From Octopus sinensis (taxonomy: Eukaryota), in assembly GCF_006345805.1 (NCBI RefSeq), contig NC_042999.1:4216001-4280000 (forward strand): a stretch of DNA of 64,000 nucleotides. Reading direction: 5' to 3'. A program made the translations under genes and the position numbers. Shown piece by piece: positions 1 through 64,000 of this stretch (the stretch's first letter is position 1; each line of letters starts with the position of its first letter). Below the pieces are notes generated by a model. That model was not told where the DNA came from. It made no database searches and saw only the letters and a list, made by a program, of their open reading frames with translations.

Positions 1-95
1 AGTCGGTGCTTTTATGTGCCACTGACACAGGTGCCAGATGAGGCTGGCGAACGGCCATGCTCGGATGGTGTTTTTTATGTGCCACCGACACAGGG
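1..95 (-). mobile_element. Fragment of RTE-LINE 3' UTR family (internal GTGCTTTTTAYGTGCCAC subrepeats)
   Basis: Same subrepeats as the copies at 26157-26512 and 56779-57190. Confidence 0.7.
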
Positions 96-129
96 TGTGC
101 ATGCACATTGTTTTTGATTTTGTTGTCTA

Positions 130-680
130 CACAGTATAGTAGGGTCTGTGAGAAAAATAACACTATAACTCAATTCACTCTGCCAGAAATTTGGAAACAA
201 CATGCTGTACTGTTTGGCATTCAGGTTAGAAGCTCCACTATGAACATTTCAGAGTGTTTGGGTGTCAATCTAAGGACATGTACCAAGAGTGATAAAATCA
301 AATATCTAGTCAACATCATGGTGTTTGGAGTGATCACTAGTGATAGTGATGTTATGCTTCCATTCGTCTTCCCACATGGCCTCAAACTCAACATGGAGGC
401 CTACATCAAGTGCCTGGAGGAGGTAGCATTGCCCTGGGTCAAGAGGATGGTGGATGGAAGACACAATGTCTAGCAACAGAATTCTGCACCATGCTACACA
501 AGTAGGAGAACCCAGTCATGGCTGTGAGACAATTTCTGTAACCACATCATCCCTAACATCTGGCCACCTAACTCCCCAGACTGCAAACCCCTTGATTATT
601 ATGTGTGGGGCGCAGTTGAGTGAGAGACCAATAAAACTCCTTGTAACACGAAAGAGATCACCAAAGACTGTCCAGAAGAG
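130..680 (+). pseudogene. Degenerate Tc1/mariner transposase, DD37D (maT-like) catalytic region
   Basis: ORF 57-473 continues past a stop as QQNSAPCYTSRRTQSWL*DNFCNHIIPNIWPPNSPDCKPLDYYVWGAVE; 37 residues lie between the mutated second D (N) and the third D; in-frame stops. Confidence 0.85.
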
Positions 681-683
681 TTA

Positions 684-842
684 CATATATATATATATAT
701 ATAGTTATATATATGTGTGTGTGTGTATATATATGTGTGTGTGTAAATGTATGTATATATATATATGTGTGTGTGTGTGTGTTTATATATATATTCTTTT
801 ATATGTTTCAGCCTTGAGTCTGCACCCATGCTGGGGCACCAC

Positions 843-874
<32 letters not shown>

Positions 875-885
875 ATGCATGCATG
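684..885. repeat. Compound (TA)n/(TG)n microsatellite
   Basis: Direct reading. Confidence 0.9.
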
Positions 886-1229
886 TATATCTTTATTATA
901 TTTGAATGGTTAATGATATCACTAGTAGCCACTGTTAGATAAAGGATTCATGAAATATCACTTGCCTAGAATATATATTTGTATATAAGTTTAATGGTTA
1001 GTGACAAATTTCAGAATGTTTTGATCTTCTGTTTTTCTGGAGATCACAAAATCAAAACCTTCTGTAGTTTGTCAGTAATCATTAAATTTATGAATAAACA
1101 TGGACACACTCACACACTTGTGTGTGTGTGTGTGTATTTGTATTAGTCATTGAAACACCAACACAGCCCGGTTTTTACAATATTCATTTTCCTTTTACTT
1201 CTTTTTTGTTGTTTCTTTTTTTGGATAAG

Positions 1230-1287
1230 TACTTTCGCATTATGGAAGCGATCATCACAGTGGAATTTTATAAACAATTATATCAAG
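1230..1287 (+). other. Candidate 58-nt internal exon of an unknown gene
   Basis: Long polypyrimidine tract 1185-1222, AG at 1228-1229, consensus donor AAG|GTAAGT at 1288; two open frames. Confidence 0.3.
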
Positions 1288-1710
1288 GTAAGTATCTAGG
1301 TAAATATAGGCATAGCAACTAGGTGAATAGTTAAAAAGTATATTTACATCTGCTCACACTGGCTACAACTAAATGACATTGTTGAATAGTTAAACTCTTA
1401 TAGTATATGCCACATTTTTTTTTCCTAATGAAAAATTATGAATCTATGTCTTGTAAAAATATATGACACACATGCATTCAACTTAACTGTATACAACAAC
1501 TTTGTTGATGAAAAGATATGACAGCAGATAAAAATCAGTTAGAACAGGTGAAAACCACATTCACAATGTACACCAGTGATCATTTTATCTATCAGTAAAT
1601 TTCATCCTAGTGTATACAATGGTTATACGACTCTGTGTTTTATTGTCGATTAATAGCATTTTGTGAAAATCTAGTTTCTAACAGGTTTGAGTAATATTTA
1701 TAGAGAAAGT

Positions 1711-1885
1711 AAGGTGGCAAGGTCACTGAATTGTTAGCACACAGGACAAAATGTTTAGCAGTATTTTGTCCATCTGTATGTTCTGAGTTCAAATTCTGTC
1801 AAGTTCAACTTTGCTTTTCATCGTTTTAGGCTCAATAAAGTTAAGTACCAGTCGTGTACTGTGATCAGTGTAATCAACTACCCCT
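1711..1885 (+). mobile_element. Old tRNA-derived SINE with Meta-like central domain, 3' end replaced by (GATA)n
   Basis: B-box GAGTTCAAATTC followed by CAACTTTGCTTTTCATC...AAGTACCAG. Confidence 0.7.
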
Positions 1886-1886
<1 letters not shown>

Positions 1887-1936
<50 letters not shown>

Positions 1937-1953
1937 TAGATAGATAGATAGAT
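1887..1953. repeat. (GATA)n tract, left flank of LINE insertion
   Basis: Direct reading. Confidence 0.95.
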
Positions 1954-1954
1954 A

Positions 1955-2927
1955 TGTTTCTTTATTAGCCACACAGGGCTGCACACAGATAGAACAAATT
2001 ACAAGGTAGAGCTTTTCTTTTGAAGGTTTAAAAAAAAAAAAAAAAAAAAAAAAAAGGAAGGGGGAGTTTCGATCAAAAGGGATCGTAAAAGGAGAGAAAG
2101 AGGACAAAAAAAAAGGGGGGTTAAAAAAAAAAAAAAAAAAAAAGGGGGAGAGGAGAAAAAAAATTGATCAATAGGGATCGTTATCACAGAAATGTCAATA
2201 TGAAGTGTAAAGGGGAGGACAGGTGAGGTTTACCCGTGGAAAGAAAAGCCTACGGAAAAGACCACGGTAACCTCGGTCAATGAAGTCACATTTTATATTT
2301 CTTTTTTTTTTTTTTTTTTTTTGCAAATAAGCAACTCTCTGTTTTCGATTTCTGGGTTCATAGGACTATGCTCAAGGTGGCTTCGTCATTCATACGTGCC
2401 ATTCTTGCTACATTCACCCATCTTTTTTTAAAACATTCGCTAGACAAAACTTGCCTCTCTACTCTCACTTTCCTTTTCAAGTGGTACTTGAAGAAGTTGA
2501 TGAGAGATTGACCAGAGAGGAAAGTGTTTGTCTCCAATCCTTTCAGACGCGTCCACCAGATACATTCTTTCGCCATAGCCACAAGGATGATGAAAATAGC
2601 TCTTCCTTCCCGTTTGAAGGAAGGAGGCGTGACAATATTGACGATAGACTCAGCTGATAAACCGACTCGTCCCACACGTGACAGCAGTTGTTCGACATAA
2701 GCCCACAGGTCGGAAATTGTTGGACACTGAACGAGTGCGTGCAGAACGGTTTCGTCGCTCTGACCGCATCTCAGGCAGGTCGGCCCCGTGTTTCTCGAGC
2801 CGTGTCTGTAGAGCTTATCCCGAACGGGTAGCGCTTCTCGGTAGCACTGCCAGGCCAGGGATCTCTGGAAGTTGTCCATGGGCCCTGGCCCGAAAGTCGT
2901 CCCGAACAGGCGGGTCAGGTACTCCTC
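1955..2927 (-). mobile_element. 5'-truncated L1/Tx1-type LINE (ORF2 C-terminus plus 3' UTR) inserted in (GATA)n
   Basis: Intact zf-RVT-type motif, CpG-rich, U-rich 3' UTR ending CTAATAAAGAAACA, GATA repeats on both sides. Confidence 0.85.
2358..2927 (-). pseudogene. LINE ORF2 C-terminal fragment with zinc-binding (zf-RVT-like) domain
   Basis: LAWQCYREALPVRDKL...CLRCGQSDETVLHALVQCP...LW...IWWTR; frame is open up to the truncation point (EEYLTRLFGTTFGPGP precedes the Met). Confidence 0.85.
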
Positions 2928-3045
<118 letters not shown>

Positions 3046-3327
3046 TAGTGTTGTCACCATAGTAACTAACAAGTTTTGATTTAAAATGTGGAATTTCAAG
3101 TGCAAGTCTGTCAACACAACACAGCTAAAAAAAATGATTTTCATCATATAACAATATAGATAGTTGTGTTTTTGGTTGTTTGTGTGTGTGTGTGTGTGTC
3201 ATTTCTGAATATCTTTCAACATAGAGACAATGCAACAGACAGTTGAGAGAGAAATACAGTGTGTGTGTGAGAGAGAGAGTATGTGTGTGTGTAAAAGATA
3301 GAGAGATAGTCAGACTGTTCTCATCAT

Positions 3328-3447
3328 GGAAAGGAATGGAATGGAAGGACTCTGTCGGTTACGACGACGAGGGTTCCGGTTGATCCACTCAACGGAACAG
3401 CCTGCTCGTGAAATTAACGTGTAAGTGGCTGAGCACTCCACAGACAC
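3328..3447 (-). mobile_element. 5'-truncated SINE (3' end of the family at 50907-51275)
   Basis: Near-identical to 50907-51020; TSD TCTCATCAT at 3319-3327 and 3448-3456. Confidence 0.85.
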
Positions 3448-4559
3448 TCTCATCATAGTAACTAACGAGACTTTCACTATATAACAGTCTACTATTAAAA
3501 GAAAGCACCTGTATGATTGACAAATATTTTTACAGTGAAGGGTAAAAACCTCATAAAGTGTAAAAAAGATATATAAAAGAAAGATTTTCAGTATCACTTT
3601 TTCAGTATTTAAAAATTTATGAATTTATTTAAGATTTTTTTTGAAATCCATAAATGTTGATTAACCAGAGATATTTACAAGAAACCCATACATGCCTTTC
3701 TTTATGACTCCAAGGGTACCAGTCATACCTGGGGTTGTTTGCGACTTCCATTGCCACATTCTGCTAATCCCAGTCAATTGATCTTTGTACTTTGTACTCA
3801 GAGATTTATATTTGTCGATGAAAAAAAAGGTGACCCTGAATTATACAGAAACTAATTACATAACGAAGGAAATCTAATTACTACAATACAGTCTCAACCA
3901 TCTGCACCAGCTTCTGCTATTCAGTGATCAGATAATGTCGACAGCATTTTGAATTATCCCTACAACACAACCTGTATGGATCTCCTGCAACTGAAGCAGT
4001 CTTTTACGGTGATGTGCGTTTATTGATTCCAACATGTTGGAATCGCTATTGCTCATTGCCACTGAACTGACACAAACACATACATGCATGCATGCATGTG
4101 CTTCTACTGTACACAGATTTCAACATATATCTGTGCTGTTGTTATTTTTGTGTGTGTGTGTTTTCGTAGCGATGTGTATATGTGTATAATGTATATTTAT
4201 ATGCATCTATGTATGTGTATCTTATAAATGTGTATGAAAACAACACGCACACACATATTCACATATACACGTACGTATATATATATATATGTGTGTGTGT
4301 GCATATATGGAGAGAGGAAGGAGAGAGAGAAGAGAGAGGGGAGAGAGAGAGAGAGAAAAAATATATATATAGAAATGTAAACACTGTTGTAGGTAGACAC
4401 CTATCTACTACCTAATAACATCAGATGTGCAGCTGCAATTACAAACTGCAGCCATTCAATCTTGTATAAAATCACTGAGACATCAATTCATTCAGTTGCT
4501 TATTTTTCTGTTACATTAACTGATTGCTCATTTATCTCTTGTTACCATTTCAGTAGTTA

Positions 4560-5195
4560 CCCTGTCATTATGTCATATCAGATTCTAACTAGTATGTCAT
4601 CATGTCATATTAAACTGTTCATGGGATATCATGTTTTATTAAGCTGTCTGTGATATATCATGTCATATTAAACTGTCTACAGGATATCATGGTATAGCCT
4701 ACTTTTTGGTAGTATATCACATAATATCAAACTTTCTGTGGTATATCATGTCATATTTAACTGTTTGTGGTATGTTATACTCTGTAAAACTCTAGTATAC
4801 CATGTCATATCAAACTGTCTGTAGTATATCAATTAATATCAAACTGTCTGTTGTATATCATATCATTTTAAACTGTCTATGGCATATCATGTTATATTAA
4901 ATTGTAATATATATTATATAAACTGTTTATATATTTTATAAACAGTTCTATTAAATTGTCTGTCAGATATCATTATATTAAACTGTCTATGAGATATCAC
5001 ATAATATTAATGTATGTGGTATATTATATTATTATTCTGTTATATACCATATTATATAAACTGATTATATATTATATCAACAATTCTATTAAACTGTCTG
5101 TTGATATCAAGTTATATTAAAGTATCTATGGGATATCATTCTATATCAAACTGTCTGTGGTATGTCATGTTATATCAGACTGTGGTATATCATTT
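4560..5195. repeat. Degenerate ~29-bp minisatellite (consensus approx. TATATCATGTCATATTAAACTGTCTGTGG), roughly 20 units
   Basis: AAACTGTCT and TATCAT recur at about 29-bp spacing. Confidence 0.85.
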
Positions 5196-5234
5196 TAAGC
5201 ATATCTGGGCTATTTATTATTTGGTAAACTGAGA

Positions 5235-5362
5235 GATAATTACTTCACTTGCGAACAAGTTAGAGTTGGTGATGGAAAAGGCATCCAGCTGTAGAAAACT
5301 GCATCCCATACTCTCATCTGACCCATGCAAGCATGGAAAAGTAGACTATAAAATGATGATGA
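5235..5362 (+). mobile_element. RTE-like SINE tail fragment ending in (GAT)n
   Basis: AAGGCATCCAGCTGTAGAAAA...CCCATGCAAGCATGGAAAAGTAGAC..(TGA)n. Confidence 0.7.
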
Positions 5363-7255
5363 TAGGGTGTGACGTAAGAGAATTTATTTCTTTCCAGTGG
5401 GTTGATATACCACATTGAGTATCTTTCAGTGTAAGCTTTAGTAGTAGTGTGGTAGCAATATTTATGACAGCAATGAAGATGGCGATCATTTTGACAGCTA
5501 AAACAACAATAGTAACAGCATCAACATACATACAAAGGAAAGGGCGTAACGTAATAGAATAGCAATTTTACAATGAATGTATTACTCTTTAAAAATGAAC
5601 ACAAGCAACATATCTGTATTGCAATTTGAAAATGAGTACCTGAGGTTAGTACCTATAAATATAGGAGCAAATAATAAAGGGGTTGTTAGAAAGTGATATA
5701 ATGTCGAAGTCATCCTTAGTGAAATTAGTATATAAGTGATAATTATTTAAAACACACAGACTGAAAGTAGATAAAAATTGACAGGAAATAATATAAAGAG
5801 ACATGGCACTTCGAGAAAGATTAGAAGTTTAGAGATAAAGAGAGATGAAACTGCATATTATGTTTCAGATAGCCAAATTGCATATTAAACCTATTAAACA
5901 TTGATTTATTGTTGCACAGAAAGAGTGTAACATGAAGAAAATAACCATGCCAGTATCTGCAGTATTTAAAATAATATATCACAATAGAATTTTCGTATTA
6001 AAAGCTAATATTATATAAATTACAATAGCTGTTGTTTTTTGTTTCGTTTCTGATTTCTTTTTATTTATTTTTTTTGGTTTTTTTTTTTTGGTTTTTCTTT
6101 GTTTTTGTAATAGACAATAGCAAAACAGTAGTCAATGGTATATAAAATTAAATGGGACGAAGAGAGTTGAAAATATATCGACTTTTGATTTCAGCACTTA
6201 GACATTTAAGATATAGCATAATAAATTTATTGAAAAGCTAAACAAAGACCTCACATTAAAAAGAAATTTGTGTGTGTCTGTGTGTGTGTTTGTGTGTGTG
6301 TGCATGTGTGTTTGTGTGTGTGTGTGTTTGTGTGTGTGTGTATGTATATTACACACACACATATAACAATGCATTCTACAATCTTTTAACTGGTTCAAGT
6401 TGAGTGTGACCATGCTGAGGCATCACATTTATTTTGACAAAAAGGAAAATTTTGAATTTTCCATTTGCAAAAACGGCTAGATGTTCATTTCAAGGAACAG
6501 TTCTTTGAGAAATAGAGGAAGAAAATGTTCTGCTACAAGAAGAAAACTTTATAAGAATTCTAAATATGAAACTAAACTGGAAATCGTTGATACCACAATT
6601 AAAACAAATTCCTCTATACAGATTACCTTGTAACATGTGTATTTGAAAAGCTGTAAGCAGCAAAAGCACTTACACAATATAAAAACTCCTTTCCAAAAGA
6701 TATGTGTCATTCTTATTTTAAAGATCATCGTCCCAACTCTCTGTTAGGAAGTACAAGCACTTACATACACATGTACACACACAGCAGGAACTTCCATCTA
6801 CCAAATTCTGTCACAAAGCTACAGAAGACACTTGCCCAAGGTGCCATGCAGTGGGACTGAACCCAAGACTGTATGGCTGGGAATCAAGCTTCCTGATCAC
6901 ACAGCCATGCTCACACAAGATATTTTTTATATAATCAATAATTTTTAATTTAAGAAAATCTTTCTTCAAACATATATGTACACATATGCACAAACACGCA
7001 CAGAGGATGGGCTTCTTTCATTTTCCATCTACCAAATCTACTCAGTCTGAGGGCAAAGTAGAAGATACACAGTGTGATTAAACCTAAACCTATATGATTG
7101 GGAAGCAAATATATTAAGATTGCCAAACACCTACCCACATTTTCACACATACACACATCATGAACTTCTACAATTTCTGACTACTAAAAATATATATATA
7201 GAGAGAGGGCACTGTAAGCAGAATTGCATATTAGGGTAGAAATTGTAAGATTGAA

Positions 7256-7667
7256 TACTCTTTACTCTTTACTCTTTTACTTGTTTCAGTCATTTGACTG
7301 CGGCCATGCTGGAGCACCGCCTTTAATCGAGCAACTCGACCCTGGGACTTATTCTTTTGTAAGCCCAGTACTTATTCTATCGGTTTCTTTTGCCGAACTG
7401 CTAAGTAACGGGGACATAAACACACCAGCATAGGTTGTCAAGCAATGCTAGGGGGACAAACACAGACACACAAACACACACACGCATATATATATACATA
7501 TATACGACAGGCTTCTTTCAGTTTCCGTCTACCAAACCCACTCATAAGGCTTTGGTTGGCCCGAGGCTATAGTAGAAAACACTTGCCCAAGGTGCCACAC
7601 AGTGGGACTGAACCCGGAACCATGTGGTTGGTAAACAAGCTACTTACCACACAACCACTTCTGCGCC
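7256..7667 (-). mobile_element. Full-length young tRNA-derived CORE-type SINE, (GTAAAGA)n tail
   Basis: A box GTGGTTGTGTGG, B box GGTTCAGTCCC, CORE-like CCTTGGGCAAGTG, internal TA/TG tract; matches 20374, 28442, 48122, 51723. Confidence 0.9.
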
Positions 7668-8329
7668 TATTCACTAAAATATTCACTAAAGGTATCAATA
7701 AATTATCATTCTCAACATTGTCATCACTTTAATATCCACTTTTCCATGCTTAGTTATGTTGATATTGAAAATTTAATCCTTTGGAAAAAAAACCCATAGG
7801 TATCCCAATGGGCTTTGATTCCATTGGCATAGATTAGTTTGTCTATTTGTGAGAGGTAGCAAGGAGAGCTTTTGTATGGTGGCTCAACCTACTAGAATTA
7901 GAAGCTGCATCTTTCTCAACTCATACACTACAACATTAAGGACTAAAGAACACATTAACTAATATTTTAGTCCTAGATATATGCACTGCCTATGATTAAA
8001 AAGCAGGATTAATCATGGCTGAAACATGTTTGATCATAGATCATGGTTAAACAATAACTTGAACATTATTACATTTATCTCTGTAACTTAGTGGTTTGAC
8101 AAAAAGAGACCTGTAGAATAAGTAACAAGCTTTAAAAAAAATTAAGTACTAGGGTTGAGTTATTTAACTAAGATATTCTTCAAGGCAGTGCCCCAACATG
8201 GCTGCAGTTTACTGACTGAAACAAGTAAGAAATAGATCTCATAACATTAAATACAGAATTAGATTAAAATTTTTAATTAAACCCTCCCCTTCCCCCAATG
8301 ATTTGATGAGAATTCTAGATAGAAATGTG

Positions 8330-9030
8330 CAAAGACCAAATGGAAAAGAGCAACCATGTCTACTGAGTGTGTGTAAATAATAAAGCACAGGAATTCTAAG
8401 AGAAAATCTAGACATTAAAGATATCTGTTGTAGTGTGCGAAAAAAGAGAAGACAGAATCCAAAGAGAGTGGTGGTGGTGGTCTTTATTGGTAAGACTTGT
8501 AATATTTTGAAAAATCAACAAAAAGAATACGGAAATTACTGTTGGGGGTGCAAAATCCAACGTTATGGACTGAGTGTTTCTTCAGAGAAAAGTTGACAAA
8601 AGGGAAATTAAAGAAAAACAGCAGAGTTTTATATTTTTTGTATCTACAGCCAATTCCTTTAATTTTTCCCTTCCCAACTTCCTCCTGTTAAAAGGATTGT
8701 CTGTACTGTTGGATTTCTCACTCCCCACAGCAACTCCACTATATTTTTTCAGTTGACTTCTCTAAAGAACAAAAGAAGACTACATTGGAATGAGCATGTG
8801 ATACATAGATACATATGAAGAATGGTAGTTAAGGTGAAAATCATTTGAGGCAAGAAAATGGAAGTTGAGGAAGGCCAAAGAAGATAGGAGGCAGAAGTAG
8901 TAAAGTTTGTTCTCAGGATATTGGATATATCAAAGGAGATGATGAAAAAATGTGACAAGTTGTGAGACATTGAACTGAACTAAAACAGACTTGTTCGACC
9001 CCTGCCAGTATGAAAAACATAAAAATAAAA
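8330..9030 (+). mobile_element. Highly degenerate RTE LINE 3' remnant (interrupted)
   Basis: Translated patches RRLHWNEHVIH (~8772) and *GRPKKI (~8867) resemble the RTE C-terminal RRLRWFGHV and GRGRPKKTW motifs. Confidence 0.55.
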
Positions 9031-10082
9031 ATAATAATGTTGATGATGAGGAGGAAGAGAATACTGATTATGATGATGATGATCATGATCATGATCTTGA
9101 TGTTTTATCTAGAAATAGACAGTGAAAGTAAAAGATTAATTTAGATAAATTCTAATAAATGCAAAGTATATAATTCTTTTCTTTGCATTAATACCAGAAA
9201 AAAAAAAGTTAGCTAGCAGTTGAAATTATGAAACAAATACTTATAACATAATATACAAAATCATATTAATACGCAGGAAATAAATGAAAAAAATAAATTT
9301 ACATTCATTTGATTGGCTGCAATGAGAAACTGGAAAACTCAGATATGTCAGGTAGTCTTTTCAATATTAAATTATAAAAAAATAGATTTGGAGGATAAAT
9401 TTTACACAACAACATCATTTAGTGGTAGCTGACATAAATCCAACACATTTTCTAGTAAGTTATTATAAAATATTTATATTAGTCTATATTTGCAGGAATA
9501 TTGCTTATCATATTAATGTGCTGTATTCTCTGAGCTAATTCTATAAGCTAACGTTTTTCTCTTAAAATTTATAATTAATGTTACTTCTAACATTTCTAAA
9601 ATTTGCCGACATTGATAATGTATACAGCTTCACTAAAATCAATGAACATATTGCTGAAACACAATAAACAATGAAATATTTGAAATGTGTCATATATAAT
9701 ACCCATTTAAACAGAAACTTATATATGGTCTGCTAGCATTCTATAAAGGATTATGATGCAAGCTGGCAAGGCAGCTTCTACAATAGCATACAACTAAATC
9801 TTCCTTGACTAACTTATCTGTCTATGCCATAAAACTAGTCAAGAGAAAGCTACTGACTAACAGCAAGTAGATTTTAAAGAATCTATGAAGAAATAAACAC
9901 ACATATATCTGATGTATACATCACTGATGAGACCAAGTTAGGCTGAAACAGGCATCCTGAGAAAGGCCTTATGTCTCTTAACTTCTTTGAGAAGTTTCTC
10001 TGAGATGAAATAATACAGCTGGTGCTATTTCACATTTCTACATACACTATACATGTGATACACACCAGTACATTAAACATCA

Positions 10083-10425
10083 TCATCATCATAATCATTT
10101 TAACATCTACTCTTCCATGATTGCATGGATCAGGTAGAATTTGTTGGGGCAGATTTCCATGGCCAGATACTCACCTTGTTGCAATACTCACCTGTTCCCA
10201 AACAGGGTAATATTTCCCCCATCCTCCGGACATATTTTCACAGAAGACTGGAAATAACTGATACTGACTAACAGTGACACTCACTTGTAATTATCACGTG
10301 ATGACAAGGACAAGCACACATACATGTATGTATGTTTGTATGTATAATGGACTTCTTTGAGTGTCTGCCTGCCAAATCCACTCACAAGGTTTTAGTTGAC
10401 CAGGATTTTTATAGAAGACCCTTTC
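10083..10425 (-). mobile_element. Old CORE-type SINE with RTE-like (GAT)n tail
   Basis: Colinear with 16743-17240 in reverse. Confidence 0.7.
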
Positions 10426-10438
10426 CCACTGCAATACC

Positions 10439-10600
10439 TATTTCTTTATTACCCACAAGGGGCTAAACACAGAGGGGACAAACAAGGACAGACATAGGTA
10501 TTAAGTCGATTATATCGACCCCAGTGCGTAACTGGTACTTAATTTATCGACCCCGAAAGGATGAAAGGCAAAGTCGACCTCGGCGGAATTCGAACTCACG
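10439..10600 (-). mobile_element. Young Meta-type SINE, 5'-truncated, Tx1-like tail
   Basis: GCCGAGGTCGACTTTGCCTTTCATCCTTTCGGGGTCGATAAATTAAGTACCAG body; tail TTTAGCCCCTTGTGGGTAATAAAGAAATA. Confidence 0.9.
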
Positions 10601-11368
10601 ACTGAACTAACAGCCATGATGCCTGTGTGTGTCTAAATTATATGCACATATACACCATGCACATTTAAAATATGCAAAACTTTATAGATCCCTGCAACCA
10701 GTGTCAGAGGATATGGAAGAAAAAATCTCTTATTTAGATTACATGCAATGCATTTGAATTAATATAATGAGATTGGAAATCTATTAGTTCAGTCTCTTAA
10801 ATTATTCCACTATGGACTTACTAATTATGACCAATTATCTTGTAAATCCTTTGATTCAACTCATATTATCATTTTATAGCCAATTGAAAGTGAAACAAGA
10901 AAGAGAAAGCTTACTATTTCTCACTCCACCTACTGATTTAGTGGTAGGTGTTAGCTGTCTAGGCTCTTCCTTTTCCCTGAAATTTATTGTCTGTAACATA
11001 CACAACATTCATCTCTTCACATGCAGATTCTAACATAAATCTAGGCATGCACTAATGTAAATACTATCACAACACTTTATTCACTATATCACAATGTCTG
11101 CATACACTTGGCTGTAATAGCCATGCACTCTCTCATATACATGTAGCTGTGATAGCCATATACTCTCATGCATGTGTAAACCATAGTCTTTACCCATGAA
11201 AGCTGAACTTACTCTTGTATACTAATTACTAATTTCCAACACAATAAACTCCTACATGCAAATACATGCACACATAACCATACATGTTTTGTTTTCTTTT
11301 TAATGATACTATATTGTTTTCTATACCATACCCTGTTTTCTTCTCCATTCTCTCTGCACCCTTTCACT

Positions 11369-11410
11369 CACACACACACAACACACACACACACACACAA
11401 CACACAACAC

Positions 11411-11447
<37 letters not shown>

Positions 11448-11475
11448 CACACACACAACACACAACACACACACA
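11369..11475. repeat. Interrupted (CA)n microsatellite
   Basis: Direct reading. Confidence 0.9.
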
Positions 11476-12649
11476 AGAGGTGATATTCTTTGTATGCATT
11501 TTTAAAACATTACAATTAATAATTCAAGAAAATTACCTGAACTACCATTAAGGTAAGTGATCCGATAAAAACGAAGTGGCCAACAAGTGAGATCAATATG
11601 TTAGATTATTGTTGCATTCATTGATCCTACTATTAACCCTGCTCTTTATTTTGCATGTGTCTATATTAGTGATTGTGTGTATGGGGGTGTATGTGTGTAT
11701 GTGTGGAACAAATATCTACCACATTGTTTTGATCCCTTTCATTTGCATATGAAGCTAAATCAGCTACGATTTTTGTCTTAACCAGAAAATACTCAGCTCC
11801 ACCTCAATGATTAATAAATCCTCACAAAGCCCTGGTGAGACACAGATTAGACTTCTACTCTCATATTTAGGGCAATACTGTTGTTATTAGACACATGCAC
11901 ACACACACACACGCACACACACACTACATCTAGAAAATGTCATTTGACTTATTGGAATAAAATCATTCACAGACACTCCAGCTTCTAACGTATAGAGATG
12001 TCTTTCCTCTCTGCCTTTTTCTTTCAAAGTGACTTCTACTCCTCATAGTTCACTGGTCTCATTACTACCTCTTCTCAGTTAATAATTTAATCTCCAGTTG
12101 CTGATCTTCCTTGAATGCAAACCTTGTATATTTCACTGGTCTGGGATTCTACTTAAGCCCAACTTTTCCTTGAATGTTACTGTAAAAAACCCGTATAATG
12201 TTTCTGATAAGTAGCCCTTGTTTAAACATAAGCATGATATTTCATCTATCTTGTTTGGTGTATAGCCAGTTGGATGGAAGTGGAAAAGGAAGAGGAAGAT
12301 TACAAGAAACATGACTGAGGACAATGCAATAAGAGGTTGATGAAGAACCTTAAAATGACTTAAGAGGATAGCATAAGATTGGTGTGTGTGGTGAAAATTG
12401 ATCAAAGCCCAATGTATTCCATGGATGCAAAAGGATTAGGGGGTGAATATATTTGACATAACCACAGAATACTAACATCTCTATGCTGTAAGGAATATGT
12501 GCCCTAAAGGCTTAATTACGTGTAATTGGAATGAGTTTTAGCACATTTTCTCTGCTATGCAATCTTCCATTTTAATACCTCATCCCATACATCTTCACTT
12601 GCAATGAATTGCAAAAAAATTAATGAATAAGTTATAAGCTTAAATATAA

Positions 12650-12760
12650 TTCTGCTGTGTGGTACCTTGGGCAAGTGTTTTCTACAATAGCATTGGGCCA
12701 AGCAAAGCATTGTGGATGGATTTGAGAGATGGAAACTGAAAGAAATCCATTGTGTGTGTG

Positions 12761-12799
<39 letters not shown>

Positions 12800-13150
12800 T
12801 CATCATCATCATCGTTTAACGTCCGCTTTCCATGCTAGCATGGGTTGGACAATTTTGACTGAGGGCTGGCAAACCAGATGGCTGCACCAGGCTCCAATCT
12901 TGATCTGGCAGAGTTTCTACAGCTGGATGCCCTTCCTAACACCAACCACTCATTACAAGTGTGTGTGTGTGTGTGTGTACTTGACAACTGGTGTCGGTGT
13001 GTTTACATTCCTGTGACTTAGTGGTTTGGCATAAAAAACCTTGCTTAAAAAAAGGTGCTGGGGGTCGATTCATTTGACTAAAATTCTTGAAGGAAGTGCC
13101 CCACGATGGCCACAGTCTAATGACTGAAACAAGTAAAAGAATAAAAGAAT
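12650..13150 (+). mobile_element. Older CORE-type SINE with an RTE 3' UTR fragment (12798-12952, minus) nested in its internal microsatellite
   Basis: CCTTGGGCAAGTG at ~12665, tail GACTGAAACAAGTAAAAGAATAAAAGA; nested (CAT)n-led fragment. Confidence 0.8.
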
Positions 13151-13372
13151 ATTGCCAACTATTGAAAACCATTTCTATTTTGAAGTAGTTTGAGATATCT
13201 GATCTATTATAAAATATGTCTACAGTGCTTCTGTTTTCTGCAACATGTTGTCTTCAAGTGTCTTTTCTGCAGCAGTTGTCTTCAAGTGTCCTATTCATGT
13301 GTGCATTCTGAAATTAGAGTTCTAAAGCAGGTTTTCAATACTCTTGAATACTATGTCAAAGTAGAGGAATTG

Positions 13373-13411
<39 letters not shown>

Positions 13412-13414
<3 letters not shown>

Positions 13415-13604
13415 GGAGAATTCACAAAAAAAACAAAAGACAAAGACAGGTGGTGTAGACTACAAACAGATGTATTAGTATAACGCTCAGGAATAGAAAA
13501 AGTCTTTAACGTTTCGAGCTTATGCTCTTCCACAGAAAGGAACACAGAAAGAAAGAAGGAGAGAAAATAAAGAATGTGTAGTGGCTAGCAATCTATCATG
13601 GCGA
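13412..13604 (-). mobile_element. Penelope-like terminal-repeat fragment with minimal hammerhead-like motif (13504-13539)
   Basis: Minus strand CTTT-CTGTGGAA-GAGC-ATAA-GCTC-GAAACGTT-AAAG: stem I, stem II and palindromic stem III. Confidence 0.6.
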
Positions 13605-13710
13605 TCCATGGGAGGATATATTATCCCTTATATTTGGGGGCAATATTCTAGGTCATAACAGTGCATAACAGGCTTTTAAAGGTCATAACATCATCATCAT
13701 CATCATCATC

Positions 13711-13772
13711 TGTTTCTTTACTACCCACAAGGGGCTAAACACAGAGGGGACAAACAAGGACAGACAGACGGA
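13711..13772 (-). mobile_element. Tail-only insertion of the young Meta-type SINE inside a (CAT)n tract
   Basis: Matches 10441-10495 and 43381-43440; (ATC)n on both sides. Confidence 0.85.
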
Positions 13773-13972
13773 ATCATCATCATCATCGTTTAACGTCCAT
13801 TCTCCATGCTAGCATGGGTTGGACGGTTCGACCGGGGATCTGGGAAGCCAGAAGGCTGCACCAGGCTCCGGTCTTATCTGGCAATGTTTCTACAGCTGGA
13901 TGCCCTTCCTAACGCCAACCACTCTGTGAGTGTAGTGGGTGCTTTTTACGTGCCACCTGCACTGGTGCCAGG
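13773..13972 (-). mobile_element. RTE-LINE 3' UTR fragment
   Basis: (CAT)n CGTTTAACGTCC..CCATGCTAGCATGGGTTGG..GGATGCCCTTCCTAACGCCAACC. Confidence 0.85.
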
Positions 13973-15024
13973 TAATTATTAGCAGCTGTCCACAGTTTAA
14001 GTATTATTAAGTGACAGTGTAAAATGCATGTGGTCTGCCTTGACAATCATTAGAGATTATTTGGCCTAACATATTGAGTTTTGTTGCTCTGAACTGGGCC
14101 ATATTTTTAATATCTTAGATGTGTACTTTTAAAAGTAGTAAAGGGCCTTGCCTAAGGCATTAATCTCTGCTTGATATCACAATGTGCCAGTTAAAATGCT
14201 TTTGTTATTATCATTTCCAATACAATTCGTAGATCCTTTGCAATGGTTAATTCATTTGTAGTGTCTTTTTTTTTATATATTCTTTCTCACGTTTGAAAAA
14301 TAACAACAAATCAGTTTTTACATTTGCATTTGAAAGAGGACATAGTAGTGGGGTAATTAACAAACGTTATTGCCAAAATTATGCAATTACCCTTGCTAAT
14401 AATGAATCAAATCTGTTTTTGTTACTGCAGGCCTTCACTAACCTTCAAACTCTAGTAACTTTCCTAATGTGGTTTTCTTCCCTCCCTTTTTCTTTTCTCT
14501 ACCTTCTTCCTTCTGTTCCATCATTAAAACATTTATCTCTATTGCTTGTTTCCCACTCATCCAAAATGTTCTCAAGCACTTATCTTAACTGCAGCAACTC
14601 AACTTCAGATGCTGAGGATACGTTTCCATTATCAAAAACACTTGTCAAATTCATGGCTTCCTCAATGTTTCTCACAAAGGATCTGCGTTAAGAATCCTCA
14701 CGTTTCACCATTGATAATAAGTTTACCGTCTACAGCACACCACCTGCCTACACGTTCAATACTGAGAAAAATCAGTAATTTCAGCACACCCACACACAAT
14801 CACACTGAAACCACACAGCTGTCATCCTCATTTTCCTCCTCCTCATCATGATCATCATCATGATCATCATCATCATCATCATCAACAACAACATAATGAA
14901 AATAGCAGGGTAGTGTGAAAGTTGATCAATAGAAGAATTCAACAATCAACAGTGTATCTTTGGGGAATCATTATGTCAATAAGAAACACATGCATTGGTT
15001 CTGTTTCACTTCTTTTATTACTGT

Positions 15025-15237
15025 TAGTGGCAGGACCATAAATATGCTGAACAAAATGCTTAGTGGCATTTGTTTGGTCTTTACATTCTGAACTCAAATC
15101 CCACCAATGTCACCTCTGCCTTTCATTCTTTTGAGGTTGATAAAATGAATACCAGTCAAGTACTGGGATCAATGTAATCAATTTGCTTCACTCTTCAATA
15201 ACTGCTGGCCCTGTGCCAAATTTGAAACCATAATTAT
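15025..15237 (+). mobile_element. Old Meta-type SINE with the alternative (CTGGCCYTGTGCCAAA..TTTGAAACC) tail
   Basis: GCCTTTCATTCTTTTGAGGTTGATAAAATGAATACCAG body. Confidence 0.7.
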
Positions 15238-15377
15238 TGGAGTAGCAATAGCATGTCATTGATGAGGTCATGAATGGTACCAAAAGGACTCTGACAAACT
15301 TAACTCATTGATTTCCCAAACAACTAATTAAACAATCATTTAGTTAATTGATTAAATAATTAACAATTTGACTAATA

Positions 15378-15613
15378 ATCCTTTCTACTTAGGCAAAGGG
15401 CTTGAAATTTTGTGGGATGGGACCAGTTGATTACATTGACCCCAGTGCACAACTAGTACTTATTTCATTGATCTAAAAAAAATGAAAGGCAAAGTTGACC
15501 CTAGATGCATTTGAACTCAGAACATAAATTTAGGCAAAATGCCACAAATTTGGGCAAAATTCCGCAAAGCACTTTGTCTAGCATGTTAATGATTTTTCCA
15601 GCTCATTGCCTTC
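15378..15613 (-). mobile_element. Old Meta-type SINE
   Basis: ATGAAAGGCAAAGTTGACC...TTTGAACTCAGAAC on the plus strand. Confidence 0.7.
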
Positions 15614-16187
15614 TAGTTAACTAATAATAACAGAGAAGTGAAATAGAACCAGTGCATATGGTTTTATTAGGATAATGACCCTCCGAAGATACAACAAAAT
15701 CTCTTTCAACACAATTTTACATCAAGAGACTTGCAAACGAAATACAAAAACACATGTTATCAATTATATTCAATATTACTGTTAATGCTATTAGTATTAG
15801 AAGTTATACACACACACAGACACACACCTACATGCATACATAAATTTATATCATTCTCACTTTTTACTTTCCACTCTTTCAGCATCAGCAATACTAACAA
15901 CAACAACAGCAATTAGCAAGTAATTATCTCATTTAAAATGCATTGACCATCTGTTTCTGTTTATTAGTTTATTAATTATAAACGTTGTTGTTGCCATCCT
16001 TTTAGAAAAGAATTCTTGACGTCTTCTTTGTCAAGCCACCTGATATCAAGACTTGATGGTTTAAACAATGGAAGGCCACGGGGACTTTCTATCAAGCAAG
16101 GGAATAATCTGTGGTTGGAGTGGGGTGAGGCATTAAATAATAAGATAATGATGATAGCTTTATCTATGTAGGAAAACAACGCACATA

Positions 16188-16586
16188 TCTTTATATATAA
16201 AAGTGAAGTTGTGTGTCTGTCTCCTATGATTTAGATTCCTAACTACTCCCACATTTTGCAGTGCAATTTAACCAAAACCAGGTATCTTATAGTCGTGATT
16301 CATATCGAGCCCTTCTGGGTATTAGTGCGCGTCTACGATGAGTCTACGATTTTAAAAAAAAATTTACCATCATTTTTTCCATTTTAATGCATTTTTTCGC
16401 TATTATATAAGGGAAGTAACTCTCTAAAAATGTCTACGATGAGTCAACGATTAAAAAAAAAAAATTACCATCATTTTTTTTCCATTTTTAATGCATTTTT
16501 TTGTTATTTTTTGGCTATAGCTCTCTAAAAATGCTTATATAGTTATTTCCCTTACAAACCCGAGCAATGCCGGGCGATACTGCTAG
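16188..16586 (+). mobile_element. Non-autonomous Helitron
   Basis: A|TC 5' end, subterminal GC hairpin CCCGAGCAATGCCGGG, CTAG|T 3' end, no TSD, internal ~100-bp duplication; near-identical copy at 60361-60762. Confidence 0.85.
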
Positions 16587-16742
16587 TTGATGATAAAAAC
16601 CAATCAATTGACAACGAAAATGTAGGTAAATATGCATTGGTGTTAATAACACAGAGAATATTCTTGGTGTTAGCAGAGATGATAAAAGAAGATGAGAAAA
16701 TGCTTTCTTTGAAGATTTCCCATGCTTACACCTGTAAAATAT

Positions 16743-17240
16743 AGGTGCAGGTATGGTTGTGTGATTACAAAGTTTGCTTCCCAACCACATGGTGTAAGGT
16801 TCAGTCCATCCCTCTGCAAGTGTCTTCCACTATAACCCCAGGTTATTCAAAGCCTTAAGAGTGGATTTGGTAGATGGAAACTGAAAGAAGCCCATCAGCC
16901 CATTATATTTATGTGTGTATGTATATGTGTATGTGGATGGGTTTGTGTGTGTGTATGTTTGTGTGTGTGTGCATGTGTGTCTGTACATGTGTGTGTGTGT
17001 GTGTGTGTCCTTATCTTGACATTGCAGGAGAATTGTAAATAAGCATTCCCATCGTATTAGTAGTGTCGTTCATTTCCAGTCTTCCATGAAAACATGTCTG
17101 GCCATGGGAAAATATTGCCTTACTTGGAAACAGGTGAGGGTTGGTGACGAGAAGAGCATCCATCTGTAGAAAATCTGCCTAAATGAATACAGTCCAACAA
17201 GAATGATAAAGAGGACATTAAAACGACAGTGTGGATGATA
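16743..17240 (+). mobile_element. CORE-type SINE with RTE-like tail
   Basis: Same tRNA head and body as 20374 up to the (TG)n tract, then a different 3' half ending GAAGAGCATCCATCTGTAGAAAATCTGCC..GACATTAAAACGA. Confidence 0.75.
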
Positions 17241-17467
17241 TTTTCTAGGCCTGACAGTTGTTGTCAGTTGGGGAAATTAAAAAAGATAAAAACACTGACT
17301 ATGCATCATGTCTGCTTCAAAGGCATTTCAGGCCTGTCATTAATTTGATCATCATGGTCCTTTTACACTCTGCTTTTAATATCAATGTAATATTTTCTTA
17401 TCTTTGATAATATTGATGTTAACAACTGTAGAAAAAATGCCACCACTATTTTCTACTTACTCTCTAT

Positions 17468-17661
17468 CCTCATTATTATCATTATCATCATTATCACCAT
17501 CATCATCATCACCATCACAATTGTCATCATCATCATCATCATCATCATCACCATCATCACTACCAACAACACTACTGGCACCATTACTGCCATCATTATC
17601 ATCATCATTGCTGTTGCTGCCTCCAACATGATCATCATCATCAACACCATCTTCATCATCA
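17468..17661. repeat. Degenerate (CAT)n microsatellite
   Basis: Direct reading. Confidence 0.85.
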
Positions 17662-18752
17662 CTTGAAATTCATCATTAGCTTGATGAATTGTAAGATTTC
17701 TAAATGCTAGTTCTTTTGTGTTAAGTTTTATTCTACTCACATATTTGATTAGTTAATTCTGTTACTCTTCATACTGTAGTAATAAATTCACTATAGCAAA
17801 ATAAGTTTTAACAAACCCATACAAACTTGTTTTTAATTTCATTTTCATTTAAAGCTTGGTAATACGAAATATTCATTTATTCTAATGACCCAACTTTTTC
17901 ACTTGACCCCCTACCATTTCAGTAACAAAATTAAATATTGTCCATATAATTTATTATCTTCTTTATCACGCTCATTTTGTCTGTGTGTCCTAAATAATTT
18001 AAAAGTATCATCAGTACTGGTGTTTTGTTTTTTTCATTTGTGTTTCCATATTATTTGTGGAACTATTTCTGTTCTTTACCTTGTTTATTGTTCTTCGTTT
18101 TATTGGCTCATTACCAAACTGTAGGTATATTGATTTACTCTAATTCATCTTTTATTTATTTATTTTTATGTTTAAAACAGGTCCTTTTAGACAAATAAAT
18201 TAACGAAACTCTTTGAAAAATTCATAATGTTATACACCGTAATTTACGAATAAGCGTTAAACATTGTTTAAATAATATTGCTAGTAAATTATTCATAAGG
18301 TGTGTAACAAAAAGGTTTTAAGGTGAACAGCTACTATTTTCAACTGACAATATTCCCAGAAATGGCACTCTATCTGTAAGGACAGATATTAAGAAAATGT
18401 AGATCAGACTTATTTAGCTTTCCCTTGTTTTCATTTGTTTTTGTTCATTTGTTTCTACACCAGTTTTTCAATGCTAATATGGGTTACAAGAACACGCTAT
18501 AAAGGCCAAATGTTTTAGAGCCAGATACTATTCTTGTCATTAGCTCTTCTCTTTTTTTCAAGTAAGAGATCTCTTATTATACATGTCTTCAAAAGCACAA
18601 AGTGAGTGGACAGTTTGTTGACATGAGAAGTGACAACAACAACACTGCATATATTGAGCAACTTTCATAGAGTATAAACATAAGCAAACACATACATACG
18701 CTCTCTTATACATGCATACATACACACACACACACACACATATATCACTGTC

Positions 18753-19047
18753 ATCATCATTACATCATTATTTTAACACCTACTTTTCCATTACTGAATG
18801 CACCAGACAGAATTCATTGGGGCAGGTTCTCTACAGCTGGATGCTTTCTTTGCCATTAACCCTCACCTATTTCTAAACAAGTTAATATTTTCCCATGGCC
18901 AAACATGCTTCGATTGAAGACTGAAAAGGAAGGACTCTGCTTGTATGATGAGAATGCTCATTTATATCAACCCTGAGATGTTAAGACAAGGAGGTACAAA
19001 CACATACATTCCTTGCATACACACACATTCATACATGCACTCTCTCC

Positions 19048-19091
<44 letters not shown>

Positions 19092-19320
19092 TATATATAT
19101 CACTGTGACCGTGACCAACCAGGCTATCAGATGTTACTACACATCGCTGGTCACAATGCGGTTCGCATTGTTTTTTAGCCTTCAGATGACGCCACCCCGC
19201 TGGCTAAGCGAGCAGACCAATAATATATATATATATATATATGAATATATAAGAGGCTTCTTTCAATTTCCATCTATAAATCCATTCTCAAGACTTTGGT
19301 CAGCCTGGGATTGTAATAGA
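18753..19320 (-). mobile_element. Old CORE-type SINE with RTE-like tail, with a nested CpG-rich insert (19101-19220) in its (TA)n tract
   Basis: Colinear with 10083-10425 and 26985-27350. Confidence 0.65.
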
Positions 19321-20244
19321 AAACTCAAGTCGTCACTCAGTAAAGACAGACTTTTTGAGGTCGATAAGATAAGTACCAGCTGAGGAGGTAAGTTGATCAC
19401 TCGATGGCTTTGTGTTCAAATTTGAAACCAATAGTTCACAGGCGGTGCTCCAGCATGGCCGCAGTCAAATGACTGAAACAAGTAAAAAGAGTAAAAAAAA
19501 AAAGGAGTTGGGAGATTACTGTTGATCTTGATCATGACTGTTCAGTTGATCATTCAACTGAACTACCTGTTCATTCAACTGAACTACCTGTTCATTAAAT
19601 AAGCATATAAGTGGCTGAGTATTCCAGGCACATGTACCCTTAATGTGATTTTCAGGCAGAAACAGTGTGTCATGACCAAACTTTTAAAATACAGATACAA
19701 TCCATCCATTATCTCCATTTCTCTTACATGGCTTGGTTCTACTCAGGGCTAAGATACCCTGCAGTAGAACCAAACCTTTGATGTTGTGATTGTGAAGCAA
19801 GTTTCGTAACCACACAGCTATGCTGCATCCATTTATTGCTAATGTACTGAACACATTCTCAGTATTGATGTTTGAAAATTTAATCATATCATCAAGTTTA
19901 CTAATAATTGCAATTATAACATTCTATTAGAATATATTATTTTAGATACAAGTTCTGCACTAACAAGTCAATATATTCTTCCTTAATAATTTGATTTCAC
20001 TGAAATCTATTATCACATTCTGACATCATAGAGGTATGCCTACCTTATTTCTTTATGAGATTACAAGTAGCTATCTGATGCAGTTGTTTGGTAAAAGTAC
20101 ATCAGGTTAAAGAACAAAGCGATAGTTTATCTAAGATGAAATTTACTTGTCTGTGTTTGTGACACTATTCAATTCCAACTCAAGTGTTCTTGAAACTCTT
20201 GTACTGGCAAGCTCTCTCTCTCTCTCTCTCCAAAGAAACTTAGT

Positions 20245-20863
20245 TAACTCTTTTGTTACGATATTTCTGTTGAAATAATTTGCCTTACTTCCAATTAATT
20301 TTGGAAATAATGAAAAATGTCGTAAAATAACATTGTCATTATTACGCTGATGATGGGAATAAAAATTCACATAGGCGCAGGAGTGGCTGTGTGGTAAGTA
20401 GCTTGTTTAACAACCACATGGTTCCGGGTTCAGTCCCACTGTGTGGCACCTTGGGCAAGTATCTTCTACTATAGCCTTGAGCCAACCAAAGCTTTGTGAG
20501 TGGATTTGGTAGACGGAAACTGAAAGAAGCCCATCGTATATATATATATATATGCGTGTGTGTGTTTGTCCCCCTAGCATTGCTTGACAACTGATGCTGG
20601 TGTGTTTATGTCCCCGTTACTTAGCGGTTTGGCAAAAGAGACCGATAGAATAAGTACTGGGTTTACAAAAGAATAAGTCCCGGGGTCGAGTTGCTCGATT
20701 AAAGGCGGTGCTCCAGCATGGCCGCAGTCAAATGACTGAAACAAGTAAAAGAGTAAAAAGAGTATAGAATATTGATGAAAGGTTTTAATTTAGTTCACTT
20801 TAAAATGGAATTTGTATTTTAGAGGCAGGAGCAATCTCAGACAGGTTGGTATTAAATAGATTA
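20245..20863. mobile_element. piggyBac-like (TTAA) MITE interrupted by a SINE
   Basis: Both halves match 25204-25430 in reverse complement. Confidence 0.6.
20374..20764 (+). mobile_element. Full-length young CORE-type SINE
   Basis: GGCGCAGGAGTGGCTGTGTGG A box, GGTTCAGTCCC B box, (GTAAAAGA)n tail. Confidence 0.9.
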
Positions 20864-20959
20864 GGATAGATTCATTTGCCAAACAATATTTCACAAGATG
20901 TCATCATTTTCATATTTTTCAAAGAATTCACTTACACCTTATATGACACTTTACTATAA

Positions 20960-22019
20960 TGCTGTAATATCCTGGCGGCTCATTAGCAGTAGTAGATAAT
21001 TTCTGCTACATGGGGGACCAAATTAGTAGTGGGGAAGATGTACAGAGAGTGTGATAGCAAAATAACAAAAGAATGGAGGAACTTCAGAGAGCTGTTACAT
21101 CTGTTAGCCACAAAAGGTTTCTCTCCTTGAGTGAAAGGGAGATTATATGATGCATATGACAGTGAGAGGTGGGCTCTGAGTGCAGAGGACATGTGAAGGA
21201 ATGCGGTTAGTATACTCTGTTCGATGTGTAAAGTAAATGTACATTTTCAACAGAGTGGTAGTATTTTGAGAGAGAGGTTATGTATAAGAGGAATTAGATG
21301 CTGTATTCAAGAGAGAAGACTGCATTAAGGCGGTGAGCTGGCAGAAATGTTAGCACGCCGGGCGAAATGCGTAGCCGCATTTCGTCTGCCATTTCGTTCT
21401 GAGTTCAAATTCCACCGAGGTCGACTTTGCCTTTCATCCTTTCGGGGTCGATAAATTAAGTACCAGTTACAAACTGGGGTCGATATAATCGACTTAATCC
21501 GTTTGTCTGTCCTTGTTTGTCCCCTCTGTGTTTAGCCCCTTGTGGGTAGTAAAGAAATAGGTGCTGCTGACAGATCCATAAAAAAGTGATGCAGATCTCT
21601 CAAAGTAGAAGAAACACATGGAAATGGGTGGCCCAGGAAGATATCGGATGAAGTACTGAAGAATGGCCACAGGATGCTCAATCTGTCAGGTGAGATGACA
21701 AAGGACCAAGATACTTGGCAACCTGCTGTACTCAAGAGGACCCGTACTTCACAGCAGAAGTGTTAAGACCAGTCCCTCTGGTGGTGAAAAGCACTCATGG
21801 TAATTCCATGTAAAAGCACCATTGCAGTGCCCTGTAAAAGCACCTGTGTGGCGCCACATGAAAGCACTCAACACACTCTGTAAAATGATTGGTGTTAGGA
21901 AGGACAACCATGCCAAAACAGATTGGAGTCTGTTGTAGCGCCCCACCTTGCCAGCTCTGGCCAAACTGTCCAACCCATGCCATCGTGGACAATGGACGTT
22001 AAATGATGATGATGATGAT
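20960..22019 (+). mobile_element. Degenerate RTE LINE 3' end (ORF C-terminus plus 3' UTR), interrupted by a SINE
   Basis: VDNFCYMGDQISSG, WRNFRELLHLLATKGFSP*VKGRLYDA, RGIRCCIQERRLHW, GNGWPRKISDEVLK; then GTAAAAGCACC subrepeats and (GAT)n tail. Confidence 0.85.
21327..21559 (+). mobile_element. Full-length young Meta-type SINE with Tx1-like tail
   Basis: A-box-like GAGCTGGCAGAA, B box GAGTTCAAATTCC, Meta-like body; splits the host Trp codon T|GG. Confidence 0.9.
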
Positions 22020-23234
22020 GGAAGGACAACCATGCCAAAACAGATTGGAGTCTGTTGTAGCGCCCCAGCTTGCCAGCTCTGGCCAAACCATCCAACCCAT
22101 GCCATCATGGACAATGGATGTTAAATGATGATGATGATGATGATGGAAGGACAACCATGCCAAAACAGATTGGAGTCTGTTGTAGCGCCGCAGCTTGCCA
22201 GCTCTGGCCAAACCGTCCAACCCATGCCATCATGGACAATGGATGTTAAATGATGATGATGATGATGATGGAAGGACAACCATGCCAAAACAGATTGGAG
22301 TCTGTTGTAGCGCTCCAGCTTGCCAGCTCTGGCCAAACTGTCCAACCCATGCCATCATGGACAATGGATGTTAAATGATGATGATGATGATGGAAGGACA
22401 ACCATGCCAAAACAGATTGGAGTCTGTTGTAGCGCTCCAGCTTGACAGCTCTGGTCAAACTGTCCAACCCATGCCATCATGGACAATGGACGTTAATGAT
22501 GATGATGATGATGGAAGGACAACCATGCCAAAACAGATTGGAGTCTGTTGTAGCGCTCCAGCTTGCCAGCTCTGGTCAAACTGTCCAACCCATGCCATCA
22601 TGGACAATGGACGTTAAATGATGATGATGATGATGGAAGGACAACCATGCCAAAACAGATTGGAGTCTGTTGTAGCGCCCCAGCTTGCCAGCTCTGGCCA
22701 AACTGTCCAACCCATGCCATCATGGACAATGGATGTTAAATGATGATGATGATGATGATGGAAGGACAACCATGCCAAAACAGATTGGAGTCTGTTGTAG
22801 CGCTCCAGCTTGACAGCTCTGGTCAAACTGTCCAACCCATGCCATCATGGACAATGGACGTTAAATGATGATGATGATGATGGAAGGACACCATGCCAAA
22901 ACAGATTGGAGTCTGTTGTAGCGCCCCAGCTTGCCAGCTCTGGCCAAACTGTCCAACCATGCCATCATGGACAATGGATGTTAAATGATGATGATGATGA
23001 TGATGGAAGGACACCATGCCAAAACAAATTGGAGTCTGTTGTAGCGCCCCAGCTTGCCAGCTCTGGCCAAACTGTCCAACCCATGCCATCATGGACAATG
23101 GACGTTAAATGATGATGATGATGATGGAAGGACAACCATGCCAAAACAGATTGGAGTCTGTTGTAGCGCTCCAGCTTGACAGCTCTGGTCAAACCGTCCA
23201 ACCCATGCCATCATGGACAATGGACGTTAAATGA

Positions 23235-23253
<19 letters not shown>
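21898..23253 (+). repeat. Tandem array of 11 x 121-125 bp units derived from the RTE 3' terminus
   Basis: GGAAGGAC unit starts at 21898, 22020, 22145, 22270, 22392, 22513, 22635, 22760, 22882, 23005 and 23126; each unit ends in (GAT)n. Confidence 0.95.
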
Positions 23254-23268
<15 letters not shown>

Positions 23269-24344
23269 GGTGGTGGTGATGATGTTGATGATGATGATGA
23301 TGATGTACTTATTTTAGGGTTATTTACCAAATGCTGTTTGAATAATCCCATACAATACCTTTGAATTGAACGTAAATCTCTCTCCTCACTTTTTTTTTTT
23401 CAGTTTATATGTATCTACAACTATTATTTTGAGGGAGGTGAAAGGATTGCCTCTGATTGCCAATATCTGCCTTGTTTTCATGTTTAAAGAAAATAATTCC
23501 TCAAATAACCAGTCAAATTCTCAAATGTTGATACAAATTACTGGTAATTCAAATGCCATGTGGAATATTGATTTCTATTTCAAAGAAATTTCTGATTCTC
23601 CTATCTTTTACTGAGCTTAGTGTAGAATTTCGTTCTTAGTCATGAGTTATCCATAATGTTATCACAGGGTATATTTTCATCTACTTTAAGGTATTTATAG
23701 CCTGTCGTTGTTCAAAGAAGAAGTGATAAAAGCTCCATTAATAGCAAGGTTTTCAATCTGGCTTCTTGTCCATCCTCAGTGTGTTATTGTAAGATATGAC
23801 CAGTCGTTCTGGCCAAAGTTCAAATCAATGCCACAGGAATATTTCGGTCAGCTATGGTGCTGAACTTGCTCATAATTCACATGGATGTATGTGTTGGGAT
23901 TTACCGTCACTGTACTGAAGCTGATACTTAAACACATATTTTTATTATCATCTTATTAGTTATCTTCTTTTAACCTTTTACTGTTTGGAATCTTGTACAC
24001 AGGATATGTAGATATATGAGTGCATGTTACTGTGTGTGTGTGTGTAATATAATGTGTGTATGTTTTCTATCGATAGACAACAGAATTTGTTTCAGCAAAA
24101 ATTTGAAATGTAAATATATAGCTTATTAGGCACATATGTATAGACCTCTGCAAATATCTACAATTTTATTTTATAAATGATTATAGATATGTATTTTAAT
24201 TAAGATTATTTACATGGGTGGAGACACTGCTTAATTAATATTTAATATCTACAGAGACATGCGCTGATCTACTTGAAGATAAATAAACCATCCCCTCACT
24301 GACAATATTAAACAAAATAATTAAAATAAACTATTTCAAACTAC

Positions 24345-24665
24345 ATAGTTGAGGGTTCAGTCCCACTGCATGGCACCTTGGGCAAGTGTCTTCTGCTATA
24401 GTCTTAGGCTGACCAAAGCCCTGTGATTGGATTTGGTAGATGGAAACTGAAAGAAGCCCATGAAATATGTATGTGTTCGTGTTAGTCCCCCACCACCACT
24501 TGACAACTAGTGTTGGTGCTTTTATGCCCCTGTAACATAGTGGTTTGGCAAAAGAGACTGATAGAATAAGTACCAGGCATAAGAAAAATAAGTACTGGGT
24601 TCTTCAAGATGGTGTCCCAGCATAGCCACAGTCTAATGATTGAAACAAGTAAAAGATGAAAGAAA
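24345..24665 (+). mobile_element. Older CORE-type SINE
   Basis: GGTTCAGTCCCACTGCATGGCACCTTGGGCAAGTG...TGAAACAAGTAAAAGA. Confidence 0.8.
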
Positions 24666-25203
24666 GATTGAGAAATAAGTGTTCAGTAAGAATTAAAATC
24701 ACACTAATCTTCATATGACACTTTAAGAACTGAGAAAAGTATAGAAGTGATGAAAGGAACAAATTCCAAGTTGGCAGAATAATCAATAAGTTTATATTTC
24801 CATGGGATTTCTCTTAGGATAGAGCAGGATATTAAAATTTAATAGTTATACAATTTTCATTAAAAAAAAATATCTAACCTAATTTAAAGAATTAGTAATT
24901 TCCCTTGCTACTTTTCTGTCTCATCTAATTTTTGCTATTTTTATCATTGACATAAAGATCCAACAGAATTCAAAGGGTTAGTTTAATAAAACTTTAATAA
25001 CTTCAGACTCAGATAACTTCTCTGACCTTTTTTCACAATTTTACTTTCGCTTTTGTTGTTTTTTTTTTATTTGTTACCCTAGAGGATCCAGTTCCTGTTT
25101 ACCCAAATTATGTTGAATTTTGCAACAGAAACTCAGCATTAAACATGGATTCCATTTTCTAGTAGCAAATCCAGAACTTTACTTGCACAAGCATTTTTTA
25201 GAA

Positions 25204-25612
25204 ACCATTTTTGATACCAACACACCAGAGACTGCCCCTGATTCTATGAAACAAACTCTTGTTTTAAAGTGATTTAAATTAAAACTTTCCATGAAAATTT
25301 AATGTTAATTTATGTTCCAAACGCTAGCATAATAATGAGAAAGTAATTATACTAATTTTTTTCTTATTTTCAGAATTAATTAAAACAAAGATAGTGTATT
25401 TCAGCAGTAATATGGCAGTGAAAGGGTTAATCCTTTTGATACCAGTCCACATTTGATCACCCAAAGTGATCTAAATCCTTTCTGTCAAAAGATTCATGTT
25501 ATTTTGTTCCAAACACCTGGTTAATAACAACAAAGTTATTTTACTAAATTCTTCTTTATTTTCAATTTTAATTGAAACAAAAGCAGTTCATTTCCACAGA
25601 AATATGGTAACA
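25204..25612. mobile_element. Two head-to-tail piggyBac-like MITE copies joined at a TTAA (25427-25430)
   Basis: CCYTTTTGATACCA...AAAGGG|TTAA|TCCTTTTGATACCA; the two bodies are colinear. Confidence 0.7.
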
Positions 25613-25807
25613 ATTTTTTTTACTTTTACACAAATGAGAATGCTTTAGTTTGATCTCTCGTCTTACCAATATAGCTGCCAAATCTACCTCCATAAAGTTC
25701 TATATGATCGTTGATAATATAAACCAATATAAACCATTGTTATGGTTCAATTATGAGACAAACAAATTATCAAATGCTGTCTATTAATTCCATCTTTTGT
25801 CCCTTAC

Positions 25808-26036
25808 CTTTTACTTGATTCACTCATTAGATTGCAGCCATGACGTAGCACCACATTGAAGAATGCTTTTTAATTGAATGGATCAATCCCAGTACTTAAT
25901 TTTTGTCTTCTTTTCAAGCCTGGTACTTATTCTATCAGTCACCTTTGCTGGACTGCTAAGTTATGGGAATATAAACACACCAACACTGGTTGTCAAGTGG
26001 TTGAGTGGGGGATAAACACAGACACAGACACACACA

Positions 26037-26110
<74 letters not shown>

Positions 26111-26115
26111 ATATA

Positions 26116-26151
<36 letters not shown>

Positions 26152-26600
26152 ATATCATCATAGTCATCATCATTTAGCGCCCGCTTTCCATGCTAGCATG
26201 GGTTGGACGGTTCAACTGGGGTCTGTGAAGCCAGAAGGCTGCATCAGGCCCAGTCTGATCTGGCAGTGTTTCTACGGCTGGATGCCCTTCCTAACGCCAC
26301 CCACTCTGTGAGTGTAGTGGGTGCTTTTTACATGCTACCCGCACAGGTGCCAGACGGAGCTGGCAAACGGCCACGGACGGATGGTGCTTTTTACGTGCCA
26401 CCGGCACAGGGGCCAGGCGAGGCTGGCAATGGCCACAAACGGATGGTGCTTTTACGTGCCACCGGCACGGGGGCCAGGTGAGGCTGGCAACGGCCACGAA
26501 CGGATGGTGCTTGTTTCAGTTTCAATCAGCTAAATCTGCTCAAAAGGTTTTGGTCAGCCTGAGGTTATAGTAAAAGACACTTGCCCAAGGTGCCACACCT
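25808..26600 (-). mobile_element. Old CORE-type SINE with nested young RTE 3' UTR (26157-26512)
   Basis: SINE tail at 25808-26030, head resumes at 26513-26598 (GACACTTGCCCAAGGTGCCAC). Confidence 0.75.
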
Positions 26601-26984
26601 GCCGATTCCTTTATTATTGCATAAATCTATAATAAAAATATCAGGTTAAAATAATTTCAATTTTTTCGCATAAACACAGAAAAAACATTGATGTTTCCTC
26701 AACAATGCATTCAATAATGGAGATGAGTGGAGTCAGTTGCCAGGGATATTCATTCATAGGGTTCAATCCCTAAATTTCTTGTTCTTGAATCAGCAATGAA
26801 TACTTGTATTATGTGTGTCAGGTGTAGAACAGACGAAAGGGTTTGTCAAGTGACAGTATTTCAAGAGAACTAAAGAGCTGCTGCAGAAACTGACATGTGG
26901 ATCATCATCACCACCACTACCATCATCATCATCATCATCATTATCATCATCACTGCTGGCATTGCCTCTACCACCATCACCATT

Positions 26985-27350
26985 TTATCATCCACTTTTC
27001 CATGCTTGCATCATGGATCAGACAGAATTCCTTGAGGTAGATTTTCTACAGTTGGATGCCCTTCCTGTTGCCTACCCTCACTTGTTTCCTAACAATGCAA
27101 TTCTTGCTCATGACTAGACATGTTTTCATGGAAGATTGACAACAAATAACACCACTTGTATGAAGGTGGAACTTGTTTACAGCTCTCGTGCGATGTCAAG
27201 TTGGGAGATACAAACACACATATATGAAGGGCTTTTTTCAGTTTCTGTCTACCAAATATACTCATTAGGATTTGATTGCCTCAGGAGTGAGACTGAACCT
27301 GAAACCATGAAGTTTGAAGTCAAACTTCTCACCCATACTGCTATGCCTAC
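26985..27350 (-). mobile_element. Old CORE-type SINE with RTE-like tail
   Basis: CCACTTTTCCATGCTTGCAT..GGATGCCCTTCCTGTTGCC..GACTGAACCTGAAACCATG. Confidence 0.7.
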
Positions 27351-28371
27351 ACTTGTAGATAGAATGGAATAATTTGAACAAGTTTAATGTGCTTTTCTTA
27401 GAATGATTTCTGCAAACGAATTTACCTTGTTAAAATAGCTTTTCCTCTTCTAATATTTTCATTAAATTCCACTGCTAATAGTCTCTTCTATCATGACTTT
27501 ACTACTTTTGAAATAACAAGCAGAAAAATAAAAATTTCTCATGTTAATTATCGTCCTAAAATGTTTTCACTTAAACTGAGTGCAAGGAAATATCTGTAGA
27601 TGCCTTTGATCTTCATTTCATTGAAATATTCATCTATTGAGAAAACTTTCAAGATATACAGGTTTCCAATAATAATAATTATAATAATAATATTGTATTC
27701 AAACTGCAATGTATACTAAAATGTATTTCAGAAACTTTGTCACTGTCAAGTAAGGCTTTTAAGTTCAAACTAAACGATGTTTAAAATCTAAAATAATTAA
27801 CTTCACTTTTTATCTAGGCACAATTTGAATATATCGATAGCAACATTTGGCAGTTTATGGGCTTTTTTATAGATCAAAACAGCAGCTACATACAACTGCT
27901 AAGGACACTAAGGTGGAATTTTTTTTTTTTTAATTAAATAAAGTATAAAGATTCTTTTTATTCGTTTCACTTGTGTGAAAAATTAGTAAAATGGATTATT
28001 CTCTCCCTTGCCTTAAACAACCAATCAACTGCAACCTTATATTGCTATAAAAAAAATCCTAACTGAACAATTGTGCATCTCTAAGCTGCATGATTGCAAA
28101 CACACATGTCCAAACATGTATGTAACATGTTGGATGTCCAAACATGTATGTAACAGAACATGTAGTAAATACATTATTAGAAATGGCTAGAACTAAATGT
28201 CTTCATCAAACTGATGATACCTGTGATATAACTGCACTCAGAATTTACAAGGCCAAAGACTGTATTATTTATATACTAGGGGGCAAAAATTGGATTGTTC
28301 TGAATAATATTTTCACACATATATATGTGAATATTACTTAAATGCTTATATATATATATCATCATATATAT

Positions 28372-28424
<53 letters not shown>

Positions 28425-28441
28425 AAAAAGAAGTCAAGATA

Positions 28442-28849
28442 GGCGCAGGAGTGGCTGTGTGGTAAGTAGCTTGCTTACCAACCACATGGTTCCTGGTTCA
28501 GTCCCACTGCATGGCATCTTGGGCAAGTGTCTTCAGCTATAGCCCTGGGCCGACCAATGCCTTGTGAGTGGGTTTGGTAGACGGAAACTGAAAGAAGCCT
28601 CTCATATATATGTATATATATATGTGTGTGTATGTTTGTGTGTCTGCGTTTGTCCCTCTAGCATTGCTTGACAAACGATGCTGGTGTGTTTACATCCCCG
28701 TCACTTAGAGGTTCAGCAAAAAGAGACCGATATAATAAGTACTGGGCTTACAAAGAATAAGTCCTGGGTCGATTTGCTCGACTAAAGGTGGTGCTCCAGC
28801 ATGGCCGCAGTCAAATGACTGAAACAAGTAAAAGAGAGAAAAGAGAGTA
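28442..28849 (+). mobile_element. Full-length young CORE-type SINE
   Basis: Colinear with 20374-20764. Confidence 0.9.
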
Positions 28850-29549
28850 ATAGAAAATGCTAAATTTTTTTAAAAACATTTCAGTACCGCTAAATATTTT
28901 AGCATTTTCTATCTTGACTTTTTATTCCATATGTATCAACTCGTGTGTTCCTTTTCATCCTTATACACACACACACACACATATATATATATAACCATCA
29001 TTTAACATCCCCTTTAGCATGCTGCCATATGTTGAATGGTTCAGTCTGAACAGATAAGTCTGAGGCCTGTGCCAAGTTCTAATGTCCACTTTGGCATAGT
29101 TTCTTCAGCTGCAGGGTCTCCCTAATGCTAATCTCTTTACATAGTTTACTTGATGCACCAGCCTGGTGTGTTCACCAAGTACCTTCAAAACAACCACACA
29201 ACTGTGTGAGGCATAAAATTGTGGGATAGGAAACTGCGATAGAGGAACAAGAGCAGGTAAGCAACTTGCTGAAATGACAGGTGTGTATGTTTTAATGTGT
29301 GTGAGTGTTAATTTTGCAAGTTTACCTTGTCACCACCTGACTAAAACAGTACTGTGATGTTTGCATTCCTTAGTGATATCACAGTTGGTTGCGCAAGGCT
29401 CTGAAAGATGTAGAATAGAAAACAAACCCTTAACATTAACCAGACCTCAGAGTTGGCCACAGGGAAATCTTGCCTTGAATAGATTCCTATCCAACCCTTG
29501 TTTCAATAGAAAAGCAAATGTTAAATGATCAAGCAAATGAATATATAAA

Positions 29550-29978
29550 TGCAGCACCCTGGGCAAATTTTTTCTACTTGTGTGAACTTGCTTTGTGAGT
29601 GGATTTGGTAGAGAGAAACTAAGTGAATCCCATCATATGTGTATGTGTCCTTGTCTAGACATCAAGTAATGGTTGTAAACAAACATCATTTTCTTACAAG
29701 CAATGTCACCCATTTGCATCTGATTTGTATCTGACTCATACATTGTTCGCTTTCCAGGCATTTTTACATTACTGCATGTACTTTATATGCACTTTCTGAC
29801 AAGTTGTGGTGCACCTGAGCACTGTATACAATAATTTCATTATTATTATTATTATGTAATCTTATTTGGAAAGAGGTGACAGTTAGCAACAGGAAGGGTA
29901 CCTTTCTGAAGAAAATCTACCTCAGTGAATTCTGTCTCTCCCATGCAAGGAAGAAAAAGTGATTGTTAAAACAATGAA
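29550..29978 (+). mobile_element. Old CORE-type SINE with RTE-like tail; contains an (ATT)n-tailed retroelement 3' end (~29741-29855)
   Basis: GTGAGTGGATTTGGTAGA body and CCATGCAAG tail; insert ends GCACCTGAGCACTGTATACAATAATTTC(ATT)n. Confidence 0.6.
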
Positions 29979-30149
29979 GGTTATACATAGGATTGCGTGT
30001 GTGTGTGTGTGTGCGTGTGTGTGTGGAAGAAAAATACGTGAATTTATTACATCCAGCCTTGGAAAATATTCTGTTGTAGAGTGACATGTAGTAACCAATA
30101 ACATTATGCACATTATTACCAAGATTATACCACACAGCACACACACACA

Positions 30150-30181
<32 letters not shown>

Positions 30182-31053
30182 TACACACACCACACATGCA
30201 CAAACACACACACATTAAACACTACACACTCATGCACCAAGGCACAAATGCATATGTGTGTGTATTCCATTGATGGCAGACTAATCTGTCATCTGGTTTA
30301 GCACAACTCTCTTTTCCTTTGGTGTCATTACTCTTTATCAGAGGAATCCACTCTGTTTGAACCGTAATTAACTCAGATCTCTGGTTAGGAAAGATAACAT
30401 GATATTCTGGTGCACTGCTTTCTACTACAGCAGCCCATGACTCTTTGATTGTCTTTTCTTTTCTTCTGCAACACTTTCAGTGGTTTCTGCATGCAGACAC
30501 AAGCTTTGTCCCTTTCTCTGAAGCCGTAAAGTATATATAAAAAAGAATTAAGTTGTTAAGTGGTTGGGTACATAGTTTCAGGTCTACATAAACTGGAGCA
30601 GACTGCAGCCAGCTTCAGAAATATATCTATAATCTCTGCTCATCATTCGTTATTCTACAGATCTTCCAACACTTTTAGACTGTGTCTGCAATATGTTCAG
30701 AGTTTTGTTGCATTGTTAAACTTCTATATTGATTTATTCCTCAAACATGCATTATCAAACTATAGTCATATGTATGTACTTGTGTAGATATTATATTCTG
30801 GTACAGATTCCAACCTCTGGGCTGTGGTAGCCATACAGAGGCACTGGTATTAAGTCATACAAGTTTTTATGTATAGTAAATTGCGTATGTGTATGTGTGT
30901 GTGTTATTATTTATGGAAAGGTGGAGAGAGAGAGTGAATGAGTAAGAGAGAGTCAAAGCACAAGCATTGCTAGTTGACTAATTTCTCTTTAATACGTCTG
31001 CATATTTATGAAAATTTTCTGTTAAACATTTATACAGAAATCTAAGATCAATA

Positions 31054-31130
<77 letters not shown>

Positions 31131-32835
31131 TATTACGTATATACATATGCACACACACCTATATTTTGTAGAATATATACATAAGAGAGTATGTCTGTTT
31201 GTGTGTTGTGGGAGAGAGACAGATATAGTGATTGAGAGAAAGAGAGGGATGGCAAGTTTTGTACATTGTATGTGTTCTGATGTCTAAGAGATTTAAGATA
31301 TTTAGGATGAGTCTTTAGAATCCATAAATCAGTAAATCCAGCTCAATGATGGAGAACTAAATTATCTCTCAGAGAACTACTCCATCTGTTCTGAATTCTT
31401 CAATATTAAATAAACAGAGAACTTATTTTGATTAAAAAAGAAATCCCACTTCAGATGCCTTTCTTGATTGCAAGACTTTGGAATTTGGTAAAAGAGATTT
31501 GAATTCATTATTTTCAGGCTTAATTTCTAATAATTGAAACTAGACAATTTGGTATTAAGACTAGCAAGTAAGACTCAAGTATTTTAACCTTTTATTTAAC
31601 TTTTATCTTGAATAAGCTTTCAAGCACAAGAAGCCTTTTTTTCCAGCCTTTTTTTGTTAGATCTACATTTGATTAGGGTATTTATTGTTAACTGTAAATG
31701 CTAATAAAAACACAAATGTGTTACTATAACCAAGATTTATCCAACCTTTCTGTAATACTGATATTAGCAAGGTGGTATACAAGGATTTGAGTTTTATATT
31801 AATGTTACTTCATGCAATATCGATTACCCCTGCCTTCTTTCCTATCCACACACACTCTCACACATCTAGTTTGCTGTTAAAATTCCTATCAGCTTCTAAT
31901 TGCTTTTTTTTCTTCTTGTTGTTGTTTGCATGATGCATCATTCTTCCCTGGAATGAGAAAAATACTGTGCTTAGGAACTCGTTGTAGTGCATACCAATCA
32001 CCATAAAGTAGAGACAAGTTCCTGGCATGCTGAGTGAATGAGCTGGATTTCATTCCAAGTTGAAACCATTTCTTTTACTTTTCTGTCACTAAAAAAGCCC
32101 TTGGAAGATATTTCTCCCATCACAAATGTTAATGCAAAGTCAGATTTGGTTGTTGTTGTAGTTCTTGTTCTTATTCTTGTTCTTATAATATCCTCCCTTC
32201 TGCTCATCCTTGTAAATGTGTAAGCCATAAATAAATGCCAGAAGGCAGAAGATACAGTATAACTGATAATAATTGTTGCATTAACTCATAGTGCTGAATT
32301 CAAATCTTCTAATAAATAAACACAAAATAATTGTGAACAAGTATTGGAGGGGTGGTGCACTGATAATGTCGCTAGTATAAGTACAGAGAAGTTATAACAG
32401 ATCAACAGTGATCTTTCTAACACAAGGAAGATATATTCCTTTTATGGAATTACTTTCCTTTTATGGTATTACTTTTCCTTTTTAGAATTACATTCTATGC
32501 AATGTTCTGCATTTATATTTTATAAATTTATTGACTTTTCATAGATTCTTAAATTTTGACATGGTTATTGATCATTAGTATAACTATCACTATCGTCTCT
32601 GCTTTCCTATTTTGGCAACAATCCGCTTGGCTACATTTTACATTGTTTCAAAATCACATACTACTAGAAGACTACATATTTGATGGTATTGGTGGTGGTG
32701 GTGAGGATGGCATTTGTTAAAATGCATCACTGACCTGTTTCAACCTCTACATTTTCATGAGATTACTTGCTGATATATGATGAAAATGTTATTTTCATTG
32801 AATAATCTTTAATTTCTCATTTATATTTATTTACA

Positions 32836-33350
32836 TAGGCACATGCATAGTTGTGTACTTGAGAAGTTTACTTTGCAACTGCATGGGTTTTTTTGGTTCA
32901 GATCTTCTGCATGAACTTTGGGCAAGAGTCCTGCTCTAATAATGCTTTGTGTATGAATTTGGTAGAAGAAAACTTGGTGGGATTCCATGTGGCAAAATAC
33001 AGAGATTATGGTTCTGAAAAAAGATTTTTTTTCAAAATTTCAATTTTTAATGAAAATATTCCCTCCCATTCCCCAAAGGGTTGGTGGGGAGTGTATTCTA
33101 CATCTCCACCTTCCATGCTGGAAGCTGTGTATATATTTATATTGTATATATTTTTATTTGTGTGCATGAGTACCCATTTGTGTTTCTCCACCACCCACCA
33201 CTTAACAACTGGCATTTATGCCCCTGTAACTTAGCAACTCTGCAAAAAGGGAAAGGTAGAATAAGTCCTAGACTGAAAATAAGTACAGGGGTTGTTTATT
33301 TCACTAAACCCTTCAAGACAGTACCCCCAGTATGGCTACAGTCCAGTGAG
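32836..33350 (+). mobile_element. Old CORE-type SINE with internal insertion
   Basis: Degenerate head TTTGGGCAAGAG and tail GCCCCTGTAACTTAGC..AGAATAAGT. Confidence 0.55.
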
Positions 33351-33553
33351 TGTACACTTTTGCATTAAACAAATGTAATACTTATTACTATTTTAGGAGA
33401 TTGTACAAAGTAGTGAGCAGGCAGAGCTGTTAGCACACTGGCCAAAATTCTTAGTGGCATTTCATCAGTCTTTACATTCCTGTGTTCAGATTTTGCCTTG
33501 GTCAACTTCACCTTTCATCCTTTTTGGGTCAATAAAATAAGCACCTGTCAAGT

Positions 33554-33757
33554 TGGTGTTTCTCAACCGTTTTACACTTGTGTAACCCTGAAAATAAGTT
33601 ACATGTCTCAAGGAACCCTTGCACAAAATATTATGTACCATATCTTATATTTTTCATCTTAGTTCACATGGTAAATATTATATATATATATCAACCCATG
33701 CTAGCATGGAAAACAGATGTTAAACGATGATGATGATGATGATGATATATGTATATT

Positions 33758-33792
<35 letters not shown>

Positions 33793-34002
33793 TTGTTATA
33801 TTTTTTTTTGATAACGTAATAGGTTAGATAGGATGATGTCTATATTACAATATTACAATAACCAATAATATGTTGTGCATGTATAGTAATTAATATTAAG
33901 ATCATGAAATTAACATTAGCCTATCTCACTCTTTCTCGCGGAACCCCTAGGAATCTTTTGCAGAACCCTAGGGTTCCAGGGAACCCCAGTTGAGAAATGC
34001 CA
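33554..34002. mobile_element. hAT-type MITE nested in an old Meta-type SINE (33410-34085)
   Basis: TIRs TGGTGTTTCTCAAC / GTTGAGAAATGCCA (12/14), 8-bp TSD TGTCAAGT/TGTCATGT; contains a short RTE tail and (TA)n. Confidence 0.8.
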
Positions 34003-35296
34003 TGTCATGTACTGGAGTTGATGTATCAACTTCCCCGTCTACTCAAAAACTGCTGGCCTAGCACTAAAATTTGAAAGAATTATTTTAGAGCAGTGTGTTG
34101 GCAAAATCCAGAGAGCAACAAACAAAACATCTTGCCGTATTCAGTTAATATACCTTTATATCATGAGTTCAAATCCTGCCCAAGTTAGTTTTTGCCTTTC
34201 TTTGCTATGAAGTCAGTGAAGGTAAATCTAATCATCTGTTCACATCTCATCAAATGTGTGGCTTTGTATCTAAATAACAAGCCAGAATTAGTTTCTTTTT
34301 TCCTTTTCGTTTATTTGTCTCAGCTCTATTTATTTTTCTCCATTAGTGTCTCCCTGAAGCTCTATAGCCAACGCATTTTATAACAAAACATCTTTTTGAC
34401 AAGCAGAGGTGGCAGCATAAACATAATCTCTACAAAATAAGCTCTTTGCTTTTTTTCCTTATTTTGTTCATGTTTTTTACAATATATATTTTTCAGCTGG
34501 TGTACAACTGAATTTGATCATTCATGCAGAACTAACGATTCCAAACAGTAATCTAATTATCATGCGGAAAAAATGTATGCTTAAAGAATATTAAGTTATT
34601 TTTCTTTCAAACATTCTTACAGTGTAACTTATTTGATGCAACAACAACAAAGTATTATAATCTTTGTACAAAACAAATGGACAAAGAATGACAAAAAATT
34701 CCATTCTAGTTTAAAACAATCTTAGTCTTAATCTGCTTTCAAAATTGTTTTGAGTAAACCTTGCTGAAATGTCTCAGTATTACTTTAAAATGTATTTTTG
34801 AAATTAAAGAACCTTAGTGACATTTTAGAAGCATATAACTTTTTTTTTTTAAAGAATAGTATCAGCATTAACAGTGGTATAATTCTTTTTGCTTTCTCTT
34901 TTCCTTTTCAGTTGATGATGTTGAATTTAATTCAAATATAGCTCCATACATACCTGTGTGTGTTTGTATGTGAATGTGTGTGTGTGTGTGTGTGTGTATG
35001 CATGTATGTATGTAACTGTATGTATATGTGTGTGTGTATGAATGCACATTTGTAAATGTATATATATGAATGTATACACACATGTATGTGTGTGTGTGTG
35101 AATGTATGTGAATGTGAATGTGTATGTGTGTGTGTTTGTGTACATCAATTTAATTCTACAAGCTTGAATAAAATTGTTTCTTATGAACATGCAAAAAGGT
35201 GAACTTGTTTGAAAATTTTCTTAAAAAGCAATTATATCCTTCAAACACATTCATCATCTTGACAGATGTTCAAAAGATGGTTCAGTCTTTTTTTTA

Positions 35297-35328
<32 letters not shown>

Positions 35329-36424
35329 CTTTTCAATCTAACTTTTCTTCTGCATCAAATATACACAAATTCGTACCTTTTGTTTTGTTGTTGGTTACAA
35401 ATATGTGTACATGTTTATGTATAATTCTTTATATATATATGTCTGTGTGTCAATGAGTGCATATGCAGACATACTTTCATATTCACAATGCAATAAATTC
35501 TCAGTTGCATATATATATATATACATATATATATAGTGAAAAGGTTCAATGGAAATATTTTCCTCCGTATGCTGAATCGTTATGAAAAATGTAAAAAGAA
35601 ACGAAATTACCAGAAATTTTATGTTGGACAAAATATATATAAACGTTCTTATGAAATACGATATTTATATAAGTCAACCAGTTTTGCTTGTGCTAATCAT
35701 GACTAAGAAGTTATTGATAATGCTGCAGTTTCATGCTATTATAAGAAGTTTTCATTCCATGTTAGTAGGGGGAAGGATAGTTTGTAAAAATATACATACA
35801 TATACACAGACATATAAACATTCATACATACGTATATATTTATATATATAAGCCCTAAATCATGGCACATCCTGGAGATAAAACTGAGATATTCTGGAAA
35901 TGTTGATGGTAAAGATGAGCTTGCAAACTTTATTGTTTCAAAACGAACTGTAAGAGTCTGATACACAGATACAAGAAAATGTTAATAAAAAAGATCAAGT
36001 TAGAATATAGTTCTATCTTTCATGCAACATGTTTGGAAGAAAACCTGTTCCTCATTTATACAAATACATACTTTTATATATGTATGTATGTGTGTGTGTG
36101 TCTGTGTGTATGTTTGTGTGTGTGTGCATGCGTGTATATATTTATTATTGTTGTAACAGTAGCTAAATGTAACATACTTACACATAACTTTTTAAGTGTT
36201 TGTGTATCTTCACCTGCAAGTAATGTGTGCATATGTGTGTGCAGTGTGTGTGAATATGTATGTTTTGCATGTACGTGTGTGTGTGTATGTTTGTGTATGT
36301 GATTAAGGTATGTTTATACTCATTTTAACAATATGTAATAAATATGATTTATTACATATATGTATACACAATCAAACACATTCCGTGTGTCAGATGCTTT
36401 TTCAGACATACATATATGTGTGTG

Positions 36425-36474
36425 TGTAAGTTTCCTAAATTCCTTGGTTTGGAAATGTATACGTCCATGGAATT

Positions 36475-36515
<41 letters not shown>

Positions 36516-36568
36516 CTAAATTCCATGGATGTATACATTTCTAAATCAAGGAATTTAAGAAACTCACA
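36425..36568. repeat. Inverted repeat, 56-bp arms around (AT)16
   Basis: Arms 36425-36480 and 36513-36568, 50/56 complementary. Confidence 0.9.
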
Positions 36569-37336
36569 ATGCAAAATGCTGATTCTCTCAGTACTTTTCT
36601 CTATGTGCACATGCTTCTCTGAGTATATGTCTTTGTGCATCCATATATGTGAGTGTTCATATGCACATGTGTGTATGTGTGTATATTAGCTTTGGCAAAG
36701 TAAATCAATGATGAGGATAAGACCAAAATGTTAGTTTCTGCTTAAATTCTTCAATAACTAACTTCTACTCTGCTACACACACAAATACATGTGCAGTGGG
36801 TGGTGGTGGTGGGAAATGAGATGACATTGTGTGCACATGTGTGTTATGATAACTTTAAGAAGAAAAACCAAACACTAATTTGTTTAACCATTTAATTGGT
36901 TGACTGCTTTAGAAAAGGTTAATGCCTAATCTGTATAAGTTTGGGGTAAATTCAGTGTAAAAAAAAATTAACCTAGTTTAAAATTTTACAGTAAGACAAT
37001 ATATTGTTGTTTTTATGATCAGAATTCTTGTGTCCCAGAGTTTAATTTGAGTCTGGAAAAAGTTTTGACTTTCAAGAAGCTTCTACTTTTCCAAATTATT
37101 TCTATGGTTATTATTCTATTCATTTATTTAGCTCGATGTTAATTCTGGTAAATGTAATCCTGGTTTATGCTTATTTTGGCATTTTGGTTTACTCCTCTGT
37201 GAAGAGGAAGGAATTGATGTATTAAAAGAAGCTCAGTAAATCATTAACAATGAGAAGTTTTAGTTTCCTGATCAAAAGTTCTAAAATACTTTCAAATCAA
37301 AGAAGAGAAAGCAAAGTTCCATTGCACAGATGCATT

Positions 37337-37397
37337 TACACACACATGCATACACACGTGTGTATGTGTGGTGTGTGTTGTAGGATATATATATATA

Positions 37398-37428
<31 letters not shown>

Positions 37429-37561
37429 ATATACATGTATGTAAATGTGTGTGTATGTATATATGTGTATGCATATGTATGTATATATATATGTATATGT
37501 ATATATATGTATGTATATATATGTATATGCATGTATATAAATATATATATATGTATATATT

Positions 37562-37608
<47 letters not shown>

Positions 37609-37745
37609 AACATATATTGCATGTGTACCTAAATATAAATGTACACAGACATGCATGCACATATGTACATATATACATATATGTCTGTGTATCTGAGTGT
37701 GTGTTTCTGTGCATGCGCATATATAAATATGTAAGTATATATGAC
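37337..37745. repeat. Long degenerate TA/TG/TATG purine-pyrimidine microsatellite
   Basis: Direct reading. Confidence 0.9.
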
Positions 37746-38516
37746 AAAGAGAGATAACAAATGAGTGCAAAAAAAAACAACATATTTTAAAACAATATTC
37801 CAGATTATTCACAACAAACACAAGACTCTCATCTCTATAATTCATGGAGCTATCTGTTTACTACAATTTTTTCCATTGCTTTTCACATGCAGTGTTTATC
37901 CTTCAAGATAAAATCAGACGCAAATAGTTTACACTGAGAACAAACTTTACTTTGTTTACAAGTGTGTGTGTGTTGTATTTGTATAAATACAATTTCTATA
38001 AGTTAAGAGGAAGTAGGGGTTTATTATAAATTTTGGTAAATTATGCCCCAGCCACTGTGGTGTTATGATGTTTGTCACCTGGTCAGCTTCAATTCAGAAG
38101 ATAAAGATCATACTTAATGTCCCAATCATGATGTTAGTCTGTGGTTAAGAATCAAGCATTGTGAAGTGGATTTGGGAAACAGAATCTGAAAGATGCTTAA
38201 TATGTGTGTGTGTGTATGAGTATGTGCATGCATGTGAGTGTGTATATATGTGTGTGTTTGTATGTATGTATATAAGTATATATATGTATGCATATATGTA
38301 TGTGTATATATATGTGTTTTTGTATATATGTATATATAAAAAATAAATAAGTAACAATTGATGGACAGGTGTAAGTTCCTTACAGCTGTTTCTAACGAAT
38401 TTTTTAATTGATCCATGAGTACATTATATCATAATAAAGAAAGGTCTTCTTTGGATGAATGCATGAATTTCAGAATCAAAGACATATAAAAAAATTTTTC
38501 TAATCCATGGCACATA

Positions 38517-39342
38517 CAAGGTCTGATTAATAAGTATCCAGACTGTTGCCATAGTAACGAAGCTAAAGTATGCAGAGTGAAGCTGCTTGGCAAAGATTGA
38601 CCTTAAAATCTGCTGTGTGTATGCACTAATATTTTAGCTTACTTCCACTATTTACAGCAGTGCTTGGAAGGAAGGTGTGTAGCATGTGATTGTTGTATTG
38701 ACCATGACAGAGAAAGTTGTCTTGGTGATACCTGCTCAGAGGCTTACACAAAGTTGCAGAAAGTTTATAGAGAGGAGTGTATGAGCTACACACAAGTGTA
38801 TAAGTGGTTCAGATGTTTCCAAGACAGCCAAAAAATGTCGACATTGACGAACATTCTGGGAGACGTGCAACCAGCAGAACTGAGAAAAACATTGCAGATG
38901 TGTGGGCAGCTGTGAGGGGAAAATCATCGAATCACCATCTGTGAGTTATCAGAGGATGTGCAGATTAGTTACAGTTCAGTTCTGTCCATTATCACTGAAG
39001 ATTTGGATATGAGATGCATGTCTGCCAAGTTTGTGCCAAAACTGTTTTCAGCTGACCAAAATGACACTCGGGTTCAGTTGCACAAGATCTCCTTGATTGT
39101 GTCTCGAACGATGAAAGCGTTTTGAAAACTTTGCGTAGGCCTCTGAGCAGGTATCGCCAAGCTTTTGTCAAAATTTGATGCAGATTATCTGCTCAACTTT
39201 CTCTATCATAGTCAATGCGACGATCACATGCTACACACCTTCCATCCAAACACTGCTGTATACAGTGGAAGTGAGCTTTGTGCACATGTGCAGCAGAGTT
39301 CAAGCTCAATCTGTTCCAAGTAGCTTCACTCTGCTAGCTTTG
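38517..39342 (+). mobile_element. Mariner-family non-autonomous foldback derivative
   Basis: TA|CAAGGTCTGATTAATAAGTATCC TIR-like end; LGDTCSEAYTKLQKVYREECMSYTQVYKWF HTH and AKFVPKL linker; 39121-39342 is an inverted copy of 38557-38757. Confidence 0.85.
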
Positions 39343-40127
39343 CACTTACACAGACACATGAAATAAGATACCGCTTACTTGAAAAACAGGTAAAGGTTAG
39401 TGACAAGAAAAGCAATCCAGCTGTAAAACAAGGCTTCAATAATATATTCACCTAATTCATGCGAGCATGGAAAAATGGACATAAAAACAAATGAATATAT
39501 ATATCTGAGTAAATGTACCTGTGTGTTATTTAGAAATGGGTTTATAATTGGATCCCTTTTTATGCTGAAAATACGTGTGCAATCATTATCATCTTCATCT
39601 TTACATCTGCTTCTTTTTTCTTTTTTTTTTTTGTAGTTTGTTTTTTACCATACTGGCTTAGTTTAAGCAAATAATTGTTTATCTCTTTTAAAGCTTTTTC
39701 TTTTTCGTTTTTTTTTGATGCTTGAAAAATATTTGTGTTAGTTTCCTGAAATTGGGATGATAATCTATTAAGATTACCTTAAAATGCCTCTAAATAAAGT
39801 AATTCATACATACAAAATAACACAAGCAAATGCATTTCAGATATAGTGGTTTACTGAGAGACTTTTTAAATAACGTGATATTTTGGAGGTCAAAGGATTA
39901 CTGGAAAAAACTACTTCTTAGCATTTAGCATAAAAGAACAGGTTATGTGGCCTTTGCAAAATACAGGAACCAATGAGTAGCTAAAAGATTTCAGGATTTT
40001 GACAAAGATGGATTTGGAGAATATAATTGGGATTATCCAACAGAGTCAATTACTGTATAGCTTTTCAGTTTATAGGATTGACAATTCTTCAACCTTTTAT
40101 TCAAATTTAGTACTGTCTAGTAGAAGT

Positions 40128-40395
40128 GAAGACACATGGTTAAGTGATTAGGGTTTTTCAACTCTCAGCACATTATGTCCTTGAGCAAGACACTTTATTT
40201 CACATTGCTCCAGTCCTCTCAGCTGACAAAAAATTAGCAGTACCAGTATTTCAAAGGGCTGGCCTTTTAACATTCTGTGTCACGCTAAATTTCCCTGAGA
40301 ATTACATGTTCGGCCACTTGCATTAATTCCACAAGCAGGCTGTTCTGTTGATCAGATCAACTTGAACCTTCATCAACCGAGAGAGTGCCATTCAT
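40128..40395 (+). mobile_element. Old CORE-type SINE sharing its 3' half with the 50907-51275 family
   Basis: TGTCCTTGAGCAAGACACTTTATTTCAC CORE-like block, then GTATTTCAAAGGGCTGGCC..GCAGGCTGTTC. Confidence 0.65.
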
Positions 40396-41551
40396 AGTAG
40401 AAGTTAATGCCCTCAGCAATTCAAGTCAACAACCCCTACCTTCAATTCACACTTTGTAGTTACTTGACTTCCATTGCTAATGCCTTTTGGAAAAGAATGA
40501 ACACTGTAACTCACACTTCTGTGTGAAAAGAAGAAAAATAATATTTCAAATTTTATGTCTATGAGGATAAAGAAACAAAACAGAAAAACTCTAGTACTGT
40601 AACATCTCTAAGACATTATGACAGATTCTTAACAAGCTATATCTGAAAATGGATATGCTTTTAAAAAAAATATGTTGTCCAATATCTGATCTTGTTACTT
40701 CATGATTTTCTAAAATTATATTTTTTTCCAGAAAACTTTTATATAGGATACGGAGTTCATACATCTATATTACCTGTTCGTACATATGTGAATAACAATA
40801 TATATATAGAGAGAGGGGGATGTATGTATGTCTATAACAATATATATATATACATGTATATGTATATAAAGGTGTGTGTGTATGTATATTATGCATGGTG
40901 GTAGTAAGCTGGAGGAGTTTGATATATAGATTTTGAGGAATTTTACATTGTCAAAAAATATGGAATGAATGTGATAAGTTATGAGAAACTGTTAATTGAA
41001 AATAGAAAATCTGAATAAGATAAGAAGCTTCCAAGCAGAATTGTCTTCCTGAAAGGAAAATATTAATTACAATATAAATATTGATTTCTTCACAGACCTA
41101 AGGCTTCAGAATTATAGCAACAGAAACTAGGAGTCACGATATTCATACCTCTCCCAAATTCCCAAATACATCATTGACCAAACTATGTTAGCCACACCAA
41201 AAAAAAATTGGTTTGGAAAGATTATTCATTGGTATGATAACATGAGATATATGTGCAAATGTTGAAATTTCATATTTTCATTTGTTATCGTCTGAGCAAA
41301 ACAGTTGTGTGATATTTCCATTCTTTAATGACTTTACAACTGGTTGAAGACTTATAGAATAAAATAAACTCACTCACTTTAATAACAGGTAAGGTTTACT
41401 GCAATAAAATGGTCCTCATCCAGCCCATGCATTCTACTATTACACCAGCCAAAGTCTCGTGAGTGAACTTAGACAGAAGCTGAGAGAAACCCATTTATAA
41501 ATATATACATATATATGTGTGTGTGTGTGTGTGTGTGTACTGATTCTGCCA

Positions 41552-41952
41552 TGGCTGTGTGGTAAGTAGCTTGCTAACCAACCACATGGTTCTGGGTTCA
41601 GTCCCACTGCGTGGCATCTTGGGCAAGTGTCTTCTGCTATAGCCCCGGGCCGACCAATGCCTTGTGAGTGGATTTGGTAGACGGAAACTGAAAGAAGCCT
41701 GTCGTATATATGTATATATATATATGTATGTGTGTGTGTTTGTGTGTCTGTGTTTGTTCCCCTAGCATTGCTTGACAACCGATGCTGGTGTGTTTACGTC
41801 CCCGTCACTTAGCGGTTTGGCAAAAAGAGACCGATAGAATAAGTACTTTGCTTACAAAAAGATAAGTCCCGGGGTCGAGTTGCTCGACTAAAGGCGGTGC
41901 TCCAGCATGGCCGCAGTCAAATGACTGAAACAAGTAAAAGAGTAAAAGAGTA
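41552..41952 (+). mobile_element. Near full-length young CORE-type SINE
   Basis: Colinear with 20374-20764. Confidence 0.9.
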
Positions 41953-42364
41953 ACTTATTTTCTAGTATTGATATAAATTTATTAAGAATGGTTTATCCTT
42001 TATGTTGGAAATCTATATGGTCATCTATGCCAGAGGAGAGCGGTTTCTTTCAAATTGATGTAATATTTTCATTGATTGATTAAATGGAGCCACTCGAAAC
42101 AGCTGTAATGTATTGATACCTGCACATCCTTGTTACTTATTTACATTCTGTTCACCTAACTTGGAGCTGTGCAGACTATACCAAACTGACTTGGTGCCTC
42201 AATTTAAGTGCCTAATTCAACTGAATCTTAATTATAAAAAGCCTCATGATAGCAAAGGCTGCACCTGCCTACCTTGGTTGCTATGGCATTGAGGTAGATC
42301 CGGTCACCCCCATTAACAGGGGCAAAACCTGAATTTAAAACACTTGATGATGATGATATATATA

Positions 42365-42612
42365 TATGCATGTGTGTGTATTGCTATTTCCTTACCTTGA
42401 CATTGTATGACCATTGTAAGTGTCACTGTCATGCAAGTAATGTCCTTCATTTCCAATTTTCCATGAAAATGTGTCATGGGCAAATAGTACCTTACTTGGA
42501 AACAGGTGAAGACTTACAATAGAAAGAGCATTCATTCATAGAAAATTTGCCTTAACAAATTTCGTCTGTCTCGAGTAAACATGGAAAAGGGAATGTTAAA
42601 ACAATGATGAAA
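42365..42612 (+). mobile_element. RTE-like SINE tail, old
   Basis: CTTACTTGGAAACAGGTGA..CATGGAAAAGGGAATGTTAAAACAATGATG. Confidence 0.65.
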
Positions 42613-43216
42613 ACGGTGATTAGTATCGATAGTAGTATGGATGTGTAAATGGGGGTGTTGATATGCATATTTTAGAAATGATTAGCCTCTTGAATGCGAA
42701 ATCTCTTATTTGATTCCAAATATTTGAAAACAACTTCAACAATTTCCTAAAATCTTTTAGCCATTTACACAGCTGAAGGTGCTATATATTGATATCAATG
42801 TTCAAATTGAATTTTATTTTGTCTCCTTTCTGAAAATATATTAAAGAAAGTAAAATGCTTCAAGTAAAATTTTGTTTCTGCTTTTCTTTTAATATTTTCC
42901 ATTCACAAGCTGAAATGGTTATTATTCTCAGATTCTCAACTTTAACATCTTTCAACACTTCTGATTCATATAGGAAACTTTCTATAATATATAACATATG
43001 TAATTCAGAATTATTTGCCTGAATCTATGGCTTTTCAAAGTGTGCTGTGAAAAAATTATTTTGTTATGGAGTCGTAACAGACAAGATCAGAACTTTCAGG
43101 AAATTTAAAGGGAGAGAAAAATTGACAAAGTAAATTTGAATAAATAAGTTAATTAAACTTGAATAAATAAGTTCATTAAATTTGAATGAATAAATTTGTT
43201 CAGCTTAAACTTTAAT

Positions 43217-43660
43217 AATCCGATTATAGGCACAAAGACTGAAGTTTTAAGGGAAGAGGCTAGTTGATTACATTGACTCCAATGCCCAACTCATATCTAT
43301 TTCATTGGCCTGAAACAATAAGAGGCAAAGTAGACCTCAGTGGAATTTGAACTCAGAATGTAAATATGGATAAAATACCTATTTCTTTATTACCCAAAAA
43401 GGGCTAAACACAGAGAGGACAAACAAGGACAGACAAACGGATTAAGTCGATTATATCGACCCCAGTGCATAACTGGTACTTATTTAATCGACCCCGAAAG
43501 GATGAAAGGCAAAGTCGACCTCGGCGGAATTTGAACTGAGAATGTAACGGCAGACGAAATACGACTACGCATTTTGCCCGGCATGCTAACGATTCTGCCA
43601 GTGGATAAAATACCACTAAGCATTTTGTTCAGTGTGCTAATAATTCTGCCAGCTCACTAA
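43217..43660 (-). mobile_element. Old Meta-type SINE hosting a young copy of the same family
   Basis: Tail and body 43217-43379, head 43602-43660. Confidence 0.75.
43380..43601 (-). mobile_element. Young Meta-type SINE with Tx1-like tail
   Basis: 13-bp TSD TGGATAAAATACC at 43367-43379 and 43602-43614. Confidence 0.92.
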
Positions 43661-45771
43661 CTTCAGCTAAAATAAATTGACAAAGTAAATTTGAATAAAT
43701 AAGTTGATTAAACTTGAATAAATAAGTTGTTTAAAGTTGAATGAATAAATTTATTATGCTTAAAATCTAATTGTGATAATGATAACTGTAAGTATTGACA
43801 GCCATGTAGAAAATAGATAGAAGTGCTTGCTTAAGTGTGAAACATTTGTTTTATAAGAAACAGTTTGTACATTTGATGAACCACCAATGATGGAACTGTC
43901 ATATTGTCTCTCATTCTGTTATAAATAGCTGACAACTCTTCCTCAAATTACACTTTACTATCTGACACCAGGAAGAACACATTAGACTATGTTTTCATTA
44001 TATTAAATGTCTATGAAATAAAAGGTACTTGGAATGGTTGGAACACCTTTGACCCTATAGTGGCTAACCTGAGGTTAAATGATTGCAATTACTACATGTG
44101 GAGATGGGTATTTCAGATTTATATATATTATTTAGAAGTATATAAAGGTGAGCACATTTGATAAATAACGATGACCAATTTAGGTACATTACCAGCAATT
44201 TTAAAAGGAGGATGTTAATCAGTATCATTGACCCCAGTAGTTGACTGGTACTTTATTTTGTACCACTGCCCCCTTGATGAAAAAAAAATGATGCAAAGTA
44301 AAGTTGACTTCAACATGATTTGAAGAGAGGCAGAACAAATTCTGCCAAGCATTTTATCCATTGCTCTAATGATTTTGCTAATTTGCTACCTTTAATGACA
44401 GCATTTTTATGTGTAGGGTCCTTATTTTTTTGTGCCTTGCTTCACTTCTCTATGTAAAATAGCTTCACAGATTTTGTAGTAACACTATCTGTAAAAGACT
44501 TGACATTCTCTCCTCATGATTTCTCTCTTACTCTCTCACCAATTTTAAATCTATGAAATCCATTGCTAAGCACCGACTTTATGATGCCTTAAAGTCTATG
44601 GAGACATCATATTCATATTTAAATTCAGAGAAGCGGTATACTATAAATTTGCAATGTTCCATCATAAAATATTTTATGCTTGTTTTCTGTTGCGGTATTT
44701 ATGCCAGCTTTCATGATAGATATTTAAAAAAAACAAACCCACCTTGATGGAATTTAAACTTTGGCAGCAAGGAGGTTCAAACAAATATTACAATTATTAA
44801 TTAGGCCATAATAAAACACCTTATTTCTATTGCAGTATCTATCTTCCATTTCTTTCCTAATGGTATTTCCCGTGTTCATTAAATTTTGTACTTCCTTCCA
44901 TTTATTATTTTATGTTATTGTAAATCTGACAGGCCTAAAACATAGTAATTGGAGCGTAAACAGGGAATAATCTTTACTTTCGAAGAAACAGTGTTGATGT
45001 GACTCTGCAACCTCAATTTTCATAGACTTGTGTTCATTTCTTGAAGTTTTAGCTGTAACATAAAAATCAATATATTTCTCTTTATGACAAAACAACCACA
45101 CACCCCACCAAACAACAAAAACAGAAACTACATTACAGTTTTACTGGTATTAAAAGAAATCTTTATTAAGTCAGAAAGAGAATTTTAAGCTTCTATTTCT
45201 CAACAGAAATAAATGTGTATACATCAGTGTATATATACATTCACACACATATATATATATACATGAGTGTTTGTGTATATATGTGAGTGTGTGTGTATAT
45301 ATATATATATATTTATATATGCAGACACACATACTGGAATGTATGCACACATGAACAAACATCTATAAAGTGACTTCTGTACCGTTTTGAAACATGGCAG
45401 CTTATTAATGTTAATGTACAGAAAGAATAATGGAAAAACTGCCAGATTTCATTACAATCAAATAACATTTTAAACCTAAAATTTGTAAACAGTTTACTTA
45501 GATAAAGTTTAGTATTAAAATGCACATTTTTGTGCCCCAACAAAATTGAATTGTTCAAAGTAAAACTTTTATTATAAAAATAGTTTGACACTTGCAACCA
45601 TAAAGTTTTATAGTCAACATACACACAAGCAGAGACTATACAACTATGTGTATGTGTGCATGTATGCATGTGTGTAGGAATGTGTCCTAGTGCTAACTTG
45701 CTATCTTAAAGATAGTATATTTGGTATCAGTATGTATTTATAGGATATGTATGTGTGTGTGTGTGTGTGTG

Positions 45772-45826
<55 letters not shown>

Positions 45827-45934
45827 CTATACACATATATACATATATACACACACATGCAATTTCAGTAAGTGTATTCATTAAAATGCATGCTCATGGC
45901 TATATTGACTTTTAGGGTACTAAAATTTTGTAAT

Positions 45935-46476
45935 GAATAATAATAATAGTTTCAAATTTTGGCACAAGGCCAGCAATTTTGGGTAACCCCTATGCTCAAC
46001 TGATACTTGTTTTATTGACCCTGAAAGTATGAAAGGCAAGGTCAAACTTGGCAGAATTTGAACTCAGAACATAAAGACAGATGAAGTGCCGCTAAGCATT
46101 TTAGCCAGCATGCTAGAGATTCTGCCAGCTCACTAACTTGCCATAATAATAATAATAATGGTTTCGGATTTTGGCACAAGGCCAGCAATTTTAGAGAAAG
46201 GCTTACATTCATTACTCCGTCCCCAATGCTAAACTGGTATTTATTTTATCAAACCTGAGAGGGTGGAAGGCAAAATCAACCACAGCATAATTTGAGCTCA
46301 GAATGTAAAGAGCCAGAAGAAATGCCATGAAGCGCTTTGTCTGACACACTTATAATTCTCACCATTTTACTAATACCACTGTTACTACTACTACTAATAA
46401 TAATAATAGTAATAAAACTTATTGTTGGGAAGACACTCAGCAAGAAATGGAAACAAAATTGAAAGAAGAAAAACTG

Positions 46477-46525
<49 letters not shown>

Positions 46526-46700
46526 GGTGGTGAGCTGGCAGAATTGTTTGCATGCTGGCCAAAATGCTTAGCAGTATTTCAGCCATTGTTATGTTCTGAG
46601 TTGAAATTCTGCTGAGGTTGACTTTGCCATTCATCCTTTCAAGGTCGATAAATTATGTACCAGTGAAACACTGGGGTTGATGTAATCAACTAGTCCCCTC
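45935..46700. mobile_element. Cluster of three old Meta-type SINEs (two minus, one plus) separated by (AAT)n/(TTA)n
   Basis: Copies at ~45945-46143 (-), ~46157-46365 (-) and ~46523-46700 (+). Confidence 0.75.
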
Positions 46701-46748
46701 TAGTGTGTGTGTGTGTGTGTGTGCACGCGCGCATGTATGTATGCATAT

Positions 46749-47020
46749 GTGCCAGACGGAGCTGGCAAACGGCCACGAATGGATGGCATGTAAAAGCACC
46801 ATCCGTCCGTGGCCGTTTGCCAGCTCCGTCTGGCACCTGTGCAGGTGGCACGCAAAAAGCACCCACTACACTCGCAGAGTGGTTGGCGTTAGGAAGGGCA
46901 TCCAGCTGTAGAAACACTGCCAGATCAGACTGGGCCTGATGCAGCCTTCTGGCTTCACAGACCCCAGTTGAACCGTCCAACCCATGCTAGCATGGAAAAC
47001 AAACGCTAAATGATGATGAT
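46749..47020 (+). mobile_element. Young RTE 3' UTR fragment
   Basis: Reverse complement of 26157-26400; ends CCCATGCTAGCATGGAAAAC..TAAA(TGA)n. Confidence 0.85.
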
Positions 47021-48121
47021 ATGTGTCATGGTGTTTATGTTTACCCAGCACCACTTGACAAGTGGGGCTGGTTCATTTGCATTCCCCAACTTAGCAGATT
47101 GGCAAAAGAGATCTTTAGAATAAATACCAAACTTAAAATAACTACTGGAGTTGAGTGGTTTGAAGAGAATCATAAAAAGCAATGCTGCAGCATAGCTGCT
47201 CTCCAATGACTGAAACAAGTAAAAGAGTATTTTACATCAAAGGAGAAATTAGCTCAATTGTTCACTGCTGTATTATCTCTTTGTAGTGAGATTATTTAAC
47301 ACATTTATAGATCACATGACAATCACCCAGGATTACAGAAACAAAAAAAAAATGTTGATGTTTTCTCTAGTAGTCATTTATCTATTTGTTTCAACTTACC
47401 AGAAATAGCATTTATACTTTTATCTATAGGTTTGCTATTTCCTCTGTTCAATAATATATACTAATAAAAACAATATAAAAATCTACCAGTTGTGTCGTAT
47501 TGATTTCTTTCTACTTAGTCTTACCCCCCAAAAACCATGTTCTCTAAACTCATCTTGCTTCAGTTATCAATAGCCATCACTCCAACCTGTGCCTCACTAA
47601 TTTAGTATTGTCTCTTTCCATACATAAAGTCTAGAATATTTTACATTGTACCTATTTCAGAAATAGAACTTGAAACAAGACAAGGAAGAAAAGAGGAATA
47701 TTCTCAAGTTATTGTTCTTGTTTGACATCATTTGATCACTTATTGAAAATGAACTTTGTTCTTTATTTCTTTGATATTCTTTTAGTGAGTATCTTGTCAA
47801 ACAAGCAACTTAATGTCAACAGAAAAATTTAGCCCAGTGAGGCGCTGAGATTTTTAGGCTGAACACATATACATACATACATGCATACATACATATATAC
47901 ATACATACACATGTATGTATGTATATATACATATACATATATCTATACATGTATACACACACACACACACACACACACAGATGAGCACATAAGTGCAAAA
48001 TAACGTGGTAAAAATAGTACTCGAATACCAAAAGTAGAGTAATATCCTTTAATTAGAGCTGCAAAATTATCACAAAAACTCTTTTTGTGATAAGTTTGCA
48101 GCTTTAATAAAAGTATATATA

Positions 48122-48286
48122 GGTGCAGGAGTGGCTGTGTGGTAAGTAGCTTGCTTACAAACCACATGGTTCCAGGTTCAGTCTCACTGCGTGACATCTT
48201 GGGCAAGTGTCTTCTGCTATAGCCCTGGGCCGACCAAAGCCTTGTGAGTGGATTTGGCAGACGGAAACTGAAAGAAGCCTGTCGTA

Positions 48287-48329
<43 letters not shown>

Positions 48330-48540
48330 TGTGTGTCTGTGTTTGTCCCCCTAGCATTGCTTGACAACCGATGCTGGTGTGTTTAGGTCTCCGTCACTTA
48401 GCGATTCGGCAAAAGAGACCGATAGAATAAGTACTGGGCTTACAAAGAATAAGTCCCGGGGTCGATTTGGTCGACTAAAGGCGGTGCTCCAACATGGCCG
48501 CAGTCAAAATGACTGAAACAAATAAAGGAGTAAAGGAGTA
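48122..48540 (+). mobile_element. Full-length young CORE-type SINE
   Basis: Colinear with 20374-20764. Confidence 0.9.
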
Positions 48541-48854
48541 TATAAAAGTACAAACACATCCTCATTTTAATGTCTACATTTCCATGTTTACATAGATATA
48601 AATGTGGATACTAAAATGAGGAAGACATATCTTTTCATCTTACTTTCCTTCATCCCCTACCCACATTCATTACATCCACTTCTACTTTCTCTCCCCTCTC
48701 AGTTATAGGGGCCACATTAGGTCCCTTAACCTTGCAACTTATGAGACAAACATCACTAGTGCTAGTGTCACAAAAAATGCACCCAGTACACTTTGTAAAA
48801 GCGGTTATTGTTAGGAAAGGCATCTAGCTGTAGAAACCATGTCAAAGTAGACAT

Positions 48855-49107
48855 CTCTTGTGAAGGGTAGGAGAGTCCAGTTTGCTGGACATTGTTGTAG
48901 AGCTGAAAAAAAAGTAATTTCTACTCTTCTCCTCTGGAAGCCATCTACTCGCAATACCAGAGGGCGCACACTCTCCTACCCTGATGTAATCTCCAGGGAT
49001 ACAGGCATCCAGCAACAGGACCTCCGTAATGCCATGATGGACCGTGAAGTCTGGCGTAGCATGGTAAATTCCATTGTCTCGACCAAGGTCGAACAATGAT
49101 GATGATG
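48855..49107 (+). mobile_element. Young 5'-truncated RTE LINE (second family) nested in an old RTE 3' UTR (48760-49226)
   Basis: RRVQFAGHCCRAE..LLLWKPS..YPDVISRDTG..AMMDREVWR; stop merges into (TGA)n; TSD AGACAT at 48849-48854 and 49108-49113. Confidence 0.88.
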
Positions 49108-50254
49108 AGACATTGAAGCATGACACATAGTTCCAACTCATCAGATCCTATCAAACCATCCACCCATGCCAACATGTAAGATGGATGTTAAATAATGGTG
49201 ATGATGATGATGATGATGATGATGATATACATTTAGTGTGAGTGTATGCGTGTGTTTATATATAATAATATGTATATAAAATGTGTATTTTCTTTCTTTT
49301 CTTTCATCAGCTGAAGTGACTGAAAACGTCATACTTTATTCAATTTTTTTTTTTTTCACTGCTGCATATCCTTTCAAGAATTTACCTAATCAGATTGCTT
49401 CCTAATTTTTAGTTAAATAAGATGATTAAATAAACTCTCTGAATAAAAAATTAATTTTATTTAGAAATATTATTTAATCGTTATTTTTTTTCTTCCTTCA
49501 TTTCTATCTTCTTTCTTTTTCTTTGAAATTGCTTGGCTTCAATCACTGTGCTTTAAAGAAAAATAAAACAAAATTTGCCTCCTAATCATAACAAAACCAC
49601 ATTTATACCATATTATGTCAATTCCTGTATCATTATTAGAAATTGAATGCTAAGAGTTTGGAGCTATAGATCCCTGGTTCAAACTGTACAATGAAGACAA
49701 GGACTAACAATATATCTTTATCAAAGTACATGCCTTTCTGTACCGTTTCCTTCCTGTTATAAATTTACTTAGTAACATCAAAAATGGGCACCAAAGTGAC
49801 AAAATCTATCATTGTTTATTCAACAACAATATCTTCCGATAACCAACTTAATCTTGACGACAAACTATACAAATAGATAAGCATTCACCCGAAGCTGGTG
49901 TATTAGAGTTTGTCCTATATGTTATAGCATTGTTCTTAGAACATAGAACTAAATCTGTGTTTATTCATTGTTTCCTATTACCATTTTCGATATACATAAT
50001 ATTTCAGAAATCATTGTTTATTAAACACATTTTCTGAAATGAATTTTTTTTTTTTATTAAAATTTCTATAGGAAATAGAAGACAATAATCATAGATTGAA
50101 ACAAAAGAATATTTTTATCACTTTGCCGAACGTCTTTGCTGGAAAACAAAAGACTAATAAGCAACCTGATGAATATTTTATTAATTTATTTTATTGATAG
50201 TTTGCTTTCAAGATGAATGCAATTTATGAATTGCATTATCTTCTTCAATGAACA

Positions 50255-50451
<197 letters not shown>

Positions 50452-50906
50452 AGGCAACAAGCCAGCAGAATCATTAGAGCACCAAACACAATGCTTTGCA
50501 ATAACTGCCCCTCACATTCTGTGTTCAACTCTCACAGTCGTTAACTTTGCCTTTCAACCTTTAAAAATATAAAAAACAGTCAGTCTAAGAACTAAAGTCA
50601 ATCTTTGCACAAATTTCATTCCTTCCTACAAATTTCATTCTTTGTACATAGATCAGTGGTATTGATTGCCCTTTTCCCTTGAAAATTGATGGCCTTGTGC
50701 CTAAATTAGAAGCAGTGGTTACTGTTGCAATACAGTTGAACACTGTGGCCGATGTGATCCCAAAATTGCTGGCCTTGTGCCAAAATCTAAAACCCCTCAG
50801 TCTCTTTTGCCAAACTATTAAGTGACAAGAATATAAATACACCAAGACTAGTTGTCAAACAGTGATGGGGGACAAGCACAGACACAAAGACACACACTTA
50901 TATACA

Positions 50907-51275
50907 TGGATGGATGGAAGCACTCCATCAGTTACGACGACGAGGGTTCTGGTTGATCCGAATCAGCGGAACAGCCTGCTCGTGAAATTAACGTGTAAGT
51001 GGCTGAGCACTCCACAGACACGTGTACCCTTAACGTAGTTCTCGGGGATATTCAGCATGACACAGAGAGTGACAAGGCCAGCCCTTTGAAATACAGGTAC
51101 AACAGAAACAGGAAGTAAGAGTGAGGGAAAGTTGTGGTGAAAGAGGGATCACCACCATCCCCTGCTGGAGCCTCGTGGAGCTTTAGGTGTTTTCGCTCAA
51201 TAAACACTCACAACGCCTGGTCTGGGAATCAAAACCGCGAGTCCGCTGCCCTAACCACTGGGCCATTGCGCCTCC
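50907..51275 (-). mobile_element. Full-length tRNA-derived SINE (third family), (TCCA)n tail
   Basis: Minus GGAGGCGCAATGGCCCAGTGGTTAGGGC A box, GGTTTTGATTCCC B-box-like; TSD ACTTATATACA on both flanks. Confidence 0.9.
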
Positions 51276-51722
51276 ACTTATATACAAACATGTTGTTGAA
51301 TAATTAAGTGATTGTAATCAGCCTTCATCAAGTTTCTCTTATCGTAATTCTCAATTAAAATTTATTGCTCTGTCCATTTCTTTAAAGCTATTCACTCCCA
51401 TAAAGGAATTCTTTAAAAAACAAAAATACTCTCCTTTCCTTTAATTTCCAGATGTAATCAACAATCTCTTACTTCTTCATATCTGGATATGAAGCAATTG
51501 TATTATTTTAAATATAAATATAAACTATTTTTATAAAAGTGTTTAATCAGTTTGATATGCATTTTAAAAATTTATCTTGAATAAGCTTGGCTTGAATTCT
51601 GTAATTCAAAATTTTATTAATCGTTTTTATTAATTTGAAAGGTAAATTATCTTAGATATGAGAACTTTACTTGTATGAAACAATGAAGCATTGGAGGGTA
51701 TATGTTTTAATTAAATATACCA

Positions 51723-51887
51723 GGCGCAGGAGTGGCTTTGTGGTAAGTAGCTTGCTTACCAACCACATGGTTCCGGGTTCAGTCCCACTGCGTGGCATCT
51801 TGGGCAAGTGTCTTCTGCTATAGCCCCGGGCCAACCAATGCCTTGTGAGTGGATTTGGTAGACAGAAACTGAAAGAAGCCTGACGTA

Positions 51888-51936
<49 letters not shown>

Positions 51937-52149
51937 ATATGTTTGTGTGTGTGTTTGTTCCCCTAGCATTGCTTGACAACCGATGCTGGTGTGTTTACGT
52001 CCCCGTCACTTAGCGGTTCAGCAAAAGAGACCGATAGGATAAGTACTGGGCTTACAAAGAATAAGTCCCGGGGTTGATTTGCTCGACTAAAGGCGGTGCT
52101 CCAGCATGGTCGCAGTCAAATGACTGAAACAAGTAAAAGAGTAAAAGAG
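51723..52149 (+). mobile_element. Full-length young CORE-type SINE
   Basis: TSD TATACCA at 51716-51722 and 52150-52156. Confidence 0.92.
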
Positions 52150-52727
52150 TATACCAATATCATTAACAGGGAGTAGGGGAATATTTACTTGAATACTGTT
52201 TATGAGTAAAATTTAATCATCATATTTTAATAGGTTCTAGTAATATATTAAAGGCACTAAAACTTATCTGCCTCGGTTTGTAGTTAACAAGTTTGCTTCC
52301 AAACTACATGGTTTCAGGTTCAATCCCACTGCATGGCACCTTGAGCAAGCGTCTTCAACTATAACCTTGGGTTATAGCTTTGTGAAGAAATTTGTTGTAC
52401 ACATGCGTGTGTGTGGTTATGTGCAACCTTGTCTTGACAGCATTCAGATGTAGTAAAATCTACTTCAACAAATTCTCTTTTACCTATGTAAGCATAAAAA
52501 AAGTGGATGTTAAATAGTGGAAATGGCAAGGGTGGTGGTTTGCTTGCAACTGGGATGGGGAAATGGATAAGATGAAAGAAAAGGAAAAAAAGGGCAGCCA
52601 ATTATTTTATTTGGGTAGTATTTCATTCATTTATGCTACTAATGATCTTAGAGGTATCTTATGAACATTACATCATCTCATTCTTCTTACTCAATAAATG
52701 TGACTTTGTACCTAAGTAAAAAATAAA

Positions 52728-52912
52728 TATTGGTCTCAAATTTTGGCACAAGGCCAGCAATTTCGGGGGTGGAGAAGTAAGTGAATTAAATCAACCCAGT
52801 GCTCAACCAATACTTATTTTATCAACTCCAAAAGGATGAAAGAGAAAGTTGATATCAGTGGAATTTGAACTTCAGAGCATGAAGACAGACGAAATGCAGC
52901 TAAGCATTTTTC
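52728..52912 (-). mobile_element. Old Meta-type SINE with alternative tail
   Basis: CAAATTTTGGCACAAGGCCAGCAATTT..GGATGAAAG..GAATTTGAACT. Confidence 0.7.
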
Positions 52913-53383
52913 TCACTACCCTAAGTAAGAAATAAATATTATAATATGGTAAACTTTGACAATAATCTTCACATGTTTAAAATAATAGTTTTCCTGTCTA
53001 TGGTGATAGAGAATCTCTATTATTTGAGGATGAAGATTCAGTTGTTCAATCAACGAAATTATCTGCTCCTGAATTAATGTAAATATTCCATTAAGGTTAC
53101 ACAGAAATGTGTATCCTTAATGGAATTGTCTGACAGAATCAGTGTGAAACAATGTGTTACAAGGCTGTACTTTTGAATTACAATCAACCTGGAAGGCTTC
53201 TGTACAGTTTCCATCTGCCTAATTTCACTCACGAAGTATTTGCCCAAAATGCTAGGCAGTAGGATTGAATCCACAACTTCATGGTTCTGAAACAAACTTC
53301 TTAACAATTTGGCCAAACTAAACCTACTTTCTATATATATAAATAGTGCAACAATGTCAAATAAGTAAATTTTGTGTTGATGT

Positions 53384-53424
53384 ATATTATTATTATTATT
53401 ATCATTATTATTATTACTATTATT

Positions 53425-53495
<71 letters not shown>
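53384..53495. repeat. (ATT)n microsatellite
   Basis: Direct reading. Confidence 0.95.
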
Positions 53496-53651
53496 CACAC
53501 CCATTGGTGAATTATCTATTATCTAAACATATGTCAGTATTATTTTGTGTATACAATCAACTCAATGTTTGTCCAAAATATACTGCTTATTTATAACTTT
53601 ATCAAAGCATCTTATTTCCTTAGACAGTAGCCATAATATTCTAGTACTTAT

Positions 53652-53688
<37 letters not shown>

Positions 53689-53752
53689 ATATATATATAT
53701 CTTATATACTACAAGCACTTTAAGCTCTTTCTGGAAGTAATTATCTGAATTA

Positions 53753-53810
<58 letters not shown>

Positions 53811-55067
53811 GATACATACTATTAGAAAATAAATAGATAGACAGATAGATAGATATATGGTGCAGGGAGGCAAAAATTTATTTCTGCAACAAACAGCGGA
53901 TAAATAATAGAAGCATATTTAGCAATAGATTAGAAATCTTACAGGATAATATTTTTCTTTATTCATTAAAGTTCCTTTCTGATAAATTCTAGCAGACTCG
54001 AGTTCCAAGATTCATTCTTGTTTTGACTGATTTAGTTGCTGTGAAAATAACAATGTTGGGCTGCTGCCTTTCAAATTAGGTTTCTGTTATTTTTAATCTG
54101 TATTTGTCGAATTCTGTTTACTCTTATCTCTTATCTCAATTACATTTCGTGTTGTACTATAGAGATACAGATACAGTTATATTCTTGTAAAAGATATAGC
54201 AATTAATTCTTAATGAGATTATGGTTTAGAAATACTCCTGTGACAATAATGGGGCTATTTGTTTGATTCAATTTAGTTATCTTCATAGAATGTGGTTGCA
54301 TTTATTAAATTTTAAGGACAGATTCAGACCAAATTTACTTTAGTAAATTCTAACACTTTTAAAATTGTATTAATTCCATCTAAAGAAGTTAGCGAGGTGT
54401 TATCATCACTCATTTTAAATTATTCTACTGATGTGTGCAGATATTGCAATTTGGTTAAGTGACAAGAAGTGTAGGTACAAAGAAGCAGCTCTCAGATATA
54501 TTTACCTCAGTTAATACATTACTATTGATGTTGTTGATTAACCCTAAATTAATTCTTATTGAGCAGAACTATGATCAAAGGTGTTTATGATCACCCTGTT
54601 TCTTTGTACATCTATAACTGCACTGTCCAATGCATCCCACCTTTTTTAAGATGCTAGGGCTTAATTTGAGATAAATTGGTTGCTACTTCTAGCAGTTTAA
54701 GCAACCATATAAAGATTGCTGCAGTTTGTAATTTTATGTAGTTTTCATTATTACCATATATTAGAACTCTTTACACTCAGAGTTCAAATTCTGCTGATCT
54801 CAACTTTGTCTTTCATCCTTTCAAAGTTGATAAAATAAGTACCAGTTGAACACTGGGGTTGATTTAATTTACTAAGCCTCTACCCCAAAACGCTGGCATT
54901 TTGCCAAAATTTGAAACCACTAATACTTCATTATTTTCCTAACCTGGTATCTTAAATGGCTAGATCCATAGAAACCATTGAAACTTTTGAGAATAGTATT
55001 CTAGCAAAGCCCTAACTTTTGGTTTGGCTAACACAAACCAAAGGACTAAAGTAATTTAATATAGGAA

Positions 55068-55451
55068 TCTCTCTCTATATAAACGGCAGTTTGTCTGTCT
55101 GCGTGTCTGTGTGTCTGTTAGGTTGTACCCTCACCCTGACCACGGCTTTCAACCGATTCTGATGAAACTTGACACACACATAGCCCAATGTCATAATTCA
55201 AAACTAACGCAGCAAAAATTTTGAAAAGTTCCCCCAGTTCTGAAAAAAATCGATAAATTCGACATGGGGTCGAGAATCAGAAACACAAACCACAGACTGT
55301 CTAGGGGACGCAACTCGACCTTTTTAACTCTCAAAAAAAATTTACCATAATTTTTTTTCCATTTTTTTGCTACTTTTTGGCTATAACTCTCTAAAAATGC
55401 TTTATAGTTATTTCCCTTACAAACCCGAGTAACGCCGGGCGATACTGCTAG
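55068..55451 (+). mobile_element. Non-autonomous Helitron, 3' end shared with 16188-16586 but different 5' body
   Basis: A|TC start, CCCGAGTAACGCCGGG hairpin, CTAG|T end; AACCGATTCTGATGAAAC motif. Confidence 0.85.
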
Positions 55452-55559
55452 TCAATTGTTAAAATATAATTTCTAGAAGATATATTGTCAGTTTCTTTTC
55501 TCTTTTTTGCTTGCATCAAACATTTCATCAGAAGTATTATTTCATGAAAGGGGTTTAGA

Positions 55560-55900
55560 AATTCAAGTGAAATCCAAATGGAGTGCTACTATACCTATAT
55601 CGGCTGTTATGCACATTGGCTTTCTGAACTACATCCAGAGAAGAGCCACACAGATGATTGGTGTTTCATCTCCAACAGACACACTCCAGCCTCTGTTTAT
55701 ATGCATACTGTCTCTGCTCTCTGTCTTCTATCGCTGCTTCATAAAACTAACTGGTCTTGCACCTCTACCATTCAGACCCCTTCGGCCCACTCATCTTTCC
55801 ATCTTGGTGTTTCCGACCTCCTTTCCCTACACTGGCCACTACACTCAGGGATTTTCCCCTTTCTCATGTTTTTTCCTGTAAGTGTTGATCTGCAATAGTT
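55560..55900 (+). mobile_element. Degenerate CR1/Jockey-group LINE ORF2 C-terminal remnant
   Basis: LNYIQRRATQMIG..DTLQPL..LSVFYR resembles the LDRVQRRA..LQPL.HRR..LSLFYR motif. Confidence 0.55.
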
Positions 55901-55905
55901 TAAAT

Positions 55906-56155
55906 CAGTGGCTCTCAACCTTTTTTTTTGCCTGTGAACCCCTTTAGTTCCTATTTTACTCTACTGGACCCTTATAGCCATTTGAAGTTTTCAGAAGCTG
56001 CATTATATTTTTATAATTAAATATTATTGGGAATTGTATAAAAAAAATTGTTAAAATATTTCGAGTATTATAGAAATATAACCATTTCATTGTAGATAAA
56101 TTTTAACAACAAAATCTTATAAGAAACCCCAAGGGTTTTATGGTCCCCAATTGGA
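55906..56155. mobile_element. hAT-type MITE remnant
   Basis: CAGTGGCTCTCAACC terminus and GAACCCC subterminal motifs; right TIR degraded. Confidence 0.5.
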
Positions 56156-56374
56156 AGGTTTACAAGGGTTATGAACTCTGCTCTTACCTTTAGACTCAGC
56201 AGCTATGAACATAGAATGTGTTTTGTTCAAGGATGTGGTTCTTACTGAAACTGTTGAATTTTTTAACCAGTAACTGACTCTGTAAAAAAAACAAACTTAA
56301 ATTCCTGCTCAGATAAAATGGACTCATCTCCAGTTAGTTGGAATACTATGTATACTGGTTATATTAGTTGAACT

Positions 56375-56766
56375 GGTGTTCTCATCTTGATAGTTGCTTT
56401 CACTACATTTTGGTTGTTGTACATTCCAGCTTTCTTCAGGTGTTTTGTGTTAAACTCAGTTGTATTGGAATTTCAAAACTAACTCTTTATTTGATCATTG
56501 GAGGCACTCTATTCTCAATCTGCTCTCTATGCATCATGACATTTTTGCTTCAGTTGATTTTGTTTTTGTGAATTACCTTAGTGTCTTGCTTGAGATTGAA
56601 CTCAGAACCTTTAGGTGAGTGCACAGCATTAACCAATGTCTTTATCTACTATGCCATGCCTATAGGCAGTGACAGAGGGAATTTTTAACACAAGACATCT
56701 GAAGAAGGCTGGAGGATACAACAGCCAAAACCTAGTAAAAGCAACAACCAAGATGAGGAAGACACC
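56375..56766. mobile_element. Inverted pair of degenerate Penelope-like hammerhead-bearing repeats
   Basis: Arms 56375-56454 and 56684-56766; right arm CTGAAGAA-GGCTG-loop-CAGCC-AAAAC. Confidence 0.6.
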
Positions 56767-56775
56767 AATCTTACT

Positions 56776-56778
<3 letters not shown>

Positions 56779-56808
<30 letters not shown>

Positions 56809-57190
56809 TTAGCGTCCGCTTTCCATGCTAGCATGGGTTGGACGGTTCAACTGGGGTCTGTGAAGTCAGAAGGCTGCATCAGGCCCAGTCTGATCTGGCA
56901 GTGTTTCTATGGCTGGATGCCCTTCCTAACGCCAACCACTCCGTGAGTGTAGTGGGTGCTTTTTACGTGCCACCCGCACAGGTGCCAGACGGAGCTGGCA
57001 AACGGCCACAAATGGATGGTGCTTTTACATGCCACCGGCACGGGGTCCAGGCGAGGCTGGCAACGGACACGAACGGATGGTGCTTTTACCGGCACGAGGC
57101 CAGTCGGGGCGGCGCTGGCAACGGTCATGAATGGATGGTTCTCTTACGTGCCACTGGCACTGGTAACCCAGCTGCAATTTCCATTGATTG
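56779..57190 (-). mobile_element. Young RTE 3' UTR fragment with ~50-bp internal subrepeats
   Basis: Near-identical to 26157-26512. Confidence 0.85.
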
Positions 57191-58521
57191 ATTTCGATTC
57201 TGATCCTCACTTGCCTCAACAGGTCTTCACAAGTAGAGTTTTGTGTCCCAAGAAGGGAAGGTATGCATTAAATTAATTATAAACAGTATACATTAAATTA
57301 ATTCCTCATCTCAGAAATATAGAATGGGAATATAACTACTCTAACAGTACAACCATGTCATCTTTAAGGTAAAGAATTCTTTTGTTTTGAGACAGATGTA
57401 AGGAGAATATTTATTCACATATCCTACATTCAGAGTTCATTCAAGTTCATTTGAAGGTTGTTTTTCAACAATGTTACAATGATGATTCATTGTTTTTAGT
57501 TGGTTTTTTTTTCATTTTATTATCATTTTCCTTCAAAAACAAATCATTTTTATCTGTGTATCAATAATTGTGTATCAGCCGGAGAGTTATACATTGTGGG
57601 TTTGTTTTTTTCTATTGATTTTGTCACTTCAAATAACTTCGATCTACTGCACTATGAAAACATGTCTAAACACGTAGAATTGTTAATAGCTTCCATTTAG
57701 AGCACAGTGCTATGTTAATATATCCTTGCTGAATATTTATGGTTCAAAATGGAAATAGGGAATTAAGTTGGTAATTGCTTTGTTATAATTAGCTTCACTT
57801 AACCTGTTCCTTGTGTTATACACTAGAGCAAATCAAGTTTCTTTTCATTTATATCTTCTCCTTTATGTTGATTTAGCTAATTCTTTCTCTCATTTTCTTC
57901 CTGTAACACACACTCAGGCAGTAAGAATTCGAAAGTCTAATATTGCCAGTTAGTTTATCAAATATGTGCTTACATGTTAGAAGCTAAACTAACAGCACAC
58001 ATACCTCATATGCTAATCAGCAGTTAATAAGGATGGTGGGGGTTGTTTATTTGTTTGAGGGATTTCTTGTTTTGATTTGTAGTTACGGTATTTTTACACT
58101 TTATTTAATATATTTATTTAATATTTTGTAATCTAATTACGTTAGTTAGAATATGGATGAAGGTTGAGGAAAGCCTACGTCTGACTCAACTCATTTATCA
58201 CACTGGAAACTAAAGACAGTCACCAATAAAGCAAGCTGGTGATTAAGAAACTTGCTTTGCAGCTGCAAGGTTTTGAGTTCAGTGTTAATGATATATAATG
58301 ATACTTATATGAACTAAAGGTGTGTTTTTGCCAATGTTTACATCGGTATGCACATTCTATAACCGTGTTTCCTAGGGGATTTTTACAAAAAATAATGAAA
58401 AATAGTTCAGAATTACAGAGAAGACAGAATTCTTTGCCTTTGTCATAAGGTATCGAGATTTAGAGAATTAACCATTCTAAATTAAATTGTTCATTGTGAT
58501 CTTTTAGATCCCAAATTAATT

Positions 58522-58718
<197 letters not shown>

Positions 58719-59274
58719 TAGTGCATTTGTCTTAATGCTTGTGTTTATCCTCCCTGACACCAGTGTTGATTTGTTGACATCCCTTTAACTTAGCAGTTTG
58801 GCAAAAGAGACCAATAGACTAAGTACCAGACTTTGAAGAAGTACTGGCATTAATTTGTTCAACTAAGCTCTTCAAAGTGGTGCCCCAGCATGGCTGCAAT
58901 CCAGTGACTAAAACAAATAAAAGAGAAAAACAAGATAGTCAAACCTTATTATAGTTAGAAGAGATAACAAAAATAAAAGAGAAAAAGATAAAGATAGAAT
59001 GTAATCGTCCACTATTGGGTACCTCCCACTTTGTGCTTAAAAATTTATTGCCTTTCCACTGATTTGTTAATGATGTGATATTAAATTGGTGATGGCTGGG
59101 CACTCACAGTTTTATTATTTGCTCATGCCAGCTGAGTAGACTGGAACAACATAAAGTAAAGTGCTTTGCCAAAAGACACAACTTGCCTCTTGGACTGGGA
59201 ATCAAAGCCATGTTCCGTCTCAGGAAATCTTTACATACATATGAGCAAGTTTAAAAGAGTTTTGTCTCCTTCAG

Positions 59275-59665
59275 CCCTTTCGATACTAACCTATCTGAGA
59301 CCATGTCTGGTCCTGTAAAAGAAACTTCCTGTTTAACCCTTTAACATTTAAATAACCTGATCGAATGTAATGCTAATTTATTTGCATTGCTTTGAATTAA
59401 TCATGCATTATCTTAGAGCTTTGAGATTTCAGTAATGTGATTATTTATTTTTAGAATGACATGATATGTTAAGCATGAGGAGGTGGATCTGACAGAATAT
59501 ATTGGCCAGATATGTTCAGTTTAAACACTAAAGGATTAAAGCAATCTAAATTAAAAGTTTCCACCAACTTAATAATGACAATTACTCTACTAAATTCTTC
59601 ATTATTTTCAAAGTTAATTGAAGCAAAAGTCATGAACTTTCCTCAGAAATATGATAACAAAAGAG
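59275..59665. mobile_element. piggyBac-like MITE with a second TTAA-flanked MITE (59337-59535) nested inside
   Basis: Outer CCCTTTCGATAC..AAAAGAG|TTAA matches the 25204 family; inner TTAA|CCCTTTAACATT..AACACTAAAGGA|TTAA. Confidence 0.75.
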
Positions 59666-60360
59666 TTAACTGCATTGACTGATTCATAAATTGTTCCATT
59701 TACTAGCATACCATTATCAAGTAAAATAACCATAACCTGTTGTTTAGTTAAACCTTCATCTTACACTTACTATTTTTCATTTGGAAAATATAATTAAGGT
59801 TTTAAAAAATAAAAAATGCTCTGAATACAAAATTAAGAAGGTTAGGTTGTCTTATAAACATGAATGTGTATTTCAATAACCTCTAGATGCATTGAGGTGA
59901 TATTTAATTATTACAAAATGCCTATATTGAAATTAGATGTAAAATATAAAAGCTCTTTCCTCTTAACTCATTTGTCATTGTATTTAGTCAAACCAGACCC
60001 AACCACCACTGACAACATAACATTTGTTCTTTTCTTGATGAAATTTTTTATTTCTGTATATAGTGGTATGCTTAACAATGCCTCCAGCAAGCTAAGATCT
60101 TTATTCTCTCTCAGTCATATATTTCAAAATATAAGCTATATAATCGCAGCAAATATATTTCAATATATGTTTAGAAGGATTAAGTCTTAAATTATATTAT
60201 TGAACACATAGCATGAATATATACACACGCACACATACACATACACACACGTACCTATGTGTGTGACATGTAGGTTTTAGGTGAAATCATAAATAAAACC
60301 AATCAAATATTAACTGAAAGAATACCCAATATACTTAAGTAGATTATCGTTTATTTAATA

Positions 60361-60762
60361 CTAGCAGTATCGCCTGGCGTTGCTCGGGTTTGTAAGGGAA
60401 ATAACTATATAAGCATTTTTAGAGAGTTATAGCCCAAAAATAGCAAAACAATGCACTAAAAATGGAAAAAAAATGATGGTAAATTTTTTTTTAAATCGTT
60501 GACTCATCGTAGACATTTTTAGAGAGTTACTTCCCTTATATAATAGCGAAAAAATGCATTAAAATGGAAAAAAAATTATGGTAATTTTTTTTTAAATCGT
60601 AGACTCATCGTAGATGCGCACTAATACCCAGAAGGGCTCGATATGAATCACGACTATAAGATACCCGCTTTTGGTTAAACTGCACCGCAAAATGTGGGAG
60701 TAGTTAGGAATCTAAATCATAGGAGACAGACACTCACACAACTTGACTTTTACATATAAAGA
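60361..60762 (-). mobile_element. Non-autonomous Helitron
   Basis: Reverse complement of 16188-16586; A|TC and CTAG|T ends. Confidence 0.88.
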
Positions 60763-60894
60763 TATTTAAGTTGTCAAATTATTTTTACAAGAAAAAGGTT
60801 GACCCTGAGTTTAAGATTTTGATGGACAATCTGCTGAATCTAATCATTGGCAAAATTCTGAAATTCTAGTTTATTTTTTCCCTTCTAAATATAT

Positions 60895-61280
60895 ATTCTT
60901 TTATTCTTTTACTTGTTTCAGTCATCTGAGTGTAGCCATGCTGGAGCCCCACCGTGAATGGTTTTAGTCAAACAAATCACCCCATGACTTCTTTTTTAAG
61001 ACTAGTATTTATTCTATCGGTCTCTTTAGCTGAACTGCTGAGTTGCAGAGATGTAAACACACCAACACCAGTTGTCAAGCAATGATGGAGGGGGACAAAC
61101 ACACAGACACATGCACACACACACACACACACACACACAGATATATATGACAGGATTCTTTCAGTTTCCATCTACCAAATCCACTCACAAATTTTTGGTC
61201 AACCCAAGGCAAAGACACTTGCCCAAGATGCCACACAATGGGATTGAACCCAGAACCATGTGGTTGAGAAGCAAGCTTCT
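60895..61280 (-). mobile_element. Older CORE-type SINE
   Basis: CTTTTACTTGTTTCAGTCA tail and GACACTTGCCCAAGATGCCAC head. Confidence 0.8.
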
Positions 61281-61600
61281 TTATTTCTTTCAAATTGCCA
61301 TAAAGGCATTACACAGAGGGGGACACTACAACACATATGGGAACATATAATAATTAAAATATGATGCTATTGTAAGTAGCTTTATGAGACCTGCCTAAAA
61401 GTACACTAAAGTAGTAAAATGTCAGACATCTTTGGTTAGTAGGCTAATGCCAGAACTACATAAACATTGTTATTTCATAACCATTTAAAAGACCCAGCCT
61501 GGGAGCATTTGTGTGGTCATTCAACATTTTAGAAATAGCAACCTAATTCTCTTAAAATCAGGCTTTACCCTCTAATAACAGGAAGGAAATATTAAACAAT

Positions 61601-61601
<1 letters not shown>

Positions 61602-61632
<31 letters not shown>

Positions 61633-61960
61633 TATTTAACGTCTGTTTTCCACGCTAGCATGGATTGGATGGTTCGTCCAGGGTCTAGAAGCCATGGAGG
61701 CTGCACCAGGCTCTAGTCTGATTTGGCAGTGTTTCTACAGCTGGATGCCCTTCCTAACACCAACCACTCCATGAGTGTAGTGGGTGTTTTTTATGTGACA
61801 CCAGCACAGGGGCCAGAGCAAGCTGGCAAACAGCCACGATCAGTTGGTGCTTTTATGTGTCACTGACACGGACGCCAGCCAGGCGGCGCTGGCATCTGCC
61901 ACGTTCTGACGGTGCTTTTTATGTGTCACCGGCACGGGTGGCTTAACTACAATTTCCATT
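61602..61960 (-). mobile_element. RTE 3' UTR fragment
   Basis: (CAT)n..GGATGCCCTTCCTAACACCAACC..GGTGCTTTT subrepeats. Confidence 0.8.
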
Positions 61961-62942
61961 TGAATTTTTATTTTAGATATACAAAAAGATGGAATGGTCA
62001 TGGCTGGAATGCCTTTCATCATAGATCTTTCCAATCAGGGACAACCTGGAGCTAAATAATAACAACAACAACAACAACAGCATAAATTATTTTAAATTCA
62101 TTCTTTTCTTTAATTCCAACATTTTTCAGTGTCTTCCATCTCTTCTTATTAATTTGCTGTAGTTCCATAATACACTTTAAAATTTCACATCATTCTGCTA
62201 CTTTGTAATAAATACTTTTGTGGTCTTCTGCATTATTCTGAAGTTTTAGTGTCTCAAAGCAGCTATAGAAGTCTGTAGGAATCTCAGGAAGCATAACAGC
62301 ATTATATTTCCTGTTTCTCTCCATAATATTCAGTTTCTAGTTTTAATTTGCTATAAGCAATTAAGTAGGTTCGTTATTCTTATCGATATTTATGGTTTAA
62401 TTTAAAACCTATATGATAATCTTAAAGAAACAATTAAGCTAATTTGTATTTGTATACAAAGTCTTTGTATCTTATTGCATTTGTGACATTCCTATCATAT
62501 CAATCCTAACACAAAGAAATGAAAAATTTAATTATTTTATGAATATAAATTGAAGTAGGATAGTTTTTTTGTTTGTTTGTTTTCTCCAAGGCTGAGTAAG
62601 CAATGTAGCTTGCATTTAAAATTAAATGTAACTAAGAAAGCAGGCCTGTCATATGACTGCCACAACAGACAACCAGTAGTTAAGTACACATCATGTGATT
62701 GTGTTGATTTCAAATGTAAAATTTCATCCTGTTGAAATGATGTGAATTATCTTGTATATAGAGAACCAAGTCTTTAATAATTCTCATGATAAATTCTGTG
62801 CCCTTCTCAACATTTTCTTCTTCATTGCTCTAATGTCTTCACCTTCAATATTTCCTTTACCATCAGCTATGCCAATAATATAGTAAAATTTCTTGACAAC
62901 TTGGTACAATTTTCCATTACCTAAACCCTTGTCAAACCTACC

Positions 62943-62998
62943 TATTTCTTTACTACCCACAAGGGGCTAAACACAGAGGGGACAAACAAGGAAAGACA
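62943..62998 (-). mobile_element. Tail-only insertion of the young Meta-type SINE
   Basis: TATTTCTTTACTACCCACAAGGGGCTAAACACAGAGGGGACAAACAAGG. Confidence 0.85.
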
Positions 62999-64000
62999 TG
63001 AAGATAATGCACTTTTAAGTCAGTTTGGTCATTAAATCATCATCAATAGTACACAATATTGGGTATTTTGCATGTGAAGGTGAGAATAACGATACTAATA
63101 TTTACATAAGTTTCCATGTTTTTTATTACCTGGAACATTTGCATTTCTATATGTACAACAACAACAACTATTTGAATAAAGCAGCATACATGGAACAGTA
63201 AATGTGATAGTTAAAAGTCTTCATAGTATAAAATATTTTAGTTATATGAAAATTGTTCATGATTATCAAAGACAAAGTAGAAATAGTGAGAACATCTTAT
63301 CACTAAAATGACAAATAGAGTTCTGTGTAACACCTGAGGTTGTTCTGTTGGGGAGTTTAAGATCCAGCTTTTATAATATTGAGTCAAAACTTCTAGAACC
63401 TTTATCAGAACTATTTGGTTGGAGATTTCACAAAAATTGGGTTCAAGTATACTGCTGTTTGGTTACCCACCAGCTAATCTGATTGGCTGAATCATGTTCT
63501 CATAGGTATTTATACATTTATGATGACAGTTAATTTCTCATAACTGGTCTAACTTTTTATGGCAATACAGTTAGGCTGTGGTCCCAAACTGAAGAATCTG
63601 AGCAAAATGGCTTGAAACTTGGCAGAAACCTCACTACATTTCCAACTAAAATTATCTGCAGCCAAATATTCTTTAAAATCTCACACAATGGCAATCTCTC
63701 CACTTCTAGAACTGTAAAAATATTTGTGACTATGGAACTACAATCATATATCTAGATCTTGTGTCAAAACTAGACATAAATTTCTTATCTCTCATGACTT
63801 GCTGCCATGGCATATGTGCCAAAATTCTAAACACAGCAAAAAGAAATTCCCTACTGGCAGGAGACCAAAGTGTATAGACTGAGAATTCATCGAGTTCAGA
63901 ATAATGAGGAGAGGAAAAGTTAAGAGTAAATATGAATAATGACAAAAAAAAAAAAAAAGACATTAACACATTTTGCTAAATATCAAGCTTTGAATTAAAT

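What the first reader, a model, noticed from the sequence alone, without database searches (positions are those of the whole stretch)
1957..1998. Young SINE subfamily shares its 3' tail with an L1/Tx1-type LINE: candidate Tx1-dependent SINE
Seen: the LINE terminus (plus strand TTTCTTTATTAGCCACACAGGGCTGCACACAGATAGAACAAA) aligns without gaps at 34/42 positions to the SINE terminus at 10441 (TTTCTTTATTACCCACAAGGGGCTAAACACAGAGGGGACAAA). The same SINE tail occurs at 13711, ~21515-21559, 43380 and 62943. Established: SINEs borrow the 3' recognition sequence of stringent partner LINEs, typically L2, CR1, RTE or I-group, whereas mammalian L1 recognises poly(A). Inference: this SINE is mobilised by a stringent Tx1-type LINE, a pairing I do not recall being well documented. 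The 8 mismatches suggest the true donor may be a sister LINE family.
Basis: partly seen in the sequence, partly recalled or inferred. Interest (0 to 1): 0.78.

Follow-up and report, generated by a model that had tools for sequence, protein, structure and literature searches.

The report
Octopus SINE carries a Tx1-type tail
A very abundant short jumping element in this octopus-type genome ends in the same 60-base sequence as a group of site-targeting Tx1-type retrotransposons, so it likely borrows their copying enzyme, a pairing we did not find described for animals in the papers searched.

Summary
In detail: the LINE end and the SINE end match at 34 of 42 positions and end in register (both read on the minus strand here). 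The LINE is a 5'-truncated copy of a young family of about 6.1 kb (endonuclease, reverse transcriptase, zinc finger) that sits in (TATC)n repeats and scores closer to Xenopus Tx1 than to human L1. The SINE (about 232 nt, at least 93,000 copies, target-site duplications mostly 15-19 bp) replaced an older tail with this one. Its last 65 nt resemble the ends of six related LINE families with different targets, some of which no longer resemble each other. Most carry a small stem-loop before an AATAAA-like word. The window's family is probably not the donor: older relatives match better, its youngest copies look younger than the SINE, and the insertion sites differ. No LINE with the exact SINE tail was found. 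Mobilisation by a Tx1-group enzyme, and stringent tail recognition, are inferred, not assayed. L1-clade tail pairs are known in maize and Chlamydomonas, and Tx1-mobilised SINEs in crocodilians, but without a shared tail. Repbase, Dfam and SINEBase could not be checked.

The parts
1955..2928 (-). 5'-truncated Tx1-group LINE, 'family A' (about 970 nt of a 6.1-kb element)
2358..2927 (-). last 189 codons of ORF2 plus stop, with zf-RVT zinc-binding domain
   Evidence: PF13966, E 1.4e-8
1955..2010 (-). LINE 3' terminal segment shared with the SINE: pyrimidine-rich block, 4-bp stem with 6-nt loop, AATAAA-like word
1886..1954 (-). (TATC)n target repeat at the LINE 3' end
   Evidence: 89 of 96 family-A tails are followed by this repeat
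2929..3012 (-). (TATC)n target repeat at the 5' truncation point
21326..21559 (+). full-length young-tail SINE; A-box-like 21339-21349, B-box-like 21403-21413, Tx1-type tail about 21498-21559
   Evidence: box labels are from recalled consensus motifs; no Rfam or ARAGORN hit
10439..10600 (-).
43380..43601 (-). nearly full young-tail SINE inserted in an old-tail copy of the same SINE, with a 13-14 bp target-site duplication
13711..13772 (-). tail-only SINE piece inside the (GAT)n end of a different SINE
62943..62999 (-). tail-only SINE piece
1710..1885 (+). older, diverged copy of the same SINE head and body, ending at the repeat into which the LINE inserted
46521..46703 (+). older copy of the same SINE without the Tx1-type tail (others near 15373-15543, 45930-46133, 52716-52910, 54768-54935)

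Best explanation
A SINE of about 232 nt carries a 60-nt 3' tail that is homologous to the 3' ends of an octopod group of target-specific Tx1-type LINEs, and it is likely copied in trans by the ORF2 protein of one of these LINEs, probably not the young (TATC)n family seen in the window. Shown: tail homology, ends in register, tail replacement on an older SINE body, L1/Tx1-sized target-site duplications, 5' truncation. Inferred: an older SINE gained the tail by template switching onto a Tx1 RNA; Pol III transcribes the SINE; ORF2 binds the small stem-loop and AATAAA-like word, nicks DNA and reverse-transcribes from the nick. Also inferred, less firmly: the last few bases of the RNA pair with the nicked target, which would explain why SINE subfamilies prefer different 3-4 base sites and why 184-bp multimers join at one internal site.
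For: 34/42 match, far above chance. In a full-length family-A copy only the last 44 nt match the SINE (E 2.7e-5). The SINE's last 65 nt score z 5-17 against six LINE families (A, F, B, E, G, H), while the rest of the SINE scores z -1.1 to 1.2 against their UTRs. LINE-to-SINE direction: the tail type is spread over LINE families 55-75% identical in the ORF2 C-terminus, whereas older SINE copies have other tails. A CC-loop-GG stem precedes the AATAAA-like word in 6 of 7 LINE families and in the SINE; the third pair is G-C in A, B, E, F, H, A-T in G and C-G in the SINE. SINE target-site duplications: 50 of 108 elements with unique flanks, mode 16-17 bp (shuffled-pair controls 16/655, 1/746); family E 12 bp and family A 15 bp in one copy each. 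SINE divergence (median 4.3%, n=34, random sample) overlaps family E (2.8%) and the older A copies (up to 6.3%). ORF2 scores 334 bits to Xenopus Tx1 and 182 to human L1; Tx1 scores 263 to L1.
Against: No LINE with the exact SINE tail was found: 0 of 257 ORF2-end hits (partly redundant) were followed by it; 90 loci from three exclusion patterns (30 of 68, 30 of 140, 30 of 43 hits) were all SINE variants or truncations. The best LINE tail is only 36/42. The targets differ: only 3 A-type tails are followed by a SINE-like site, against 8,019 A-type tails. Folding energy of the tails is not better than shuffles (z +0.4 to -1.2), and a 3-4 bp stem is weak evidence. Family D lacks the stem and does not match the young SINE tail significantly. 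The tail is pyrimidine-rich, which can inflate z-scores. The tree had no true L1 row and places the octopod clade beside, not inside, vertebrate Tx1. There are no expression data or assays.
Confidence: 0.68

Rival explanations
1. The window's own lineage (family A, in its older subfamilies) was the mobiliser, and the different insertion sites arise because the RNA's last bases, not the endonuclease alone, pick the site.
For: The best single match to the last 42 nt is an older A copy (36/42). A is abundant (8,019 exact tails) and has copies up to 6.3% diverged. The bases after the SINE tail are tied to subfamily: 16 AGA and 0 GGT for one, 3 AGA and 101 GGT for the other (p 3e-17). Of 32 multimers with unique flanks, 15 sit in one duplication. 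A minor SINE variant carries the A-type stem.
Against: A lacks the upstream half of the SINE tail, which E (28/31) and G have. 0 of 32 random SINE tails lie in (TATC)n in the A orientation. No random SINE copy is within 1% of its majority sequence, while the youngest A copies are about 0.2% (A sample biased to best hits).
Confidence: 0.18
2. The tail came from a Tx1 element by a one-off template switch, but the SINE is moved by another LINE clade or by an enzyme with relaxed recognition; the tail is a passenger.
For: No matching partner was found. An octopus repeat survey lists recently active RTE, CR1, Dong-R4 and L1-Tx1 families (PMC13282606, Table 1). An older tail of the same SINE has a similar 5-nt loop with the stem reversed, so the loop may not be Tx1-specific.
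Against: The tail swap coincides with a large, younger burst. Tail-only 60-nt insertions exist. The duplication length fits the L1 group. The SINE has no poly(A) or microsatellite end.
Confidence: 0.11
3. The likeness is chance or convergence of a pyrimidine-rich stretch plus a polyadenylation-like word.
For: Low-complexity sequence; AATAAA is common.
Against: 0 of 500 dinucleotide shuffles reached the score for A, F or E; the ends coincide to the base; six families match.
Confidence: 0.03

Closest known systems
SINEU with Tx1-Mar in crocodilians (Kojima 2015, PMC4494074; Results and Discussion read)
   Same: A SINE inferred to be moved by target-specific Tx1; Tx1 families there also target microsatellites and other transposons.
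   Different: SINEU has snRNA heads and poly(A) tails, and no LINE sharing its 3' end was found; the link rested on shared targets. Here the link is a shared non-poly(A) tail and the targets differ.
ZmSINE2/ZmSINE3 with LINE1-1_ZM (maize) and SINEX-3_CR with L1-1_CR (Chlamydomonas) (Ohshima 2012, PMC3472496, passages; Ohshima 2013, PMC3747384, Table 1 and passages)
   Same: L1-clade LINE and SINE share a short conserved 3' end with a hairpin and compensatory changes.
   Different: Plant and algal L1 lineages. These were the only three L1-tail SINEs among 58 pairs; none was Tx1 or animal.
Kibi and Koshi, microsatellite-specific Tx1 (Kojima and Fujiwara 2004, not read; described in PMC4494074)
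   Same: Endonuclease-RT elements inserted in microsatellites; family G here sits in (TC)n like Kibi.
   Different: The octopod families form their own clade (100/99), outside the vertebrate Tx1 clade; targets include (TATC)n, (ATT)n and a SINE head.
Mollusc superfamily SINEs that swap tails: MetaSINE, CORE, V, Ceph (PMC4824008, PMC11481361, PMC5786205; passages)
   Same: One head and body with several successive tails. The SINE body resembles the Meta domain (recalled, not tested).
   Different: The partners reported there are CR1, CR1-Zenon, L2, Nimb or RTE; Tx1 is not named in those passages.
Octopus OK, OR1, OR2 SINEs (Ohshima and Okada 1994, not read; seen only as a citation)
   Same: tRNA-derived SINEs described from octopus; this SINE may be one of them.
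   Different: Not compared; no sequence was available through the tools.

Membership tests
L1 group / Tx1 clade LINE | ORF2 with AP-endonuclease, RT and C-terminal zinc finger | tested here: met
   P0002, 1145 aa: PF03372, PF00078, PF13966
L1 group / Tx1 clade LINE | ORF2 closer to Tx1 than to L1 or R2 | tested here: met
   334 bits to Xenopus Tx1, 182 to human L1, 75 to R2; Tx1 to L1 263
L1 group / Tx1 clade LINE | RT falls inside the Tx1 clade on a tree with all clades | tested here: inconclusive
   40-row tree: octopod clade 100/99, in an 88/88 group with vertebrate Tx1 but outside their 100/100 clade; no true L1, CR1, L2 or RTE reference
L1 group / Tx1 clade LINE | Target-specific insertion | tested here: met
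   A: 89 of 96 in (TATC)n; B: 36 of 36 followed by simple ATT-type repeat; E: 22 of 22 start at one site of another SINE's head
L1 group / Tx1 clade LINE | ORF1 with zinc knuckle | tested here: inconclusive
   family B ORF1 zf-CCHC at E 0.093, below cut-off; a 498-aa part of family A ORF1 has no Pfam hit
tRNA-derived SINE (SINE2) | tRNA-like head with A and B boxes | tested here: inconclusive
   box-like motifs visible, but no Rfam tRNA or ARAGORN hit
tRNA-derived SINE (SINE2) | short, high-copy, 5'-truncated copies, target-site duplications | tested here: met
   about 232 nt; 93,398 exact tail matches; duplications in 50 of 108
tRNA-derived SINE (SINE2) | Pol III transcription | not tested
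   no RNA data obtained
MetaSINE | 66-bp Meta domain after the head | not tested
   resemblance recalled; supplementary file 1 of PMC4824008 was not searchable
Stringent SINE-LINE pair | shared 3'-terminal sequence, ends in register | tested here: met
Stringent SINE-LINE pair | conserved stem-loop with compensatory changes | tested here: inconclusive
   3-6 bp stem in 6 of 7 families and the SINE, third pair covaries; folding energy not significant
Stringent SINE-LINE pair | same insertion sites as the partner (family A as partner) | tested here: not met
   0 of 32 random SINE tails in (TATC)n; 3 of about 8,000 A tails at SINE-like sites
Stringent SINE-LINE pair | concurrent activity | tested here: inconclusive
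   SINE median 4.3%; E 2.8%, G 1.6%, A 0.2-0.8% (up to 6.3%), B 0.4%; LINE samples biased to best hits
Stringent SINE-LINE pair | tail needed for trans-mobilisation | not testable with these tools
   needs a cell assay

The most novel reading that the evidence does not exclude
This is the first animal SINE with a Tx1-derived tail. It shows that an octopod Tx1 radiation recognises its RNA stringently through a tiny stem-loop rather than poly(A), and that the last bases of the RNA help choose the insertion site, so one enzyme type reaches (TATC)n, (ATT)n, (TC)n, a SINE head or G(G/A)TA according to the RNA end it carries.
Probability: 0.35. Interest if true: 0.75.

Novelty: new variant of a known kind. 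Interest (0 to 1): 0.56.

Why it matters
Whether L1-group elements were ancestrally stringent or relaxed in RNA choice is an open question that Ohshima (PMC3747384) proposed to test on new L1 lineages. An animal Tx1 group with a conserved non-poly(A) tail, a 93,000-copy SINE that carries it, and intact ORF2 copies gives direct test material. It would also name a likely engine for a major octopus SINE burst. A set of close relatives with different targets is a natural series for studying how endonuclease and RNA end set insertion sites.

Tried and rejected
Search for a LINE with the exact SINE tail: patterns excluding the SINE's upstream bases, tail followed by (TAGA)n (21 of 22 with SINE body, one truncated), LINE-type stem at the SINE's GGTATTT site (30 of 39 viewed, none a LINE), and a shorter-spacer pattern (46 hits that look like SINE deletion variants, flanks not seen). 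Three protein queries from other lineages returned only families B, A/F and B again. My early reading that the SINE inserts into itself to make 184-bp arrays was dropped: 15 of 32 arrays sit within one duplication, though single insertions into old copies do occur (window 43380). Folding energy gave no support for a structure. Rfam and ARAGORN did not detect the head. The ESM Atlas and cluster look-ups gave no clade names. Three look-ups of earlier findings were empty. No RNA data were obtained, so expression and RNA 3' ends stay open.

Full report
1. Observation. Window 1957-1998 matches the SINE end at 10441 at 34/42 positions without gaps; four more copies match at 33-35/42 and nothing else reaches 26. 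The expected number of such matches in the window is 1e-8, and 200 shuffled queries reached 22-27. The LINE and four of the five SINE copies read on the minus strand. In sense orientation both end in a pyrimidine-rich block, a short stem-loop, an AATAAA-like word and two more bases, then target DNA.

2. The LINE. Window 2927-2358 encodes the last 189 residues of an ORF2 with a zf-RVT domain. It has a 400-nt 3' UTR and (TATC)n at both ends. The family is young and abundant: 150 of 150 scored protein hits were 99-100% identical, and a 24-base tail pattern has 8,019 exact matches in G000. All 10 long copies fetched end in this tail, and 6 of the 10 span about 6.1 kb from repeat to tail. ORF2 is 1145 aa with endonuclease, RT and zinc finger. 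The closest named relative is an Argonauta protein (65-68%), which is why I call the host an octopod. By phmmer ORF2 scores 334 bits to Xenopus Tx1, 182 to human L1 and 75 to R2; Tx1 itself scores 263 to L1. In a 40-row RT tree (38 chosen homologs and octopod copies plus two distant genomic fragments as outgroup) the octopod elements form a clade (100/99) beside vertebrate Tx1. No true L1 row was available, so the tree does not settle Tx1 against L1. Target specificity, a Tx1 hallmark, is strong: 89 of 96 tails are followed by (TATC)n.

3. The SINE. It is about 232 nt, with box-like motifs in the head (labels recalled; no Rfam or ARAGORN hit). A 25-base tail pattern has 93,398 exact matches. 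Older copies with the same head and body end in other tails and are more diverged, so the tail was swapped. Target-site duplications begin right after the last two bases: 46 of 132 full-length copies (control 16 of 655; this set includes copies selected for a flanking repeat) and 50 of 108 elements with unique flanks (those copies excluded), with a mode of 16-17 bp. Duplications start with GGT, AGA, GAT or TAT, and the choice is tied to subfamily (16 AGA/0 GGT against 3 AGA/101 GGT). Multimers of 184-bp units, joined at one or two fixed internal sites, are common; 15 of 32 with unique flanks sit in a single duplication (control 1 of 746), so they were inserted in one event.

4. Sister LINEs. 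Divergent queries and a 600-kb random sample revealed relatives with other targets. F: (TATC)n, 75% identical in the ORF2 C-terminus. B: (ATT)n, 70%. E: one site in the head of a different SINE of about 420 bp, 55%, with a 6,048-bp copy and a 12-bp duplication. G: (TC)n. H and D: old, in ATC/ATT-type repeats. G, H and D are assigned to this group from short, weak ORF2-end matches only. The SINE's last 65 nt match A, F, B, E, G and H (z 17, 10, 5, 13, 11, 10), although A-E, A-G, F-E and F-G barely match each other (z 1.1, 2.4, -1.0, 0.0). The rest of the SINE matches none (base shuffles). Dinucleotide shuffles agree for A, F and E, are weaker for B, and do not support D for the young SINE. The 3' half of the SINE tail is most like A (36/42 to an older A copy); the 5' half is most like E (28/31) and G, and G ends in the same last bases as the SINE. 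The SINE tail thus looks like an ancestral or unsampled member of this group, or a chimera. A CC-loop-GG stem lies just before the AATAAA-like word in A, F, B, E, G, H and the SINE, with the third pair G-C, A-T or C-G; D lacks it (one or two copies per family). Folding energies are not significant, so the structure rests on this pattern alone.

5. What was not found. No LINE with the SINE's exact tail: 0 of 257 ORF2-end hits (partly redundant); of 296 tails classified, 286 had SINE body upstream and the other 10 were truncated pieces, one inverted SINE junction and one family-A end; three exclusion patterns gave only SINE variants in the 90 loci viewed out of 251 hits. About 2 Mb of a 2.7-Gb genome was read, so a rare or differently flanked donor can have been missed. 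Family A does not share the SINE's sites, and its youngest copies (about 0.2% from the majority, biased sample) look younger than any of 34 random SINE copies (1.3-8.2%, median 4.3%).

6. Mechanism. Most likely an older SINE picked up the last 60 nt or so of a Tx1-group RNA by template switching, and was then copied by Tx1-group ORF2 through target-primed reverse transcription. Homology, direction and footprints are shown; mobilisation and stringency are inferred from the rule established for L2, CR1 and RTE pairs (PMC3747384). The link between subfamily and target, and the fixed multimer junction at an internal site that equals the commonest target word, suggest that the RNA's last bases pair with the nicked DNA. 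A change of partner over time explains the first point equally well. If pairing is real, the target mismatch does not exclude the A lineage.

7. Known work. Ten literature searches found no animal SINE with a Tx1-derived tail. Ohshima's list of 58 pairs has three L1-tail SINEs, in maize and Chlamydomonas (PMC3472496 passages; PMC3747384 passages and Table 1). Kojima 2015 inferred Tx1 mobilisation of poly(A)-tailed SINEU from shared targets and found no shared tail (PMC4494074, parts 2-4 of 5). Bivalve SINE partners are CR1, CR1-Zenon, L2 and Nimb (PMC11481361 passages; PMC4824008 passages). A Repbase-wide SINE-LINE comparison does not contain the word Tx1 (PMC5786205). An octopus repeat survey counts 13 recently active L1-Tx1 families and 893 unclassified SINE families and does not use the word partner (PMC13282606, part 1 of 3 and passages). 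PMC4758252, PMC5753468 and PMC5804259 were seen as passages only. Repbase, Dfam, SINEBase, subscription journals and several supplements were out of reach, so a database-level prior description is quite possible.

8. Verdict. A real feature and a new variant of a known kind: tail sharing is ordinary, but a Tx1-group tail on an animal SINE appears undescribed in what could be searched. The pairing with this particular LINE family is not supported; the pairing with its wider group is. Interest 0.56.

Noticed in passing
L243:656-6704 (G000:C3 near 60.0 Mb); L258-L287: Tx1-group family E inserts at one fixed site in the head of another SINE of about 420 bp (22 of 22 tails; 12-bp duplication): a LINE that targets a SINE.
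   Followed up: partly
L123-L152, L381-L383 (B); L335, L344 (F); L403, L426-L435 (G); L412, L436-L443 (H); L199 (D): A radiation of related LINE families, each in its own microsatellite: (TATC)n, (ATT)n, (TC)n, ATC/TTC-type. A and B have intact ORF2 copies.
   Followed up: partly
L092, L317, L404 and others: SINE multimers of 2-5 units of 184 bp inside a single target-site duplication; template jumping or multimeric source genes.
   Followed up: partly
window 15373-15543, 45930-46133, 52716-52910, 54768-54935; At least two older tails of the same SINE carry a stem with the same 5-base loop but reversed arms, followed by (ATT)n. Their partner LINE was not sought.
   Followed up: no
L397-L424: A minor SINE variant with a one-base change that gives the family-A stem; often found with one SINE subfamily, as if propagated.
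   Followed up: partly
window 21898-23251: Tandem array of about 122-125 bp units (about 11 copies, 95% alike) related to part of another SINE (12796-12910, 56789-56900).
   Followed up: no
window 7254-7670, 20371-20773, 28431-28857, 41552-41953, 48103-48547, 51706-52153, 60890-61281: A second abundant SINE of about 420 bp; its head is the family-E target.
   Followed up: partly
window 4590-5197: Degenerate AT-rich tandem repeat of unknown origin.
   Followed up: no
window 16176-16587 and 60360-60774: A 410-bp repeat pair (93% alike, inverted) with an internal 100-bp duplication.
   Followed up: no
L004, L007, L010, L013, L026, L063, L392: Family-A copies often lie in clusters, one inserted in the (TATC)n flank of another.
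   Followed up: no
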